This document shows positions 1-38,944 of a stretch of DNA of 38,944 nt, piece by piece. The stretch's first letter is position 1. Every line of letters starts with the position of its first letter. The translations under genes were made by a program, and so were the position numbers. A model generated the notes under the pieces. The model ran no database searches and was not told where the DNA came from. It saw only the letters and a list, made by a program, of their open reading frames with translations. The stretch lies in contig JAZLEH010000172.1 in NCBI GenBank assembly GCA_045615165.1, positions 1 to 38,944 on the forward strand. Reading direction: 5' to 3'. Origin of the DNA: Eubacteriales bacterium (GTDB lineage Bacteria; Bacillota; Clostridia; Oscillospirales; CAG-272).

Positions 1-73
1 AGCGTATTTCCTCGATAAGCTTCGGATTTTCCATAATCAGACTGACGATTTTCGATAAATCAGTTTCGGACAT
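1..73 (-). CDS. hypothetical small protein, 5' part only (runs off the window start)
   Basis: ATG at 73..71 with an AGGTGG Shine-Dalgarno about 5 nt upstream. It reads MSETDLSKIVSLIMENPKLIEEIR... with no stop to position 1. It is missing from the ORF track because it is truncated. No family recognised. Confidence 0.4.
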   Translation of the reverse strand, partial: MSETDLSKIVSLIMENPKLIEEIR

Positions 74-81
74 AATACCAC

Positions 82-303
82 CTAATTTTTGTTTTTATAG
101 TTGTTTATTATTCGCGCGGCGTCCATCATTCCGAGCTTCTCTGTCCCCATAAGCGCGCGCCTTATTTTTTCAATAGTTTCCTTTGACGGTGTGCCGAGCT
201 GAAGGTCGTAACCCTTCGCCCTTGCCATTTCGGTTATCGAAGCCCAAAGCTCCGCGTCGGATTTTTCTAAAAGTCGTTTAAGTTCATCTTTATTTATCTT
301 CAT
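82..303 (-). CDS. hypothetical small protein (73 aa)
   Basis: Track ORF. GGAGG Shine-Dalgarno (AGGAGGTTATTATG) directly upstream of ATG 303. Its stop is 8 nt from the next minus-strand start, so it is probably co-transcribed. No family recognised. Confidence 0.6.
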   Translation of the reverse strand: MKINKDELKRLLEKSDAELWASITEMARAKGYDLQLGTPSKETIEKIRRALMGTEKLGMMDAARIINNYKNKN

Positions 304-367
304 AATAACCTCCTATCCGTAGTCATTTTATGCTATGATCTAAAAAAAGTTACCGAAAGGAAAAAAT

Positions 368-853
368 ATGAAATGCCTCGTTTTCTCCGATTCGCACGGA
401 AATAACTCCTTGATTTCCCGCGCCCTTATGAAGCATCCGGATGCAGAGGTCGTCTTCTTTCTCGGCGACGGATTATCCGATATAAACGATCTTGCCTCAC
501 TTGATAATAAAAGGATGTGGATCGCGGTTAAGGGGAATTGCGATTTTTCGGGAATATTTATTGACAGGGTAGCCGATAAAACCGAGGAAATAACCCTTAT
601 GGGTAAGAAGATCGTTGCAACCCACGGCGATCTATACAATGCAAAATACGGAACTGAGGGGCTCGTATCGCTTGCGCACTCGCGCCGTGCGGATTTAGTC
701 CTCTTCGGTCACACGCATATCCGCCATGAGGAGTACGTGGACGGTGAGCATCCCTTCTATCTTTTTAATCCCGGATCTGCCTCCTCTCCGTCGTATAGCT
801 ACGGAATTCTGACTCTTGATGAAAAATATATTCTCCTTTCTCACGGATATTAA
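368..853 (+). CDS. YfcE/MJ0936-type metallophosphoesterase
   Basis: 161 aa. The calcineurin-like phosphoesterase motifs occur in order: FSDSHGN, FLGDG, KGNCD, ATHGD, FGHTH. The size fits the small YfcE subfamily. GAAAGGA Shine-Dalgarno upstream. Confidence 0.85.
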   Translation: MKCLVFSDSHGNNSLISRALMKHPDAEVVFFLGDGLSDINDLASLDNKRMWIAVKGNCDFSGIFIDRVADKTEEITLMGKKIVATHGDLYNAKYGTEGLVSLAHSRRADLVLFGHTHIRHEEYVDGEHPFYLFNPGSASSPSYSYGILTLDEKYILLSHGY

Positions 854-870
854 TAAATTCGTGCATTCTA

Positions 871-899
871 TTGAAATAAAAATATTATTATGCTATAAT
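871..899 (+). promoter_or_regulatory. sigmaA-type promoter for the ABC exporter / class-A GH20-like operon
   Basis: TTGAAA (871..876), 17-nt spacer, TATAAT (894..899), with a TGc extended -10. It lies 36 nt upstream of ATG 935. Confidence 0.55.
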
Positions 900-934
900 T
901 AAACTGTATTAATAGATTAAAGGGAGAATGATTT

Positions 935-2872
935 ATGCCAATGGAATTCGGCCCTCCGCCTATGCACCGCGAACGCCGTCGCCCCGAGCCTCGTCCGCGC
1001 GGAATCAAAAATTTAATACCGTATATGATAAAGCAGGTTAAAAGCTTTCTTTCAAGACTGTTTTACATAGTTTCGCTCGTGTGGGAAACCGCACCATCGA
1101 TCCTCTTCCTTATGGCACTTTTCTGCGTTCTTAACGGTGTTCTTCCCGTTATCGGCGCTTATATATCAAAGGAGCTTCTGAACGGAATCGCAGAGCTTAT
1201 CGGAGCTGATACCTCGGGTAGCCTTCGCGCCGATGTGTTTGAAACTCTTCGTCCGATACTCTTCCTTTTAACGCTTGAATTCATTTATCTTTTTGCAAAG
1301 CGTATCCTTGACAGGCTTAACGCGGGTGTGACTGCTATCGCGGGCGAGCTTGTCGTCAACCATATAAAGCTGAAGATAATCCGCAAGGCAAAGACCGTTG
1401 ACCTTTCCTCATTCGACCGCCCCGAGTTTTACGAAAAGCTTGAAAACGCCAACCGTGAAGCGGGTATGCGCCCGATAGGAATTCTCTCGGCGACCTTCAA
1501 CGTGATAAGCGCGCTTATCAGCGTTGCCTCGTTCATCGTCGTCCTTGCAACTCTCAGCCCACTCGCACCCATAATCATTATAATCACTGCGCTTCCCGGC
1601 GCGATAGTTAACTACGTATATAGGCACAGAAACTTCAGATATATGCGCCACCACTCCAAGGACAGACGAGAGATGAATTACTTCTCCGGACTTATGACGA
1701 ATAAGGACAGAGTTAAGGAGATCAAGGTTCTCGGACTTGGCGATACCTTTATTGAAAAGTACGAAAGCGCTTGGAAAAGATATTTCAAGGGGCTTAAGTC
1801 GCTCATCTTGCGTGAGAACGTGCTTCGCGTTCTCGTAAGCCTTCTTGCAACTCTTGCAAACTGCGCCCTCTTCGCCTACGTTGCGTACGATGTAGTATTC
1901 AATAACGGTATGATCGGTGACTACTCGCTTTATACGGGAGCGCTCAACTCGGTTGCATCCTACGTAACAACCCTCGTCGCATCCACCGCGACCATCTACG
2001 AGGGAACGCTCTTCATTGATAATATGATGGAGTTTATGAAGGAAGAGCCGAAGATCATCCCCTCCGTTGAAGAGCCCGCTATACCGGAGCGCGGCATCGA
2101 GCATACTATCGAATTCAAGGGCGTCGGCTTCTCATATCCCGGGTCGAGTGTTAAGGTTCTTAATAATATAAACCTTACCTTCAAGTCGGGTGAAAAGACG
2201 GTCCTCGTCGGACTTAACGGCGCGGGAAAGACGACCCTTCTGAAGCTTCTTATGCGACTTTACGATCCCACCGAAGGCTCAATACTCCTCGATGGCAGGG
2301 ATTTAAGAGAATACGATCCCGACTCGCTTTACGATATGTTCGGCACGGTCTTCCAGGACTTCGGAAGATACGCCGTCACTGCCTCTGAAAATATAGAGTT
2401 CGGAGATATAAAGAACACGCACGATCGCGCCCTCGTTGAGCGCGCCGCAAAAGCGGGTGATGCCGATCAGTTTATCGAAGCGCTCCCGAACGGCTACGAT
2501 ACCCCCTTGACGAGAATGTTTGAGGATAACGGAATCGAGCTTTCGGGCGGTCAGTGGCAGAAGCTCTCCGTTGCAAGAGCGTTCTATAAGAACTCTGATA
2601 TTTTGATCCTCGACGAGCCTACCGCATCTCTCGACGCTCTCGCAGAGCAGGAGATATTCGATCAGTTCGCAGAGCTCTCACGCGGAAAGATAAGCATCTT
2701 CGTTTCCCACCGCCTCTCAAGCGCGGTAACCGCGGATAAGATCATCGTTCTTAAGAACGGAATGGTCACTGAGGAGGGAAATCATAAGGAGCTTATGGAA
2801 AAGAGGGGAGATTACAGCCTCCTCTTCACGACTCAGGCGCACCACTACACGGGCGGCTCTGAAGTAAATTGA
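935..2872 (+). CDS. ABC transporter, fused permease/ATP-binding half-transporter (exporter type)
   Basis: 645 aa. The N-terminal half is hydrophobic and multi-helix. The C-terminal NBD has Walker A GLNGAGKTT, signature LSGGQWQK, Walker B ILILDEPTASLD and H-loop SHRL. GGGAGA Shine-Dalgarno upstream. Confidence 0.9.
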   Translation: MPMEFGPPPMHRERRRPEPRPRGIKNLIPYMIKQVKSFLSRLFYIVSLVWETAPSILFLMALFCVLNGVLPVIGAYISKELLNGIAELIGADTSGSLRADVFETLRPILFLLTLEFIYLFAKRILDRLNAGVTAIAGELVVNHIKLKIIRKAKTVDLSSFDRPEFYEKLENANREAGMRPIGILSATFNVISALISVASFIVVLATLSPLAPIIIIITALPGAIVNYVYRHRNFRYMRHHSKDRREMNYFSGLMTNKDRVKEIKVLGLGDTFIEKYESAWKRYFKGLKSLILRENVLRVLVSLLATLANCALFAYVAYDVVFNNGMIGDYSLYTGALNSVASYVTTLVASTATIYEGTLFIDNMMEFMKEEPKIIPSVEEPAIPERGIEHTIEFKGVGFSYPGSSVKVLNNINLTFKSGEKTVLVGLNGAGKTTLLKLLMRLYDPTEGSILLDGRDLREYDPDSLYDMFGTVFQDFGRYAVTASENIEFGDIKNTHDRALVERAAKAGDADQFIEALPNGYDTPLTRMFEDNGIELSGGQWQKLSVARAFYKNSDILILDEPTASLDALAEQEIFDQFAELSRGKISIFVSHRLSSAVTADKIIVLKNGMVTEEGNHKELMEKRGDYSLLFTTQAHHYTGGSEVN

Positions 2873-2907
2873 TTTTAATCAGACTATATTAAAATTAGGA
2901 GAATATT

Positions 2908-5118
2908 ATGTTTACTAAGATTACACCTATTCCCAAAAGCATTACAGGCGGCAGAAGAAAGCTTGCCATCGCATCTCTCGGCAAAGCTGATTTCAAGATC
3001 ACATCAAAGAAGCTTGACGGCACTCTTGCAAAGAATGCACTTACCGAGCTTTATAACGGACTCTCTCGCATAGTCGGCGTTCCCTGTGAATGCGCGGACG
3101 GTGCTTTGGAGATCAAGCTTGAAATTTCGGGCAGAGTTCCCGCAATGGTTGAAAAGAACGTTGATCAGGCGTATAAGATCGTTTCAAACAAGAACGGTAT
3201 CACCCTTACGGGTTACGGCGAAGCGGGCGCGTTTTATGCGGTAACGACCCTTCTTCAGACGATAACCGTTGAAAATAATATAGTATACGTTCCCGAAATG
3301 AAGATCGTCGACTATCCCGATCTCAGAACTCGCGGTCACTTCCTCGAAACCCGTTACGGCTCTAACCTTATGACCCTTGACGATTGGAAAGAGGTTATTG
3401 ACGATATGATTTCGATGAAGCATAATCAGCTTGTCGTTTCCCTTTACGGATGTTGGCAGATCCAGTACGACGGACTCATTACCGAGTACGTTTATATTCC
3501 GATCCCCAAGTATCCTCTCCTTAAGACCGACGTAGTAAAGAAATATTATTCTCCCAAAAAGGGCGGTTGGGTGAACGAGGTCGTCGAGGTTCCTATGGTA
3601 AAGGACGATTTCTTCGGTGATCTTATCGCTTACGGTAAGTCAAAGGGTGTTGAGGTTCTTCCTCTTTGGAATAGCTACGGTCATAACACCCTCATCCCGA
3701 GAATGTATCCCGAGACCGCTCCCATCGTTAACGGCGAGCCTCAGAAGGTCGGCTTCTGTGTTTCCTCTCCCAAAACCTACGAGCTTCTCTTCGATATTTA
3801 CGATCTCATCATCGATAAGTATCTTAATCCCAACGGCATTAAGTCATTCCACATCGGTCTTGACGAGGTATGGGATTCCCGCGCCGTTGACTTAGAAAAC
3901 CCCGATAAGCTTTATAGCCCCTGGTGTCAGTGCGAGGAGTGCGCAAAGCTCACAAATCAGGAAAAGACCATCAAGCACGCCTTGACTCTTATCTCTCACC
4001 TCAAATCGCGCGGAATGAAGAACATTTATCTCTATAACGACCTTCTTACGAGAATGTTTAAAGATCCCAGGATCTTCTATGAAAGACTTAAGGAAGCAGA
4101 CCTCCTTGACGTTGCGGTAGTTGACTGGTGGGGTTATACTGATATTGAAAAGAAATTCAACGAGGCAAACGTCGCTACCACGACCTTCCCCGAGCTTGGA
4201 ATCCGCTCGACCGTAAAGCCTTGGAACTCCTATTACCACTGGAACATCTCGCGTGACGCAGTAAATAATATCTTCCTTCTTACCAGAGTTGCAAACAGAG
4301 ATAAGAATACCGAGGGACTTATGTCCTATTCCGCTTGGGATAAGACCTGCGATATCAACCACGTCGCAATGGCTGACTACTCTTGGAGCTTCGCCCTCAC
4401 GGGTGAGACAGATGATTTCAGAGCGAATTACGCATACCGTAAGTTCCCAAGTCAGCCGAAGCAGGCAAAGCGCGCGTTTATGCTTTATAAGGAATTGACA
4501 AGCCAGGGAACAGACGGTAACGCTCTTCCTACTCCCGAGATGCCTTACGTTGCAAACGCAATGTTCATTAAGGATATTCTCGCATATTACGGATATTCTT
4601 ATTATCGTTACGAGCGCGATTACCCCCGTAATTTCCCCGGCGAAGCTATGCAGAAGATCTTTGAGCATCGCGCAATACTTGAGCCCAAGCTCCACGAGCT
4701 TTCCAAGCTTGCAAACGATACCTATAAGGCGTTTGAAAGCCTTAGAAACGATTTCAGCGGTGACTTTAAGCTCGCAAGACGCTATTCCGCAGAAGCTCGC
4801 AATAACCGTGATATAGTAGACGATTATATAGCTCTTCTCGAAATCGACGCTATCGTAAAGAGCGGTGATAAGGATGCCGCAAAGAAGGTAGCGAAGATCG
4901 CTTCCGTAAGACGCAAGTGCCGCCTTGAGCTTCTTGCCGAGATGGAGGACTTCAAGGAAGAGTATCTTCACGCATCTCACCTTCGTAATCAGTCGCTCTT
5001 TATGCAGGTATTCGCCGATATTGAGGCGTATGCAAAATCTACTCCCGCCGAAGAGTTCACTCTTGACGTTTGCGACCTTCGTAATATCGCAAGCGATATG
5101 ATGAACATTATGAGATAA
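2908..5118 (+). CDS. GH20-like (beta-N-acetylhexosaminidase-like) protein, class A, no signal peptide
   Basis: 736 aa with an AGGAGA Shine-Dalgarno. It has an N-terminal GH20b-like segment (GITLTGYGEAGAFYAVTTLLQ). A DYPDLRTRG...KHNQL entry into a TIM barrel follows, then FHIGLDEV, which matches the H-x-G-x-D-E catalytic pair pattern of GH20. The N-terminus is not hydrophobic. Confidence 0.65.
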   Translation: MFTKITPIPKSITGGRRKLAIASLGKADFKITSKKLDGTLAKNALTELYNGLSRIVGVPCECADGALEIKLEISGRVPAMVEKNVDQAYKIVSNKNGITLTGYGEAGAFYAVTTLLQTITVENNIVYVPEMKIVDYPDLRTRGHFLETRYGSNLMTLDDWKEVIDDMISMKHNQLVVSLYGCWQIQYDGLITEYVYIPIPKYPLLKTDVVKKYYSPKKGGWVNEVVEVPMVKDDFFGDLIAYGKSKGVEVLPLWNSYGHNTLIPRMYPETAPIVNGEPQKVGFCVSSPKTYELLFDIYDLIIDKYLNPNGIKSFHIGLDEVWDSRAVDLENPDKLYSPWCQCEECAKLTNQEKTIKHALTLISHLKSRGMKNIYLYNDLLTRMFKDPRIFYERLKEADLLDVAVVDWWGYTDIEKKFNEANVATTTFPELGIRSTVKPWNSYYHWNISRDAVNNIFLLTRVANRDKNTEGLMSYSAWDKTCDINHVAMADYSWSFALTGETDDFRANYAYRKFPSQPKQAKRAFMLYKELTSQGTDGNALPTPEMPYVANAMFIKDILAYYGYSYYRYERDYPRNFPGEAMQKIFEHRAILEPKLHELSKLANDTYKAFESLRNDFSGDFKLARRYSAEARNNRDIVDDYIALLEIDAIVKSGDKDAAKKVAKIASVRRKCRLELLAEMEDFKEEYLHASHLRNQSLFMQVFADIEAYAKSTPAEEFTLDVCDLRNIASDMMNIMR

Positions 5119-5129
5119 TTACACAAAAC

Positions 5130-5152
5130 AGCGCCTTCGTTTTGGAGGCGCT
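5130..5152 (+). terminator. possible weak terminator/attenuator hairpin between the two class-A paralogs
   Basis: AGCGCCTTC / GGAGGCGCT stem of about 9 bp including one G-U, with a GTTTT loop. The following T-tract is poor (TCGGTTT). Confidence 0.3.
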
Positions 5153-5189
5153 TCGGTTTAACTATTTAATATAACCTAGGAGAATCGTT

Positions 5190-7400
5190 ATGCTTACTAA
5201 AATCATACCCGTACCTAAAAATCTCACGGTTGGCAGAAAAAAGCTCTCTATCGGAAGGCTCGGCTTTGCTAATTTCAAAATAACCGCAAAGAAGCTTGAC
5301 GGCACTCTTGCAAAGAACGCTCTCGCAGAGCTTTACAAGGGGCTCTCCCTTGTTGTCGGAGCTCCTGCGGAGTCAGCAGAGGGCGAGGTCTCGATCAAGC
5401 TTGAAATATCATCGCGCGTTCCCGAATGCGTAGAGAGAAATACTGATCAGGCGTATAAGATCGTAGTAAATAAGAACGGCATCACCCTTACCGGCTACGG
5501 CGAGGCAGGCGTTTACTACGCGGTTACCACGCTTTTACAGACCGTTGAGGTTGTGAATAACGAGGTTTTAGTCCCCGAGATGAAGATGATCGACTATCCC
5601 GATCTCAGAACGCGCGGTCACTTTCTTGAAACTCGCTACGGCTCAAACCTTATGACTCTTGACGATTGGAAAGAAGTCATTGACAATATGGTGTCGATGA
5701 AGCATAATCAGCTTGCCGTTTCCCTCTATGGCTGTTGGCAGATGCAGTACGACGGAATAATTTCCGAGTACGTCTATATTCCTATCCCCCAATATCCTCT
5801 TTTAAAATCCGACGTAGTTAAGAAATACTATTCACCCAAAAAGGGCGGCTGGGTAAACGAGGTCGTAGAAGTTCCTATGGTAAAGGAAGATTTCTTCGGT
5901 GAGCTTATAGCTTACGGTAAGTCAAAGGGAGTTGAGGTGTTCCCGCTTTGGAATAGCTACGGTCACAACACCCTCATCCCGAGAATGTATCCCGAGGTCG
6001 CTCCCATAGTTGACGGCGAGCCTCAAAAGGTCGGATTCTGCGTTTCCTCACCCAAAACCTACGAGCTTCTTTTCAATATTTACGACTACATAATTGATAA
6101 GTATCTTAAACCGAACGGCATCGAGTCCTTCCACATTGGTCTTGATGAGGTGCGCGACGAGCGCGGCGTCGACCTTGACGCTCCCGACAAGCTTTACACC
6201 CCCTTGTGTCAGTGCCCTGAGTGCGCAAAGCTCTCAAAGCAGGAAAAGATGATAGGTCACGCAATAAAGCTTATCTCTTACCTCAAATCACGCGGAATGT
6301 AGAACGTTTATCTCTATAACGACCTGTTCACAAGAACCTTTAAAGAGCCTTATCCGTTCTATAACGCGCTTAAGGAAGCCGATCTTCTTGACGTTGCGGT
6401 AGCCGATTGGTGGTGTTATACGGATATCGAAAAGAGAATACCGCCCGTGTATAATTTCACGACCACCTTCCCCGAGCTTGGACTCCGCTCAACGGTTAAA
6501 CCTTGGAACTCTTATTTCCATTGGAGTACTGCGCGTGATGCGGTCAAAAACATCCATATACTTTCTACCTTCGCGAATAAATTCAATAACAACGAGGGTC
6601 TTATGTCATACTCGGGATGGGACACGACCTGCGATATCAACCACGTTGCAATGGCAGATTTCTCTTGGAGCTATTCGCTTTCCGGCGACCCCGACGATTT
6701 CCGCGAGAATTACGCATACCGTCTTTTCCCGAATAACAAAAAGCTTTCAAAGCGCGCGTTTATGCTTTATAAGGAATTGACAGGGCAGGGCACTGATGCA
6801 AACGCGCTTCCGACCCCCGAGATGCCTTTCGTCGCGAATGAAGCATTCGTCAAGGATATTCTCGAGTATTATAGATATAGCTACTATCGCTTTGGCAAGG
6901 ATTACCCCCGTAACTTCCCGGGCGAAGGCGTGCAGGCAATACTCGATAATCGTGATATCCTCGAGCCCAAGCTCCACGAGCTTTCCAAGCTTGCAAACGA
7001 TACCTATAAGGCGTTCGAGCTTCTCAGAAAAGATCTCAGCGGTAATTTCAAACTTGCTAGACGCTACTCCGCGGCGGCACGCAATTACCGTGATATCGTA
7101 GACGATTATATAGCTCTTCTTGAAATTGACGCAATTGTTAAGAGCGGTGATAAGGATGCCGCAAAGAAGGTTGCAAAGATCGCTTCCGTAAGGCGTAAAT
7201 GCCGCCTTGAGCTTCTTGCCGAAATGGAAGACTTTAAGGAAGAGTACCTTCACGCATCTCACCTTCGTAACCAGTCGATCTTTATGCAGCTGTTCGCCGA
7301 TATCGAGGCGTATGCAAAAACTGCTCCAAAAGAAGAGTTTACTCTTAATATTTGCGACCTTCGCAATATAGCAAGCGATATGATGAACAATATGAGATAA
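5190..7400 (+). pseudogene. class-A GH20-like paralog interrupted by one in-frame TAG (6300..6302)
   Basis: It is collinear with 2908..5118, with the same 2211-nt length and the same AGGAGA Shine-Dalgarno. The track ORFs 5190..6302 and 6447..7400 are in the same frame. The only disruption is TAG at 6300..6302. The paralog has AAG (Lys) at the same offset, 4018..4020. Confidence 0.75.
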
Positions 7401-7425
7401 GGGGCTATCGCCTTCCGACATAACC

Positions 7426-7470
7426 AAAAACAAGTGAGGTATGGATTCACTCCGTACCTCACTTGTTTTT
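7426..7470. terminator. bidirectional intrinsic terminator between convergent GH20-like genes
   Basis: Perfect 16-bp stem AAAAACAAGTGAGGTA / TACCTCACTTGTTTTT with a 13-nt loop. It has an A-tract on the left and a T-tract on the right, and sits between stop 7400 (+) and stop 7482 (-). Confidence 0.85.
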
Positions 7471-7481
7471 TTATCTATTCT

Positions 7482-8888
7482 TTATGTAATTTGGTCAACG
7501 ACCTGCTTTTTCGACCAGCCCGCCTTTTCGTAATCGCCGTTCGCGTTAAATACTCTGCGCAGAATGTGCGCCGCGTAAGTCGGGGAATATCCCTTTCTTG
7601 CCGCGAGATCCTCGTAAGCTCCGATCGCAACCATCGGTATAAGCCAAGTTCCGCGCGAAAGAGTGTGCCAGGTCGTGTGAATGAAGCCGTAAAGCCCCTC
7701 GTCCTTTACCGTCTTGACGCAGGCTTCTATAACCTTGCCATTCTCATCCCAAGGGCAGAGGAGAACGTCAAATCCCGCGTTCTTAAGCGTAAGTGCCGTT
7801 TCAACGGGTGCGTTTACTGCATCGTACTGCCAGTCTGCGATAATTATATCCTTGTCTAAGTGCTCAAGCATATAGCCTTCAATTTCGGGCGTGGGCGCTT
7901 TGCAGATGTATACGTTTTCGGGGTTATACGACTTGTGCTTGTGGATGAACATATCACCCCACGCGATAGCGCGCCTGCCCTGTGCCTTAAGCTCTGCGCT
8001 CGTCTCGTTTATGAAACCGCAAATGAAATCGAGCTCTTCCTTTGTATAGGTGAATCCGTCTGCCTCGTCGCATCCGATGAGGAAATATTTGCCCTCTCCG
8101 CAAAGCTCAATAAGCTCGTTTCGCACCGCGCGGAGAAGATTTCTGACCTTTTCCTTTTCGACAGCCCAGCACCAGCCGTTTTCGGAGAAATAGGTCGCAA
8201 GCGAAATGTTCTGATCAAGCACAACGTGCTTTCCGTACATTCCTCGTGATAAGGCGGCGTGACCCCAATGGTTAAACATCGGAATAATTTCAAGCCCAAG
8301 CTCGTGCGCCTCTTTTATGATCGGGCGGATCTCGTCCTTATTGTATGCATTCTTCCATCCAAGCTCACGCATACAATCGAACTGGAGCATTCCCCAGAAT
8401 TCTATAACAACGTGCGTGAACTTTAACGCCGCAGAGAAGCGCAAGAACTTTTGCAATTCCCAAAGCTCTGTCTCGGGAAAAACGCAGAAATGGATCATTC
8501 TGTTTTTGATCAGCGCCTCGTCCCTAATTTCGGCGCAATCTATCCTTATTGCGAGTCCTTCGCTATCGTCGATAGCCTTGAATCTGTCGAGCAGGGTCAC
8601 AAAGCCTGCAAGCAAGCTCTTTTCGTCCTTAGCGTTTATCGCAACTCCGCCCTCTTCAATATTTATCGTGTATTCCGCATCGTCGAGAGCGAGTGGCTTC
8701 GCATCGCCGATAATAAAGGCGCAGTCCTTGATCTCCTTAACTTCAAGAGTCGATGCTTGACAGGAGTAGTTATACCAAAACTCCTTTATTATTTCCTTGT
8801 TGACGCAGGCGTTAGCCATAGCGCATATTTCTTTTGAAAATACGAATGCGCCGTCCTTCTTAATAAGATTACGGGGATTGAAAACCAT
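7482..8888 (-). CDS. GH20-like protein, class B, no signal peptide
   Basis: 468 aa. After an N-terminal alpha/beta-like domain comes IRDEALIKNRMIHF...KFTHVVIEFWG, then NHWGHA and FLIGCDEADGF (G-x-D-E pair). AAAGGAA Shine-Dalgarno upstream. Confidence 0.6.
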   Translation of the reverse strand: MVFNPRNLIKKDGAFVFSKEICAMANACVNKEIIKEFWYNYSCQASTLEVKEIKDCAFIIGDAKPLALDDAEYTINIEEGGVAINAKDEKSLLAGFVTLLDRFKAIDDSEGLAIRIDCAEIRDEALIKNRMIHFCVFPETELWELQKFLRFSAALKFTHVVIEFWGMLQFDCMRELGWKNAYNKDEIRPIIKEAHELGLEIIPMFNHWGHAALSRGMYGKHVVLDQNISLATYFSENGWCWAVEKEKVRNLLRAVRNELIELCGEGKYFLIGCDEADGFTYTKEELDFICGFINETSAELKAQGRRAIAWGDMFIHKHKSYNPENVYICKAPTPEIEGYMLEHLDKDIIIADWQYDAVNAPVETALTLKNAGFDVLLCPWDENGKVIEACVKTVKDEGLYGFIHTTWHTLSRGTWLIPMVAIGAYEDLAARKGYSPTYAAHILRRVFNANGDYEKAGWSKKQVVDQIT

Positions 8889-8924
8889 ACGAAATATTCC
8901 TTTCGGCTTTATCTTACTACTTGA

Positions 8925-8953
8925 ATTATACTATTTCGTTTTAAAAAACACAA
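8925..8953 (-). promoter_or_regulatory. candidate sigmaA promoter for 7482..8888
   Basis: On the minus strand: TTGTGT (8953..8948), 17-nt spacer, TATAAT (8930..8925). Confidence 0.4.
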
Positions 8954-8998
8954 GCCACTATCAAAAAAATGATTGAAAAGTCATCTATATTGAACGAA

Positions 8999-9028
8999 AT
9001 CTCCCCCTCGATGCTTCGAGGGGGAGAT
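8999..9028 (-). terminator. GC-rich hairpin downstream of 9101..10510 (possible terminator between the class-B paralogs)
   Basis: Perfect 13-bp stem ATCTCCCCCTCGA / TCGAGGGGGAGAT with a 4-nt loop. The minus-strand downstream tract is only moderately T-rich (TTCGTTC). Confidence 0.45.
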
Positions 9029-9100
9029 AAAATCCTTGAATTCACGCGCTATGAGCGCGGCTTTTCAAACAGTCCGTCGGATAACGCTCGACGTGATAAG

Positions 9101-10510
9101 CTAAACGTTCGTTATATCGTCTATCTGCTTTTTTGCCCAACCCGATTTTTCGTAGTCGCCATTCGCGTTATAAACTCTGCGCATAACGTACGCGGCGGTG
9201 TAGCTCGAATTTTTCTCACCCGTCGAAATATCCTCGTACGCGCCGATAGCAATATAAGGAATGAAACGCATTCCGCGCGAAAGCGTATGCCAAGTGGTTT
9301 GCATAAAGCCGAAGAGCTCCTCGCTTTTTATGGTTTGAACACCTACCTCGACGACCTTTGCGCTCTTGTCGCGGTGGCATAGAAGAACGTCAAAGCCTGC
9401 GTTTTTGAGGGTGACGCAGGTTTCTACGGGAGGGATAACCGCATCGTATTGCCAGTCCGCTATGATTATGCTCCTGTCGAGCCTTCCTAACATATATTTT
9501 TCATCCTCGGGGGTGGGAGCGTTGCAGGTGTATAGGTTTCCTTTGTTATAGCTCTCGTGTCTGTGAATGAACATATCGCCCCAGGCAATCGCGCGCCTGC
9601 CTTTTTTGTTAAGCTCCGCGCTTATTTCGTTTATATATTCGGTTATAAAGTCGCACTCTTCCTTTGAATAATTGAATCCGTGCGCTTCGTCGCAGCCGAT
9701 GTGGAAGTATTTGCCTTCGCCGCAAAGCTCGATAAGCTCTTCTCTTGCCAAGCGAAGGAGCTCTCTGACTTTTTTCTTTTCTATCGCCCAGCACCAGCCG
9801 TTTTTGCTGAAGTACGAAGCGAGCGAAATATTCTGATCAAGCACTACGTGCTTTCCGTGCATTTCTCGCGAGAGGGATGCGTGTCCCCAGTGGTTGAACA
9901 TCGGAACTATTTCAAGACCTAAGTCACGCGCCTCGTTAATTATCGGGCGAAGCTCGTCTTTTGAGTAAGCTTCCTTCCAGCCAAGCTCACGCATACAGTC
10001 GAATTTGAGCATTCCCCAGAATTCTATTACGACGTGCGTGAATTTAAGCGCGGCGCATAATCTTAAAAACTTCTGTAATTCCCAAAGCTCTGTTTCCGGG
10101 AAAATGCAGAAATGCGCCATTCTGTTTTTTATAAGCGCGCTGTCACGTATCTCTGCGCACTCAATCTCTATCGCAAGCTCTTCGTTGTCGTCGATTGGAT
10201 CAAACCTGTCAAGAAGCGTCATAAAGCCCGCGAGCAAGGTCTTTTCGTCCTTAGCGTTTATCGCAACGCCGCTCTCTTCAATATTTATAGTGTATTCCGC
10301 ATCGTCGAGAGCGAGTGGCTTCGCATTGCCTATAATAAATGCGTAGTCCTTGATCTCCTTAACCTCAAGCGTAGAAGCGTGGCAGGAGTAATTATACCAA
10401 AACTCCTTTAGTACATCTTTATTTATAGAAGAATTTGCTGTGGCGCATATCTCTTTTGAAAATACGAACGCGCCGTCCTTTTTTACAAGATTCGTGGGCT
10501 GAAAGATCAT
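9101..10510 (-). CDS. GH20-like protein, class B (tandem paralog of 7482..8888)
   Basis: I prefer ATG 10510 (MIFQPTNLVKKDGAFVFSKE...). It has an AAGGAG Shine-Dalgarno 5 nt upstream and aligns with the start of the paralog (MVFNPRNLIKKDGAFVFSKE). The track start at 10543 would overlap the upstream gene. Motifs: NHWGHA, FHIGCDEAHGF. Confidence 0.6.
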   Translation of the reverse strand: MIFQPTNLVKKDGAFVFSKEICATANSSINKDVLKEFWYNYSCHASTLEVKEIKDYAFIIGNAKPLALDDAEYTINIEESGVAINAKDEKTLLAGFMTLLDRFDPIDDNEELAIEIECAEIRDSALIKNRMAHFCIFPETELWELQKFLRLCAALKFTHVVIEFWGMLKFDCMRELGWKEAYSKDELRPIINEARDLGLEIVPMFNHWGHASLSREMHGKHVVLDQNISLASYFSKNGWCWAIEKKKVRELLRLAREELIELCGEGKYFHIGCDEAHGFNYSKEECDFITEYINEISAELNKKGRRAIAWGDMFIHRHESYNKGNLYTCNAPTPEDEKYMLGRLDRSIIIADWQYDAVIPPVETCVTLKNAGFDVLLCHRDKSAKVVEVGVQTIKSEELFGFMQTTWHTLSRGMRFIPYIAIGAYEDISTGEKNSSYTAAYVMRRVYNANGDYEKSGWAKKQIDDITNV

Positions 10511-10521
10511 TTTTTCTCCTT

Positions 10522-12831
10522 TTATCTTTGTACGAGAGGACATTCTATTACACAGCGATGAACCGTTGTCGGACGGTAGGAAAGGATTCTGTCGGCTTTC
10601 TTCATCGCGTCTGCAAGATTTTCCTCGGTTATATTTTCGGGAACTTCAAAGTTTGAATCAGATCCCGTATATTTGTGTCCCTCTTCGCCGCAGAGCGCGT
10701 ATTTCTTCGACCAGTCGCACGCCTTTCCGTCTGCGGGGATCCATTTATAATTTTTACCGTTAAGTTTGATGCGAGTCATATTGCTTGCGCGAAGTGCATT
10801 CGCGGGGCAGGCCTTAACGCACTTGTCGCATCCGTCACAGCATTTTGAGTCTGCGAGTCTCTTTGCTTTAACTACCTCGTCAAGCGGAGCATCGGTAACG
10901 ATCGCGATAAAATCTTGGCTGAATCCGTGCTCCTCGGTATAACACATGCCGTTAACTGTGAGCTTTCCGATTCCTGCCTCAACCGCTTCAAGCTGATTAC
11001 AGAACGCATCGGGAAGCGCTCCTCTCGGAGTTCCCATATCGCCGCCGATACCCGTCAGGTTATAGGTCGCAACCGCCTTGTAGCCCTTTCCTGCAAGATA
11101 CTTTTCAACCTTGAATGATGCGTATGCAAGCTCAAAGGTTGTCTCGTATTTTGAGTACATATAAGGGCCAACCGCAAACGCAGGGGGCTTAATAGTCATT
11201 TTCTGCACGATCTCGGGGTAGTTTATGCCCATTATGATAACGCTCTTTGCATTTTCGAGATGGTCGGTCGTTTTATATATCTTTCTCGTATATGTCTTGG
11301 AGCTTGGCTCAAAGATATGGAATCTTGGAGTTTTGGATGCCATATCAATTATCTCTTCGCCTTCTTTGATCGGAACGAGCGCCTCTGCAAGCTTATCCAT
11401 TCTTTCTGCAGGGACGATCGCGTAAATATCGCTTCCTTCCTTTTCCATTATATCACAAATGTTATCGGTAATGCAATACTTAATATTATCAATCGGCTCG
11501 TTGAGCTCGTAATACTCGTATCGCGAAAGGGGGGCGTTCGTGAGCAATACTTCGGTAATGGTAATCTCGTTTTCCTTTTTCTCGATGCCTGCCGCCGCAA
11601 GATATGCATCGGTGTCTACCTCGGGGCTATTTAGCGTCTTATAACCGTAATCGTCAATGATTCTTGCAGCGTCAAGACGTGCAAATCCCGAGAAGTGCGC
11701 AAGGGCGGTCTGCTCGGCGCTTATAGTGCCGAAGCTCTCGTTGCCGTAACCGTTTCTTGCGTTTATTTTGTCGCCCTGTGCCTGAGCTGTTTTGATGGTC
11801 GAAATAGTCATAACGACAGCGCCGTTTGCATATTCGTAGGCATCCCTTGCCCTAAGCTTTTCAATATCCTTTTTGCCGAGGAAGACTATATTGTCTACGC
11901 TATAACGGGAAACAAAATTAACCACCTCGTCGTATAATTTTCTGTGAACGGGGAGATCAAGGTTGGCAACGCAATGCTTTATTCTCATCGGTGCTGAGGT
12001 GTGCTCACCGCCGTCGCTTCTTAAATGCTTGGGGAGGCAGAATTTAACACAGCATCCCATCTCTCCGCCGCGCATACCGTATTTATCGATGTTGTCGAGT
12101 ATAACCTGTTCGTCAACTACATCGGGAATTTCAAGGTCAAGATCAAGATCAAAATGCTCAGCCCACGCGCACCGCCAGAGGTTTTTGTTCGCAAATTTAA
12201 ACACTTTGTCCTCGACCTCAATCGTCTTAACTCCGTTGCATTCCTTGCGGTAAGCATCCGTCGGGCAATGCTTAATACACTCGCCGCACATATCGCAAAG
12301 CTTGGTTTCGACATACATCGGGGTGGGGGAGGGGGGCGCGTTCGTTATTATGGATATAAATCTGTTTCTCGGGCCGTATTCGGGCGACATTGTAAGTCCG
12401 TGCCAGCCAAGTTGTCCGAGTCCTGCACAGGTTGCTGCGTATATATGTGACATATCGGGGGCAAAGGTCGCGCTAAGCTCGCCAAACGGGCGGTATCTCC
12501 AGATGTTCGATGCGGCGATCGGAACAGCCTCGTACCCGAGCCTATCAAGATAACGCGCAACCCTAAATGCTATGTAATCAAGCTTTAAATTCATAACGTA
12601 CTGAATTGAGTACGGACCTATGATCTGCGGATGCTCCTCACCGCCAAGCTCCATCGCTTCGTCAAGATGGTGAATCGCGCACACGATAACGCTCTTTGCC
12701 GTCGGCAAAATACCCTGCGGGCTCATCATTATCGGCGCGTTTTTAAATCGGGATATCGGCGCGATTCCGACGATGTCCGCACCTATTTCATAAGCGCATG
12801 CTTTAACTTTAGAAGTAAGATTTGTGTTCAT
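10522..12831 (-). CDS. fused two-module RdhA/QueG-superfamily-like iron-sulfur protein
   Basis: 769 aa. Module 1 (about residues 1-300) has CAYEIGADIVGIAP, TAKSVIV, AATCAGLGQLGWHGLTMSPEYGP, then CDMCGECIKHCP plus further Cys residues. Module 2 (about residues 470-769) has NAKSVIIMGI, EAVEAGIGKL....EEHGF, then CDGCDKCVKACP and CVIECP. There is no Tat signal and no TM helix. The stop is 11 nt upstream of the next gene's ATG. Confidence 0.6.
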   Translation of the reverse strand: MNTNLTSKVKACAYEIGADIVGIAPISRFKNAPIMMSPQGILPTAKSVIVCAIHHLDEAMELGGEEHPQIIGPYSIQYVMNLKLDYIAFRVARYLDRLGYEAVPIAASNIWRYRPFGELSATFAPDMSHIYAATCAGLGQLGWHGLTMSPEYGPRNRFISIITNAPPSPTPMYVETKLCDMCGECIKHCPTDAYRKECNGVKTIEVEDKVFKFANKNLWRCAWAEHFDLDLDLEIPDVVDEQVILDNIDKYGMRGGEMGCCVKFCLPKHLRSDGGEHTSAPMRIKHCVANLDLPVHRKLYDEVVNFVSRYSVDNIVFLGKKDIEKLRARDAYEYANGAVVMTISTIKTAQAQGDKINARNGYGNESFGTISAEQTALAHFSGFARLDAARIIDDYGYKTLNSPEVDTDAYLAAAGIEKKENEITITEVLLTNAPLSRYEYYELNEPIDNIKYCITDNICDIMEKEGSDIYAIVPAERMDKLAEALVPIKEGEEIIDMASKTPRFHIFEPSSKTYTRKIYKTTDHLENAKSVIIMGINYPEIVQKMTIKPPAFAVGPYMYSKYETTFELAYASFKVEKYLAGKGYKAVATYNLTGIGGDMGTPRGALPDAFCNQLEAVEAGIGKLTVNGMCYTEEHGFSQDFIAIVTDAPLDEVVKAKRLADSKCCDGCDKCVKACPANALRASNMTRIKLNGKNYKWIPADGKACDWSKKYALCGEEGHKYTGSDSNFEVPENITEENLADAMKKADRILSYRPTTVHRCVIECPLVQR

Positions 12832-12913
12832 TTTGAAAATTCTTCCTTTCCTTGTATAGTTATATTATACCAGTAAAAAAGAGTTGTTACAATGTTTTTT
12901 CTTTTCATAAATG

Positions 12914-12942
12914 TTGACTTTTCGTTCAACCTATGATATACT
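12914..12942 (+). promoter_or_regulatory. sigmaA-type promoter of the AraC-family gene
   Basis: TTGACT (12914..12919), 17-nt spacer, TATACT (12937..12942). It lies 30 nt upstream of ATG 12973. Confidence 0.55.
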
Positions 12943-12972
12943 CAAGCATATAAATGATTTCGGAGATAAGCT

Positions 12973-13722
12973 ATGATCTACGATTTTGAAGAGCTTTTGT
13001 TTCAAATAAAAGACGTGTGCAGGATCGATCATCCAAAGGGCACGTTTAAGGTGCGCCCAAGACCGTATGCGGCACTTTCGTACAGAGTTTCGGGGTGCGG
13101 CGATTTTATTTTCGGCGGGGAAAGAGTCGTTTCGGATGCAGGCGATATTCTTTTTATACCGGAAGGGGTTTCATACGACGTTTCCTATTCCGGCGGAACG
13201 ATGATCGTCGTTCATTTCCACGATTGCAATTACCATATTCCCGAAAATATTTCGTTTGCCAACAAAGCTTATATGGCAGACGTGTTCTTCGATCTTTTGA
13301 AGGAGTGGGAAAGCAGGCGCTCGACACACGTTGTCAAGTCCACGGTATATAGCATTATGCAGTTTTGCAGTGAATCAAATCAAAAGGAGCATTCAATTCA
13401 TTCCGCAGAGCTTGCAAAGCAGATCATAGATAACGGCTTCCGCGATTCCGAGTTCAGTGTCAACTCGCTTGTTCAAATGCTTTATACAAGCTATCCCACC
13501 TTGCGCCGCAATTTTTTAAAGCGATACGGTATGCCCCCGAAGCAATATCTTCTGAAATTGCGCCTTGATACCGCCGTCACTCTCTTGTCCGAGGGGTTTT
13601 TATCGGTTCAGGAAATTTCGAAAAGATGCGGATTTGACGATGCGCGCCATTTTTCGCAGATATTTAAGGAAAAATACGGAGTCTCGCCATCTAAAGTATC
13701 GCACAATTTATTGTTAAAATGA
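12973..13722 (+). CDS. AraC-family transcriptional regulator (cupin-like sensor + HTH)
   Basis: 249 aa. The N-terminal beta-rich region has GDILFIPEGVSY. The C-terminal dual-HTH signature is TLRRNFLKRYGMPPKQYLLKLRLDTA...VQEISKRCGFDDARHFSQIFKEKYGVSP. It is divergent from the RdhA-like/GH20-like operon. Confidence 0.9.
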   Translation: MIYDFEELLFQIKDVCRIDHPKGTFKVRPRPYAALSYRVSGCGDFIFGGERVVSDAGDILFIPEGVSYDVSYSGGTMIVVHFHDCNYHIPENISFANKAYMADVFFDLLKEWESRRSTHVVKSTVYSIMQFCSESNQKEHSIHSAELAKQIIDNGFRDSEFSVNSLVQMLYTSYPTLRRNFLKRYGMPPKQYLLKLRLDTAVTLLSEGFLSVQEISKRCGFDDARHFSQIFKEKYGVSPSKVSHNLLLK

Positions 13723-13752
13723 AAAAACGCCTCATATTTGAGGCGTTTTTTT
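13723..13752. terminator. bidirectional intrinsic terminator
   Basis: AAAAA-ACGCCTCA-TATT-TGAGGCGT-TTTTTT, lying between the convergent stops at 13722 (+) and 13754 (-). Confidence 0.85.
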
Positions 13753-13753
13753 G

Positions 13754-14251
13754 TTAAAGATCTGCTATCATTTGTGAGCGGCTGTGCTTGTCAAGCTTCT
13801 TGTAATCGGTGATAATGTATCTGTTATCATCCGAGTCGCGAACTCTGACTCTGCCGTCGGAATAAACTCTGACGTCGTGGTTTCTGTTGCGGATATCGAA
13901 TTCCTTATATCCGCGCTCGGTCTCGATCGCCCAATGAACCTTACCGTTCTTCTCGCTTACGGAATAGATCTTAAGAATATGAGGAACGAGATAATAGTCG
14001 TCAAGGCTATACTGAACTATATCGCGCGACTCCTTGTTAAGATCGGTCATATTTCTTATAACTGCGACCTCGACTCCTTCCTCGTTAAGAAGCGTTATGT
14101 AGTTATCAGCGCGGCTAACGGGGAAGAGCCTTCTCGGCTCAAGCCTTTCATAGAGGTCACCACCCTCGGTCTTAAGGTCAACGAGGTTGTTTTCGTTTAT
14201 GGTTATCGTGTCGTTTTCAGTAACGTAAAATCTTTTTGAAGGCGAACTCAT
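13754..14251 (-). CDS. DUF1854 domain protein (ABC-transporter-associated)
   Basis: 165 aa. Size, sequence character (LEPRRLFPVS....YITL.....EVAVI) and position right after an ABC ATPase/permease gene match my recollection of DUF1854. Its ATG overlaps the upstream stop as ATGA (14248..14251). Confidence 0.6.
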   Translation of the reverse strand: MSSPSKRFYVTENDTITINENNLVDLKTEGGDLYERLEPRRLFPVSRADNYITLLNEEGVEVAVIRNMTDLNKESRDIVQYSLDDYYLVPHILKIYSVSEKNGKVHWAIETERGYKEFDIRNRNHDVRVYSDGRVRVRDSDDNRYIITDYKKLDKHSRSQMIADL

Positions 14252-16569
14252 AATCTTTCCTCCTCGCGCATTTTTTCTGCATCCTGCGCCATTGACTGAA
14301 TCTGAACGAGCTTGTAATACTTGCCCTTAAGAGCCATAAGCTCCTCGGGTGAGCCGTTCTCGATGATCTTACCGTTGTCAACGACTATGATGCGGTTCGC
14401 TCTCTTAAGGGTGGAGAGTCTGTGCGCGATCATAAGGGTCGTCTTACCCTCGATAAGTCTGTCGATAGCCTCTTGGATAAGGTGCTCTGTCTCGGAGTCA
14501 ACGGCGGCGGTAGCCTCGTCGAATATAAGGATAGACGGGGATTTAAGAACCGCTCTCGCGATCGAGATCCTCTGCTTTTCACCACCGGAAACTCCGACGC
14601 CCCTCTCACCGAGAACGGTGTCGTACGAGTCGGGCTGGCGAGCGATGAATCCGTGCGCGTTCGCAATATCTGCGGCGTTGATAACGTCCTCAACCGAGGC
14701 GTTCGGATTCGAATAAGCGATGTTGTTGAATATCGTGTCGCTGAACATCATCGGCTCTTGCTGAACGTAACCGATCTGCTCACGGTATGCCGAGAGGTCA
14801 AAGTTTTTAATGTTGTGACCGTCTACGAGGATTTCTCCCGAATATCCGTCGTAGAATCTCATAAGGAGGTTGACGAGGGTCGATTTACCCGAACCTGTAG
14901 TACCTACGATACCGACGATTTCACCCGGGTTGATCGTAAGAGTAACGTCGTCAAGAACCTTTTTGGTTCTGTCAAACGAGAATCCAACGTGAAGGAACTC
15001 GATCTTACCCTCAAGCTTATCGGGAACGGTGTGTGCCTCAGCCTCATGCTCGGGCTCGGCTTCAAGTATGTCAAGAATCTTTTCGGTTGAAGCAAGCGCT
15101 CCCTGGAACGAGTCGGAGAGGTTTGCGAAGAAGGTTACGGGGTTATAGAACATTGATGCGTACGAAATGAACGCAACGATAAGACCTGCGGAATATCCGT
15201 TATCGCCGTTGATAACTCTCGTACCGCCGATTCCCCATATAATGAGCGAACCGCAGGTAACGAGGAAGGCGATGATCTGCGGGAACGCAGTCGCAAGCTT
15301 ACCGATCTTAAGGTCCATCTGAAGCCAGTCTTGATTCTTCTCCTCAAACTTATCAGCCTGTCTCTTCTCACCCGTAAAGGATTTAACTACCTTGATGCAG
15401 GGGATCGTGTCTGAGAGGGTAGAGAGAACCGCCGTGCCGCGTCTCCAGAGTCTGCGGTAATAGGGCTGGATCTTCTTTGAGAATATTCTCGTCGCAATAA
15501 CGATGAAAACGACGGGAATAAGAGAGAGAAGGGTAAGCTCGGGATTGAGCGCAAGCATTATGATTACGATACCGACGAGCTGGAAGGCGTGAACGACCGC
15601 CTCCTGCGTGATTCGGAGCATAAAGTTTTTAAGCGTAGTAGCATCACTTGAAATTCTGTTTATAACCGAACCCGTAGAGGTCTTATCGTAAAACTTCATC
15701 GGCAGGTATTGCGCTTTCAAGTAAATATCGGTACGAAGTGCAGCTATCGCCTTATCACCTGCGGTACGCATAAGATATGCGCGAATAATACCTACTCCGT
15801 ATTGGAAAAGATATGTGAACAAAAGGCAGGCGATCATCGTCATCAGCATTGTGAATTGCGATTTTCCGAATATCGTTGCGATTTTTGCAAGGATCGGCAC
15901 GCTTGCCGTTCCTCCGTCCTTCGGGAAGACTGCGTCAACGATGAATCCCGTGATCGTCGGCGGGATAAGAGATACCGCCGTGGTTATGAGTGAGAGGAAT
16001 ATACAGATGATGATCGTTTTCATCTGCGGCATTATGTATTTTGAAAGCTGTTTTACAATCTTGATCTTCGAGCGGCACATAATGCACTCTGCACCGGGGT
16101 GAAGAAGCGTTCTTCCGCACTTCGGGCAGACCGAGAGCGCGCGCTCAAAGGTGATTGCCATAATGGCAAGCTCTTCGTTTCTGTCCGCATCCTCGTTGAT
16201 GTGGTTTATGTAGAGGGCTGCCGCATCGCAAAGTGATGCGATCGCGTAAGTGTAACGGAAGAATACGACGCGCTTTCCGTCCGGCATCTTCGCCGAAAGA
16301 GTAGCGTTACCGTACATACGCTTGGAGATGACCTCGGTCATATCCTTATAAAAATAGCGCTTCTCTTCGCCGGGCACTCCGTCATAGCTGATAACGGAAT
16401 CCTCGGTGAAAATAAGCGCAGTCTCAGCGTATCTTCCCTTAAGCGACAAATCGCCGACAATGACGAAAAGAACCTTTTCGCCACCATTCTGTAAATCGTC
16501 AACGATTGGCTGAACACAACCCGGAATCTCTCTGTTTTTAAGTATAAAACTACTCATACTTAATACCAT
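14248..16569 (-). CDS. ABC transporter permease/ATP-binding protein with an N-terminal extension of about 180 aa carrying a CxxC...CxxC zinc ribbon
   Basis: The NBD has Walker A GTTGSGKST, signature VSGGEKQR and Walker B ILIFDEATAAVD. Six-helix TMD. The N-terminal soluble domain ends in CPKCGRTLLHPGAECIMC. I prefer the start at ATG 16569 (GGAG 6 nt upstream). The track ORF extends to 16590. Confidence 0.85.
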   Translation of the reverse strand: MVLSMSSFILKNREIPGCVQPIVDDLQNGGEKVLFVIVGDLSLKGRYAETALIFTEDSVISYDGVPGEEKRYFYKDMTEVISKRMYGNATLSAKMPDGKRVVFFRYTYAIASLCDAAALYINHINEDADRNEELAIMAITFERALSVCPKCGRTLLHPGAECIMCRSKIKIVKQLSKYIMPQMKTIIICIFLSLITTAVSLIPPTITGFIVDAVFPKDGGTASVPILAKIATIFGKSQFTMLMTMIACLLFTYLFQYGVGIIRAYLMRTAGDKAIAALRTDIYLKAQYLPMKFYDKTSTGSVINRISSDATTLKNFMLRITQEAVVHAFQLVGIVIIMLALNPELTLLSLIPVVFIVIATRIFSKKIQPYYRRLWRRGTAVLSTLSDTIPCIKVVKSFTGEKRQADKFEEKNQDWLQMDLKIGKLATAFPQIIAFLVTCGSLIIWGIGGTRVINGDNGYSAGLIVAFISYASMFYNPVTFFANLSDSFQGALASTEKILDILEAEPEHEAEAHTVPDKLEGKIEFLHVGFSFDRTKKVLDDVTLTINPGEIVGIVGTTGSGKSTLVNLLMRFYDGYSGEILVDGHNIKNFDLSAYREQIGYVQQEPMMFSDTIFNNIAYSNPNASVEDVINAADIANAHGFIARQPDSYDTVLGERGVGVSGGEKQRISIARAVLKSPSILIFDEATAAVDSETEHLIQEAIDRLIEGKTTLMIAHRLSTLKRANRIIVVDNGKIIENGSPEELMALKGKYYKLVQIQSMAQDAEKMREEERL

Positions 16570-16677
16570 ACCTTTCTCCGTATGCTTCATCCGGAGCGCC
16601 GTTTTTATAGGGCGACTACCGAAGCTTTATTATCCCCATACCCGTGTAAAATGTTTACGCGTGTGATTGGTTACCTC

Positions 16678-16706
16678 ATCATAACATATATTTATAGATT
16701 TTGCAA
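16678..16706 (-). promoter_or_regulatory. sigmaA-type promoter of the ABC/DUF1854 operon
   Basis: On the minus strand: TTGCAA (16706..16701), 17-nt spacer, TATGAT (16683..16678). This implies a leader of about 100 nt. Confidence 0.5.
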
Positions 16707-16726
16707 TACAAAAATGAAAAAAAGTT

Positions 16727-16759
16727 GAAAAAAATTCACCTCTTTCGAAAAAGAGGTGA
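16727..16759 (-). terminator. intrinsic terminator after the membrane-protein gene
   Basis: 10-bp stem TCACCTCTTT / AAAGAGGTGA with a 4-nt loop, followed on the minus strand by a T-run. It lies 9 nt after stop 16768. Confidence 0.8.
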
Positions 16760-16767
16760 TCAAGCGA

Positions 16768-17571
16768 TTATTTTGCCTGTTTTTTGGAAAATTTTACCCG
16801 TAAAACGAGGAACGCAACCCACGCGAAAACAGAGGATAGCAGGATCGCGGCTACCGTTAAAACGATTATAAGGAAAAATTCCGTAGTAAGTATGCAGACG
16901 AGCGCATCAAGAAGAAACGAGCTTAAGAACGCCTCGTCGCTAAAGGGGAACATAAGATAATGCATCTTTCCCCATAATGAATAAAAGAAGCTCTCGCCGC
17001 GTCCGCGAGAAATATAAGCCCACGCGCAGAATACCGCCGCAAAAGCCGCGATTAAGGCGTAAGTTATTCCCGTGTATTTCAAAGCCTGCTTAGGGTCAGC
17101 CCTTTTTATCATTATGATTATAAGGGCGAGCATCAGTATTCCGACGGGGATAAGGGAGATGAGAGCCGCGTGCAAAAGCTCGCGCACAAATTCCATGTGC
17201 CTTATCGCCTGCTCTCCGAATATTGAAACGCCGTCCTCGTATTTCTCGCTCTCAAGGTTATATACTCCGTCGAGCTTAAGATCGAACGACTCCATATCGG
17301 TATAAAGGTATTCGGTTATATGCTCAACGATAAGGTCGAGCTGACCGTCTGTCAGAAGCGCGCTTTTGTTAACGTCGCCTCCGATATAGTCTATTATTCT
17401 GTATCTCGTCCTTCCGCTTTCGGTGACGGTGGAATATACGCCCGCCTCGCTTAATACCGCGCGGTAAACCGCGGGTGACGAGGAGATCACCCCAACGCTT
17501 GCAACTATCACAAACCATATGATCGCAAGGTTAAGGACGATAATTGAAAATAAGTCAAGCGCTCTTTTCAT
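16768..17571 (-). CDS. integral membrane protein, tentatively TIGR01906/DUF1461-like
   Basis: 267 aa. One N-terminal TM helix, an extracytoplasmic loop of about 110 aa, then several C-terminal TM helices. The segment FGEQAIRHMEFVRELL resembles the H-M-x-D/E-V-(K/R)-x-L signature I recall for that family. The assignment is tentative. Confidence 0.4.
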   Translation of the reverse strand: MKRALDLFSIIVLNLAIIWFVIVASVGVISSSPAVYRAVLSEAGVYSTVTESGRTRYRIIDYIGGDVNKSALLTDGQLDLIVEHITEYLYTDMESFDLKLDGVYNLESEKYEDGVSIFGEQAIRHMEFVRELLHAALISLIPVGILMLALIIIMIKRADPKQALKYTGITYALIAAFAAVFCAWAYISRGRGESFFYSLWGKMHYLMFPFSDEAFLSSFLLDALVCILTTEFFLIIVLTVAAILLSSVFAWVAFLVLRVKFSKKQAK

Positions 17572-17572
17572 A

Positions 17573-18430
17573 TCAAAGCACCAGCTTATACATTTCCGAT
17601 TTAGACATACCTCTGTCCTTTGCGGCGGCTTTTATTGCATCCATCTTTGAGAGCCCTGCCGAGATATAATGCTCAACGTGCTCAGCGGGGGAGAGGGAGA
17701 GTAGGGGATTTTCTTCACTAATCCCGTCGCCGCATCCTTCAAGCACCAGAACGAATTCTCCGCGCGGCTCTTTTTCGGAATAGAGTGCGACCGCACCCGC
17801 AAGAGTAGTTCTCACGACCTCTTCGTTAAGCTTCGTTATCTCGCGGCAAAGGGAGATCTTTCTCTCCTCGCCGAATGCCGAAAGCATATCCTCAAGCGTT
17901 CTTAAAAGCTTGTGGGGGGCTTCGTAAAATATCATCGTTCTTGCCTCGCCCTTAAGAGAATCGAGGTGCGCGCGTCTCTCGTTTTTCTGTGCCGAGAGGA
18001 AGCCTTCAAATGTAAATCTTCCGGTAGGAAGAGCGGAAAGCGCAAGTGCAGAAACTACCGCCGACGGACCGGGAATAACGCTGACCGTAATGCCCGACTC
18101 TGCGCAAAGCCTTACTATATCCTCTCCGGGGTCGCTTATCGCGGGCATTCCCGCATCGGTAACGAGCGCGCAGGATTCACCGCCGAGAAGCCTTGCAACT
18201 ATCCTCTCGCCGCTGGACTTTTTATTATGCTCGTAATAGCTAACGAGCTCCTTTTTGATTCCGAGCGCAGAAAGAAGCTTCATCGAGTTTCTCGTGTCCT
18301 CAGCCGCAACGAAATCGACCTCGGAGAGAACCTTCTTCGCCCTCTCGGATATATCCGCAAGATTTCCTATGGGAGTTCCGACGAGATAAAGAGTTGAATT
18401 CTGAACCTTATTCTTCTCGCTATTATCCAT
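17573..18430 (-). CDS. rsmI: 16S rRNA (cytidine1402-2'-O)-methyltransferase
   Basis: 285 aa. LYLVGTPIGNLADIS and AEDTR motifs of the tetrapyrrole-methylase-fold RsmI family. It holds the conserved position downstream of the yabB-like methyltransferase, as in Bacillus. Confidence 0.9.
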   Translation of the reverse strand: MDNSEKNKVQNSTLYLVGTPIGNLADISERAKKVLSEVDFVAAEDTRNSMKLLSALGIKKELVSYYEHNKKSSGERIVARLLGGESCALVTDAGMPAISDPGEDIVRLCAESGITVSVIPGPSAVVSALALSALPTGRFTFEGFLSAQKNERRAHLDSLKGEARTMIFYEAPHKLLRTLEDMLSAFGEERKISLCREITKLNEEVVRTTLAGAVALYSEKEPRGEFVLVLEGCGDGISEENPLLSLSPAEHVEHYISAGLSKMDAIKAAAKDRGMSKSEMYKLVL

Positions 18431-18444
18431 TTTCCGTCTTTTCC

Positions 18445-19194
18445 TTATCTTTTATATGCTTTTGGAAAAACGCCGTTTTCCATTATTTCTTTCATTTCTT
18501 CGCTGTATTCGCGGTGATCCTTCGAGTTATATATGATGAGCGGCGGGGTGAGCATCATTCCGCTCTTTCCGCCCTTTTTCGCCTCGATAAGCACCATTGA
18601 CGATTCGGAGGAGGTGTCCGCGTGTACGAAAGTGACTCTTTTGGGTTCAAGCATCGCTTCGCGCATCGCGACTATAAGTTCGGTCAGCCTGTCGGGGCGA
18701 TAGACCGCGTAAAACGATCCGCCGAATTTAAGCAGTCTCTTTGCCGCGTGGCAGAAATCCTTTATATCGCCGTTTATCTCGTGCCTTGCGATAGATTTCG
18801 CATCGTTTTCATTATTAAGTCCGCCGTCCTTTTTCATATACGGGGGATTTGTGAAAACTATATCCGCACTCTCCGTGCTCGAAAGCTCGCGAATATCCTT
18901 GTGAATTGCCGAAAGCCTGTCAGAGAGGGAATTGTATTCCGCGTTCCTTTTGATAAGGTCGCAGTATTCCTCTTGCACCTCGTAGGCGGTGATGATCTTT
19001 ACTTTATCACGCGCAAGAAGAAGCATTGAGATTATACCGCTTCCTCCGCCAAGCTCAATACCGACGCCGTATTTTCCGAATATATATCCTGCAAGCAATA
19101 GCGCATCCGTTCCAAAGGTGAGTCCGTCGGGCTTTTGTATAAGCGAGAGCTTGTCGTTAACCTCGTCAATTCGTTCGTTTTCGTGTATCAGCAT
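18445..19194 (-). CDS. SAM-dependent N6-adenine methyltransferase, YabB/TrmN6 (tRNA m6A37) family
   Basis: 249 aa. SAM-binding loop ELGGGSGI and catalytic TNPPYM (NPPY) motif. Synteny with rsmI. Confidence 0.75.
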   Translation of the reverse strand: MLIHENERIDEVNDKLSLIQKPDGLTFGTDALLLAGYIFGKYGVGIELGGGSGIISMLLLARDKVKIITAYEVQEEYCDLIKRNAEYNSLSDRLSAIHKDIRELSSTESADIVFTNPPYMKKDGGLNNENDAKSIARHEINGDIKDFCHAAKRLLKFGGSFYAVYRPDRLTELIVAMREAMLEPKRVTFVHADTSSESSMVLIEAKKGGKSGMMLTPPLIIYNSKDHREYSEEMKEIMENGVFPKAYKR

Positions 19195-19240
19195 AATATA
19201 TCCTGTAATCTATATGTTATGTCAATTATTTTGATGAAAT

Positions 19241-19270
19241 AAAAAGCGGAGTGTTGAAGCTCCGCTTTTT
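19241..19270. terminator. intrinsic terminator downstream of the ferredoxin gene
   Basis: AAAA-AGCGGAG-(8-nt loop)-CTCCGCT-TTTT hairpin, flanked by an A-tract and a T-tract. It lies between the ferredoxin stop (19288) and ATG 19194. Confidence 0.75.
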
Positions 19271-19287
19271 AATATGTTATTTTGGAA

Positions 19288-19455
19288 TTACTCCTCAACA
19301 GGTGCTCCAACGGGGCAGGACTCTGCGCAGTTTCCGCAGCTGATGCACTCGTCAGCGTTGATAACGTAGATATCGCCTTCGGAAATGCAGGATACGGGGC
19401 ATTCGGATGCGCAAGCGCCGCAAGCGATGCAATCTTCAGTAATCTTGTATGCCAT
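19288..19455 (-). CDS. fdx: clostridial-type 2x[4Fe-4S] ferredoxin (55 aa), not in the ORF track
   Basis: My manual reverse-complement translation gives MAYKITEDCIACGACASECPVSCISEGDIYVINADECISCGNCAESCPVGAPVEE*. It contains two CxxCxxCxxxCP motifs. A GGAGG Shine-Dalgarno lies 8 nt upstream of ATG 19455. The gene has its own promoter and terminator. Confidence 0.9.
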   Translation of the reverse strand: MAYKITEDCIACGACASECPVSCISEGDIYVINADECISCGNCAESCPVGAPVEE

Positions 19456-19490
19456 TATGATTTACCTCCATTTTAATAATGATTAATTAT

Positions 19491-19518
19491 ATTTTATCAT
19501 ATAATCCGAAAAAATCAA
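19491..19518 (-). promoter_or_regulatory. sigmaA-type promoter of the ferredoxin gene
   Basis: On the minus strand: TTGATT (19518..19513), 16-nt spacer, TAAAAT (19496..19491), with a TGa extended -10. Confidence 0.5.
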
Positions 19519-19552
19519 GAGGATTTTTAAAAAAATCTATAATTGGAAAAAA

Positions 19553-20467
19553 TTAGTCCTCTAATTCCTCTTTTTCGTCGTCCTTCTGATCGTTTTTGGC
19601 AGGAGTTTTAAGAACCTTAACGTCGCGGCATTTAAAGAGCTTAACGGTGTCCTTTTCTCCGTCGCCGAGCTTGACCTTTATCTCTCCTGCGAGGGGCTTG
19701 GTCTCAACGACCGTACCAACGCCGTCGGGGGTCTTAACGGTTGAATTAACGGGGGGAGTGCGCTTTATCGCTTCCTCATAGGTCTCGTGCTCGTATCTTA
19801 AACAGCACATAAGTCTGCCGCAAGCGCCCGATACCTTTGCCGAATTAAGCGAGAAATTCTGCTCCTTTGCCATCTTTATCGATACTTGAACGAAATCGGT
19901 GAGGAATCCTGCGCAGCAGAACTTTCTTCCGCAGATTCCAAGTCCGCCCATCATCTTCGCCTCGTCTCTTATTCCGATCTGGCGAAGCTCGATTCTCGTG
20001 CGGAAGGTTGCCGCAAGGTCCTTTACAAGCTCGCGGAAGTCAACGCGCGTCTCACAGGTGAAGTAGAAGATGAGCTTTGAGTTATCAAAGGTGTATTCCG
20101 CGGCAACGAGGCTCATATCAAGTCCGTGCGTCTGTATCTTCTTTTTGCAAAGGATCGCGGCGTCAAGCTCCGCCTGCTTATTCTTTTCATCCTTTTCAAG
20201 ATCCTCTTTGGTTGCGGGGCGAATAATTCTCTTAAGTGGGGAGATTATCTCGCTCTCGGGAACGAATTTGTTAGCCGTTTTTACCGTTCCGATCTCAACT
20301 CCGCGTGAGGTGTCAACGATGACCTTGTCTCCAACTGCCATCTTGTTTCTTGCGGGGTCGAAATAGTATATCTTTCCTGCTTCTCTGAAGCTAACGCCTA
20401 TGATTTCCACCTTTTTCGTCGAGGCAGGCGTGGGCTCGGCATTCTTTATTTCATTAAGCTCGGACAT
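19553..20467 (-). CDS. ricT: RicT/YaaT (PSP1 C-terminal domain) protein
   Basis: PSP1 domain with conserved Cys clusters (GICGRKFCC, GACGRLMCCLRYE). It follows holB as in Bacillus. I prefer ATG 20467 (MSELNEI...) over the track's GTG at 20476. Confidence 0.85.
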   Translation of the reverse strand: MSELNEIKNAEPTPASTKKVEIIGVSFREAGKIYYFDPARNKMAVGDKVIVDTSRGVEIGTVKTANKFVPESEIISPLKRIIRPATKEDLEKDEKNKQAELDAAILCKKKIQTHGLDMSLVAAEYTFDNSKLIFYFTCETRVDFRELVKDLAATFRTRIELRQIGIRDEAKMMGGLGICGRKFCCAGFLTDFVQVSIKMAKEQNFSLNSAKVSGACGRLMCCLRYEHETYEEAIKRTPPVNSTVKTPDGVGTVVETKPLAGEIKVKLGDGEKDTVKLFKCRDVKVLKTPAKNDQKDDEKEELED

Positions 20468-20482
20468 TAAAGTCACCGTCCT

Positions 20483-21529
20483 TTAAATAAGTTTGATCTT
20501 TGCGCCAAGGTCCGCGATTATCGCGGCGATGCCAACGTTCTTGTTCGCATCCTCAAGCGCGTTTTTGAATATATCGTATATTGCGAGAAGTCTTTTTACG
20601 TTCATCTCAGCCGATGCTTCAATGCAGGCATCTATCGAGGTGTAAAACAAGGGCTGAATATTTCTGTCGAACTTGATAAGCGAGATATCGCGTATCGCGC
20701 ACATGATCGATTCGACCGCCTCCGTAAATTCGCCCCTCGCCGTTGGAAGCGCGGATATCGCATCGTAAAGCTCGGAGAATTTTGCTCCGGGGCGAAGCGC
20801 GGCTATTATCTCAACCGTCGTCTCTCTATCCTTGCCGTTTTGCTTTGAATCGGCAGTTGAAAGAAGCTCTATTGCTCTTCCGATTCTTCCGTCCGCACTC
20901 ATAAGAAGCGAGCGGAGCTCGTCGGGTGAGGTTTTTGAATAAAGCCTTGCTCTGTCGTTTATCTGAACGAGCCTTTTTTCAATCTCGTCCGTGTCAAAGC
21001 GCTCCATGCTTATCGCTTGCGCGCGGCTCTTGATAGTCGTTAGGATCTTGTCCGCCGATTCCGCAAGAAGAAGGATTATAACGTTCGCGGGCGGCTCTTC
21101 AAGAACCGTAAGAAGCGCGTTTTGCGCGTTTGGAGTCAGCTTTTCAGCCTCGTCGATAACATAGATCTTATATCCCGATTCAACGGGGGAAAGGAACATA
21201 TCCTCTCTGAAAAGGAGCACCTCGTCAACTCCGATGGTGGCTTTTCCATCCGCTCTTTTTAGGTGGGATATGTCGGTGTAATTACCCTCTCTTATTCGGC
21301 GGCAGGTGTTGCACTCACCGCAGGGAAGCGGCGACGATGCGTCGTTTTTTCCCTCCTCACAGTTAAGCGCCATTGCAATGGCAGTTGCAAGCGTGCGCTT
21401 GCCCGACCCGCTCGGACCAACTATGAGAAATGCGTGCGGAAGCGTACGATTGTCTATCGATGCGCCAAGTCGGCGCTTGACCGCATCGTTACCGTAAAGG
21501 TCGGGGAAATATACTCTTGACGCGCTCAT
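20483..21529 (-). CDS. holB: DNA polymerase III subunit delta'
   Basis: 348 aa. AAA+ P-loop-like GPSGSGKRTLA, zinc module CGECNTCRRI, and clamp-loader box IDEAEKLT. Synteny with ricT. Confidence 0.85.
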   Translation of the reverse strand: MSASRVYFPDLYGNDAVKRRLGASIDNRTLPHAFLIVGPSGSGKRTLATAIAMALNCEEGKNDASSPLPCGECNTCRRIREGNYTDISHLKRADGKATIGVDEVLLFREDMFLSPVESGYKIYVIDEAEKLTPNAQNALLTVLEEPPANVIILLLAESADKILTTIKSRAQAISMERFDTDEIEKRLVQINDRARLYSKTSPDELRSLLMSADGRIGRAIELLSTADSKQNGKDRETTVEIIAALRPGAKFSELYDAISALPTARGEFTEAVESIMCAIRDISLIKFDRNIQPLFYTSIDACIEASAEMNVKRLLAIYDIFKNALEDANKNVGIAAIIADLGAKIKLI

Positions 21530-21593
21530 AACCGACGACTTCCTTTCTTAGCTTCCATAAGCCTTCACTGGTAAAAATAATTACCCGCATATT

Positions 21594-21622
21594 ATTATAT
21601 CAACAAAATTAATCTTTGTCAA
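21594..21622 (-). promoter_or_regulatory. consensus sigmaA promoter of the holB operon
   Basis: On the minus strand: TTGACA (21622..21617), 17-nt spacer, TATAAT (21599..21594). Confidence 0.6.
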
Positions 21623-21665
21623 TGGTAAATAATTTTATGATTTATAATCTTTTTAAATCTTTTGC

Positions 21666-21694
21666 TTGACAAAATTTGAAATTAATGTTAAAGT
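21666..21694 (+). promoter_or_regulatory. candidate sigmaA promoter of the class-C GH20-like gene
   Basis: TTGACA (21666..21671), 17-nt spacer, TAAAGT (21689..21694). Confidence 0.4.
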
Positions 21695-21768
21695 TATTTT
21701 GAAGTAATATGCGCACCCTGCGCCAAAAAACATTTTCAGGCTCGTTTTACGGGCGGACGGGAGTTTTT

Positions 21769-23640
21769 ATGAGGTTAAAATTTTGTGGCTTGACCGATGA
21801 GATGCGCGGAATCGAGATTCTCGCCGATGAGATCGGAATCAATGTCGTTTCCGAGTCGGAGGATATTACCGTAAGCGTTGAGTGCATCGGTGATAGTGCC
21901 GTTTCGGTATCTCTTAACGGAAAGTCGGCGGATATAAAATACGGCGGCGGTAAGTCGAAATTATATAGAGGTATCGCGATCCTTGCAAGCTGGCTTCGCG
22001 AGGGAAGAACTGCGGGCAAAATATCCGAAAAGCCTATCTTCTCGCTTGACGGCTCTATGGTCGATATGTCGCGCAACGCCGTTATGAATGTAAAAACGGT
22101 TAAATTTATGCTTCGCAAAATGGCTCTTATGGGAATGAACGCGTTTATGCTTTATACCGAGGATACCTACGAAATCGAGGGCAGAGCATATTTCGGTTAT
22201 ATGCGAGGCAGATATACTAAGGAGGAGATCCGCGAGCTTGATGCCTACGCAATAAGCCTCGGAATCGAGCTTATCCCCTGCATTCAGGTGCTCGGTCACC
22301 TCGCAACCCACCTCCGCTGGACACAGGCGGTATCCTACCGCGACACGATAAACGCTCTTCTTGTCGGTGCGGATGAAACCTACACCCTTATTGACGATAT
22401 GTTCAGAACTATCGCAGAGTGCTTCACCTCTAGAAGACTTCATATGGGTATGGACGAAACGCACGATCTCGGCACTGGCGCATATCTTGATAAGAACGGC
22501 TACTCTCCGAGAGAGACCGTTTACCTCGACCATCTTTCAAAGGTTGTACAGATCGCTCATAAATACGGCTTTAAGCCTATGATGTGGTCGGATATGTTCT
22601 ACGAGCTTTCGGCTAAGGACGGTATGCGCGCGTATAACCCCGCAATCGAGATCACCGAGGAATCAATAAAGAGAGTTCCGAAGGGCGTTCAGCAGGTTTA
22701 TTGGGATTATTATCACGACGACGTTGATTATTATATGCAGAATATCGAAAAGCATAAGCTCCTCGGAGAGAACACGATGTTCGCAGGTGGTATATGGTGC
22801 TGGGGCGGACACTGCCCGCAGTTCAGACGCTCGCTTTGGTATACCAAGCCTGCTCTCGAGGCTTGTAAAAAGGGCGGTATCAAGGAGATAATAGCTACCG
22901 TATGGCATAACGGCTCGGAGTGCAGCCTCGTTCTTTCGGTAGCGGCTCTCGCTTGGTATGCGGCATACGATTATTCGGGCGAATTTGATATCGACCTTAT
23001 AAAAAGAACCTTTGCTCTTGCTTGTCCCGATGCAAGCTATGACGATTTTATGGCGACCGATATCCCCGAGTTTCCACACGGAGGAAAAGAGGGACTCACC
23101 CGTGCGATCCTCTATAACGACCCCCTCGTAGGTCTTATCGACGCGCACCTCACCCGCTATAATATGAAAGAGTATTACGAGAATGCAAGCGCGCGCTTAA
23201 AGGATGCAGGACGGGATCTTGCCGTATTTAAGTACGCATTTGAGGTCGTATATAAGCTCTCCGTCCTTCTTGAAAACAAAGCGGACTACGGTATAAGATT
23301 AAAGGCGGCGTACGACAGAGGCGACAGAGAAGCGCTTAAGCTTCTTGCCGACGAATGCGATGCTATTATACCGAAGATAAGAGACCTCAGAGATGCTCAC
23401 AGAAAGGCTTGGCTTGAGCATAACAAGCCGTTCGGCTGGGAGGTGCACGATATTCGCTTCGGCGGACTCGTAATGAGATTCGAAACCGCGAAGATGCGAA
23501 TCACCGATTATCTTCTCGGAAACATCGATAAAATCGAGGAGCTCGAAGCCGAAAGATATCCATTTATCGGAAGCGCGGATAACGCTGACAATAACTGGCG
23601 CGGATATCCGGGAATCGCATCGGTATCGAGATTTGATTAA
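21769..23640 (+). CDS. GH20-like protein, class C (long form with N-terminal domain), no signal peptide
   Basis: I prefer ATG 21769 (MRLKFCGL..., GGGAG 5 nt upstream). The track ORF opens at 21709. Motifs: SMVDMSRNAV (compare the GH20 MLDxxR entry), IPCIQVLGHL and LHMGMDETHDLG (G-x-D-E pair). Confidence 0.65.
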   Translation: MRLKFCGLTDEMRGIEILADEIGINVVSESEDITVSVECIGDSAVSVSLNGKSADIKYGGGKSKLYRGIAILASWLREGRTAGKISEKPIFSLDGSMVDMSRNAVMNVKTVKFMLRKMALMGMNAFMLYTEDTYEIEGRAYFGYMRGRYTKEEIRELDAYAISLGIELIPCIQVLGHLATHLRWTQAVSYRDTINALLVGADETYTLIDDMFRTIAECFTSRRLHMGMDETHDLGTGAYLDKNGYSPRETVYLDHLSKVVQIAHKYGFKPMMWSDMFYELSAKDGMRAYNPAIEITEESIKRVPKGVQQVYWDYYHDDVDYYMQNIEKHKLLGENTMFAGGIWCWGGHCPQFRRSLWYTKPALEACKKGGIKEIIATVWHNGSECSLVLSVAALAWYAAYDYSGEFDIDLIKRTFALACPDASYDDFMATDIPEFPHGGKEGLTRAILYNDPLVGLIDAHLTRYNMKEYYENASARLKDAGRDLAVFKYAFEVVYKLSVLLENKADYGIRLKAAYDRGDREALKLLADECDAIIPKIRDLRDAHRKAWLEHNKPFGWEVHDIRFGGLVMRFETAKMRITDYLLGNIDKIEELEAERYPFIGSADNADNNWRGYPGIASVSRFD

Positions 23641-23663
23641 TTTAAAAAAATTATAGCGGGATA

Positions 23664-23692
23664 TTGTAAATTCCGTAAAAATGTGGTAAAAT
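23664..23692 (+). promoter_or_regulatory. sigmaA-type promoter of metG
   Basis: TTGTAA (23664..23669), 17-nt spacer, TAAAAT (23687..23692), with a TGg extended -10. Confidence 0.5.
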
Positions 23693-23795
23693 ATTATGTC
23701 AGGGACTCATTTGTCCCGTTTTGGAGTATGGATTAATCATTTTAACCATCCAAAGCCGCCTCTGGCGGTAAGGACTCCACGGAAAGGAAATAACT

Positions 23796-25733
23796 ATGGA
23801 AAAATTTTATCTCACAACCGCGATCGCATACGCATCGCGCAAGCCCCACTTCGGAAATACTTATGAAATCATAATGGCTGATGCTTTTGCACGCTTCCAG
23901 CGCAGAATGGGCAAGGACGTTTTCCTTTGCACAGGTACTGACGAGCACGGTCAGAAGATCGAAAACCTTGCAAACGAGGCAGACGTTACCCCAAAGCAGT
24001 ACGTTGACGGCGTAGCCGCTGAGATCAAGGGTATCTGGGATCTTATGAACACGAGCTACGATTACTTCATCCGCACCACCGACGATTATCACGAGGCGGC
24101 TGTCGCTAAGATTTTCAAGAAGTTCTACGATAAGGGCGATATATATAAGGGCTATTACGAGGGCTGGTATTGCACCCCCTGTGAATCCTTCTTCACCGAA
24201 ACTCAGGTGACCGAGGGCAAGTGCCCCGATTGCGGACGCCCCGTTTCACAGGCGCGTGAAGAGGCTTACTTCTTCAAGATGTCCAAGTATGTTGATAGAC
24301 TTATGAAGCATATCGAGGATAATCCCGAGTTCATCGAGCCCGAAAGCCGCAAAAAGGAAATGGTAAACAACTTCCTTAAGGCAGGTCTTCAGGATCTCTG
24401 CGTTTCAAGAACCTCGTTCAAGTGGGGTATCCCCGTTGACTTCGATCCCAAGCACGTAGTTTACGTATGGCTCGACGCTCTCACTAACTATATCACCGCC
24501 CTCGGCTACGATCCCGATAAGTCGTACGAGGAGCAGAGCGAGCATTTCAAGAAGTATTGGCCCTGCGACGTGCACATCATCGGAAAGGATATCCTCCGCT
24601 TCCACACCATCTATTGGCCCATCTTCCTTATGGCTCTTGAGCTTCCTCTTCCGAAAAAGGTATTCGGTCACCCATGGTTCAACTTCGGCAACGATAAGAT
24701 GAGTAAGTCAAAGGGTAACGTCGTATTCGCAGACGAGCTCAGCGAGGTATTCGGTGTTGACGGCGTGCGTTACTACGCTCTTTCCGAGATGCCCTATAAC
24801 TCCGACGGCTCTATAACCTACGAGAGCGTTATTTCAAGATATAATAATGACCTTGCAAACAACCTCGGTAACCTCGTCAGCCGTACTCACGCGATGACGA
24901 AGAAGTATTTCGACGGCATCGTTCCCGCACCCGACAAGACCGACGCGATTGACGACGAGCTTAAGGCGGCAGTTAAGGAGGGAATCGAATCCTCCGTTAA
25001 GCTTATGGATTCCTATCACGTGGCTGACTCTCTTGATGCGATATTCACTATGCTTCGCCGCGCGAATAAGTATATTGACGAAACTATGCCTTGGGCACTC
25101 GCTAAAAATGAGAACGACCGTCCGAGACTCGCAACCGTAATTTATAATCTTCTCGAAGTAATAAGAGTGGGCGCAGTTCTTCTTTCGCCCTATATCCCCG
25201 CAACTGCTGATGCGATATTCTCCCAGCTTGCAACCGATAAGACCGAGTTTGCTACCGTATCCGAGTTTGGCGCTCTTGAAGCAGGCAAGCCCCTTGGCGA
25301 AGCATTCACTCTCTTTGCAAGAATTGATGAGAAGGCATTCCTCGCAGAAATGGAGGCAAAGCGCCTCGCCGCTGAGGCAGCCGCCGCTCCCATTCCCGAG
25401 CCCGAGCACGAGGCTGAGATCGGAATCGAATCCTTTGGCGCAGTCGAACTTCGCGTTGCGGAGATCCTTGAATGCGAGCCCATTCCGAAGGCGAAGAAGC
25501 TTCTTAAGCTCCAGGTTGACCTCGGTTATGAGAAGCGCCAGGTAGTTTCCGGAATCGCTAAGTATTATAAGCCCGAGGAGCTTATCGGCAAAAAGGTCAT
25601 CCTCGTTACCAACCTTAAGCCCGCGAAGCTTTGCGGAGTTGATAGCTACGGAATGCTTCTCGCATCGGGCGAAGAGGACGTTAAGGTAGTATTCATCGAT
25701 AAGTCCGTCAAGAACGGAGAAAGAGTTCATTGA
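23796..25733 (+). CDS. metG: methionine--tRNA ligase with C-terminal tRNA-binding (EMAP/Trbp111-like) domain
   Basis: 645 aa. HIGH-region variant KPHFGN, KMSKSKGN, zinc knuckle CTPCES...CPDCGRP, and a C-terminal VELRVAEILECEPIPKAKKLLKLQVDLG OB-fold. Confidence 0.95.
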   Translation: MEKFYLTTAIAYASRKPHFGNTYEIIMADAFARFQRRMGKDVFLCTGTDEHGQKIENLANEADVTPKQYVDGVAAEIKGIWDLMNTSYDYFIRTTDDYHEAAVAKIFKKFYDKGDIYKGYYEGWYCTPCESFFTETQVTEGKCPDCGRPVSQAREEAYFFKMSKYVDRLMKHIEDNPEFIEPESRKKEMVNNFLKAGLQDLCVSRTSFKWGIPVDFDPKHVVYVWLDALTNYITALGYDPDKSYEEQSEHFKKYWPCDVHIIGKDILRFHTIYWPIFLMALELPLPKKVFGHPWFNFGNDKMSKSKGNVVFADELSEVFGVDGVRYYALSEMPYNSDGSITYESVISRYNNDLANNLGNLVSRTHAMTKKYFDGIVPAPDKTDAIDDELKAAVKEGIESSVKLMDSYHVADSLDAIFTMLRRANKYIDETMPWALAKNENDRPRLATVIYNLLEVIRVGAVLLSPYIPATADAIFSQLATDKTEFATVSEFGALEAGKPLGEAFTLFARIDEKAFLAEMEAKRLAAEAAAAPIPEPEHEAEIGIESFGAVELRVAEILECEPIPKAKKLLKLQVDLGYEKRQVVSGIAKYYKPEELIGKKVILVTNLKPAKLCGVDSYGMLLASGEEDVKVVFIDKSVKNGERVH

Positions 25734-26521
25734 TGAAATATTTTGATTCACACGCTCACTATTACGACGAGCGCTTTGAATCCGAATGCAACGAGGGTGT
25801 CGATTCATTGATCGACACCCTGCTTTCGTCAAGCGTCTCGGGAATAATAAACGTCGGCACGTCACCCGAAACCTGCCGTCTTGCGATCGCGCAGGCAAAA
25901 AAATACGAGAATATGCATACCGTCCTCGGCATCCATCCCGGCGACTGCCAGTATCTTTCCGAAACTCTTGATGAGGCGCTTTCGGATATCGAGTCACTTA
26001 TCAAGGATAAGAATAATAAGTGCGTAGCCCTCGGCGAAATAGGACTTGATTATCACTATCCCGAAACGGATAAGGAAAAACAGATGCGTTATTTCAAAGC
26101 GCAGATGAAGCTTGCAGAAAGTCTCTCGCTCCCCGTTGTTATACACGATAGGGAAGCGCACGGCGACGTTATGGACGTCGTGCGAGAATTTCCGCGCGTG
26201 AGAGGAGTATTTCACTCCTATTCGGGCTCGCCCGAAATGGCGGCGGAGCTCGTAAAGAGGGGATATATGATATCATTCTCAGGCACTCTCACCTTTACAA
26301 ACGCCCGCAAGGTGCGTGAGGTCGCCTCGGTGCTTAAGCCCGAAAACGTGCTTATCGAAACCGATTGCCCGTATCTCGCACCCCATCCCCATAGGGGCAA
26401 GCTCAATCATTCGGGTTATCTTGAATATACCAATCGCACCCTCTCCGAGATATTCGGAGTAAGTGAAGAGGAGTGCGCGCTTATAACGGAAAGCAATGCA
26501 AGGAGGTTCTTCGGATTATGA
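25733..26521 (+). CDS. tatD: TatD-family metal-dependent hydrolase (YabD-like)
   Basis: FDSHAHY, GEIGLDYH, VIHDREAH, FHSYSG and ETDCPYLAP motifs. ATG 25733 overlaps the metG TGA by 1 nt. The track's first codon at 25730 is TTG. It sits downstream of metG as in Bacillus. Confidence 0.9.
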   Translation: MKYFDSHAHYYDERFESECNEGVDSLIDTLLSSSVSGIINVGTSPETCRLAIAQAKKYENMHTVLGIHPGDCQYLSETLDEALSDIESLIKDKNNKCVALGEIGLDYHYPETDKEKQMRYFKAQMKLAESLSLPVVIHDREAHGDVMDVVREFPRVRGVFHSYSGSPEMAAELVKRGYMISFSGTLTFTNARKVREVASVLKPENVLIETDCPYLAPHPHRGKLNHSGYLEYTNRTLSEIFGVSEEECALITESNARRFFGL

Positions 26522-27138
26522 AAAAGGCAATGACGATAACCTATGAGGTTGACGGCGGTCTTTACGTAAACGTGACCAACCGTTGCTCCAACCGTTGTAG
26601 CTTTTGTATAAGAAATAATGACGACGGCGCGTATGGCTCAGAGTCACTTTGGCTTGAACGCGAGCCCACGGTTGAAGAGATTCTTGAAAGCATTTTTGCA
26701 AGGGATCTTTCAAAATATAAGGAGCTCGTTTTCTGTGGCTACGGTGAGCCGTCTTATCGCCTTGAAGACGTGCGCTCGGTCGCCCTCGAGACCAAAAGAC
26801 GCGCACCTCATCTTAAGATAAGGATCAACACAAACGGTCAATCCGACCTCATTTTCGGCAGAAACACCGCCCCCGATTACAAGGACGCCTTTGATTCTGT
26901 ATCGATCAGCCTTAACGCCTCAAACAGCGCGAGATATGCCGAGATATGCCACCCCGTGTTTAATTGCGATGTCCTTTCGGCAATTATTGAATTTGCAAAG
27001 AATGTAAATAAATATGTGCAAACTGTACAATTCTCGATTGTGAGACAGTTCCTTGGTGAAGAAGAGATCAAGGAATGCGAAAAGATTTCAAAAACCTCAT
27101 CGATCCCCCTCAGAATAAGAGAGTATATATCGAATTAA
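26518..27138 (+). CDS. TatD-associated radical SAM protein
   Basis: CSNRCSFC (CxxxCxxC) near the N-terminus. About 206 aa from ATG 26518, which overlaps the tatD stop as ATGA. AGGAGG lies upstream. Size and the tatD linkage match the TIGRFAMs family described as TatD-associated rSAM. Confidence 0.75.
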   Translation: MKKAMTITYEVDGGLYVNVTNRCSNRCSFCIRNNDDGAYGSESLWLEREPTVEEILESIFARDLSKYKELVFCGYGEPSYRLEDVRSVALETKRRAPHLKIRINTNGQSDLIFGRNTAPDYKDAFDSVSISLNASNSARYAEICHPVFNCDVLSAIIEFAKNVNKYVQTVQFSIVRQFLGEEEIKECEKISKTSSIPLRIREYISN

Positions 27139-28298
27139 AGCTCTGTTTTCGGGTGGTTGAACATAACCTCAAACATCATTAGGTATTCGATGGGGATTCT
27201 TCCGATATCAAAGCTTATTCCCATAAAGCCAAGCCAAGACACAAGCTCTAGCTTGGCTTTTATATTTTTCATAGACTCGTATGCAACTCGCACCTCGTTC
27301 TTTTTTGCGCCGAGATATCTTGTGTAAGAGAATGATGAGAGGAGCGTGTTTTCATCGTTTGTAATTTCTTTTCTCGCAGAGTAAGCGATGCTCTCGGCTT
27401 CCTCCTTCGTTATCTCCTCGTCATCCATATAAGCCGATGACGATATATCTATATACGCCTTGTACGCCTCGTTTTCCTCTGCGTAATCCGTCATGAACGC
27501 CCGCTCTCCCTCCGCAAAGCTTGGGGCGGGATCGAGGTGTGCCTTTTCGTAGAATAATATTGCGCCATCCGTCGCATCGCGCAGATGCACCATGTCGTTG
27601 CAGTCAATTTCGGTGTAGATTATAAGGTTGTTTTCCATCGCCCGTCTCTTGAGGCGTATCAAAAATTCTTCGAGCGCACCGTGGTTAGCTTTCGCCGCGT
27701 TATGAGCCACGAGCGTTATTCCGTCGTAACCGCCGTTTAGCGCCTCCGAAATTAGCCTCTCCCCATATTCCTCGGGGAAATCCGTGCCCTCGTCGTAAAC
27801 GCGCAAAAGGGTTATTTTACCCTGCTTTTTTGCAGATTCTCTTGCCTCACCGTCGTCAAACAGCTTCTTTATTCCCGTGCCGCATCTCTTAGCCGATGAT
27901 AGCGTGAGGTGCGTGAGATACGGAAGCGCAAGCGAAAGCCTCTCCATCGGCGTTGATTTGTAAAAATAGCCGTTTGCCATCGCAACGCCGTATTTTTTTG
28001 CATCGTGCTTAATCGAGAGTATTTGCCCCGGGTATATCTTGTCACCGCCGTATAAATATGGGTTGTATGCCCTGAGAGTCTCTTTCGTCGTCGAAAATCT
28101 TTCCGCGATTCTTTCAAGCTCGTCTCTTCCTCTTACCGTATAGGTGCGAGTCGGCGTGATTATAAGAAGCTCCTTTCCCACAGGGAGCGCATCGGGGTTC
28201 TTAAGCTCGTTATTTTCGATTATCTTCTGCGGGGAGGTGGAGTATTTCCGTGCAATATTGAATATACTCTCACCCGACTTAACGGTATGTATTATCAT
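27135..28298 (-). CDS. LysM-domain protein with GH18-like (YaaH/YdhD-like) C-terminal domain
   Basis: Two LysM repeats (HTVKSGESIFNIARKYSTSPQKIIENN; YTVRGRDELERIAERFSTTKETLRAYN) followed by a domain of about 290 aa. I prefer ATG 28298 (AAGGATGG Shine-Dalgarno) over the track start at 28325. Confidence 0.55.
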   Translation of the reverse strand: MIIHTVKSGESIFNIARKYSTSPQKIIENNELKNPDALPVGKELLIITPTRTYTVRGRDELERIAERFSTTKETLRAYNPYLYGGDKIYPGQILSIKHDAKKYGVAMANGYFYKSTPMERLSLALPYLTHLTLSSAKRCGTGIKKLFDDGEARESAKKQGKITLLRVYDEGTDFPEEYGERLISEALNGGYDGITLVAHNAAKANHGALEEFLIRLKRRAMENNLIIYTEIDCNDMVHLRDATDGAILFYEKAHLDPAPSFAEGERAFMTDYAEENEAYKAYIDISSSAYMDDEEITKEEAESIAYSARKEITNDENTLLSSFSYTRYLGAKKNEVRVAYESMKNIKAKLELVSWLGFMGISFDIGRIPIEYLMMFEVMFNHPKTEL

Positions 28299-28401
28299 AT
28301 AATACCATCCTTTCAAACTTTTCATTATTTATTGATATTCTATTCTCGCTTTGTATTATTTGCCACAAATTTGCAAATAATTTTTAAAAAAGGAGAATAT
28401 T

Positions 28402-29655
28402 ATGCCGCAAATAGCTAAAATTACCGCGCGTGAGATACTTGATTCGCGCGGAAATCCCACCGTTGAATCGGAGGTGACCCTTACAGACGGCTCTGTCGGA
28501 GTCGGACAAGTACCGTCGGGCGCATCAACGGGTATAAACGAAGCCGCAGAAAAGCGCGATAAAGACGATCCCCGATATCACAGAATGGGTGTCGAGGGTG
28601 CGGTCGCATCGGTCAACGAAATGATCTTTCCCGCCCTCGTTGGTATGGATGCCCACGACCTCGATGAAGCCGACTCTGTTATGATAGCACTTGACGGGGC
28701 GTATAATAAGTCGAATCTCGGAGCAAATGCAATTCTTTCTGTATCGATCGCACTGGCAAAGGCGGGTGCTGTGTCACTCGGTGTTTCGCTTTATCGTTAT
28801 CTCGGCGGTTTCCTTGTGAAAAAAATGCCCGTGCCGATGATGAATATCTTAAACGGCGGTGCGCACGCAGGCAATAATATTGATATTCAGGAGTTCATGA
28901 TCATTCCCATCGGAGCGGGGAGCTTTACTGACGGTGTGCGTATCTCGTCGGAAATATATCACACCTTAAGAAATCTTTTAAAGGTAAAGGGACTTTCAAC
29001 CTCGGTGGGCGATGAGGGCGGCTTCGCTCCAAGTCTTAACGATGAGCGTGAGGCAATAGAGATTATAATCGAAGCGATCGAAAAATCGGGCTACTCGGCA
29101 GGGCGCGAGGTTGTGCTCGGACTTGATATTGCGTCATCCGAGTGGCTGACAGACGGCGGTTATTCTCTCCCGAAGGCAAAAAGAAAAATGACCTCCGACG
29201 AGCTTATCGAGCTTGTCGAATCCCTCGTCAATAGCTATCCGATCCTAAGCGTTGAGGACGCCGTTGGAGAAACCGACTTCTTCGGATGGAAGCGCCTCAC
29301 CGAGCGCCTTTCGGAAAAATGCATCCTCGTCGGAGACGATCTGTTCGTCACAGATCCCGAGAGAGTCCGTAATGGAATTGCGGAGGGTATGGCGAACGCC
29401 GTCCTTATCAAGCCGAATCAGGTGGGAACCGTCACCGAAACGGCAGATGCCGTAAGGGCGGCAAGCCTCGGCGGATATAAAACGATAATGTCGCACCGAA
29501 GCGGAGACACCGAGGACACTTTCATTGCCGACCTTGCGGTTGCACTATCCTGCGACTTTATAAAATGCGGCGCACCGACCCGCTCGGAGCGTACGGCAAA
29601 ATATAATCGGCTGATGAAGATCGAATCAGAGCTTTTTTCTTCAAATTACGGCTAA
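28402..29655 (+). CDS. eno: enolase (phosphopyruvate hydratase), somewhat divergent
   Basis: REILDSRGNPTVE, SGASTG, DEGGFAP, LDIASSE, SVEDA, VGDDLFVT, LIKPNQVG, SHRSGDTED and IKCGAP..SERTAKYN. All metal and catalytic positions I know for enolase are present. Confidence 0.9.
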   Translation: MPQIAKITAREILDSRGNPTVESEVTLTDGSVGVGQVPSGASTGINEAAEKRDKDDPRYHRMGVEGAVASVNEMIFPALVGMDAHDLDEADSVMIALDGAYNKSNLGANAILSVSIALAKAGAVSLGVSLYRYLGGFLVKKMPVPMMNILNGGAHAGNNIDIQEFMIIPIGAGSFTDGVRISSEIYHTLRNLLKVKGLSTSVGDEGGFAPSLNDEREAIEIIIEAIEKSGYSAGREVVLGLDIASSEWLTDGGYSLPKAKRKMTSDELIELVESLVNSYPILSVEDAVGETDFFGWKRLTERLSEKCILVGDDLFVTDPERVRNGIAEGMANAVLIKPNQVGTVTETADAVRAASLGGYKTIMSHRSGDTEDTFIADLAVALSCDFIKCGAPTRSERTAKYNRLMKIESELFSSNYG

Positions 29656-29753
29656 AGTGGGGAATAAATCTCTTAAATATCTGATTTATCGCGTTTAAAT
29701 TCTCACAATTTTCAAAATCTACACATAAAAGTGTGGACGATTCCCTTAAATAC

Positions 29754-29786
29754 AAAAAAGCCTTTTCGCAAGGAAAAGGCTTTTTT
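29754..29786. terminator. bidirectional intrinsic terminator
   Basis: AAAAAA-GCCTTTTC-GCAAG-GAAAAGGC-TTTTTT, lying between eno (+) and the stop of the Gfo/Idh/MocA gene (29795, -). Confidence 0.85.
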
Positions 29787-29794
29787 GTATTGCT

Positions 29795-31054
29795 TTATTT
29801 GGTTTTCCAATCGAGAACTTCCCAATCGGACGGAGCATCGCCAAGGTCGATAACGTCCATAAGCTCGCCGCCCGCAAGTGCGGATTTGTGCGCCGTGAGT
29901 CCGGGAATATTCCATCTCGCAACCTCCCAAATGTTACAAGGGGAGAGCTTGCCGGTCGCATAAGCACGGCAGAAATCGTCGATAAGGAAGTGATGAGTTC
30001 CGTTGTGACCGTTGTGGATTCCCTCAAATTCCTTCGGGAGTCTCTCGGTCGGCTGAACGGGAGAGGTAAGTCTGAATCCGAAGCCGTCTGCAATCTGCTG
30101 GATAGCCTCGTCGTAATTTTCGTTTATCATTTCGGTGGCTTCCTTGGGCATAAGCTTGTCGGTAACGTCAGTCATAGTAACGCTTGTGGGATCATCCTCG
30201 CGGAATTTTGCAAGGTGATGCTTCGCAACCGAAAATTCGTATGCGCCGTCAGTGCCGTAATACTGCGAAATATAGGTTTCGGGTGCGCGCCAACCAACGC
30301 ATCTGTTCTCGCTGATTCTTGCAACACCGCCGTTTGAAAGCTGAAGAAGCATCGTCGTGTTGGAGAACGGGTTGTTGTAAAGGTTCTGTCCGTCAGTGCC
30401 GTAAATATCGGTTCTCGGGCTTCCTGCAAATCCGAGCGCGGAAACCTTCTTCGCATAAACACCCGGCATAGTGCTGAGGATCATTGCAGTTGAGTGGGTG
30501 GGGTAGTACATAGGGGGGATTCCCGCGAACTTCTTCCAGTCCTCTCCGCCGGAGCTTCTGAAGCTGTTTTCCATATTTCTTATATCGTGGTTGTAGTGCG
30601 CTTCGCCGTAAGCAAATTCACCGAAAGTGCCCTTTGCATATTCCTCGCGGCAGAAGATCGCGGGTGCTCTGTAAAATCCGGTCTCTCCCATAGAGTAGGT
30701 GAGTCTCGTCTCTCTTACGAGTCTTTCGATCTCCTTAATCTCCTCGATGTCGATCGAGCAGGGAACTGAGCTATAAACGTGCTTTCCCGCCTTAAGTGCC
30801 TTGATCGCCATACCGCCGTGGAGGTATCTCTGCGTGAATATCGCAATGGAGTTTACCTCGCTTGAAGCAAGTGCCTCTTCAAAGCTACCGATTATATCAA
30901 CTCCGAACTGCTCGGAATAAGCCTTTGCTCTCTCGGGGATAAGGTCGCAAACGTAAACCTTTTTAACCTCGGGATGTGCCTTGAAGAGCGGAACGAAGTT
31001 CTTTGCAAATCTTCCGCATCCGATCACCGCAATAACTATTTTATCCTTTTTCAT
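29795..31054 (-). CDS. Gfo/Idh/MocA-family NAD(P)-dependent oxidoreductase (divergent)
   Basis: 419 aa. N-terminal Rossmann IAVIGCGRFA...VCDL and ALKAGKHVYSSVP, where SVP replaces the canonical EKP. It is the last gene of the minus-strand operon. Its ATG is 3 nt after the upstream stop. Confidence 0.75.
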   Translation of the reverse strand: MKKDKIVIAVIGCGRFAKNFVPLFKAHPEVKKVYVCDLIPERAKAYSEQFGVDIIGSFEEALASSEVNSIAIFTQRYLHGGMAIKALKAGKHVYSSVPCSIDIEEIKEIERLVRETRLTYSMGETGFYRAPAIFCREEYAKGTFGEFAYGEAHYNHDIRNMENSFRSSGGEDWKKFAGIPPMYYPTHSTAMILSTMPGVYAKKVSALGFAGSPRTDIYGTDGQNLYNNPFSNTTMLLQLSNGGVARISENRCVGWRAPETYISQYYGTDGAYEFSVAKHHLAKFREDDPTSVTMTDVTDKLMPKEATEMINENYDEAIQQIADGFGFRLTSPVQPTERLPKEFEGIHNGHNGTHHFLIDDFCRAYATGKLSPCNIWEVARWNIPGLTAHKSALAGGELMDVIDLGDAPSDWEVLDWKTK

Positions 31055-31057
31055 GCC

Positions 31058-32539
31058 TTAAACCTCTTTCTTAAATATCATATAACCGTCAATACCCTCA
31101 AACACGTATTGACCGCTTCTTTTAACGAGCATCGTTGCCTCGTCACCCGTGAATGCTATATGTATCGCAAGACAGCCAAAGAAGGTGTCCGTTACCTGTA
31201 AGAGAATTGCAAAGGTGTCCTTATCGACCCATCCTGCGGAGCTGTTCGCATCATACGTGCCCTCCTCGTAAACGCCCATCATATCGGCGCGCGCACGAGT
31301 GCCAAAGGAGAATTTCGTCTCCTTGTTTTTAAGAATTCCGAATTCAAGCGTAAGCTCTTTTCCATCCATTCCTATGTTAAGAGAATCCTTGTTAAGAGTG
31401 AATGAATCGAAGGGAAGGTGACCCTTCACCTTGTTATACTTAGCTCCGATAACCTCACCCGAGATCCTTGAATCAGCCTCTCCGTATTGCGCAACGAGCT
31501 CGCGCGATGAAAGGTATTCCGTAAGTGCCAAAGAAGACTTTTTATTCTTTCTAAGCGGTTTGTTTGCGACTTTAGGGAGAAAGTGCTTGTAATACTCGTG
31601 GAAGAGCACGTGTCTCTCCGTTTTTTCCGCCTGGTTATCCGATGTTATAACGAAGCAAATATCGTTCTTCATATCGCATATCGCAAGCTGATCGCCCATG
31701 CCCGTAAGGGTGAATCCGTCGGGATGCGTTTTCCATATAAGATATCCGTATCCCTGCGTGCTATAAAGGCTATGCGTGCCCGTAAAATCGTTGTGCGAAA
31801 GCTTCTTTATCGCATCCTCCATAAAGGTGCGGTCGATATACTGCTTTCCGCCCCATTCGCCGCCTCTCATTATAAAGCGCGCGAATATGAGAAGATCCTT
31901 TGCCGTGCACATAACGCCCGAGTCGCCTATGGCGTAGCCGCCCGGCTCGCGCAAAACGTAGCTCTCCTTTGAAAATCCGAGATCGTAAAGGCAGTTTTCC
32001 TTAAGATATTCAAGGAAGGTCTTTCCCGTGAGCTTTTCAATAATGCATCCAAGCAGGAATGAGCCGATACTGTCGTACTTATAGAGTCCGCCCGGTACTT
32101 TATCGCTCGTTTGCGTGTAGTACGCCTTAACTCTGTCGTCGAATTTGCCCCACCAGTTAACGCCCGTTCCAATGTTTGAGCGCATCATAAGCATATCCCT
32201 GATAGTGCATTTTCCGTAATACTCGTCAAAGTTTTCGTTCTTGTATTCGGGGAGGTAGTCGGTAATTACGTCATCGAGCTTAAAGAGTCCGTTCGTGATA
32301 GCAAGCCCTGTCGCAATACCCGTAAAGCTCTTTGAAACGGAGTACATTCTGTGAAGAAAGTCCTTGTTAAAGGGCTTGTAATGGCACTCTGCGAATATAT
32401 TCTCGCCCTTTGCCATAATTATCGAGTGCGTGTGCATCCTGCGCTCGTCAAGAGTTTTTATAAAATCAAGAACGAGCTCGGATGAAACTCCCGCCTCTTC
32501 GGGAGTTATATAGCTGAAGATGTCCATATCATCACTCAT
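31058..32539 (-). CDS. beta-lactamase-fold serine hydrolase (class C / PBP4-like family)
   Basis: 493 aa. S-x-x-K nucleophile motif (YSVSKSF) at about residue 67. No signal peptide. ATG 32539 overlaps the upstream gene by 8 nt. An alternative ATG at 32527 lies 4 nt after that stop. Confidence 0.7.
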   Translation of the reverse strand: MSDDMDIFSYITPEEAGVSSELVLDFIKTLDERRMHTHSIIMAKGENIFAECHYKPFNKDFLHRMYSVSKSFTGIATGLAITNGLFKLDDVITDYLPEYKNENFDEYYGKCTIRDMLMMRSNIGTGVNWWGKFDDRVKAYYTQTSDKVPGGLYKYDSIGSFLLGCIIEKLTGKTFLEYLKENCLYDLGFSKESYVLREPGGYAIGDSGVMCTAKDLLIFARFIMRGGEWGGKQYIDRTFMEDAIKKLSHNDFTGTHSLYSTQGYGYLIWKTHPDGFTLTGMGDQLAICDMKNDICFVITSDNQAEKTERHVLFHEYYKHFLPKVANKPLRKNKKSSLALTEYLSSRELVAQYGEADSRISGEVIGAKYNKVKGHLPFDSFTLNKDSLNIGMDGKELTLEFGILKNKETKFSFGTRARADMMGVYEEGTYDANSSAGWVDKDTFAILLQVTDTFFGCLAIHIAFTGDEATMLVKRSGQYVFEGIDGYMIFKKEV

Positions 32540-33509
32540 CCTTCGTAAAATCCCATTCTTTTTCGCGCTTTAAGGTCTCGTACTGCTTCGTTGAGAGCTT
32601 CCAATCCTCGCCCTCTCTGAATTTAGTCTTAAAGCTCTTTTTAAGAACGCCCTTTTCCTCAAGGTGGATGTAGCAGGCCCTGTCACACGCTCTTCCGCAA
32701 ATCGATGTGCGGTAGAAATGCTTTGACGGAGGATAGAAATAGGTCGCGCGAAGAATGTCCTGCGCCTCTTCAACCGAGAACTCGGCAACTCCGTTTATGA
32801 TATCGAGTCTGTTATCGAATCCGATATACGCCTCAGGGGGCATAAAGGGGTTCTTCGAGCCGTTTGCACCGTTGTAATATACCGCGCATCTCCAGGTGTC
32901 AACAGTGCCGTCCTCTCCGATAGCACCGCCGTGGCACGCCTTGATGCACTCGCCGCAATTATCGCAGAGCGAGGGCTCTTCAAGCTCGGTCTGTTCTATC
33001 ACAGCATCCGTAAGGATGAAGCAGTAGCGGATAAACGGACCGTACTCGTTATTTATAATAGTATTTTTGATGCTTCTTTCACCGAGTCCGCATTTTACAG
33101 CGCAGTCAATAAAATCGATCTGATGCTCTGCAGTAACGCCGTGTCTTACGAACTCAAAGTCAACCTCGGGGTTTGTGCCCTCGGTCTCGTTCATAATAAG
33201 CTGGTTTCTTCTCTGCGGAATTGCGAGGAAGCCCTCTTCCTCGATGAGGTTTGAAACGTTTATAAGCGCGAGGGGCATAACCGTTTCCTCAAGGTTTTCA
33301 ATGCCCATCGTGGTGTACTGATAATAGGTCGTGCCCTCTTCAACTGTGCGGTACGCTCCGCGAAGCACTCTGAAGCCGAGACCGATAACGGTCTTAACGC
33401 TCGGCATTATATCGAAGATCGCATCGCCCTTATCAAATCTTTCGATCGAAGCAAATCCAACTACGTCTGCATCGTATCTTTTTGCAAGCTCAATTATCTT
33501 CTGCTTCAT
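32532..33509 (-). CDS. RdhA/QueG-superfamily-like iron-sulfur protein (paralog 3)
   Basis: 325 aa. LAKRYDADVVGFAS, VKTVIGLGF, AVKCGLGE....NNEYGP, then CDNCGECIKACH and CGRACDRAC. Its ATG overlaps the upstream stop as ATGA (33506..33509). Confidence 0.6.
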   Translation of the reverse strand: MKQKIIELAKRYDADVVGFASIERFDKGDAIFDIMPSVKTVIGLGFRVLRGAYRTVEEGTTYYQYTTMGIENLEETVMPLALINVSNLIEEEGFLAIPQRRNQLIMNETEGTNPEVDFEFVRHGVTAEHQIDFIDCAVKCGLGERSIKNTIINNEYGPFIRYCFILTDAVIEQTELEEPSLCDNCGECIKACHGGAIGEDGTVDTWRCAVYYNGANGSKNPFMPPEAYIGFDNRLDIINGVAEFSVEEAQDILRATYFYPPSKHFYRTSICGRACDRACYIHLEEKGVLKKSFKTKFREGEDWKLSTKQYETLKREKEWDFTKDE

Positions 33510-34408
33510 ATCTTATTCTCCTTTTTAAGATGCTCGTAGCAAACCGTCTCGCATCCCTTTGCGCAAAGGCAGGGAACGTAGCCAAAATGCGTGTTCGGGA
33601 GGAAATCAAGGCTCGGATACAAAGCCGTTGCCGATTCCTTGTCGAATCTCTTCTCACCGTTAAGTATAGCCTCTCTCTCGGGGTGTTCCTTAAGGAAATC
33701 GTCGGTCATAAACGGGTTGGATTTATGCGCACCTCTGTAATAAACACTGCATTGCCAGCTATCAGGGCCGTTTTCGTCAATGGCTTTACCCGGGCAGGCA
33801 TCAAGGCACTTGCCGCATCCGTCGCAAAGGCTCTCGCCAAACGGCTCGTCAAATTCAAGCGGCATATCCGTTATAATGAAAACGAAACGCATAAAAGTTC
33901 CGTATTTCGGGGTTATGATCTTGCCGTGCATACCAACCTTGCCGAGTCCGCAAACCTCTGCGGCGCGGTTAAAGTCTATAAGAACCTCGGGCGCGGGCTT
34001 GCCCTCTTCAACGGGGCAGGAATGCACGAGCTCGTAAACCTGTGAAACCTCGGGATTCATCGTCTTGTCGCCCTTAAGCTTAAGACCCGGAACGGTTCTT
34101 TGAAGGCAGGCATCGTATCCCGCGTTTTCAATAACGTTACCTATTCTGAAAAGGAATATTTCGGAGAAGGATTCGTCAATATACTTAACTCCGAGATTAA
34201 CGTAGTTATAATATTGGCTCTTGTCCTTCATCGCGGCGTAAAGACCGCGCGGAACTTTAATTCCGAATCCGATTATGCTCTTTGCTTTCGGGAGAATAGA
34301 GAAAGGGTTTCTCTCCGCGGGCTCGTCTCTCATAAGCTCAACGTTTCCGACGCCGCATATAGTCGCGCCGAACTTTTTCGCAAGCTCTTTTATGTATTCA
34401 CTCGTCAT
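33506..34408 (-). CDS. RdhA/QueG-superfamily-like iron-sulfur protein (paralog 2)
   Basis: I prefer ATG 34408 (MTSEYIKELAKKFGATICGVGN..., GAGGTG Shine-Dalgarno 6 nt upstream), giving 300 aa. The track start at 34498 would overlap the upstream gene by 80 nt. Motifs: KAKSIIGFGI, AAEVCGLGKVGMHGKIITPKYGT, CDGCGKCLDACP, CLCAKGCETVC. Confidence 0.6.
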   Translation of the reverse strand: MTSEYIKELAKKFGATICGVGNVELMRDEPAERNPFSILPKAKSIIGFGIKVPRGLYAAMKDKSQYYNYVNLGVKYIDESFSEIFLFRIGNVIENAGYDACLQRTVPGLKLKGDKTMNPEVSQVYELVHSCPVEEGKPAPEVLIDFNRAAEVCGLGKVGMHGKIITPKYGTFMRFVFIITDMPLEFDEPFGESLCDGCGKCLDACPGKAIDENGPDSWQCSVYYRGAHKSNPFMTDDFLKEHPEREAILNGEKRFDKESATALYPSLDFLPNTHFGYVPCLCAKGCETVCYEHLKKENKI

Positions 34409-34418
34409 TTCATTCACC

Positions 34419-35498
34419 TCATCTGTCAAGCTTCCAAGCTTTTTTCGTGCGGAGCGGCTCTTTGAAGCGGCCTTCCATACATCCGCCCTTCTTTTCAAGC
34501 ATACTTACGCAAGCGCGTATGCAACCGCCGCACTTAGCCATATTGTAGCCGACCCAGCTCGGGAAATATTTCTGAAGTGCAAGATAAACGTTTGTAACCG
34601 TCTGCTCGTTTGCGTTAGTACCCGGTTTTTCAAGCACGTCAAGAAGTCCGTCCTCGTTCTTGTCGAATACCTCTTTGGGAACGAACGGGTTGAAGTATCT
34701 GCCCGCGTGGGTGTAGAACGCGTAGCACTTCCACATATCGATATCTCCCCACTCGCAGATCTTTCCTGCAAGGTTGACCGTCTTTTTCATCTCCGAATTG
34801 ATCGGGGGAATGCATCCGCCGGGGCACTCTCTAACGCACGCGCCGCACTTTCTGCAAAGCGGCTCGCCGGAGTACATCTCGTCGTATTCAAGCTCCGCGT
34901 CGGTGAAGATGAACGCAACTCGCTGAAGCGGTCCGAATTCGGGGGTAAGAAGCATTTTCGACCAACCTATCTCTCCAAGACCGCAGGCAACCGCCGCGAG
35001 TCTGAACTGGAACTGAAGATCCGGGGGAACTTTATCCTCCGAAACCTCACGGGTGAACTGAACGCTTCTGTGGTGCGCGGTCTTAGTTCTTGCGCGCTTA
35101 CTCGCCTCGATCTGCTCCTCGGGGGAGATCGTGTTTCCGGGGCTTCCGTCCATATCCGAAACGATACCTCTCGCACCTGTGTTTCTGTAAACGACGGCTT
35201 CATAGCCCTCGTCCTCAATAACTCTTCCTACGTGGTGAAGAACTGCGGGGGCGTATATCTCGTTGATACCGCCGTAAGCCATAGAGGGATACTGATAGAA
35301 CTGCGTACCCTCCTCAATTCCTCTCTGAACGCCCCTCGGAATTCTGAACGCAAATCCGATAACGCTCTTCGCGTTCGGGAAAAGGTATCTGGGATCCATT
35401 TCCTTGGGCGCACCCTCAAAGCGTGACATAGGCGCGATGCCGCATTTATCTGCTCCCGCCTCGTATGCCGCTTTCTTGATCATTTCACTGGTCAGCAT
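34419..35498 (-). CDS. RdhA/QueG-superfamily-like iron-sulfur protein (paralog 1)
   Basis: I prefer ATG 35498 (MLTSEMIKKAAYEAGADKCGIAP...). The track's TTG at 35510 falls inside the GGAGG Shine-Dalgarno. Motifs: NAKSVIGFAF, AAVACGLGEIGWSKMLLTPEFGP, CRKCGACVRECP, WKCYAFY, KCGGCIRAC. No Tat signal or TM helix. Confidence 0.6.
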   Translation of the reverse strand: MLTSEMIKKAAYEAGADKCGIAPMSRFEGAPKEMDPRYLFPNAKSVIGFAFRIPRGVQRGIEEGTQFYQYPSMAYGGINEIYAPAVLHHVGRVIEDEGYEAVVYRNTGARGIVSDMDGSPGNTISPEEQIEASKRARTKTAHHRSVQFTREVSEDKVPPDLQFQFRLAAVACGLGEIGWSKMLLTPEFGPLQRVAFIFTDAELEYDEMYSGEPLCRKCGACVRECPGGCIPPINSEMKKTVNLAGKICEWGDIDMWKCYAFYTHAGRYFNPFVPKEVFDKNEDGLLDVLEKPGTNANEQTVTNVYLALQKYFPSWVGYNMAKCGGCIRACVSMLEKKGGCMEGRFKEPLRTKKAWKLDR

Positions 35499-35536
35499 AT
35501 AAACCTCCAAAAAATGCTTAAATTTTATCCTCTGTA

Positions 35537-35565
35537 TTGACTATATCATAAATTGATGATATAAT
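35537..35565 (+). promoter_or_regulatory. near-consensus sigmaA promoter of the second AraC-family gene
   Basis: TTGACT (35537..35542), 17-nt spacer, TATAAT (35560..35565). Confidence 0.6.
35542..35563. promoter_or_regulatory. candidate operator: 8-bp perfect inverted repeat overlapping the promoter
   Basis: TATATCAT (35542..35549), 6 nt, ATGATATA (35556..35563). It spans the spacer and -10 of the AraC promoter in the divergent intergenic region. Confidence 0.3.
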
Positions 35566-35614
35566 CTATAATAAAACCATCAAAAAATATAACAAATCAA
35601 ACTTGGAGTGAAAA

Positions 35615-36460
35615 ATGGAACTTTATAAGCTCACCCCGCATATAAGGCACGCGCGCCGTCATATAGCAAAGATATTCACGCGCAGGGAGGTAACAATATG
35701 CTACGATGCCCGCCTCTTCTATTTTGAAAAGGTTGAGGGCTTCATCACGGCAAACGGAGCAAAATATAACGTATCAAATAAAACCGCGCTCTATCTTCCG
35801 CCCCTTACGAGATATACCTTTAATCTCAAATTTTCGCAAAACTCGGAGATAACCGTTTTCAACTTTGACCTGACGGATAAATACAGTCATATAAGGCAGT
35901 CGTTCGGCACGCCGACGGTCACCGAGTTCGATCCATCGTTAGCGCCGATCTATCCCGTTCCGTCCGAGTTTTCAAGCCCCCTTTCAATAAAGTCAAAGAA
36001 GATCGCGCCGCTTATCAGCTCATCTCTCGAAAGCTTTACTCGCGCAGGCGGCGTATATCTTGACCGCGCATCCGCATACCTTAAGCTCGTTTTGCTGGAG
36101 CTTATTGATTCAACCGAGCTTTCGTATTCCAAGCTCTGCACCTCTGTTATGGAATACGTTTCGCTTCATTATAACGACCCGCAGATGACGAACGCCTCGG
36201 TCGCCGAGGCTATGAATTATCATCCGTATTATATAAATAGGGTAGTGAAAAGCGAGCTTGGATGTCCACTCCGCGCCTATATCATCGACTATCGTCTTGA
36301 ACGCGCAAAGGAGCTTCTTTTGTCGCTTGACGATAACGTTTCCGAAATCGCCCTTAAATCGGGCTTCTCCTCCTCGTCCTATTTCGTGAAGCTTTTTAAG
36401 GAAAAGGAGTCCGTAACTCCCCTTGAATACAGAAAGAAAAACGCTTCCTTGCAACTTTAA
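35615..36460 (+). CDS. AraC-family transcriptional regulator
   Basis: 281 aa. The N-terminal region is cupin-like. The C-terminal HTH is ...VAEAMNYHPYYINRVVKSELGCPLRAYIIDYRLERAKELL...VSEIALKSGFSSSSYFVKLFKEKESVTPLEYRK. GGAGTG Shine-Dalgarno. It is divergent from the RdhA-like operon. Confidence 0.9.
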   Translation: MELYKLTPHIRHARRHIAKIFTRREVTICYDARLFYFEKVEGFITANGAKYNVSNKTALYLPPLTRYTFNLKFSQNSEITVFNFDLTDKYSHIRQSFGTPTVTEFDPSLAPIYPVPSEFSSPLSIKSKKIAPLISSSLESFTRAGGVYLDRASAYLKLVLLELIDSTELSYSKLCTSVMEYVSLHYNDPQMTNASVAEAMNYHPYYINRVVKSELGCPLRAYIIDYRLERAKELLLSLDDNVSEIALKSGFSSSSYFVKLFKEKESVTPLEYRKKNASLQL

Positions 36461-36493
36461 TCGATACTCCATATATATTTATCTATTTTCGGG

Positions 36494-36522
36494 TTGACAA
36501 TAATTCCACCATAAATTATAAT
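36494..36522 (+). promoter_or_regulatory. consensus sigmaA promoter of the tandem class-C GH20-like genes
   Basis: TTGACA (36494..36499), 17-nt spacer, TATAAT (36517..36522). An AAGGAGA Shine-Dalgarno precedes ATG 36554. Confidence 0.6.
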
Positions 36523-36553
36523 AAGGCTAACAGATTTTTTAAGGAGACCGTAT

Positions 36554-38182
36554 ATGAAAAAATACAAGCCTGAAACCTTTGGAGTGATGCTTGATCTTTC
36601 GCGTAATGCCGTGATGAGCATCGATTCATTTAAAAAGTATCTTGAATATCTCAAAAAAATGGGATATAACTGTGTTTATTTCTATAACGAGGATGCCTAC
36701 GAGGTAGACGGCGAGCCCTACTTCGGCTATCTTCGCGGAAGATATACTAAGGCAGAGATGAAGGAGCTCGACGAGTACGCATACTCCCTCGGAATAGAGA
36801 TCATCCCCTGCATACAGACTCTCGCGCATCTTGAATCATATCTTCGTTGGGAGGACAGAATTAAGGACGTAACCAATGTTCTTATGATAGACGAGCCCCG
36901 CACCTACGAGTTTATCGATAATCTTATCCGCACGGTGAGCGAATGCTTCCGCACTCGCAGAATACATATCGGTATGGATGAGGCGTGGATGCTCGGAAGA
37001 GGCAACCATCAGAAAAAGTACGGCATCGAGGACGAGATATCGCTTATGAAGCGCCACCTCGAAAAAGTTAACGATATAGTTAAAAAGTACGGATGCCGCT
37101 CAATAATCTGGTCGGATATGTTCATTCGCCCCTGGAATGGCGGTGCATATACGAAGATCGTTGACGGTAATGGCGTGCTCGAAGTTCCGAAGAACGTTAT
37201 CGATAGCGTTCCCGACGGAGTTGAGCTCGTTTATTGGGATTATTACAGTGAAGTGAAACAGCATTATTACGACCAGTTCGCAACCCACGCGCAGTTCGGT
37301 AAGGAGCTTTGGTTTGCGGGCGGCGTTTGGGCTTGGCGAAGCTTCGTTCCGAATAACCACTATTCAATACAGACGATGCTCCCCGCGATCGATGCCTGCC
37401 GTGAGTTCGGCATCAAGCACGTCGTTATGACGATATGGGGGGATAACGGATGCGAATGCTCGCGTTACGCAACTCTTCCCGCGCTCCACTATATCGCGGA
37501 GTATATGAGAGGGAATACCGACGAGGAGAATATCAAGGCAAAATTCAAGCGCATCTTCGGCGCGGATTACGATGCGTTTATGCTCCTTGACGAGCTTGAC
37601 GTTATAAACCTTTCCTACAATCGCAACGAAAGAGCCTCGCGTAAGGTCCTCTTCCAGGATGTTTTCTCGGGCTTCCTCGATACCGCCGTCAAGGAGGGAC
37701 ACGGAGAGGTGTTCGCATCTCTTGCCGAAAAGTACCGCGAATATGCGAAAAAGTACAGAAAATGGGCGTACCTCTTCGATAATACCGCAAAAATGGCAGA
37801 TGTTTTCGCTGTTAAATACGAGCTCGGCGTAAAAACGAGAAGAGCCTATAAGGCAGGGGATAAGGAGGAGCTTTTGAGGCTCGCAAACGAGGATTACAAA
37901 GTCCTTTCAAAGCGCCTTACGGCATTCCTCAAATCCTTTAGAAAGCAATGGTATCTTGAAAACAAAACCTATGGATTTGACGTTCAGGAAATGCGCGTCG
38001 CAAGCGTAAAGGTAAGAATCGATTCCTGCCGCGAACGCCTTCTTGATTACGCTAAGGGTAAGATCGATAAGATAGAAGAGCTTTGCGACGAGCTTATTCC
38101 GATCGGCGTTGACAGCGTTTTCTATAAAAAGAGCGACTACGACTTCCTCGCAACCACAAGCACCCTTTGGGGTCATCAATAA
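36554..38182 (+). CDS. GH20-like protein, class C (short form, catalytic domain only), no signal peptide
   Basis: 542 aa. GVMLDLSRNAV, IPCIQTLAHL and IHIGMDEAWMLG (G-x-D-E pair). It is a paralog of 21769..23640 without that gene's N-terminal domain of about 90 aa. Confidence 0.65.
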   Translation: MKKYKPETFGVMLDLSRNAVMSIDSFKKYLEYLKKMGYNCVYFYNEDAYEVDGEPYFGYLRGRYTKAEMKELDEYAYSLGIEIIPCIQTLAHLESYLRWEDRIKDVTNVLMIDEPRTYEFIDNLIRTVSECFRTRRIHIGMDEAWMLGRGNHQKKYGIEDEISLMKRHLEKVNDIVKKYGCRSIIWSDMFIRPWNGGAYTKIVDGNGVLEVPKNVIDSVPDGVELVYWDYYSEVKQHYYDQFATHAQFGKELWFAGGVWAWRSFVPNNHYSIQTMLPAIDACREFGIKHVVMTIWGDNGCECSRYATLPALHYIAEYMRGNTDEENIKAKFKRIFGADYDAFMLLDELDVINLSYNRNERASRKVLFQDVFSGFLDTAVKEGHGEVFASLAEKYREYAKKYRKWAYLFDNTAKMADVFAVKYELGVKTRRAYKAGDKEELLRLANEDYKVLSKRLTAFLKSFRKQWYLENKTYGFDVQEMRVASVKVRIDSCRERLLDYAKGKIDKIEELCDELIPIGVDSVFYKKSDYDFLATTSTLWGHQ

Positions 38183-38195
38183 AAGGAGAATCAAA

Positions 38196-38944
38196 ATGAA
38201 AAAATATAAGCCCGAAACCTTCGGCGTGATGCTTGACCTCTCGCGTAACGCCGTAATGAGCATTGATTCTTTCAAAAAGTATCTTGAATATCTCAAAAAG
38301 ATGGGATATAACTGCGTTTATTTCTATAACGAGGACGCATACGAGGTCGAAGGGGAAAAGTTCTTCGGCTATCTTCGCGGAAGATATACTAAGGCAGAGA
38401 TGAAGGAGCTTGACGATTATGCCTACTCCCTCGGAATTGAGATCATCCCCTGCATACAGACTCTCGCGCACCTCGAATCCTACCTCAGATGGGAGGAAAA
38501 CCTCCGCGACGTTCCGAACGTCCTTATGGTAGACGATCCCCGTACTTACGAGCTTATCGATAACCTCATCCGCACCGTGAGCGAGTGCTTCCGTACACGC
38601 AGGATTCACGTCGGAATGGACGAGGCGTGGATGCTTGGAAGGGGAAGACATCAGAAGATATACGGCGCAGAGGATCAGATATCTATTATGCGCCGCCACC
38701 TCAATAAGGTAAACGACATCGTTAAAAAGTACGGATGCCACGCGATCGTTTGGTCGGATATGTTTATCTGCCCCTGGAGCGGCGGAGTTTACACCAACCT
38801 CGGCGCAAAGGGCGTTGCCGAAGTTCCGAAGGATGCTATCGAAGCAGTTCCCGACGGAGTTGAGCTCGTTTATTGGGATTATTATCACGACACGAAGCAG
38901 CATTTCCTCAACCAGTTCGCAACCCACGCGCAGTTCGGTAAAGA
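38196..38944 (+). CDS. GH20-like protein, class C, tandem paralog (3' end beyond the window)
   Basis: ATG 38196 with an AAGGAGA Shine-Dalgarno. It reads MKKYKPETFGVMLDLSRNAVMSIDSFKKYLEYLKKMGYNCVYFYNEDAYEVEGEKFFGY...IHVGMDEAWMLG... and stays open to the window end. It is missing from the ORF track because it has no stop. Confidence 0.7.
   Translation, partial: MKKYKPETFGVMLDLSRNAVMSIDSFKKYLEYLKKMGYNCVYFYNEDAYEVEGEKFFGYLRGRYTKAEMKELDDYAYSLGIEIIPCIQTLAHLESYLRWEENLRDVPNVLMVDDPRTYELIDNLIRTVSECFRTRRIHVGMDEAWMLGRGRHQKIYGAEDQISIMRRHLNKVNDIVKKYGCHAIVWSDMFICPWSGGVYTNLGAKGVAEVPKDAIEAVPDGVELVYWDYYHDTKQHFLNQFATHAQFGK

Follow-up and report, generated by a model that had tools for sequence, protein, structure and literature searches.

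An AraC-family regulator gene divergent from an RdhA/QueG-like gene, which is in turn followed by GH20-like glycosidase genes, raises the question of whether these parts share a function or are adjacent by chance. To our knowledge, the RdhA/QueG class of B12 enzymes has only two established chemistries, dehalogenation and epoxyqueuosine reduction, and metagenome surveys routinely score each homolog of the class as a dehalogenase. The window (the whole 38.9-kb stretch of DNA that was analyzed) contains two loci originally proposed to follow this pattern. Locus 1 is chromosomal, in an uncultured gut member of the Clostridia (Eubacteriales/Oscillospiraceae-like), and its RDH2x-GH20B cassette carries RDH2x, by sequence an uncharacterized double-module relative of B12/iron-sulfur reductases. 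All five RdhA-like modules and seven GH20-like genes expected in the window were found, although reaching seven requires including the partial gene at 38196 and taking the stop-interrupted 5190..7397 as one gene.

The arrangement originally described for locus 1 was confirmed. RDH2x (769 aa; 10522..12831, minus strand) ends with a TAA stop codon at 10524-10522, followed by the 11-nt junction AAGGAGAAAAA (10511..10521, minus strand), which carries the ribosome-binding site of GH20B_2, and then by the GH20B_2 ATG at 10510. This junction lacks significant secondary structure (z = 0.31) and any evident terminator or promoter. GH20B_2 (469 aa; 9101..10510, minus strand) encodes a predicted cytoplasmic, divergent GH20 protein. 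Downstream, a G+C-rich, terminator-like hairpin with a 13-bp stem (8999..9028, minus strand; dG -28.1 kcal/mol, z = -6.7, with 0 of 200 shuffles equally stable), followed by AUUUCGUU, likely marks the end of the RDH2x-GH20B_2 transcript. The second class-B gene, GH20B_1 (468 aa; 7482..8888, minus strand), is predicted to be transcribed separately, because the 212-nt gap in front of it holds both this hairpin and a promoter-like TTGTGT-17-TATAAT of its own (8925..8953, minus strand); a bidirectional terminator hairpin (7426..7470; 20-bp stem, flanking T/A runs, dG -27.1 kcal/mol, z = -7.7) lies 3′ of it. Both paralogs placed downstream of RDH2x by the original prediction are present, and GH20B_2 is predicted to be co-operonic with it, but GH20B_1 is predicted to fall outside that transcript. 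On the other side of RDH2x, the gene for the AraC/XylS regulator AraC1 (249 aa; 12973..13722, plus strand) is separated by a 141-nt divergent control region (12832..12972), which contains the expected araC promoter TTGACT-17-TATACT (12914-12942, plus strand), as well as a cargo promoter, TTGTAA-17-TATAAT (12892-12864, minus strand). These signals show locus 1 to be organized as AraC1 divergent from a predicted bicistronic RDH2x-GH20B_2 operon, with GH20B_1 as a separate unit.

AraC1 combines an N-terminal cupin sensor domain with a C-terminal double HTH, and matched all three corresponding Pfam models (HTH_18, 71.9 bits; HTH_AraC, 46.9 bits; AraC_binding, 21.3 bits, with a cutoff of 21.1). A putative AraC operator, TGAACGAAAAGTCAAC (12913..12928, minus strand; family consensus TGAnnnAAAAGTCCACCtTTTTGA), is the only zero-mismatch match in the window; it overlaps the araC -35 element and is located ~20 nt upstream of the cargo -35. 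A second, inverted operator core, TGATTGAAAAGTCATC (8970..8985, plus strand; one mismatch to the degenerate pattern), lies ~20 nt upstream of the GH20B_1 -35 and is the sole further match in the 38.9 kb with no more than one mismatch. The sensor domain, the two HTH motifs, the divergent layout, and a putative operator that overlaps its own promoter and abuts the target -35 are all features shared with AraC, RhaS/RhaR, and ChbR; unlike in those systems, the operator sequence is undescribed and one regulator lineage serves interchangeable cargo. In the clade A cassettes, orthologs of AraC1 are oriented divergently to RDH2x or GH20B, and the promoter-operator architecture is kept in 24 cassettes from different species, with near 2-bit conservation at most of the 18 positions of the operator block (23 aligned cassettes) and a constant distance of 84-95 nt from the block to the cargo start codon in most of them. 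Part of this conserved putative operator is simply the araC -35/-10. The core AAAA(G/A)TCCAC(C/T) was found at cassette positions in 31 of its 35 intergenic occurrences in about 2 Mb. Across >20 species, the same AraC lineage and block precede GH20B alone, RDH2x alone, both genes in either order, GH20B with RDHa-RDHc, or a GH89-like gene with GH20B and RDH2x. Regulators of GH20B-only and RDH2x-only cassettes share up to 62% identity, and the AraC subclade of the window (bootstrap 96%) includes both RDH2x-only and RDH2x-GH20B cargo; the internal branches of clade A have low bootstrap support. Confidence in the predicted cassette and regulon architecture of locus 1 is high.

RDH2x comprises two RdhA/QueG-type modules in tandem (N module, aa 1-290; C module, aa 455-769) with a middle domain at ~300-455 and Fer4 motifs at aa 172-221 and 662-689. 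Its predicted features identify it as a cytoplasmic protein of the RdhA/QueG superfamily: its N terminus, MNTNLTSKVKACAYEIGADIVGIA, has no RR motif or Tat signal, and there is no RdhB gene next to it, the neighbors being AraC1 and GH20B_2. Both halves match PceA and QueG in a profile search against the PDB, and the full protein scores below the family models (TIGR02486 for RDH, 73.6 bits versus a curated cutoff of 160.35; TIGR00276 for QueG, 41.4 bits versus 200). The pattern CxxCxxCxxxCP...C...CxxxCP is invariant in both modules, giving seven invariant Cys per module versus the canonical eight. Scores so far below the RDH and QueG cutoffs and the seven rather than eight Cys were counted against the explanation of locus 1 as a catabolic cassette. 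Class III cobalamin reductases have a conserved Tyr above the corrin (PceA Y246/QueG Y101), with an Arg or Lys as its partner in RdhA proteins (PceA R305). The N-module residue R157 is invariant and aligns with PceA R305, and the invariant Y113 and Y131 are candidate equivalents of the active-site Tyr at the sequence level only; in the C module, this Arg is lost in the clade of the window (D640). A predicted structure (pLDDT 78.5, pTM 0.87) gave NpRdhA (4RAS), PceA, and QueG as top Foldseek matches (E values of 6e-10 to 1e-5, TM-scores of 0.25-0.28). As modeled, RDH2x has the fold of class III cobalamin reductases, namely a nitroreductase-like corrinoid-binding core and a two-cluster ferredoxin domain, together with their Fe-S motifs. 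No HEAT-repeat domain was found in its Pfam matches or model, and no DYH motif among its invariant columns. The window contains no cobalamin riboswitch, and none of the genes annotated in the analysis was recognized as a cobamide gene; both points weigh against the same explanation of locus 1. RDH2x is probably corrinoid-dependent.

A tandem-core architecture has been described for cytosolic RdhAs, including NpRdhA, whose additional core is vestigial and carries no cofactor (PMC12219181). The catabolic enzymes NpRdhA (4RAS/6ZY1) and BhbA resemble RDH2x in being cytoplasmic, in exceeding 700 aa, in lacking a Tat signal and RdhB, and in combining two tandem nitroreductase-like cobalamin-core modules with a ferredoxin-type Fe-S domain. 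In contrast to NpRdhA, both modules of RDH2x retain the full set of seven invariant Cys; it also differs from both enzymes in its 150-aa middle domain, its score under the RDH family cutoff, the absence of an NAD(P)H reductase domain, and its genomic partners, which are glycosidases and sugar transporters. Respiratory PceA (4UQU, 8Q4H) shares the AGLGxxG...PEYGxxxR...CxxCxxCxxxCP core and the catalytic Arg (R305 ~ R157), whereas RDH2x has a tandem duplication and none of the Tat leader, RdhB anchor, or RdhC/K/T accessory genes of respiratory RdhAs. QueG (5D08, 5D6S) shares the class III B12/2x[4Fe-4S] scaffold, but RDH2x lacks the HEAT domain and DYH motif, scores below the QueG cutoff, and is predicted to be inducible rather than housekeeping. 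The features of class III enzymes, including the QueG HEAT domain and D-Y-H motif, have been described, and QueG demonstrates that the superfamily is capable of reductive C-O cleavage (of an epoxide), beyond C-halogen cleavage (PMC4646009).

The two GH20B proteins, which are 76% identical, both passed the Pfam gathering score for GH20 (PF00728; 36.8 and 34.7 bits, the latter for GH20B_2, versus 22.3), while the GH20b N domain fell just under its cutoff (23.4 and 24.9 bits versus 26.1) and no NCBIfam model matched. An H-x-G-x-D-E-type Asp-Glu pair, the catalytic pair of the substrate-assisted GH20 mechanism, is intact in both (HIGCDE in GH20B_2, LIGCDE in GH20B_1), and the stretch G272-C273-D274-E275-A276 does not vary among 15-16 homologs, the most distant of which share 35% identity. 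The GH20B_2 model (pLDDT 77) matched full two-domain GH20 enzymes in Foldseek (TMq 0.58-0.62), so that GH20B is, as modeled, a GH20 fold (GH20b-like N domain plus TIM barrel) with an intact Asp-Glu pair. The two-domain fold and HxGxDE pair are those of GH20 beta-N-acetylhexosaminidases and lacto-N-biosidases (TrdeGH20 9FYL, LnbB 4H04, B. fragilis 4PYS, S. pneumoniae GH20C), and a DW(Q/H)YD motif is shared with TrdeGH20, the closest solved sequence to GH20B_2; unlike the solved enzymes, GH20B is only ~15-20% identical to any of them, and its GH20b domain is sub-cutoff.

To place this pairing in a wider genome context, about 170 related loci were compared, with RDH2x homologs taken from 80 species-representative genomes. 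The RDH2x family occurs in at least five phyla and forms 266 clusters at 50% identity, with enrichment in MAGs from ruminant and other guts. In most loci RDH2x stands as a single gene accompanied by a regulator of its own, which is a divergent AraC in ~36 loci and an upstream IclR in 19; in 48 of 71 loci, no gene other than a regulator neighbors RDH2x in the same direction, and a census of neighbors returned many unrelated genes. Gene context indicates that the conserved partner of RDH2x is the regulator (AraC or IclR), not GH20. GH20B adjoins RDH2x in 3 of 76 informative RDH2x loci (3/17 in the close clade, 0/~55 among distant homologs), an adjacency confined to close relatives of the window RDH2x (at least 81% identity), and an RdhA-like gene adjoins GH20B in 3 of 64 informative GH20B loci.

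The flanks of the 80 RDH2x homologs (1.07 Mb, 788 called genes) contain only four GH20B genes, and all four directly abut an RdhA-like gene; random placement would give roughly (144/708)^4, or ~2e-3, before strand and spacing are considered. The seven neighborhoods with both gene types are all tight co-directional operons whose genes lie 11-31 nt apart (named loci: the window, L002, L005, L010, L055, L086, L087, and L144, with the window and its strain contig L172 counted once), and these represent two RdhA-like types and four gene orders: RDH2x-GH20B, GH20B-RDH2x, GH20B-RDHa-RDHc, and RDHa-RDHc-GH20B. In L010, AraC is divergent from GH89-like-GH20B-RDH2x with the same operator. Elsewhere, RDH2x is followed by a GH89-like gene (L015), paired with GH95 (L074), or located beside YesM/YesN-type two-component genes and CUT1 sugar ABC genes (L052, L054, L061), and GH113 is among its linked partners in other loci. 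Since partner GH families differ between lineages, a single substrate is not implied. The rarity of the adjacency, the varied cargo under one AraC lineage and operator, and the GH95 or sugar ABC partners elsewhere suggest that RDH2x is linked to inducible glycan catabolism facultatively rather than in a GH20-specific manner. The functional link proposed by the original prediction therefore stands insofar as the pairing exceeds chance (all cases operonic, four orders, shared AraC and operator), but it is facultative (3/76, 3/64) and not specific to GH20.

The favored reading, to which slightly better than even weight is given, is that locus 1 is an inducible, AraC-controlled catabolic cassette of RDH2x and GH20B. 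On the evidence of its gene neighborhoods, RDH2x is probably part of glycan or sugar catabolism, and its real but optional pairing with GH20B points to a reductive step in amino-sugar glycan breakdown. The AraC1 cupin domain would sense a sugar-derived effector; binding of AraC1 to TGAACGAAAAGTCAAC would lead to autoregulation through overlap with its own -35 and to activation of the cargo operon from just upstream of its weak -35, and the inverted operator copy probably places GH20B_1 in the AraC1 regulon. In the cytoplasm, GH20B may split an imported glycoside by releasing either a terminal beta-N-acetylhexosaminyl unit or a disaccharide that contains HexNAc. In RDH2x, low-potential electrons from ferredoxin would reach an N-module corrinoid by way of the Fe-S chain, and a two-electron reductive cleavage or elimination would then act on a small sugar-derived molecule. 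Because the partner can be an alpha-specific (GH89-like) or a beta-specific (GH20) HexNAc-ase, the shared product, a possibly modified N-acylhexosamine or its metabolite, is a more economical guess at the substrate than a shared aglycone. The reductase would work without a dedicated glycosidase in most genomes, suggesting that RDH2x and GH20B are cooperating options, not an obligate pair.

A broader and tentative proposal is that RDH2x and the RDHa, RDHb, and RDHc proteins of locus 2 form a new functional branch of class III cobalamin/Fe-S reductases in gut anaerobes, one that would reductively cleave a C-O or C-N bond, rather than a halide bond, of a cytoplasmic substrate derived from an amino sugar. 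This would be a previously undescribed B12-dependent step of glycan breakdown, switched by a dedicated AraC and its operator, with interchangeable glycosidase cargo. In the candidate reactions, an ether, hydroxyl, or N-acyl modification that obstructs the hexosaminidase or downstream catabolism would be removed. The regulators and neighbors of RDH2x point to sugar or glycan catabolism rather than dehalogenation; if true, anaerobic glycan degradation would gain a new type of reaction, and "organohalide" annotations in gut datasets would be corrected. If confirmed, AraC1 and TGAnnnAAAAGTCCACC would offer a ready-made inducible regulator-operator pair for substrate-finding reporter screens. The modular cassette, in which one regulator lineage is combined with swappable enzyme cargo, is a tidy example of catabolic operon assembly.

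Accretion without a common pathway would also bring these genes together: in a GH-rich accessory island where AraC plus single-gene cassettes are common, shuffling could have joined RdhA-like genes and GH20B. Most RDH2x and GH20B genes do stand alone with a regulator, RDH2x neighbors are heterogeneous (glycyl radical enzymes, V-ATPase, peptidases), AraC genes are abundant in the flanks (67 copies in 46 loci), and seven GH20-like genes in 39 kb raise the chance of adjacency. This explanation is nevertheless rather unlikely given that 7/7 co-occurrences are tight co-directional operons of four orders and two RdhA-like types, that several cargo types have a regulator lineage and operator in common, that a second HexNAc-ase family (GH89-like) recurs in these operons, and that other lineages have sugar transporter and GH95 partners. 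Assignment of RDH2x to the catabolic, non-respiratory reductive dehalogenases typified by NpRdhA and BhbA is also unlikely; it would then detoxify or use natural organohalides, and the glycosidases would be unrelated or would deglycosylate halogenated glycosides. The best structural matches (NpRdhA 4RAS and 6ZY1, PceA), the cytoplasmic tandem-core build seen in cytosolic RdhAs, the invariant N-module equivalent of PceA R305, and the usual role of IclR and AraC regulators in aromatic catabolism would fit such an enzyme, but its TIGR02486 score is 73.6 bits against a cutoff of 160, the TM-scores reach only 0.25-0.28, and no NAD(P)H-flavin reductase is fused to or adjoins RDH2x. Moreover, RDH2x recurs next to glycoside hydrolases and sugar ABC systems rather than aromatic-degradation genes, and its family shows the enrichment in gut MAGs, ruminant ones included, noted above.

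Two further roles were weighed for RDH2x. As a multi-cluster Fe-S electron-transfer or maturation protein that has lost its corrinoid site, it would serve nearby anaerobic enzymes and have no small-molecule substrate; consistent with this are the up to four predicted Fe-S clusters, the absence of one canonical Cys from each module, the loss of the C-module Arg in the clade of the window, and glycyl radical enzyme pairs near RDH2x in seven loci. This role is considered quite improbable: non-cluster motifs of the N module (PIASSNIWRYR, FAPDMSHIYAA, PEYGxRNRF) are very strongly conserved, 100% down to 37% identity, which argues for a substrate or cofactor pocket, and it is typically catabolic enzymes whose single gene sits beside a dedicated ligand-sensing regulator. 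A role for RDH2x as a QueG paralog that functions in the metabolism or salvage of queuosine/epoxyqueuosine is hardly credible, even though some database sources name its homologs epoxyqueuosine reductase and weak QueG and DUF1730 matches exist. The TIGR00276 score is 41 bits against a cutoff of 200, the HEAT-repeat C-terminal domain is absent and no D-Y-H motif was identified, and inducible regulators with GH/ABC partners are ill-suited to housekeeping tRNA modification.

Locus 2 had been expected to repeat the logic of locus 1, which was not borne out. It is a separate system, with an operon at 29795..35498 (minus strand) consisting of RDHc (34419..35498), RDHb (33506..34408), RDHa (32532..33509), a beta-lactamase-fold gene (31058..32539), and a Gfo/Idh/MocA gene (29795..31054), all on the minus strand; the RdhA-like triplet is conserved together with the latter two genes, not with GH20. 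Its regulator, AraC2 (35615..36460, plus strand; divergent from RDHc), is ~23% identical to AraC1 and belongs to a different AraC clade, and the TCCACC operator is not present at AraC2. Two tandem GH20C genes, 83% identical, lie downstream of AraC2 on its strand (36554..38182 and 38196..>38944, plus strand; the second is partial and runs off the window end) under their own TTGACA-17-TATAAT promoter and are not co-operonic with the RdhA-like genes. In the orthologous loci L161-L171, no GH20 gene occurs within 9 kb of the RDHc-RDHb-RDHa triplet, and the AraC2-GH20C adjacency is not conserved; the triplet is instead accompanied by AraC, beta-lactamase-fold, Gfo/Idh/MocA, cupin, or ABC genes, and the gene string of locus 2 is also seen in L164-L167.

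The gene for RDH2x, a 769-aa tandem-module RdhA/QueG-like protein, occupies 10522..12831(-), and its TAA stop is separated by an 11-nt junction carrying a ribosome-binding site (AAGGAGAAAAA) from the ATG at 10510 of GH20B_2 (9101..10510(-), 469 aa), a member of the class-B GH20-like family (GH20B); no significant structure is predicted there (z = 0.31). The AraC-family regulator gene AraC1 (12973..13722(+)) is divergent from RDH2x over 141 nt and has its own promoter, TTGACT-17-TATACT, at 12914-12942. All of these gene coordinates were correct in the original prediction, as were the tight junction and the divergent promoter, on re-examination of the window. The claim that the GH20-like genes are co-operonic with RDH2x holds for GH20B_2 but not for its 76% identical paralog GH20B_1 (7482..8888(-)). 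The latter is a separate transcription unit, with a 212-nt spacer containing a terminator-like hairpin at 8999-9028 (13-bp G+C stem, dG -28.1 kcal/mol, z = -6.7), followed by AUUUCGUU, and a promoter of its own (TTGTGT-17-TATAAT, 8953-8925). A scan against Rfam for a cobalamin riboswitch or other RNA gave no matches.

To the AraC lineage that includes AraC1 (clade A) belong cassettes with different cargo, i.e., different sets of genes driven by the AraC. All 24 clade A intergenic regions carry one block of the form TATAnCA-N5-6-TGAnnnAAAAGTCCACCtTTTTGA...AAAAA..GGTT, in which most of the 18 positions are near 2 bits. In most cassettes, the core keeps a constant distance of 84-95 nt to the start codon of the cargo, with RDH2x, GH20B, or a GH89-like gene alike in first position, and 31 of its 35 intergenic occurrences in ~2 Mb of collected DNA are in the cassette position. 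Because the opposite strand of the block holds the araC -35 (TGGACT/TTGACT) and extended -10 elements, the putative operator overlaps the promoter of the regulator itself and abuts a weak cargo -35, a layout matching the classic AraC-family arrangement for autoregulation and activation. The regulators of GH20B-only and RDH2x-only cassettes share up to 62% identity (e.g., L014 versus L149 and L012 versus L106), and the subclade of AraC1 itself (bootstrap 96%) drives both RDH2x-only (L003, L006, and L019) and RDH2x-GH20B (the window and L002) cargo. Since the internal branches of clade A are not resolved in the AraC tree, the interleaving of cargo types rests on these pairwise identities and on the shared putative operator, and not on tree topology. 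A second AraC clade (bootstrap 96%) comprises GH20B-only and RDHa-RDHc-GH20B cassettes with a related core, AAAAATCCACC. The distant RDH2x cassettes L027-L060, from Faecousia and related Oscillospiraceae, have their own AraC clade (bootstrap 99%) and an intergenic block that differs from that of clade A (TGTCAAC...TTTTTTACGAAAA...TTTGTCCC), presumably another operator.

Within the 38.9 kb of the window, the operator pattern at ≤1 mismatch occurs only twice, namely, at 12913-12928 (minus strand, 0 mismatches), the putative AraC1 operator, and as an inverted copy at 8970-8985 (plus strand, 1 mismatch). The latter lies ~20 nt upstream of the GH20B_1 promoter, so that GH20B_1 probably belongs to the same AraC1 regulon as RDH2x-GH20B_2. 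The motif common to both locus 1 promoter regions was marginal at first, as a 10-mer, and became convincing only after phylogenetic footprinting and the window-wide scan.

Whether this arrangement reflects a functional link, as originally proposed, or chance adjacency was considered from both sides of the pair. Among 80 species-representative genomes (1.07 Mb), the immediate upstream neighbor of RDH2x is a divergent AraC gene in ~36 loci and a co-directional IclR gene in 19; downstream of RDH2x there is usually an unrelated, convergent gene, and 48 of 71 loci have no co-directional nonregulator neighbor. GH20B adjoins RDH2x in 3 of 76 informative loci (downstream in L002, upstream in L005 and L010), all three among the 17 close relatives (at least 81% identity). 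Among 80 metagenomic loci surveyed for GH20B, ~30 of which have a divergent AraC gene, RdhA-like genes adjoin GH20B in 3 of 64 informative loci: L086 (RDH2x), L087 (GH20B-RDHa-RDHc), and L144 (RDHa-RDHc-GH20B). A further locus, L055, has RDHa-RDHc-GH20B 2 kb away from an RDH2x cassette. Adjacency is therefore rare, and neither RDH2x nor GH20B requires the other. Yet, wherever an RdhA-like gene and GH20B share a neighborhood, they form a single co-directional operon (7/7 cases, which span four gene orders and two types of RdhA-like gene), and all four GH20B genes in RDH2x flanks abut an RdhA-like gene (P ~2e-3 for random placement). The proposed functional link is partly supported, as an association beyond chance but a facultative one. 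A literature search found no linkage of RdhA/QueG-type proteins with glycosidases. Where IclR replaces AraC, it lies directly upstream of and co-directional with RDH2x, with gaps of -8 to 86 nt, in Clostridia, Spirochaetes, Phycisphaerae, and other phyla (L011, L016, L018, L020, L021, L023-L026, L045, L056, L058, L063, L066, L068, L069, and L073).

The link of RDH2x is probably to glycan catabolism, and it is not to GH20 specifically. L010 and L015 each have a ~760-aa partner homologous to NAGLU/GH89-like alpha-N-acetylglucosaminidases, the order in L010 being AraC, divergent from GH89-like, GH20B, RDH2x, and then an uncharacterized gene; in an Armatimonadia MAG, a GH95 gene lies 34 nt after RDH2x. 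In L052, L054, and L061, RDH2x is found beside CUT1 sugar ABC genes and two-component genes of the YesM/YesN type. Among 47 co-directional RDH2x neighbors, Pfam assignments recovered BPD_transp_1 (four), GH20 (three), NAGLU (two), GH95 (one), and GH113 (one), the remainder being heterogeneous. The clearest sugar-uptake context of the family is L054 (205..12068), where a YesN-type response regulator, a YesM-type kinase, RDH2x, two CUT1 permeases, a ~505-aa protein with no Pfam match (likely a solute-binding protein), and a second, 34% identical RDH2x are all co-directional, the two paralogs flanking the sugar-system genes. Seven loci (L004, L005, L008, L013, L026, L036, and L041) have a PFL-like glycyl radical enzyme paired with its activase 1-7 kb from RDH2x, mostly as a separate unit ending beside the AraC gene. 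Also recurring beside RDH2x is a 650-775-aa family with no Pfam match (L010 12506..14464, L029 1479..3806, and L013 352..2640), placed 196 nt downstream of RDH2x in L010 and 147 nt upstream in L029.

Locus 2 (29795..38944) had been predicted to repeat the logic of locus 1, a reading that the comparative data contradict. Its RDHc-RDHb-RDHa triplet is abundant and highly conserved (hundreds of contigs carry it at ≥80% identity), and no GH20 gene was found within 9 kb of the triplet in orthologous loci. Instead, the divergent AraC, beta-lactamase-fold, and Gfo/Idh/MocA genes are kept with it in L164-L167, and L168 combines a divergent AraC with a cupin, two Gfo/Idh/MocA proteins, ABC permeases, and a radical SAM/SPASM protein. 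The regulator AraC2 (35615..36460(+)) is only ~23% identical to AraC1, and its region lacks the TCCACC operator. Given these non-GH20 partners, the dissimilar regulator, and the missing operator, locus 2 is a distinct RdhA-like system, also sugar-flavored, whose nearness to GH20C-type genes is peculiar to the genome of the window. Assignment of its Gfo/Idh/MocA protein to GH109 was rejected, as DgpA-type sugar C3 oxidoreductases are the best-matching solved proteins, ahead of GH109. Corrected starts are ATG 35498 for RDHc (GGAGG ribosome-binding site, 359 aa) and ATG 34408 for RDHb (10 nt past the RDHc stop, 300 aa), and both protein lengths agree with the orthologs; the orthologous operons in L161 and L164 have one more gene, of 320-331 aa, upstream of RDHc, with no counterpart in the window. 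A seventh GH20-like gene, of GH20C type and 83% identical to 36554..38182, begins at 38196(+) and is cut off by the window end, and a 277-aa ORF at 38094..38927(-) is its antisense shadow.

The RDH2x modules (aa 1-290 and 455-769) are mutually 27.5% identical, with a 150-aa domain connecting them. A profile search of the PDB links each module to PceA and QueG, and the AlphaFold model (pLDDT 78.5, pTM 0.87) has significant Foldseek matches only to NpRdhA, PceA, and QueG. Since its scores fall far under the family HMM cutoffs (RDH, 73.6 versus 160; QueG, 41 versus 200) and Tat signal, RdhB neighbor, and HEAT domain are all absent, RDH2x belongs to the class III cobalamin/Fe-S superfamily but lies outside both characterized families. 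The N module is strongly conserved in homologs down to 37% identity (PIASSNIWRYR, FAPDMSHIYAA, PEYGxRNRF, and NKNLWRCAWGEHFDLDLDL). Its R157 corresponds in alignment to PceA Arg305, a catalytic residue, and the C-module equivalent is Arg in distant homologs and Asp or Gly in the clade of the window, suggesting one catalytic and one diverging module. The second core of cytosolic RdhAs, which is vestigial, offers a parallel (PMC12219181), although both RDH2x modules keep seven invariant Cys. An origin by fusion of RDHa-like and RDHc-like proteins was discarded, as RDHa, RDHb, and RDHc are all nearer the N module (27-30% identity) than the C module. At 50% identity and E ≤ 1e-30, the RDH2x family forms 266 clusters, with ~45 full-length tandem proteins among the top 150. 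As for GH20B, the predicted fold is that of a bona fide GH20 (Foldseek TMq ~0.6 versus two-domain hexosaminidases and lacto-N-biosidases), the closest solved sequence is the LacNAc/LNB-releasing enzyme TrdeGH20 (9FYL), and the catalytic motif G-C-D-E-A is invariant. Signal peptides were found in neither RDH2x nor GH20B.

In the proposed mechanism, the AraC switch would sense an effector and drive both a corrinoid/Fe-S reductase, acting on a sugar-derived small molecule, and a cytoplasmic glycosidase of hexosaminidase type that serves as an optional front end. Sequence and comparison show the cassette architecture; we infer the chemistry. A non-halide substrate would be chemically plausible, since QueG demonstrates that the superfamily is capable of reductive C-O bond cleavage (PMC4646009). 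No description of the RDH2x family, its regulator, or its operator was found in a literature search; the component parts are from known superfamilies, the regulatory layout is conventional, and there is a realistic, though less than even, chance that the system hides a new reaction class.

The DNA of the window is chromosomal and comes from a Bacillota/Clostridia genome, with the housekeeping genes holB, PSP1/yaaT, rsmI, metG, tatD, and eno between the two loci. Metagenomic contig L172 is 95.4% identical across 22.3 kb with identical gene order, and the closest relatives at species level are uncultured "Eubacteriales/Clostridia/Oscillospiraceae" MAGs, many of ruminant gut origin. A second class-A GH20-like paralog at 5190..7397(+), 80% identical to 2908..5118, is broken by an in-frame TAG at 6300-6302 into 370-aa and 317-aa ORFs; because its L172 counterpart is intact (736 aa, Lys at the TAG codon), the interruption is a pseudogene or a sequencing error. 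A 55-aa 2x[4Fe-4S] ferredoxin gene at 19288..19455(-), called likewise in L172, lies between the PSP1 and methyltransferase genes and is a possible candidate for a low-potential electron donor, though its context is housekeeping. Fused ABC exporter-type genes at 13754..16590(-) and 935..2872(+) border the GH20-rich region, and a DUF1854 gene follows the one that converges on AraC1.

Follow-up and report, generated by a model that had tools for sequence, protein, structure and literature searches.

Three tandem genes for related iron-sulfur proteins, lying in a single operon, raise the question of whether they encode three separate enzymes or three parts of one, and of what kind of reductase they would form. 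The window, that is, the whole stretch of DNA that was analysed, comprises 38,944 nt from an Eubacteriales bacterium (CAG-272, Oscillospirales; GCA_045615165.1, contig JAZLEH010000172.1 positions 1 to 38,944). The operon consists of five closely coupled minus-strand genes, A to E, read from 35498 to 29795, and is flanked by a divergent AraC gene on one side and a bidirectional terminator on the other. All five open reading frames of the original prediction were present, and Pfam matches agreed with the identities proposed for the neighbours (HTH_18 4e-21, Glyco_H_20C_C 4e-47, beta-lactamase 5e-26, GFO_IDH_MocA 1e-17). The features of the locus are as follows.

29749..29791, no strand: bidirectional intrinsic terminator, a 19-bp stem between A and T runs
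29795..31054, minus strand: E, divergent Gfo/Idh/MocA-fold oxidoreductase, 419 aa, PF01408 1.4e-17
31058..32539, minus strand: D, beta-lactamase-fold serine hydrolase, 493 aa, PF00144 4.8e-26, accessory gene
32532..33509, minus strand: paralog C, 325 aa, two-domain layout as in A and B
33506..34408, minus strand: paralog B, 300 aa, two-domain layout as in A
34419..35498, minus strand: paralog A, 359 aa, predicted nitroreductase-like module plus ferredoxin domain for two [4Fe-4S] clusters, open reading frame with ribosome-binding site
35535..35601, no strand: conserved divergent promoter and putative operator region between the AraC gene and the operon
35615..36460, plus strand: AraC-family regulator, 281 aa, HTH_18 4.4e-21
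36554..38182, plus strand: GH20C-type hexosaminidase-like gene, Glyco_H_20C_C 4e-47, own promoter TTGACA-17-TATAAT at 36494-36522

The gene junctions, reread from the sequence, agreed with those first claimed: a 10-nt gap between A and B with GAGGTGA ahead of the B ATG, an ATGA overlap between B and C with AAGGAG upstream, an 8-nt overlap between C and D, and a 3-nt gap between D and E. The ribosome-binding site of A is a GGAGG 7 nt 5' of its ATG, and the terminator also serves a convergent enolase gene. No electron donor or transporter gene is encoded in the operon.

A, B, and C are 33-35% identical to one another over their full length, with tblastn E-values among them of 1e-41 to 1e-51, and their paralogy, judged from these alignments, is far beyond chance. 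Every motif of the shared layout that had been described for them was found, namely GAD..G, AKS.IG, CGLG...TPE(F/Y)GP, CX2CX2CX3C, a lone Cys, and CX2-3CX3C. Profile searches returned superfamily matches for all three, yet under the curated NCBIfam cut-offs: the RDH model TIGR02486 (cut-off 160 bits) gave partial matches of 42, 57, and 27 bits for A, B, and C, respectively, and the QueG model TIGR00276 (cut-off 200 bits) gave 29, 50, and 34 bits, with E-values of 9e-11 (RDH) and 5e-7 (QueG) for A and of 1.3e-8 (QueG) and 3.7e-6 (RDH) for C. Across the A-B-C family, the QueG model matched 78 of 80 members and the RDH model 77 of 80. When the PDB was searched, phmmer with B found QueG (5d08, 1.3e-10) and PceA (4uqu, 1.4e-8), while a family profile found PceA (1.4e-22), QueG (7e-14), and NpRdhA (2e-11). 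The AF2 model of B (pLDDT 94.2, pTM 0.91) gave the same picture in Foldseek, where the first 45 matches were exclusively QueG, PceA, and NpRdhA (probability 1.0, TMq 0.41-0.51, QueG at the top with 1.2e-10), with the B12 chaperones CblD and MMACHC next. Sequence profiles and fold thus support the placement of A, B, and C in the RdhA/QueG (class III B12) superfamily, as had been proposed from the order of motifs. The missing elements named in the original prediction were likewise confirmed as absent: the paralogs contain no Tat-like RR motif and no hydrophobic 19-residue window with a Kyte-Doolittle mean >1.7, the operon contains no small membrane-protein gene of the rdhB anchor type, and A, B, and C, with 10-46 residues past the last motif Cys, have no QueG tRNA-binding HEAT domain. 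The catalytic DYH motif defined for QueG (PMC4646009), or one similar to it, was not found in A, B, or C.

The eight-cysteine pattern of QueG for two [4Fe-4S] clusters, CX2CX2CX3C...C...CX2CX3C (PMC5175355), is present in A (Cys215/218/221/225, Cys258, and Cys323/326/330), B, and C, with the last element being CX3CX3C in B and C. In a comparison set of 80 related gut or rumen species, of which subsets of 52-70 loci were used for neighbour counts, the eight cysteines are invariant in each paralog, and since all three retain them, none is plainly vestigial. An invariant Arg (R193 in A, R174 in B, R161 in C) aligns in HMM alignments with catalytic Arg305 of PceA and Lys488 of NpRdhA, the catalytic partner of the proton-donating Tyr in those enzymes. 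Tyr101 of QueG and Tyr246 of PceA are the conserved Tyr above the corrin; A, B, and C have the invariant tyrosines Y70, Y69, and Y65, which are candidates at most for its counterpart. The paralogs come closest to PceA, QueG, and NpRdhA in GLG...TPEFGP..R, a segment that shows no variation in A and holds the residue aligned with the catalytic Arg/Lys.

The superfamily is marked by base-off cobalamin beside the proximal cluster. Class III enzymes bind cobalamin without a diagnostic sequence motif (PMC4646009), so that for A-B-C it is the predicted fold that suggests corrinoid binding, and neither the window nor seven related loci showed a cobalamin riboswitch or B12 gene close to the operon. Both points would suit a trio that has kept the RdhA/QueG fold without a corrinoid and acts as an Fe-S complex for electron transfer, its nitroreductase-like pocket perhaps holding a flavin or lacking any organic cofactor, and feeding, for example, a U32-like Fe-S protein. 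This is consistent with the cobalamin-free vestigial domains present in the superfamily (PMC10463259), with the U32-like Cys-rich gene that lies ahead of A at 55 of 63 loci, and with the six clusters of the trio, which are many for a single active site. However, A-B-C are kept without a U32-like gene in this window and in several relatives, the strongest similarity to the known enzymes falls in the very segment that includes the Arg/Lys-aligned residue, and the top Foldseek matches are B12 binders, not flavin nitroreductases. We therefore regard a corrinoid-free complex as rather unlikely.

The three genes travel together. The order A-B-C is kept, 1:1:1, in 80/80 loci, and a 4-nt B/C overlap recurs in no fewer than 48 of them; the operon is common in rumen and hindgut MAGs (goat, sheep, deer, buffalo) and in human gut MAGs. 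Conservation within the trio is uneven: positions that are at least 97% invariant across the 80 species make up 67% of A, 37% of B, and 37% of C, and the invariant stretches of A include an A-specific insertion (108-152) and the GLGEIGWSKMLLTPEFGPLQR loop. In A this loop is invariant; in B it is partly conserved, and in C, where the corrinoid-loop region is relaxed, it is variable, with GLGERSIKNTIINNEYGP differing among orthologs. A is by far the most conserved of the three, and the C loop is relaxed; we infer that the three form a heterotrimer with A as the catalytic subunit. A fused homolog in the same window bears on this arrangement.

10522..12831, minus strand: F, three-module fused homolog, 769 aa, with a divergent AraC gene at 12973-13722

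F consists of a full module (1-291), a degenerate module (292-452), and a second full module (453-769), the middle one being matched to the family by hhalign with a probability of 99.1-99.7%. Its AF2 model (pLDDT 92.3, pTM 0.93) predicts the mutual packing of the modules with confidence, and in Foldseek NpRdhA was the top match, over the whole length of F. PF08331 (QueG_DUF1730) was matched by 18 of 31 F-type proteins; in one relative (L127), F stands solitary beside its own AraC gene, and F-type homologs occur in sugar-uptake loci. The protein library also contains many homologs with a single module, 280-370 aa long. In catabolic RdhAs, a vestigial, cobalamin-free duplicated domain imitates the interface at which respiratory RdhAs dimerise (PMC10463259), and the full, degenerate, full order of F echoes the vestigial duplicated domain of NpRdhA.

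The fixed gene order, the B/C overlap, and the three-module fusion give strong comparative support to the multi-subunit assembly first suggested by the gene junctions. Our preferred reading, at a probability of roughly 55%, is that A, B, and C are three subunits of one cytoplasmic class III B12 (RdhA/QueG) reductase, probably a three-part enzyme of a kind without prior description. They could instead be separate single-subunit reductases with differing substrate specificities, like the multiple rdhA genes of organohalide respirers, as no paralog has lost a cluster cysteine or the conserved Arg, single-module homologs are plentiful, and QueG has been reported to be monomeric (PMC5175355). Such independence is hard to reconcile with a trio that is present 1:1:1 and in one order at 80/80 loci, with a translational coupling between B and C that is conserved, with the strongly unequal conservation among the three and its relaxed C loop, and with the existence of F, and we consider it improbable.

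Of the characterised systems, the NpRdhA/BhbA-type catabolic RdhA (4ras, 6zxu) resembles A-B-C in being cytoplasmic, without a Tat leader and RdhB anchor, and in joining a nitroreductase-like corrinoid module to a domain with two [4Fe-4S] clusters, as predicted by fold for A-B-C. In NpRdhA, an extra duplicated module packs on the active one, and the same is proposed for A-B-C and F. It differs in having two modules where there are three here (as separate proteins or one fusion), of which at least two, and usually all three, retain Fe-S domains; in having Lys488 at the position of the invariant Arg; in its fused PDOR reductase domain, which A-B-C lack; and in its context of aromatic catabolism, whereas A-B-C lie with an AraC regulator and a Gfo/Idh/MocA protein. 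Identity between the two is about 12-17%. PceA (4uqu, 8q4h), the best profile match, shares the Fe-S pattern and the Arg305 equivalent and works as a dimer of like modules, but it is a homodimer where a heteromer of paralogs is proposed here, and A-B-C are without its Tat signal, membrane anchor gene, and N- and C-terminal extensions and fall below the TIGR02486 cut-off.

These likenesses raise the question of whether A-B-C could be a cytoplasmic catabolic reductive dehalogenase for a natural or dietary organohalide. The best solved-structure matches of the family profile are PceA proteins, PceA Arg305 and NpRdhA Lys488 have an invariant Arg as their aligned counterpart, and catabolic RdhAs are cytoplasmic with a duplicated module (PMC10463259), all of which fit a dehalogenase. 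Nevertheless, TIGR02486 scores of 27-57 bits against a cut-off of 160, an operon widespread in the rumen, hindgut, and human gut, where no abundant organohalide is obvious, its pairing with a regulator of the sugar type and with a Gfo/Idh/MocA protein, and the F-type homologs in sugar-uptake loci make dehalogenation very improbable. QueG (5d08, 5d6s) is the top Foldseek match of B, has the same Cys pattern, and is related to F-type proteins through QueG_DUF1730, but it is a single-copy housekeeping gene with a Tyr where the A-B-C family has the invariant Arg. That A-B-C are epoxyqueuosine reductases or kindred tRNA-modifying enzymes, as JGI implies by naming several orthologs QueG and as the cysteine pattern would allow, is scarcely credible given TIGR00276 scores of 29-50 bits against 200, no DYH motif, no C-terminal HEAT domain, and three copies inside an AraC-controlled operon.

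The original prediction had further suggested, tentatively, an amino-sugar pathway for the trio with the neighbouring genes as partners, and here the neighbourhood counts divided the candidates. The Gfo/Idh/MocA protein and the AraC regulator stood, with an E ortholog 3' of C at 45 of 58 loci and a divergent AraC gene no more than 2.6 kb upstream in 59 of 63, while the hydrolase and the hexosaminidase did not: a D-type beta-lactamase-fold gene follows C in 9/58 loci and GH20C follows the trio in 3/58, a neighbour and no conserved partner, which leaves the amino-sugar reading weak. A second, tandem GH20C copy begins at 38196, and eight GH20-like genes lie within 39 kb of this genome. D has a conserved SVSK motif and matches the 3-succinylated cholic acid synthase model over its full length with 146 bits, far below the cut-off of 800. 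The best PDB match of E is DgpA (7xr9, 1.4e-15), confined to the N-terminal Rossmann part; where DgpA has EKP, about 57 sequences (E and 56 orthologs) have SVP, and without the canonical catalytic Lys, E may be no dehydrogenase. A cupin gene is present in 34 of 52 related loci; this gene and the U32-like gene are both missing from this window.

Regulation by the AraC protein is suggested by a 17-mer, TTTGTTTTGTTATATTT, that recurs with at most three mismatches in 63 of 70 loci and is followed by TTATACATTATAnCA and then TATA(A/G)TCAATA. A promoter-like site on the plus strand at 35537-35565 matches at 11 of 12 positions, and the conserved region 35535..35601 is a putative operator of the operon.

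In the heterotrimeric reductase that we propose, each subunit would join a nitroreductase-like module to a ferredoxin domain with two [4Fe-4S] clusters. A would bear the active corrinoid site, and B and especially C would be partner modules, their clusters kept as an electron path, packing on A as the NpRdhA vestigial domain or the second PceA monomer packs on the active domain. Low-potential electrons, probably from ferredoxin, would run via the clusters to the cofactor, which would reductively strip a leaving group from a small molecule. The AraC protein would turn the operon on via the conserved operator when the substrate or a precursor is present, E would act on the same hydroxylated substrate or intermediate, and D would be an optional trimming enzyme. 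More tentatively, and at well below even odds, the bond cleaved may be a C-O or other C-heteroatom bond in a hydroxylated metabolite derived from sugars or plants, with U32-like, cupin, and Gfo/Idh/MocA proteins as partners. If true, this heterotrimeric corrinoid/Fe-S reductase would stand next to the dehalogenases and the epoxyqueuosine reductases as a third functional branch of the class III B12 family, and would belong to an unrecognised catabolic or electron-sink pathway widely distributed among Oscillospirales-type Clostridia in the guts of herbivores and humans.

Five minus-strand open reading frames, A to E, make up the operon. Their coordinates agree with the original prediction, as do the junctions, which consist of a 10-nt gap (A/B), an ATGA overlap (B/C), an 8-nt overlap (C/D) and a 3-nt gap (D/E), and a purine-rich ribosome-binding site was read from the sequence at each A–E junction.

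Features of the operon and its borders
34419-35498, minus strand: A, RdhA/QueG-like Fe-S protein (ORF call)
33506-34408, minus strand: B, paralog of A (ORF call)
32532-33509, minus strand: C, paralog of A and B (ORF call)
31058-32539, minus strand: D, serine hydrolase (ORF call)
29795-31054, minus strand: E, Gfo/Idh/MocA-fold oxidoreductase (ORF call)
29749-29791: 19-bp bidirectional terminator, closing the A–E unit against the convergent enolase gene
35615-36460, plus strand: divergent AraC gene, with a 116-bp region between it and A

A, B and C are 33–35% identical to one another over their full length, and every motif that had been listed for them was found to be common to all three. Pfam gave sub-threshold ferredoxin motifs only, while NCBIfam gave partial, sub-threshold reductive dehalogenase and QueG matches of 27–57 bits against curated cut-offs of 160 (reductive dehalogenase) and 200 (QueG) bits; such partial matches were also present in 77–78 of 80 diverse family members. 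Compared to solved structures, B alone matched QueG (1.3e-10), PceA (1.4e-8) and NpRdhA (2.7e-4), and the family profile matched PceA (1.4e-22), QueG (7e-14) and NpRdhA (2e-11), with further weak, collinear N-terminal matches to these structures. The AlphaFold2 model of B was confident (pLDDT 94.2, pTM 0.91), and its first 45 Foldseek matches in the PDB were exclusively QueG, PceA and NpRdhA, followed by CblD and MMACHC, B12 chaperones that have a nitroreductase-like cobalamin fold in common. The cysteines of A, B and C follow the pattern CX2CX2CX3C, a single Cys, CX2-3CX3C, by which QueG ligates its two [4Fe-4S] clusters (PMC5175355). An invariant Arg (R193 in A, R174 in B, R161 in C) lines up with the catalytic residues of PceA (Arg305) and NpRdhA (Lys488), a position at which QueG differs in having Tyr. 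Together, the structure and profile matches, the QueG-type cysteines and the invariant Arg indicate that A, B and C belong by predicted fold to the class III B12 superfamily, bearing out the placement first made from sequence. In contrast to QueG, they have neither a HEAT domain nor a DYH motif; in contrast to canonical RdhAs, they have no Tat-like leader motif or hydrophobic segment and no accompanying RdhB gene, absences that, DYH aside, had already been described. Given these differences and scores far under both curated cut-offs, A, B and C are neither QueG nor canonical RdhA.

The gene neighbourhood of the A-B-C trio was compared across related loci by calling ORFs and labelling them by BLAST against the proteins of the window, with assessable loci as the denominator. 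The order A-B-C was kept in 80 of 80 loci, with the 4-nt B/C overlap in at least 48 of them. Of the partner genes in the original prediction, the divergent AraC gene (59/63) and an E ortholog after C (45/58) were conserved, while a D ortholog (9/58) or GH20C (3/58) after C mostly was not. Also recurrent were a U32-like gene of 325 aa, rich in Cys, immediately ahead of A and, in 34 of 52 loci, a 123-aa cupin gene.

Genes beside the trio in related loci
7918-8895 of locus L001, with an equivalent in 55 of 63 related loci: U32-like gene, directly upstream of A
7646-8017 of locus L033, and 47 other loci: cupin gene of about 123 aa, in most cases lying between A and B

Neither gene has a homolog anywhere in the window, whose operon is thus a minority form of this strongly conserved system. 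Invariant residues of the U32-like gene include C79, C173, C188, C192 and C221, a cysteine spacing that we take to resemble the Fe-S ligands of UbiV-type U32 proteins. Weak PF01136 (Peptidase_U32) matches were obtained in only 12 of 45 members and the profile found no sequence match in the PDB, and the U32 assignment is tentative. The only solved relative of the cupin is an uncharacterised structural-genomics protein of Clostridium acetobutylicum, CA_C3497 (3d0j, 1.9e-16).

Conservation extends to about 65 bp between the AraC gene and the operon. In 63 of 70 loci (among L001 and L005-L084), a 17-mer, TTTGTTTTGTTATATTT, recurs with up to 3 mismatches, together with a TTATACATTATAnCA box 21 bp past it and TATA(A/G)TCAATA; these elements lie at 35601-35535 in the window. 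Read on both strands, they look to us like overlapping divergent promoters with an AraC-type direct-repeat operator. Rfam found no riboswitch in the window, nor any near the operon in seven related loci. The conserved regulator and putative operator would offer a direct experimental handle on the inducer and, via the inducer, on the substrate.

E contains the Gfo/Idh/MocA Rossmann domain, and its best solved relative is the C-glycoside 3''-dehydrogenase DgpA, over the first 155 residues only. The EKP motif carries the catalytic lysine of this family. In E and in 56 of 56 orthologs it is replaced by SVP (residues 95-98 of E), which makes the activity of E uncertain. The SVSK motif of D, a serine hydrolase, is conserved, and the solved structures nearest to D are those of 6-aminohexanoate-dimer hydrolase, Lsa45 and ClbP; D was not read as a bile-acid succinyl transferase, as it scored 146 bits against a cut-off of 800.

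A fused homolog, F, is encoded elsewhere in the window.

The fused homolog and its neighbours
10522-12831, minus strand: F, 769 aa
12973-13722, plus strand: divergent AraC gene of F
9101-10543, minus strand: weak GH20-like gene following F
7482-8888, minus strand: second weak GH20-like gene

The AlphaFold2 model of F was confident as a whole (pLDDT 92.3, pTM 0.93), and Foldseek returned NpRdhA as the top match over its whole length. Secondary structure and profile-profile comparison divided F into three nitroreductase-like modules. The first (residues 1-291) and the third (453-769) are full modules that include an Fe-S domain; the middle one (292-452), without the GLG...TPEYGP loop and the ferredoxin domain, is homologous to a module at a probability of 99.1–99.7% by profile-profile comparison, and not significantly similar to the family by single-sequence comparison. 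Both full modules are closest to A, and the middle module is equidistant from A, B and C. Catabolic RdhAs are known to contain a second, vestigial copy of their core domain, one that binds no cobalamin and imitates the contact between the two monomers of PceA (PMC10463259). A relative with 83% identity (L127) keeps just F and its AraC gene together, so a three-module unit is self-sufficient. F-type fusions of this size form about 30 representative clusters, and 18 of 31 F-type proteins match Pfam QueG_DUF1730. Their recurrent neighbours in 40 metagenome loci are IclR regulators, CUT1-type sugar ABC permeases and binding proteins, and sensor kinase/AraC-type regulator pairs; these link the wider family to uptake of carbohydrate-like compounds, with no particular one singled out.

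In the 80-species comparison, 67% of the positions of A show at least 97% invariance, compared to 37% in B and 37% in C. The GLG...TPEFGP..R loop is invariant in A and conserved in part in B, and in C it varies. We infer a catalytic role for A, with B and C as paralogous partners. Our preferred reading, to which we give a probability of roughly 55%, is a cytoplasmic, heterotrimeric corrinoid/Fe-S reductase, induced through the AraC regulator, in which A would remove a leaving group from a hydroxylated metabolite and B and C would act as partner modules keeping their own Fe-S clusters. Since class III B12 enzymes have no cobalamin sequence motif (PMC4646009), corrinoid binding by A, B and C can not be judged from sequence, and the trio might be a corrinoid-free Fe-S electron-transfer complex; beside a predicted fold that matches B12 enzymes and chaperones, we hold this to be unlikely. 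Three independent reductases, each with its own cysteines and Arg, would be a still less probable arrangement, the gene order being constant and the modules fused in F. A catabolic dehalogenase is very doubtful, the scores lying far under the reductive dehalogenase cut-off, for all that the Arg aligns with that of PceA. QueG-like tRNA modification, for all the shared cysteine pattern, can practically be dismissed with HEAT domain and DYH motif both absent. A 55-aa clostridial-type 2x[4Fe-4S] ferredoxin (19288-19455, minus strand), encoded between PSP1-domain and methyltransferase genes, is a possible, unspecific electron donor.

GH20 enzymes were rejected as functional partners as a general rule, because they are rare beside the trio and do not recur next to F-type genes. 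The GH20 neighbourhood reflects the eight GH20-like genes of this genome (both halves of a split gene counted), not a conserved link.

GH20-like genes in the window
2908-5118
5190-7400, plus strand (split)
7482-8888
9101-10543
21709-23640
36554-38182
38196-38944

They are scattered at unusual density among the housekeeping genes holB, metG, tatD, eno and rsmI; the two GH20C genes at the window's right end are in tandem and 83% identical. Two 736-aa GH20b genes also lie in tandem, and a stop codon in frame near 6300-6302 divides the second (5190-7400) into two ORFs, 5190-6302 and 6447-7400, which share one reading frame. Its counterpart in L125 (ENA contig ERZ28633363 TONG22-1_SAMN15871222 scaffold_367) is intact at 97% amino-acid identity, and the split marks either a pseudogene or an error in the sequencing. 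Window positions 524-22833 are 95.4% identical in nucleotides to L125, and the two would seem to come from the same or sister species of uncultured Clostridia.

At E <= 0.001, a large protein collection contains 1724 homologs of B, of which the best 120 are 70–99% identical, the few with a source name being uncultured Clostridia; an exact-sequence look-up found no exact copy on record. A gave a similar picture, with hypothetical protein and ferredoxin as its only annotations. When one genome per species was scanned with the narrower alignment A3 (the broad A2 being too diverse), a B ortholog was found in 134 species. The best 80 of these are all metagenome-assembled genomes from rumen or hindgut (goat, sheep, deer, buffalo) and human guts, under names such as Faecousia, Acutalibacteraceae and Oscillospiraceae. 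The trio family is abundant, with at least 134 genomes at species level and protein clusters running to hundreds of members, and is restricted to uncultured Clostridia of gut and rumen. No curated model exists for it, and a full-text search of an incomplete literature collection found no paper on it, so an earlier description is possible.

To our knowledge, class III B12 enzymes have only two established chemistries, reductive dehalogenation and the reduction of epoxyqueuosine. Those who solved the structure of QueG noted that more uncharacterised families might exist and be hard to find by sequence (PMC4646009). The trio family is a concrete candidate for such a family, with an architecture, three paralogous modules either separate or fused, that has no known earlier description in the superfamily. 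The fold and cofactor scaffold are already known, while the proposed three-module heteromeric architecture and the gene context are new, as the reaction probably is. Should gut anaerobes indeed carry out a new corrinoid-dependent reaction, this would also help to explain their competition for corrinoids.
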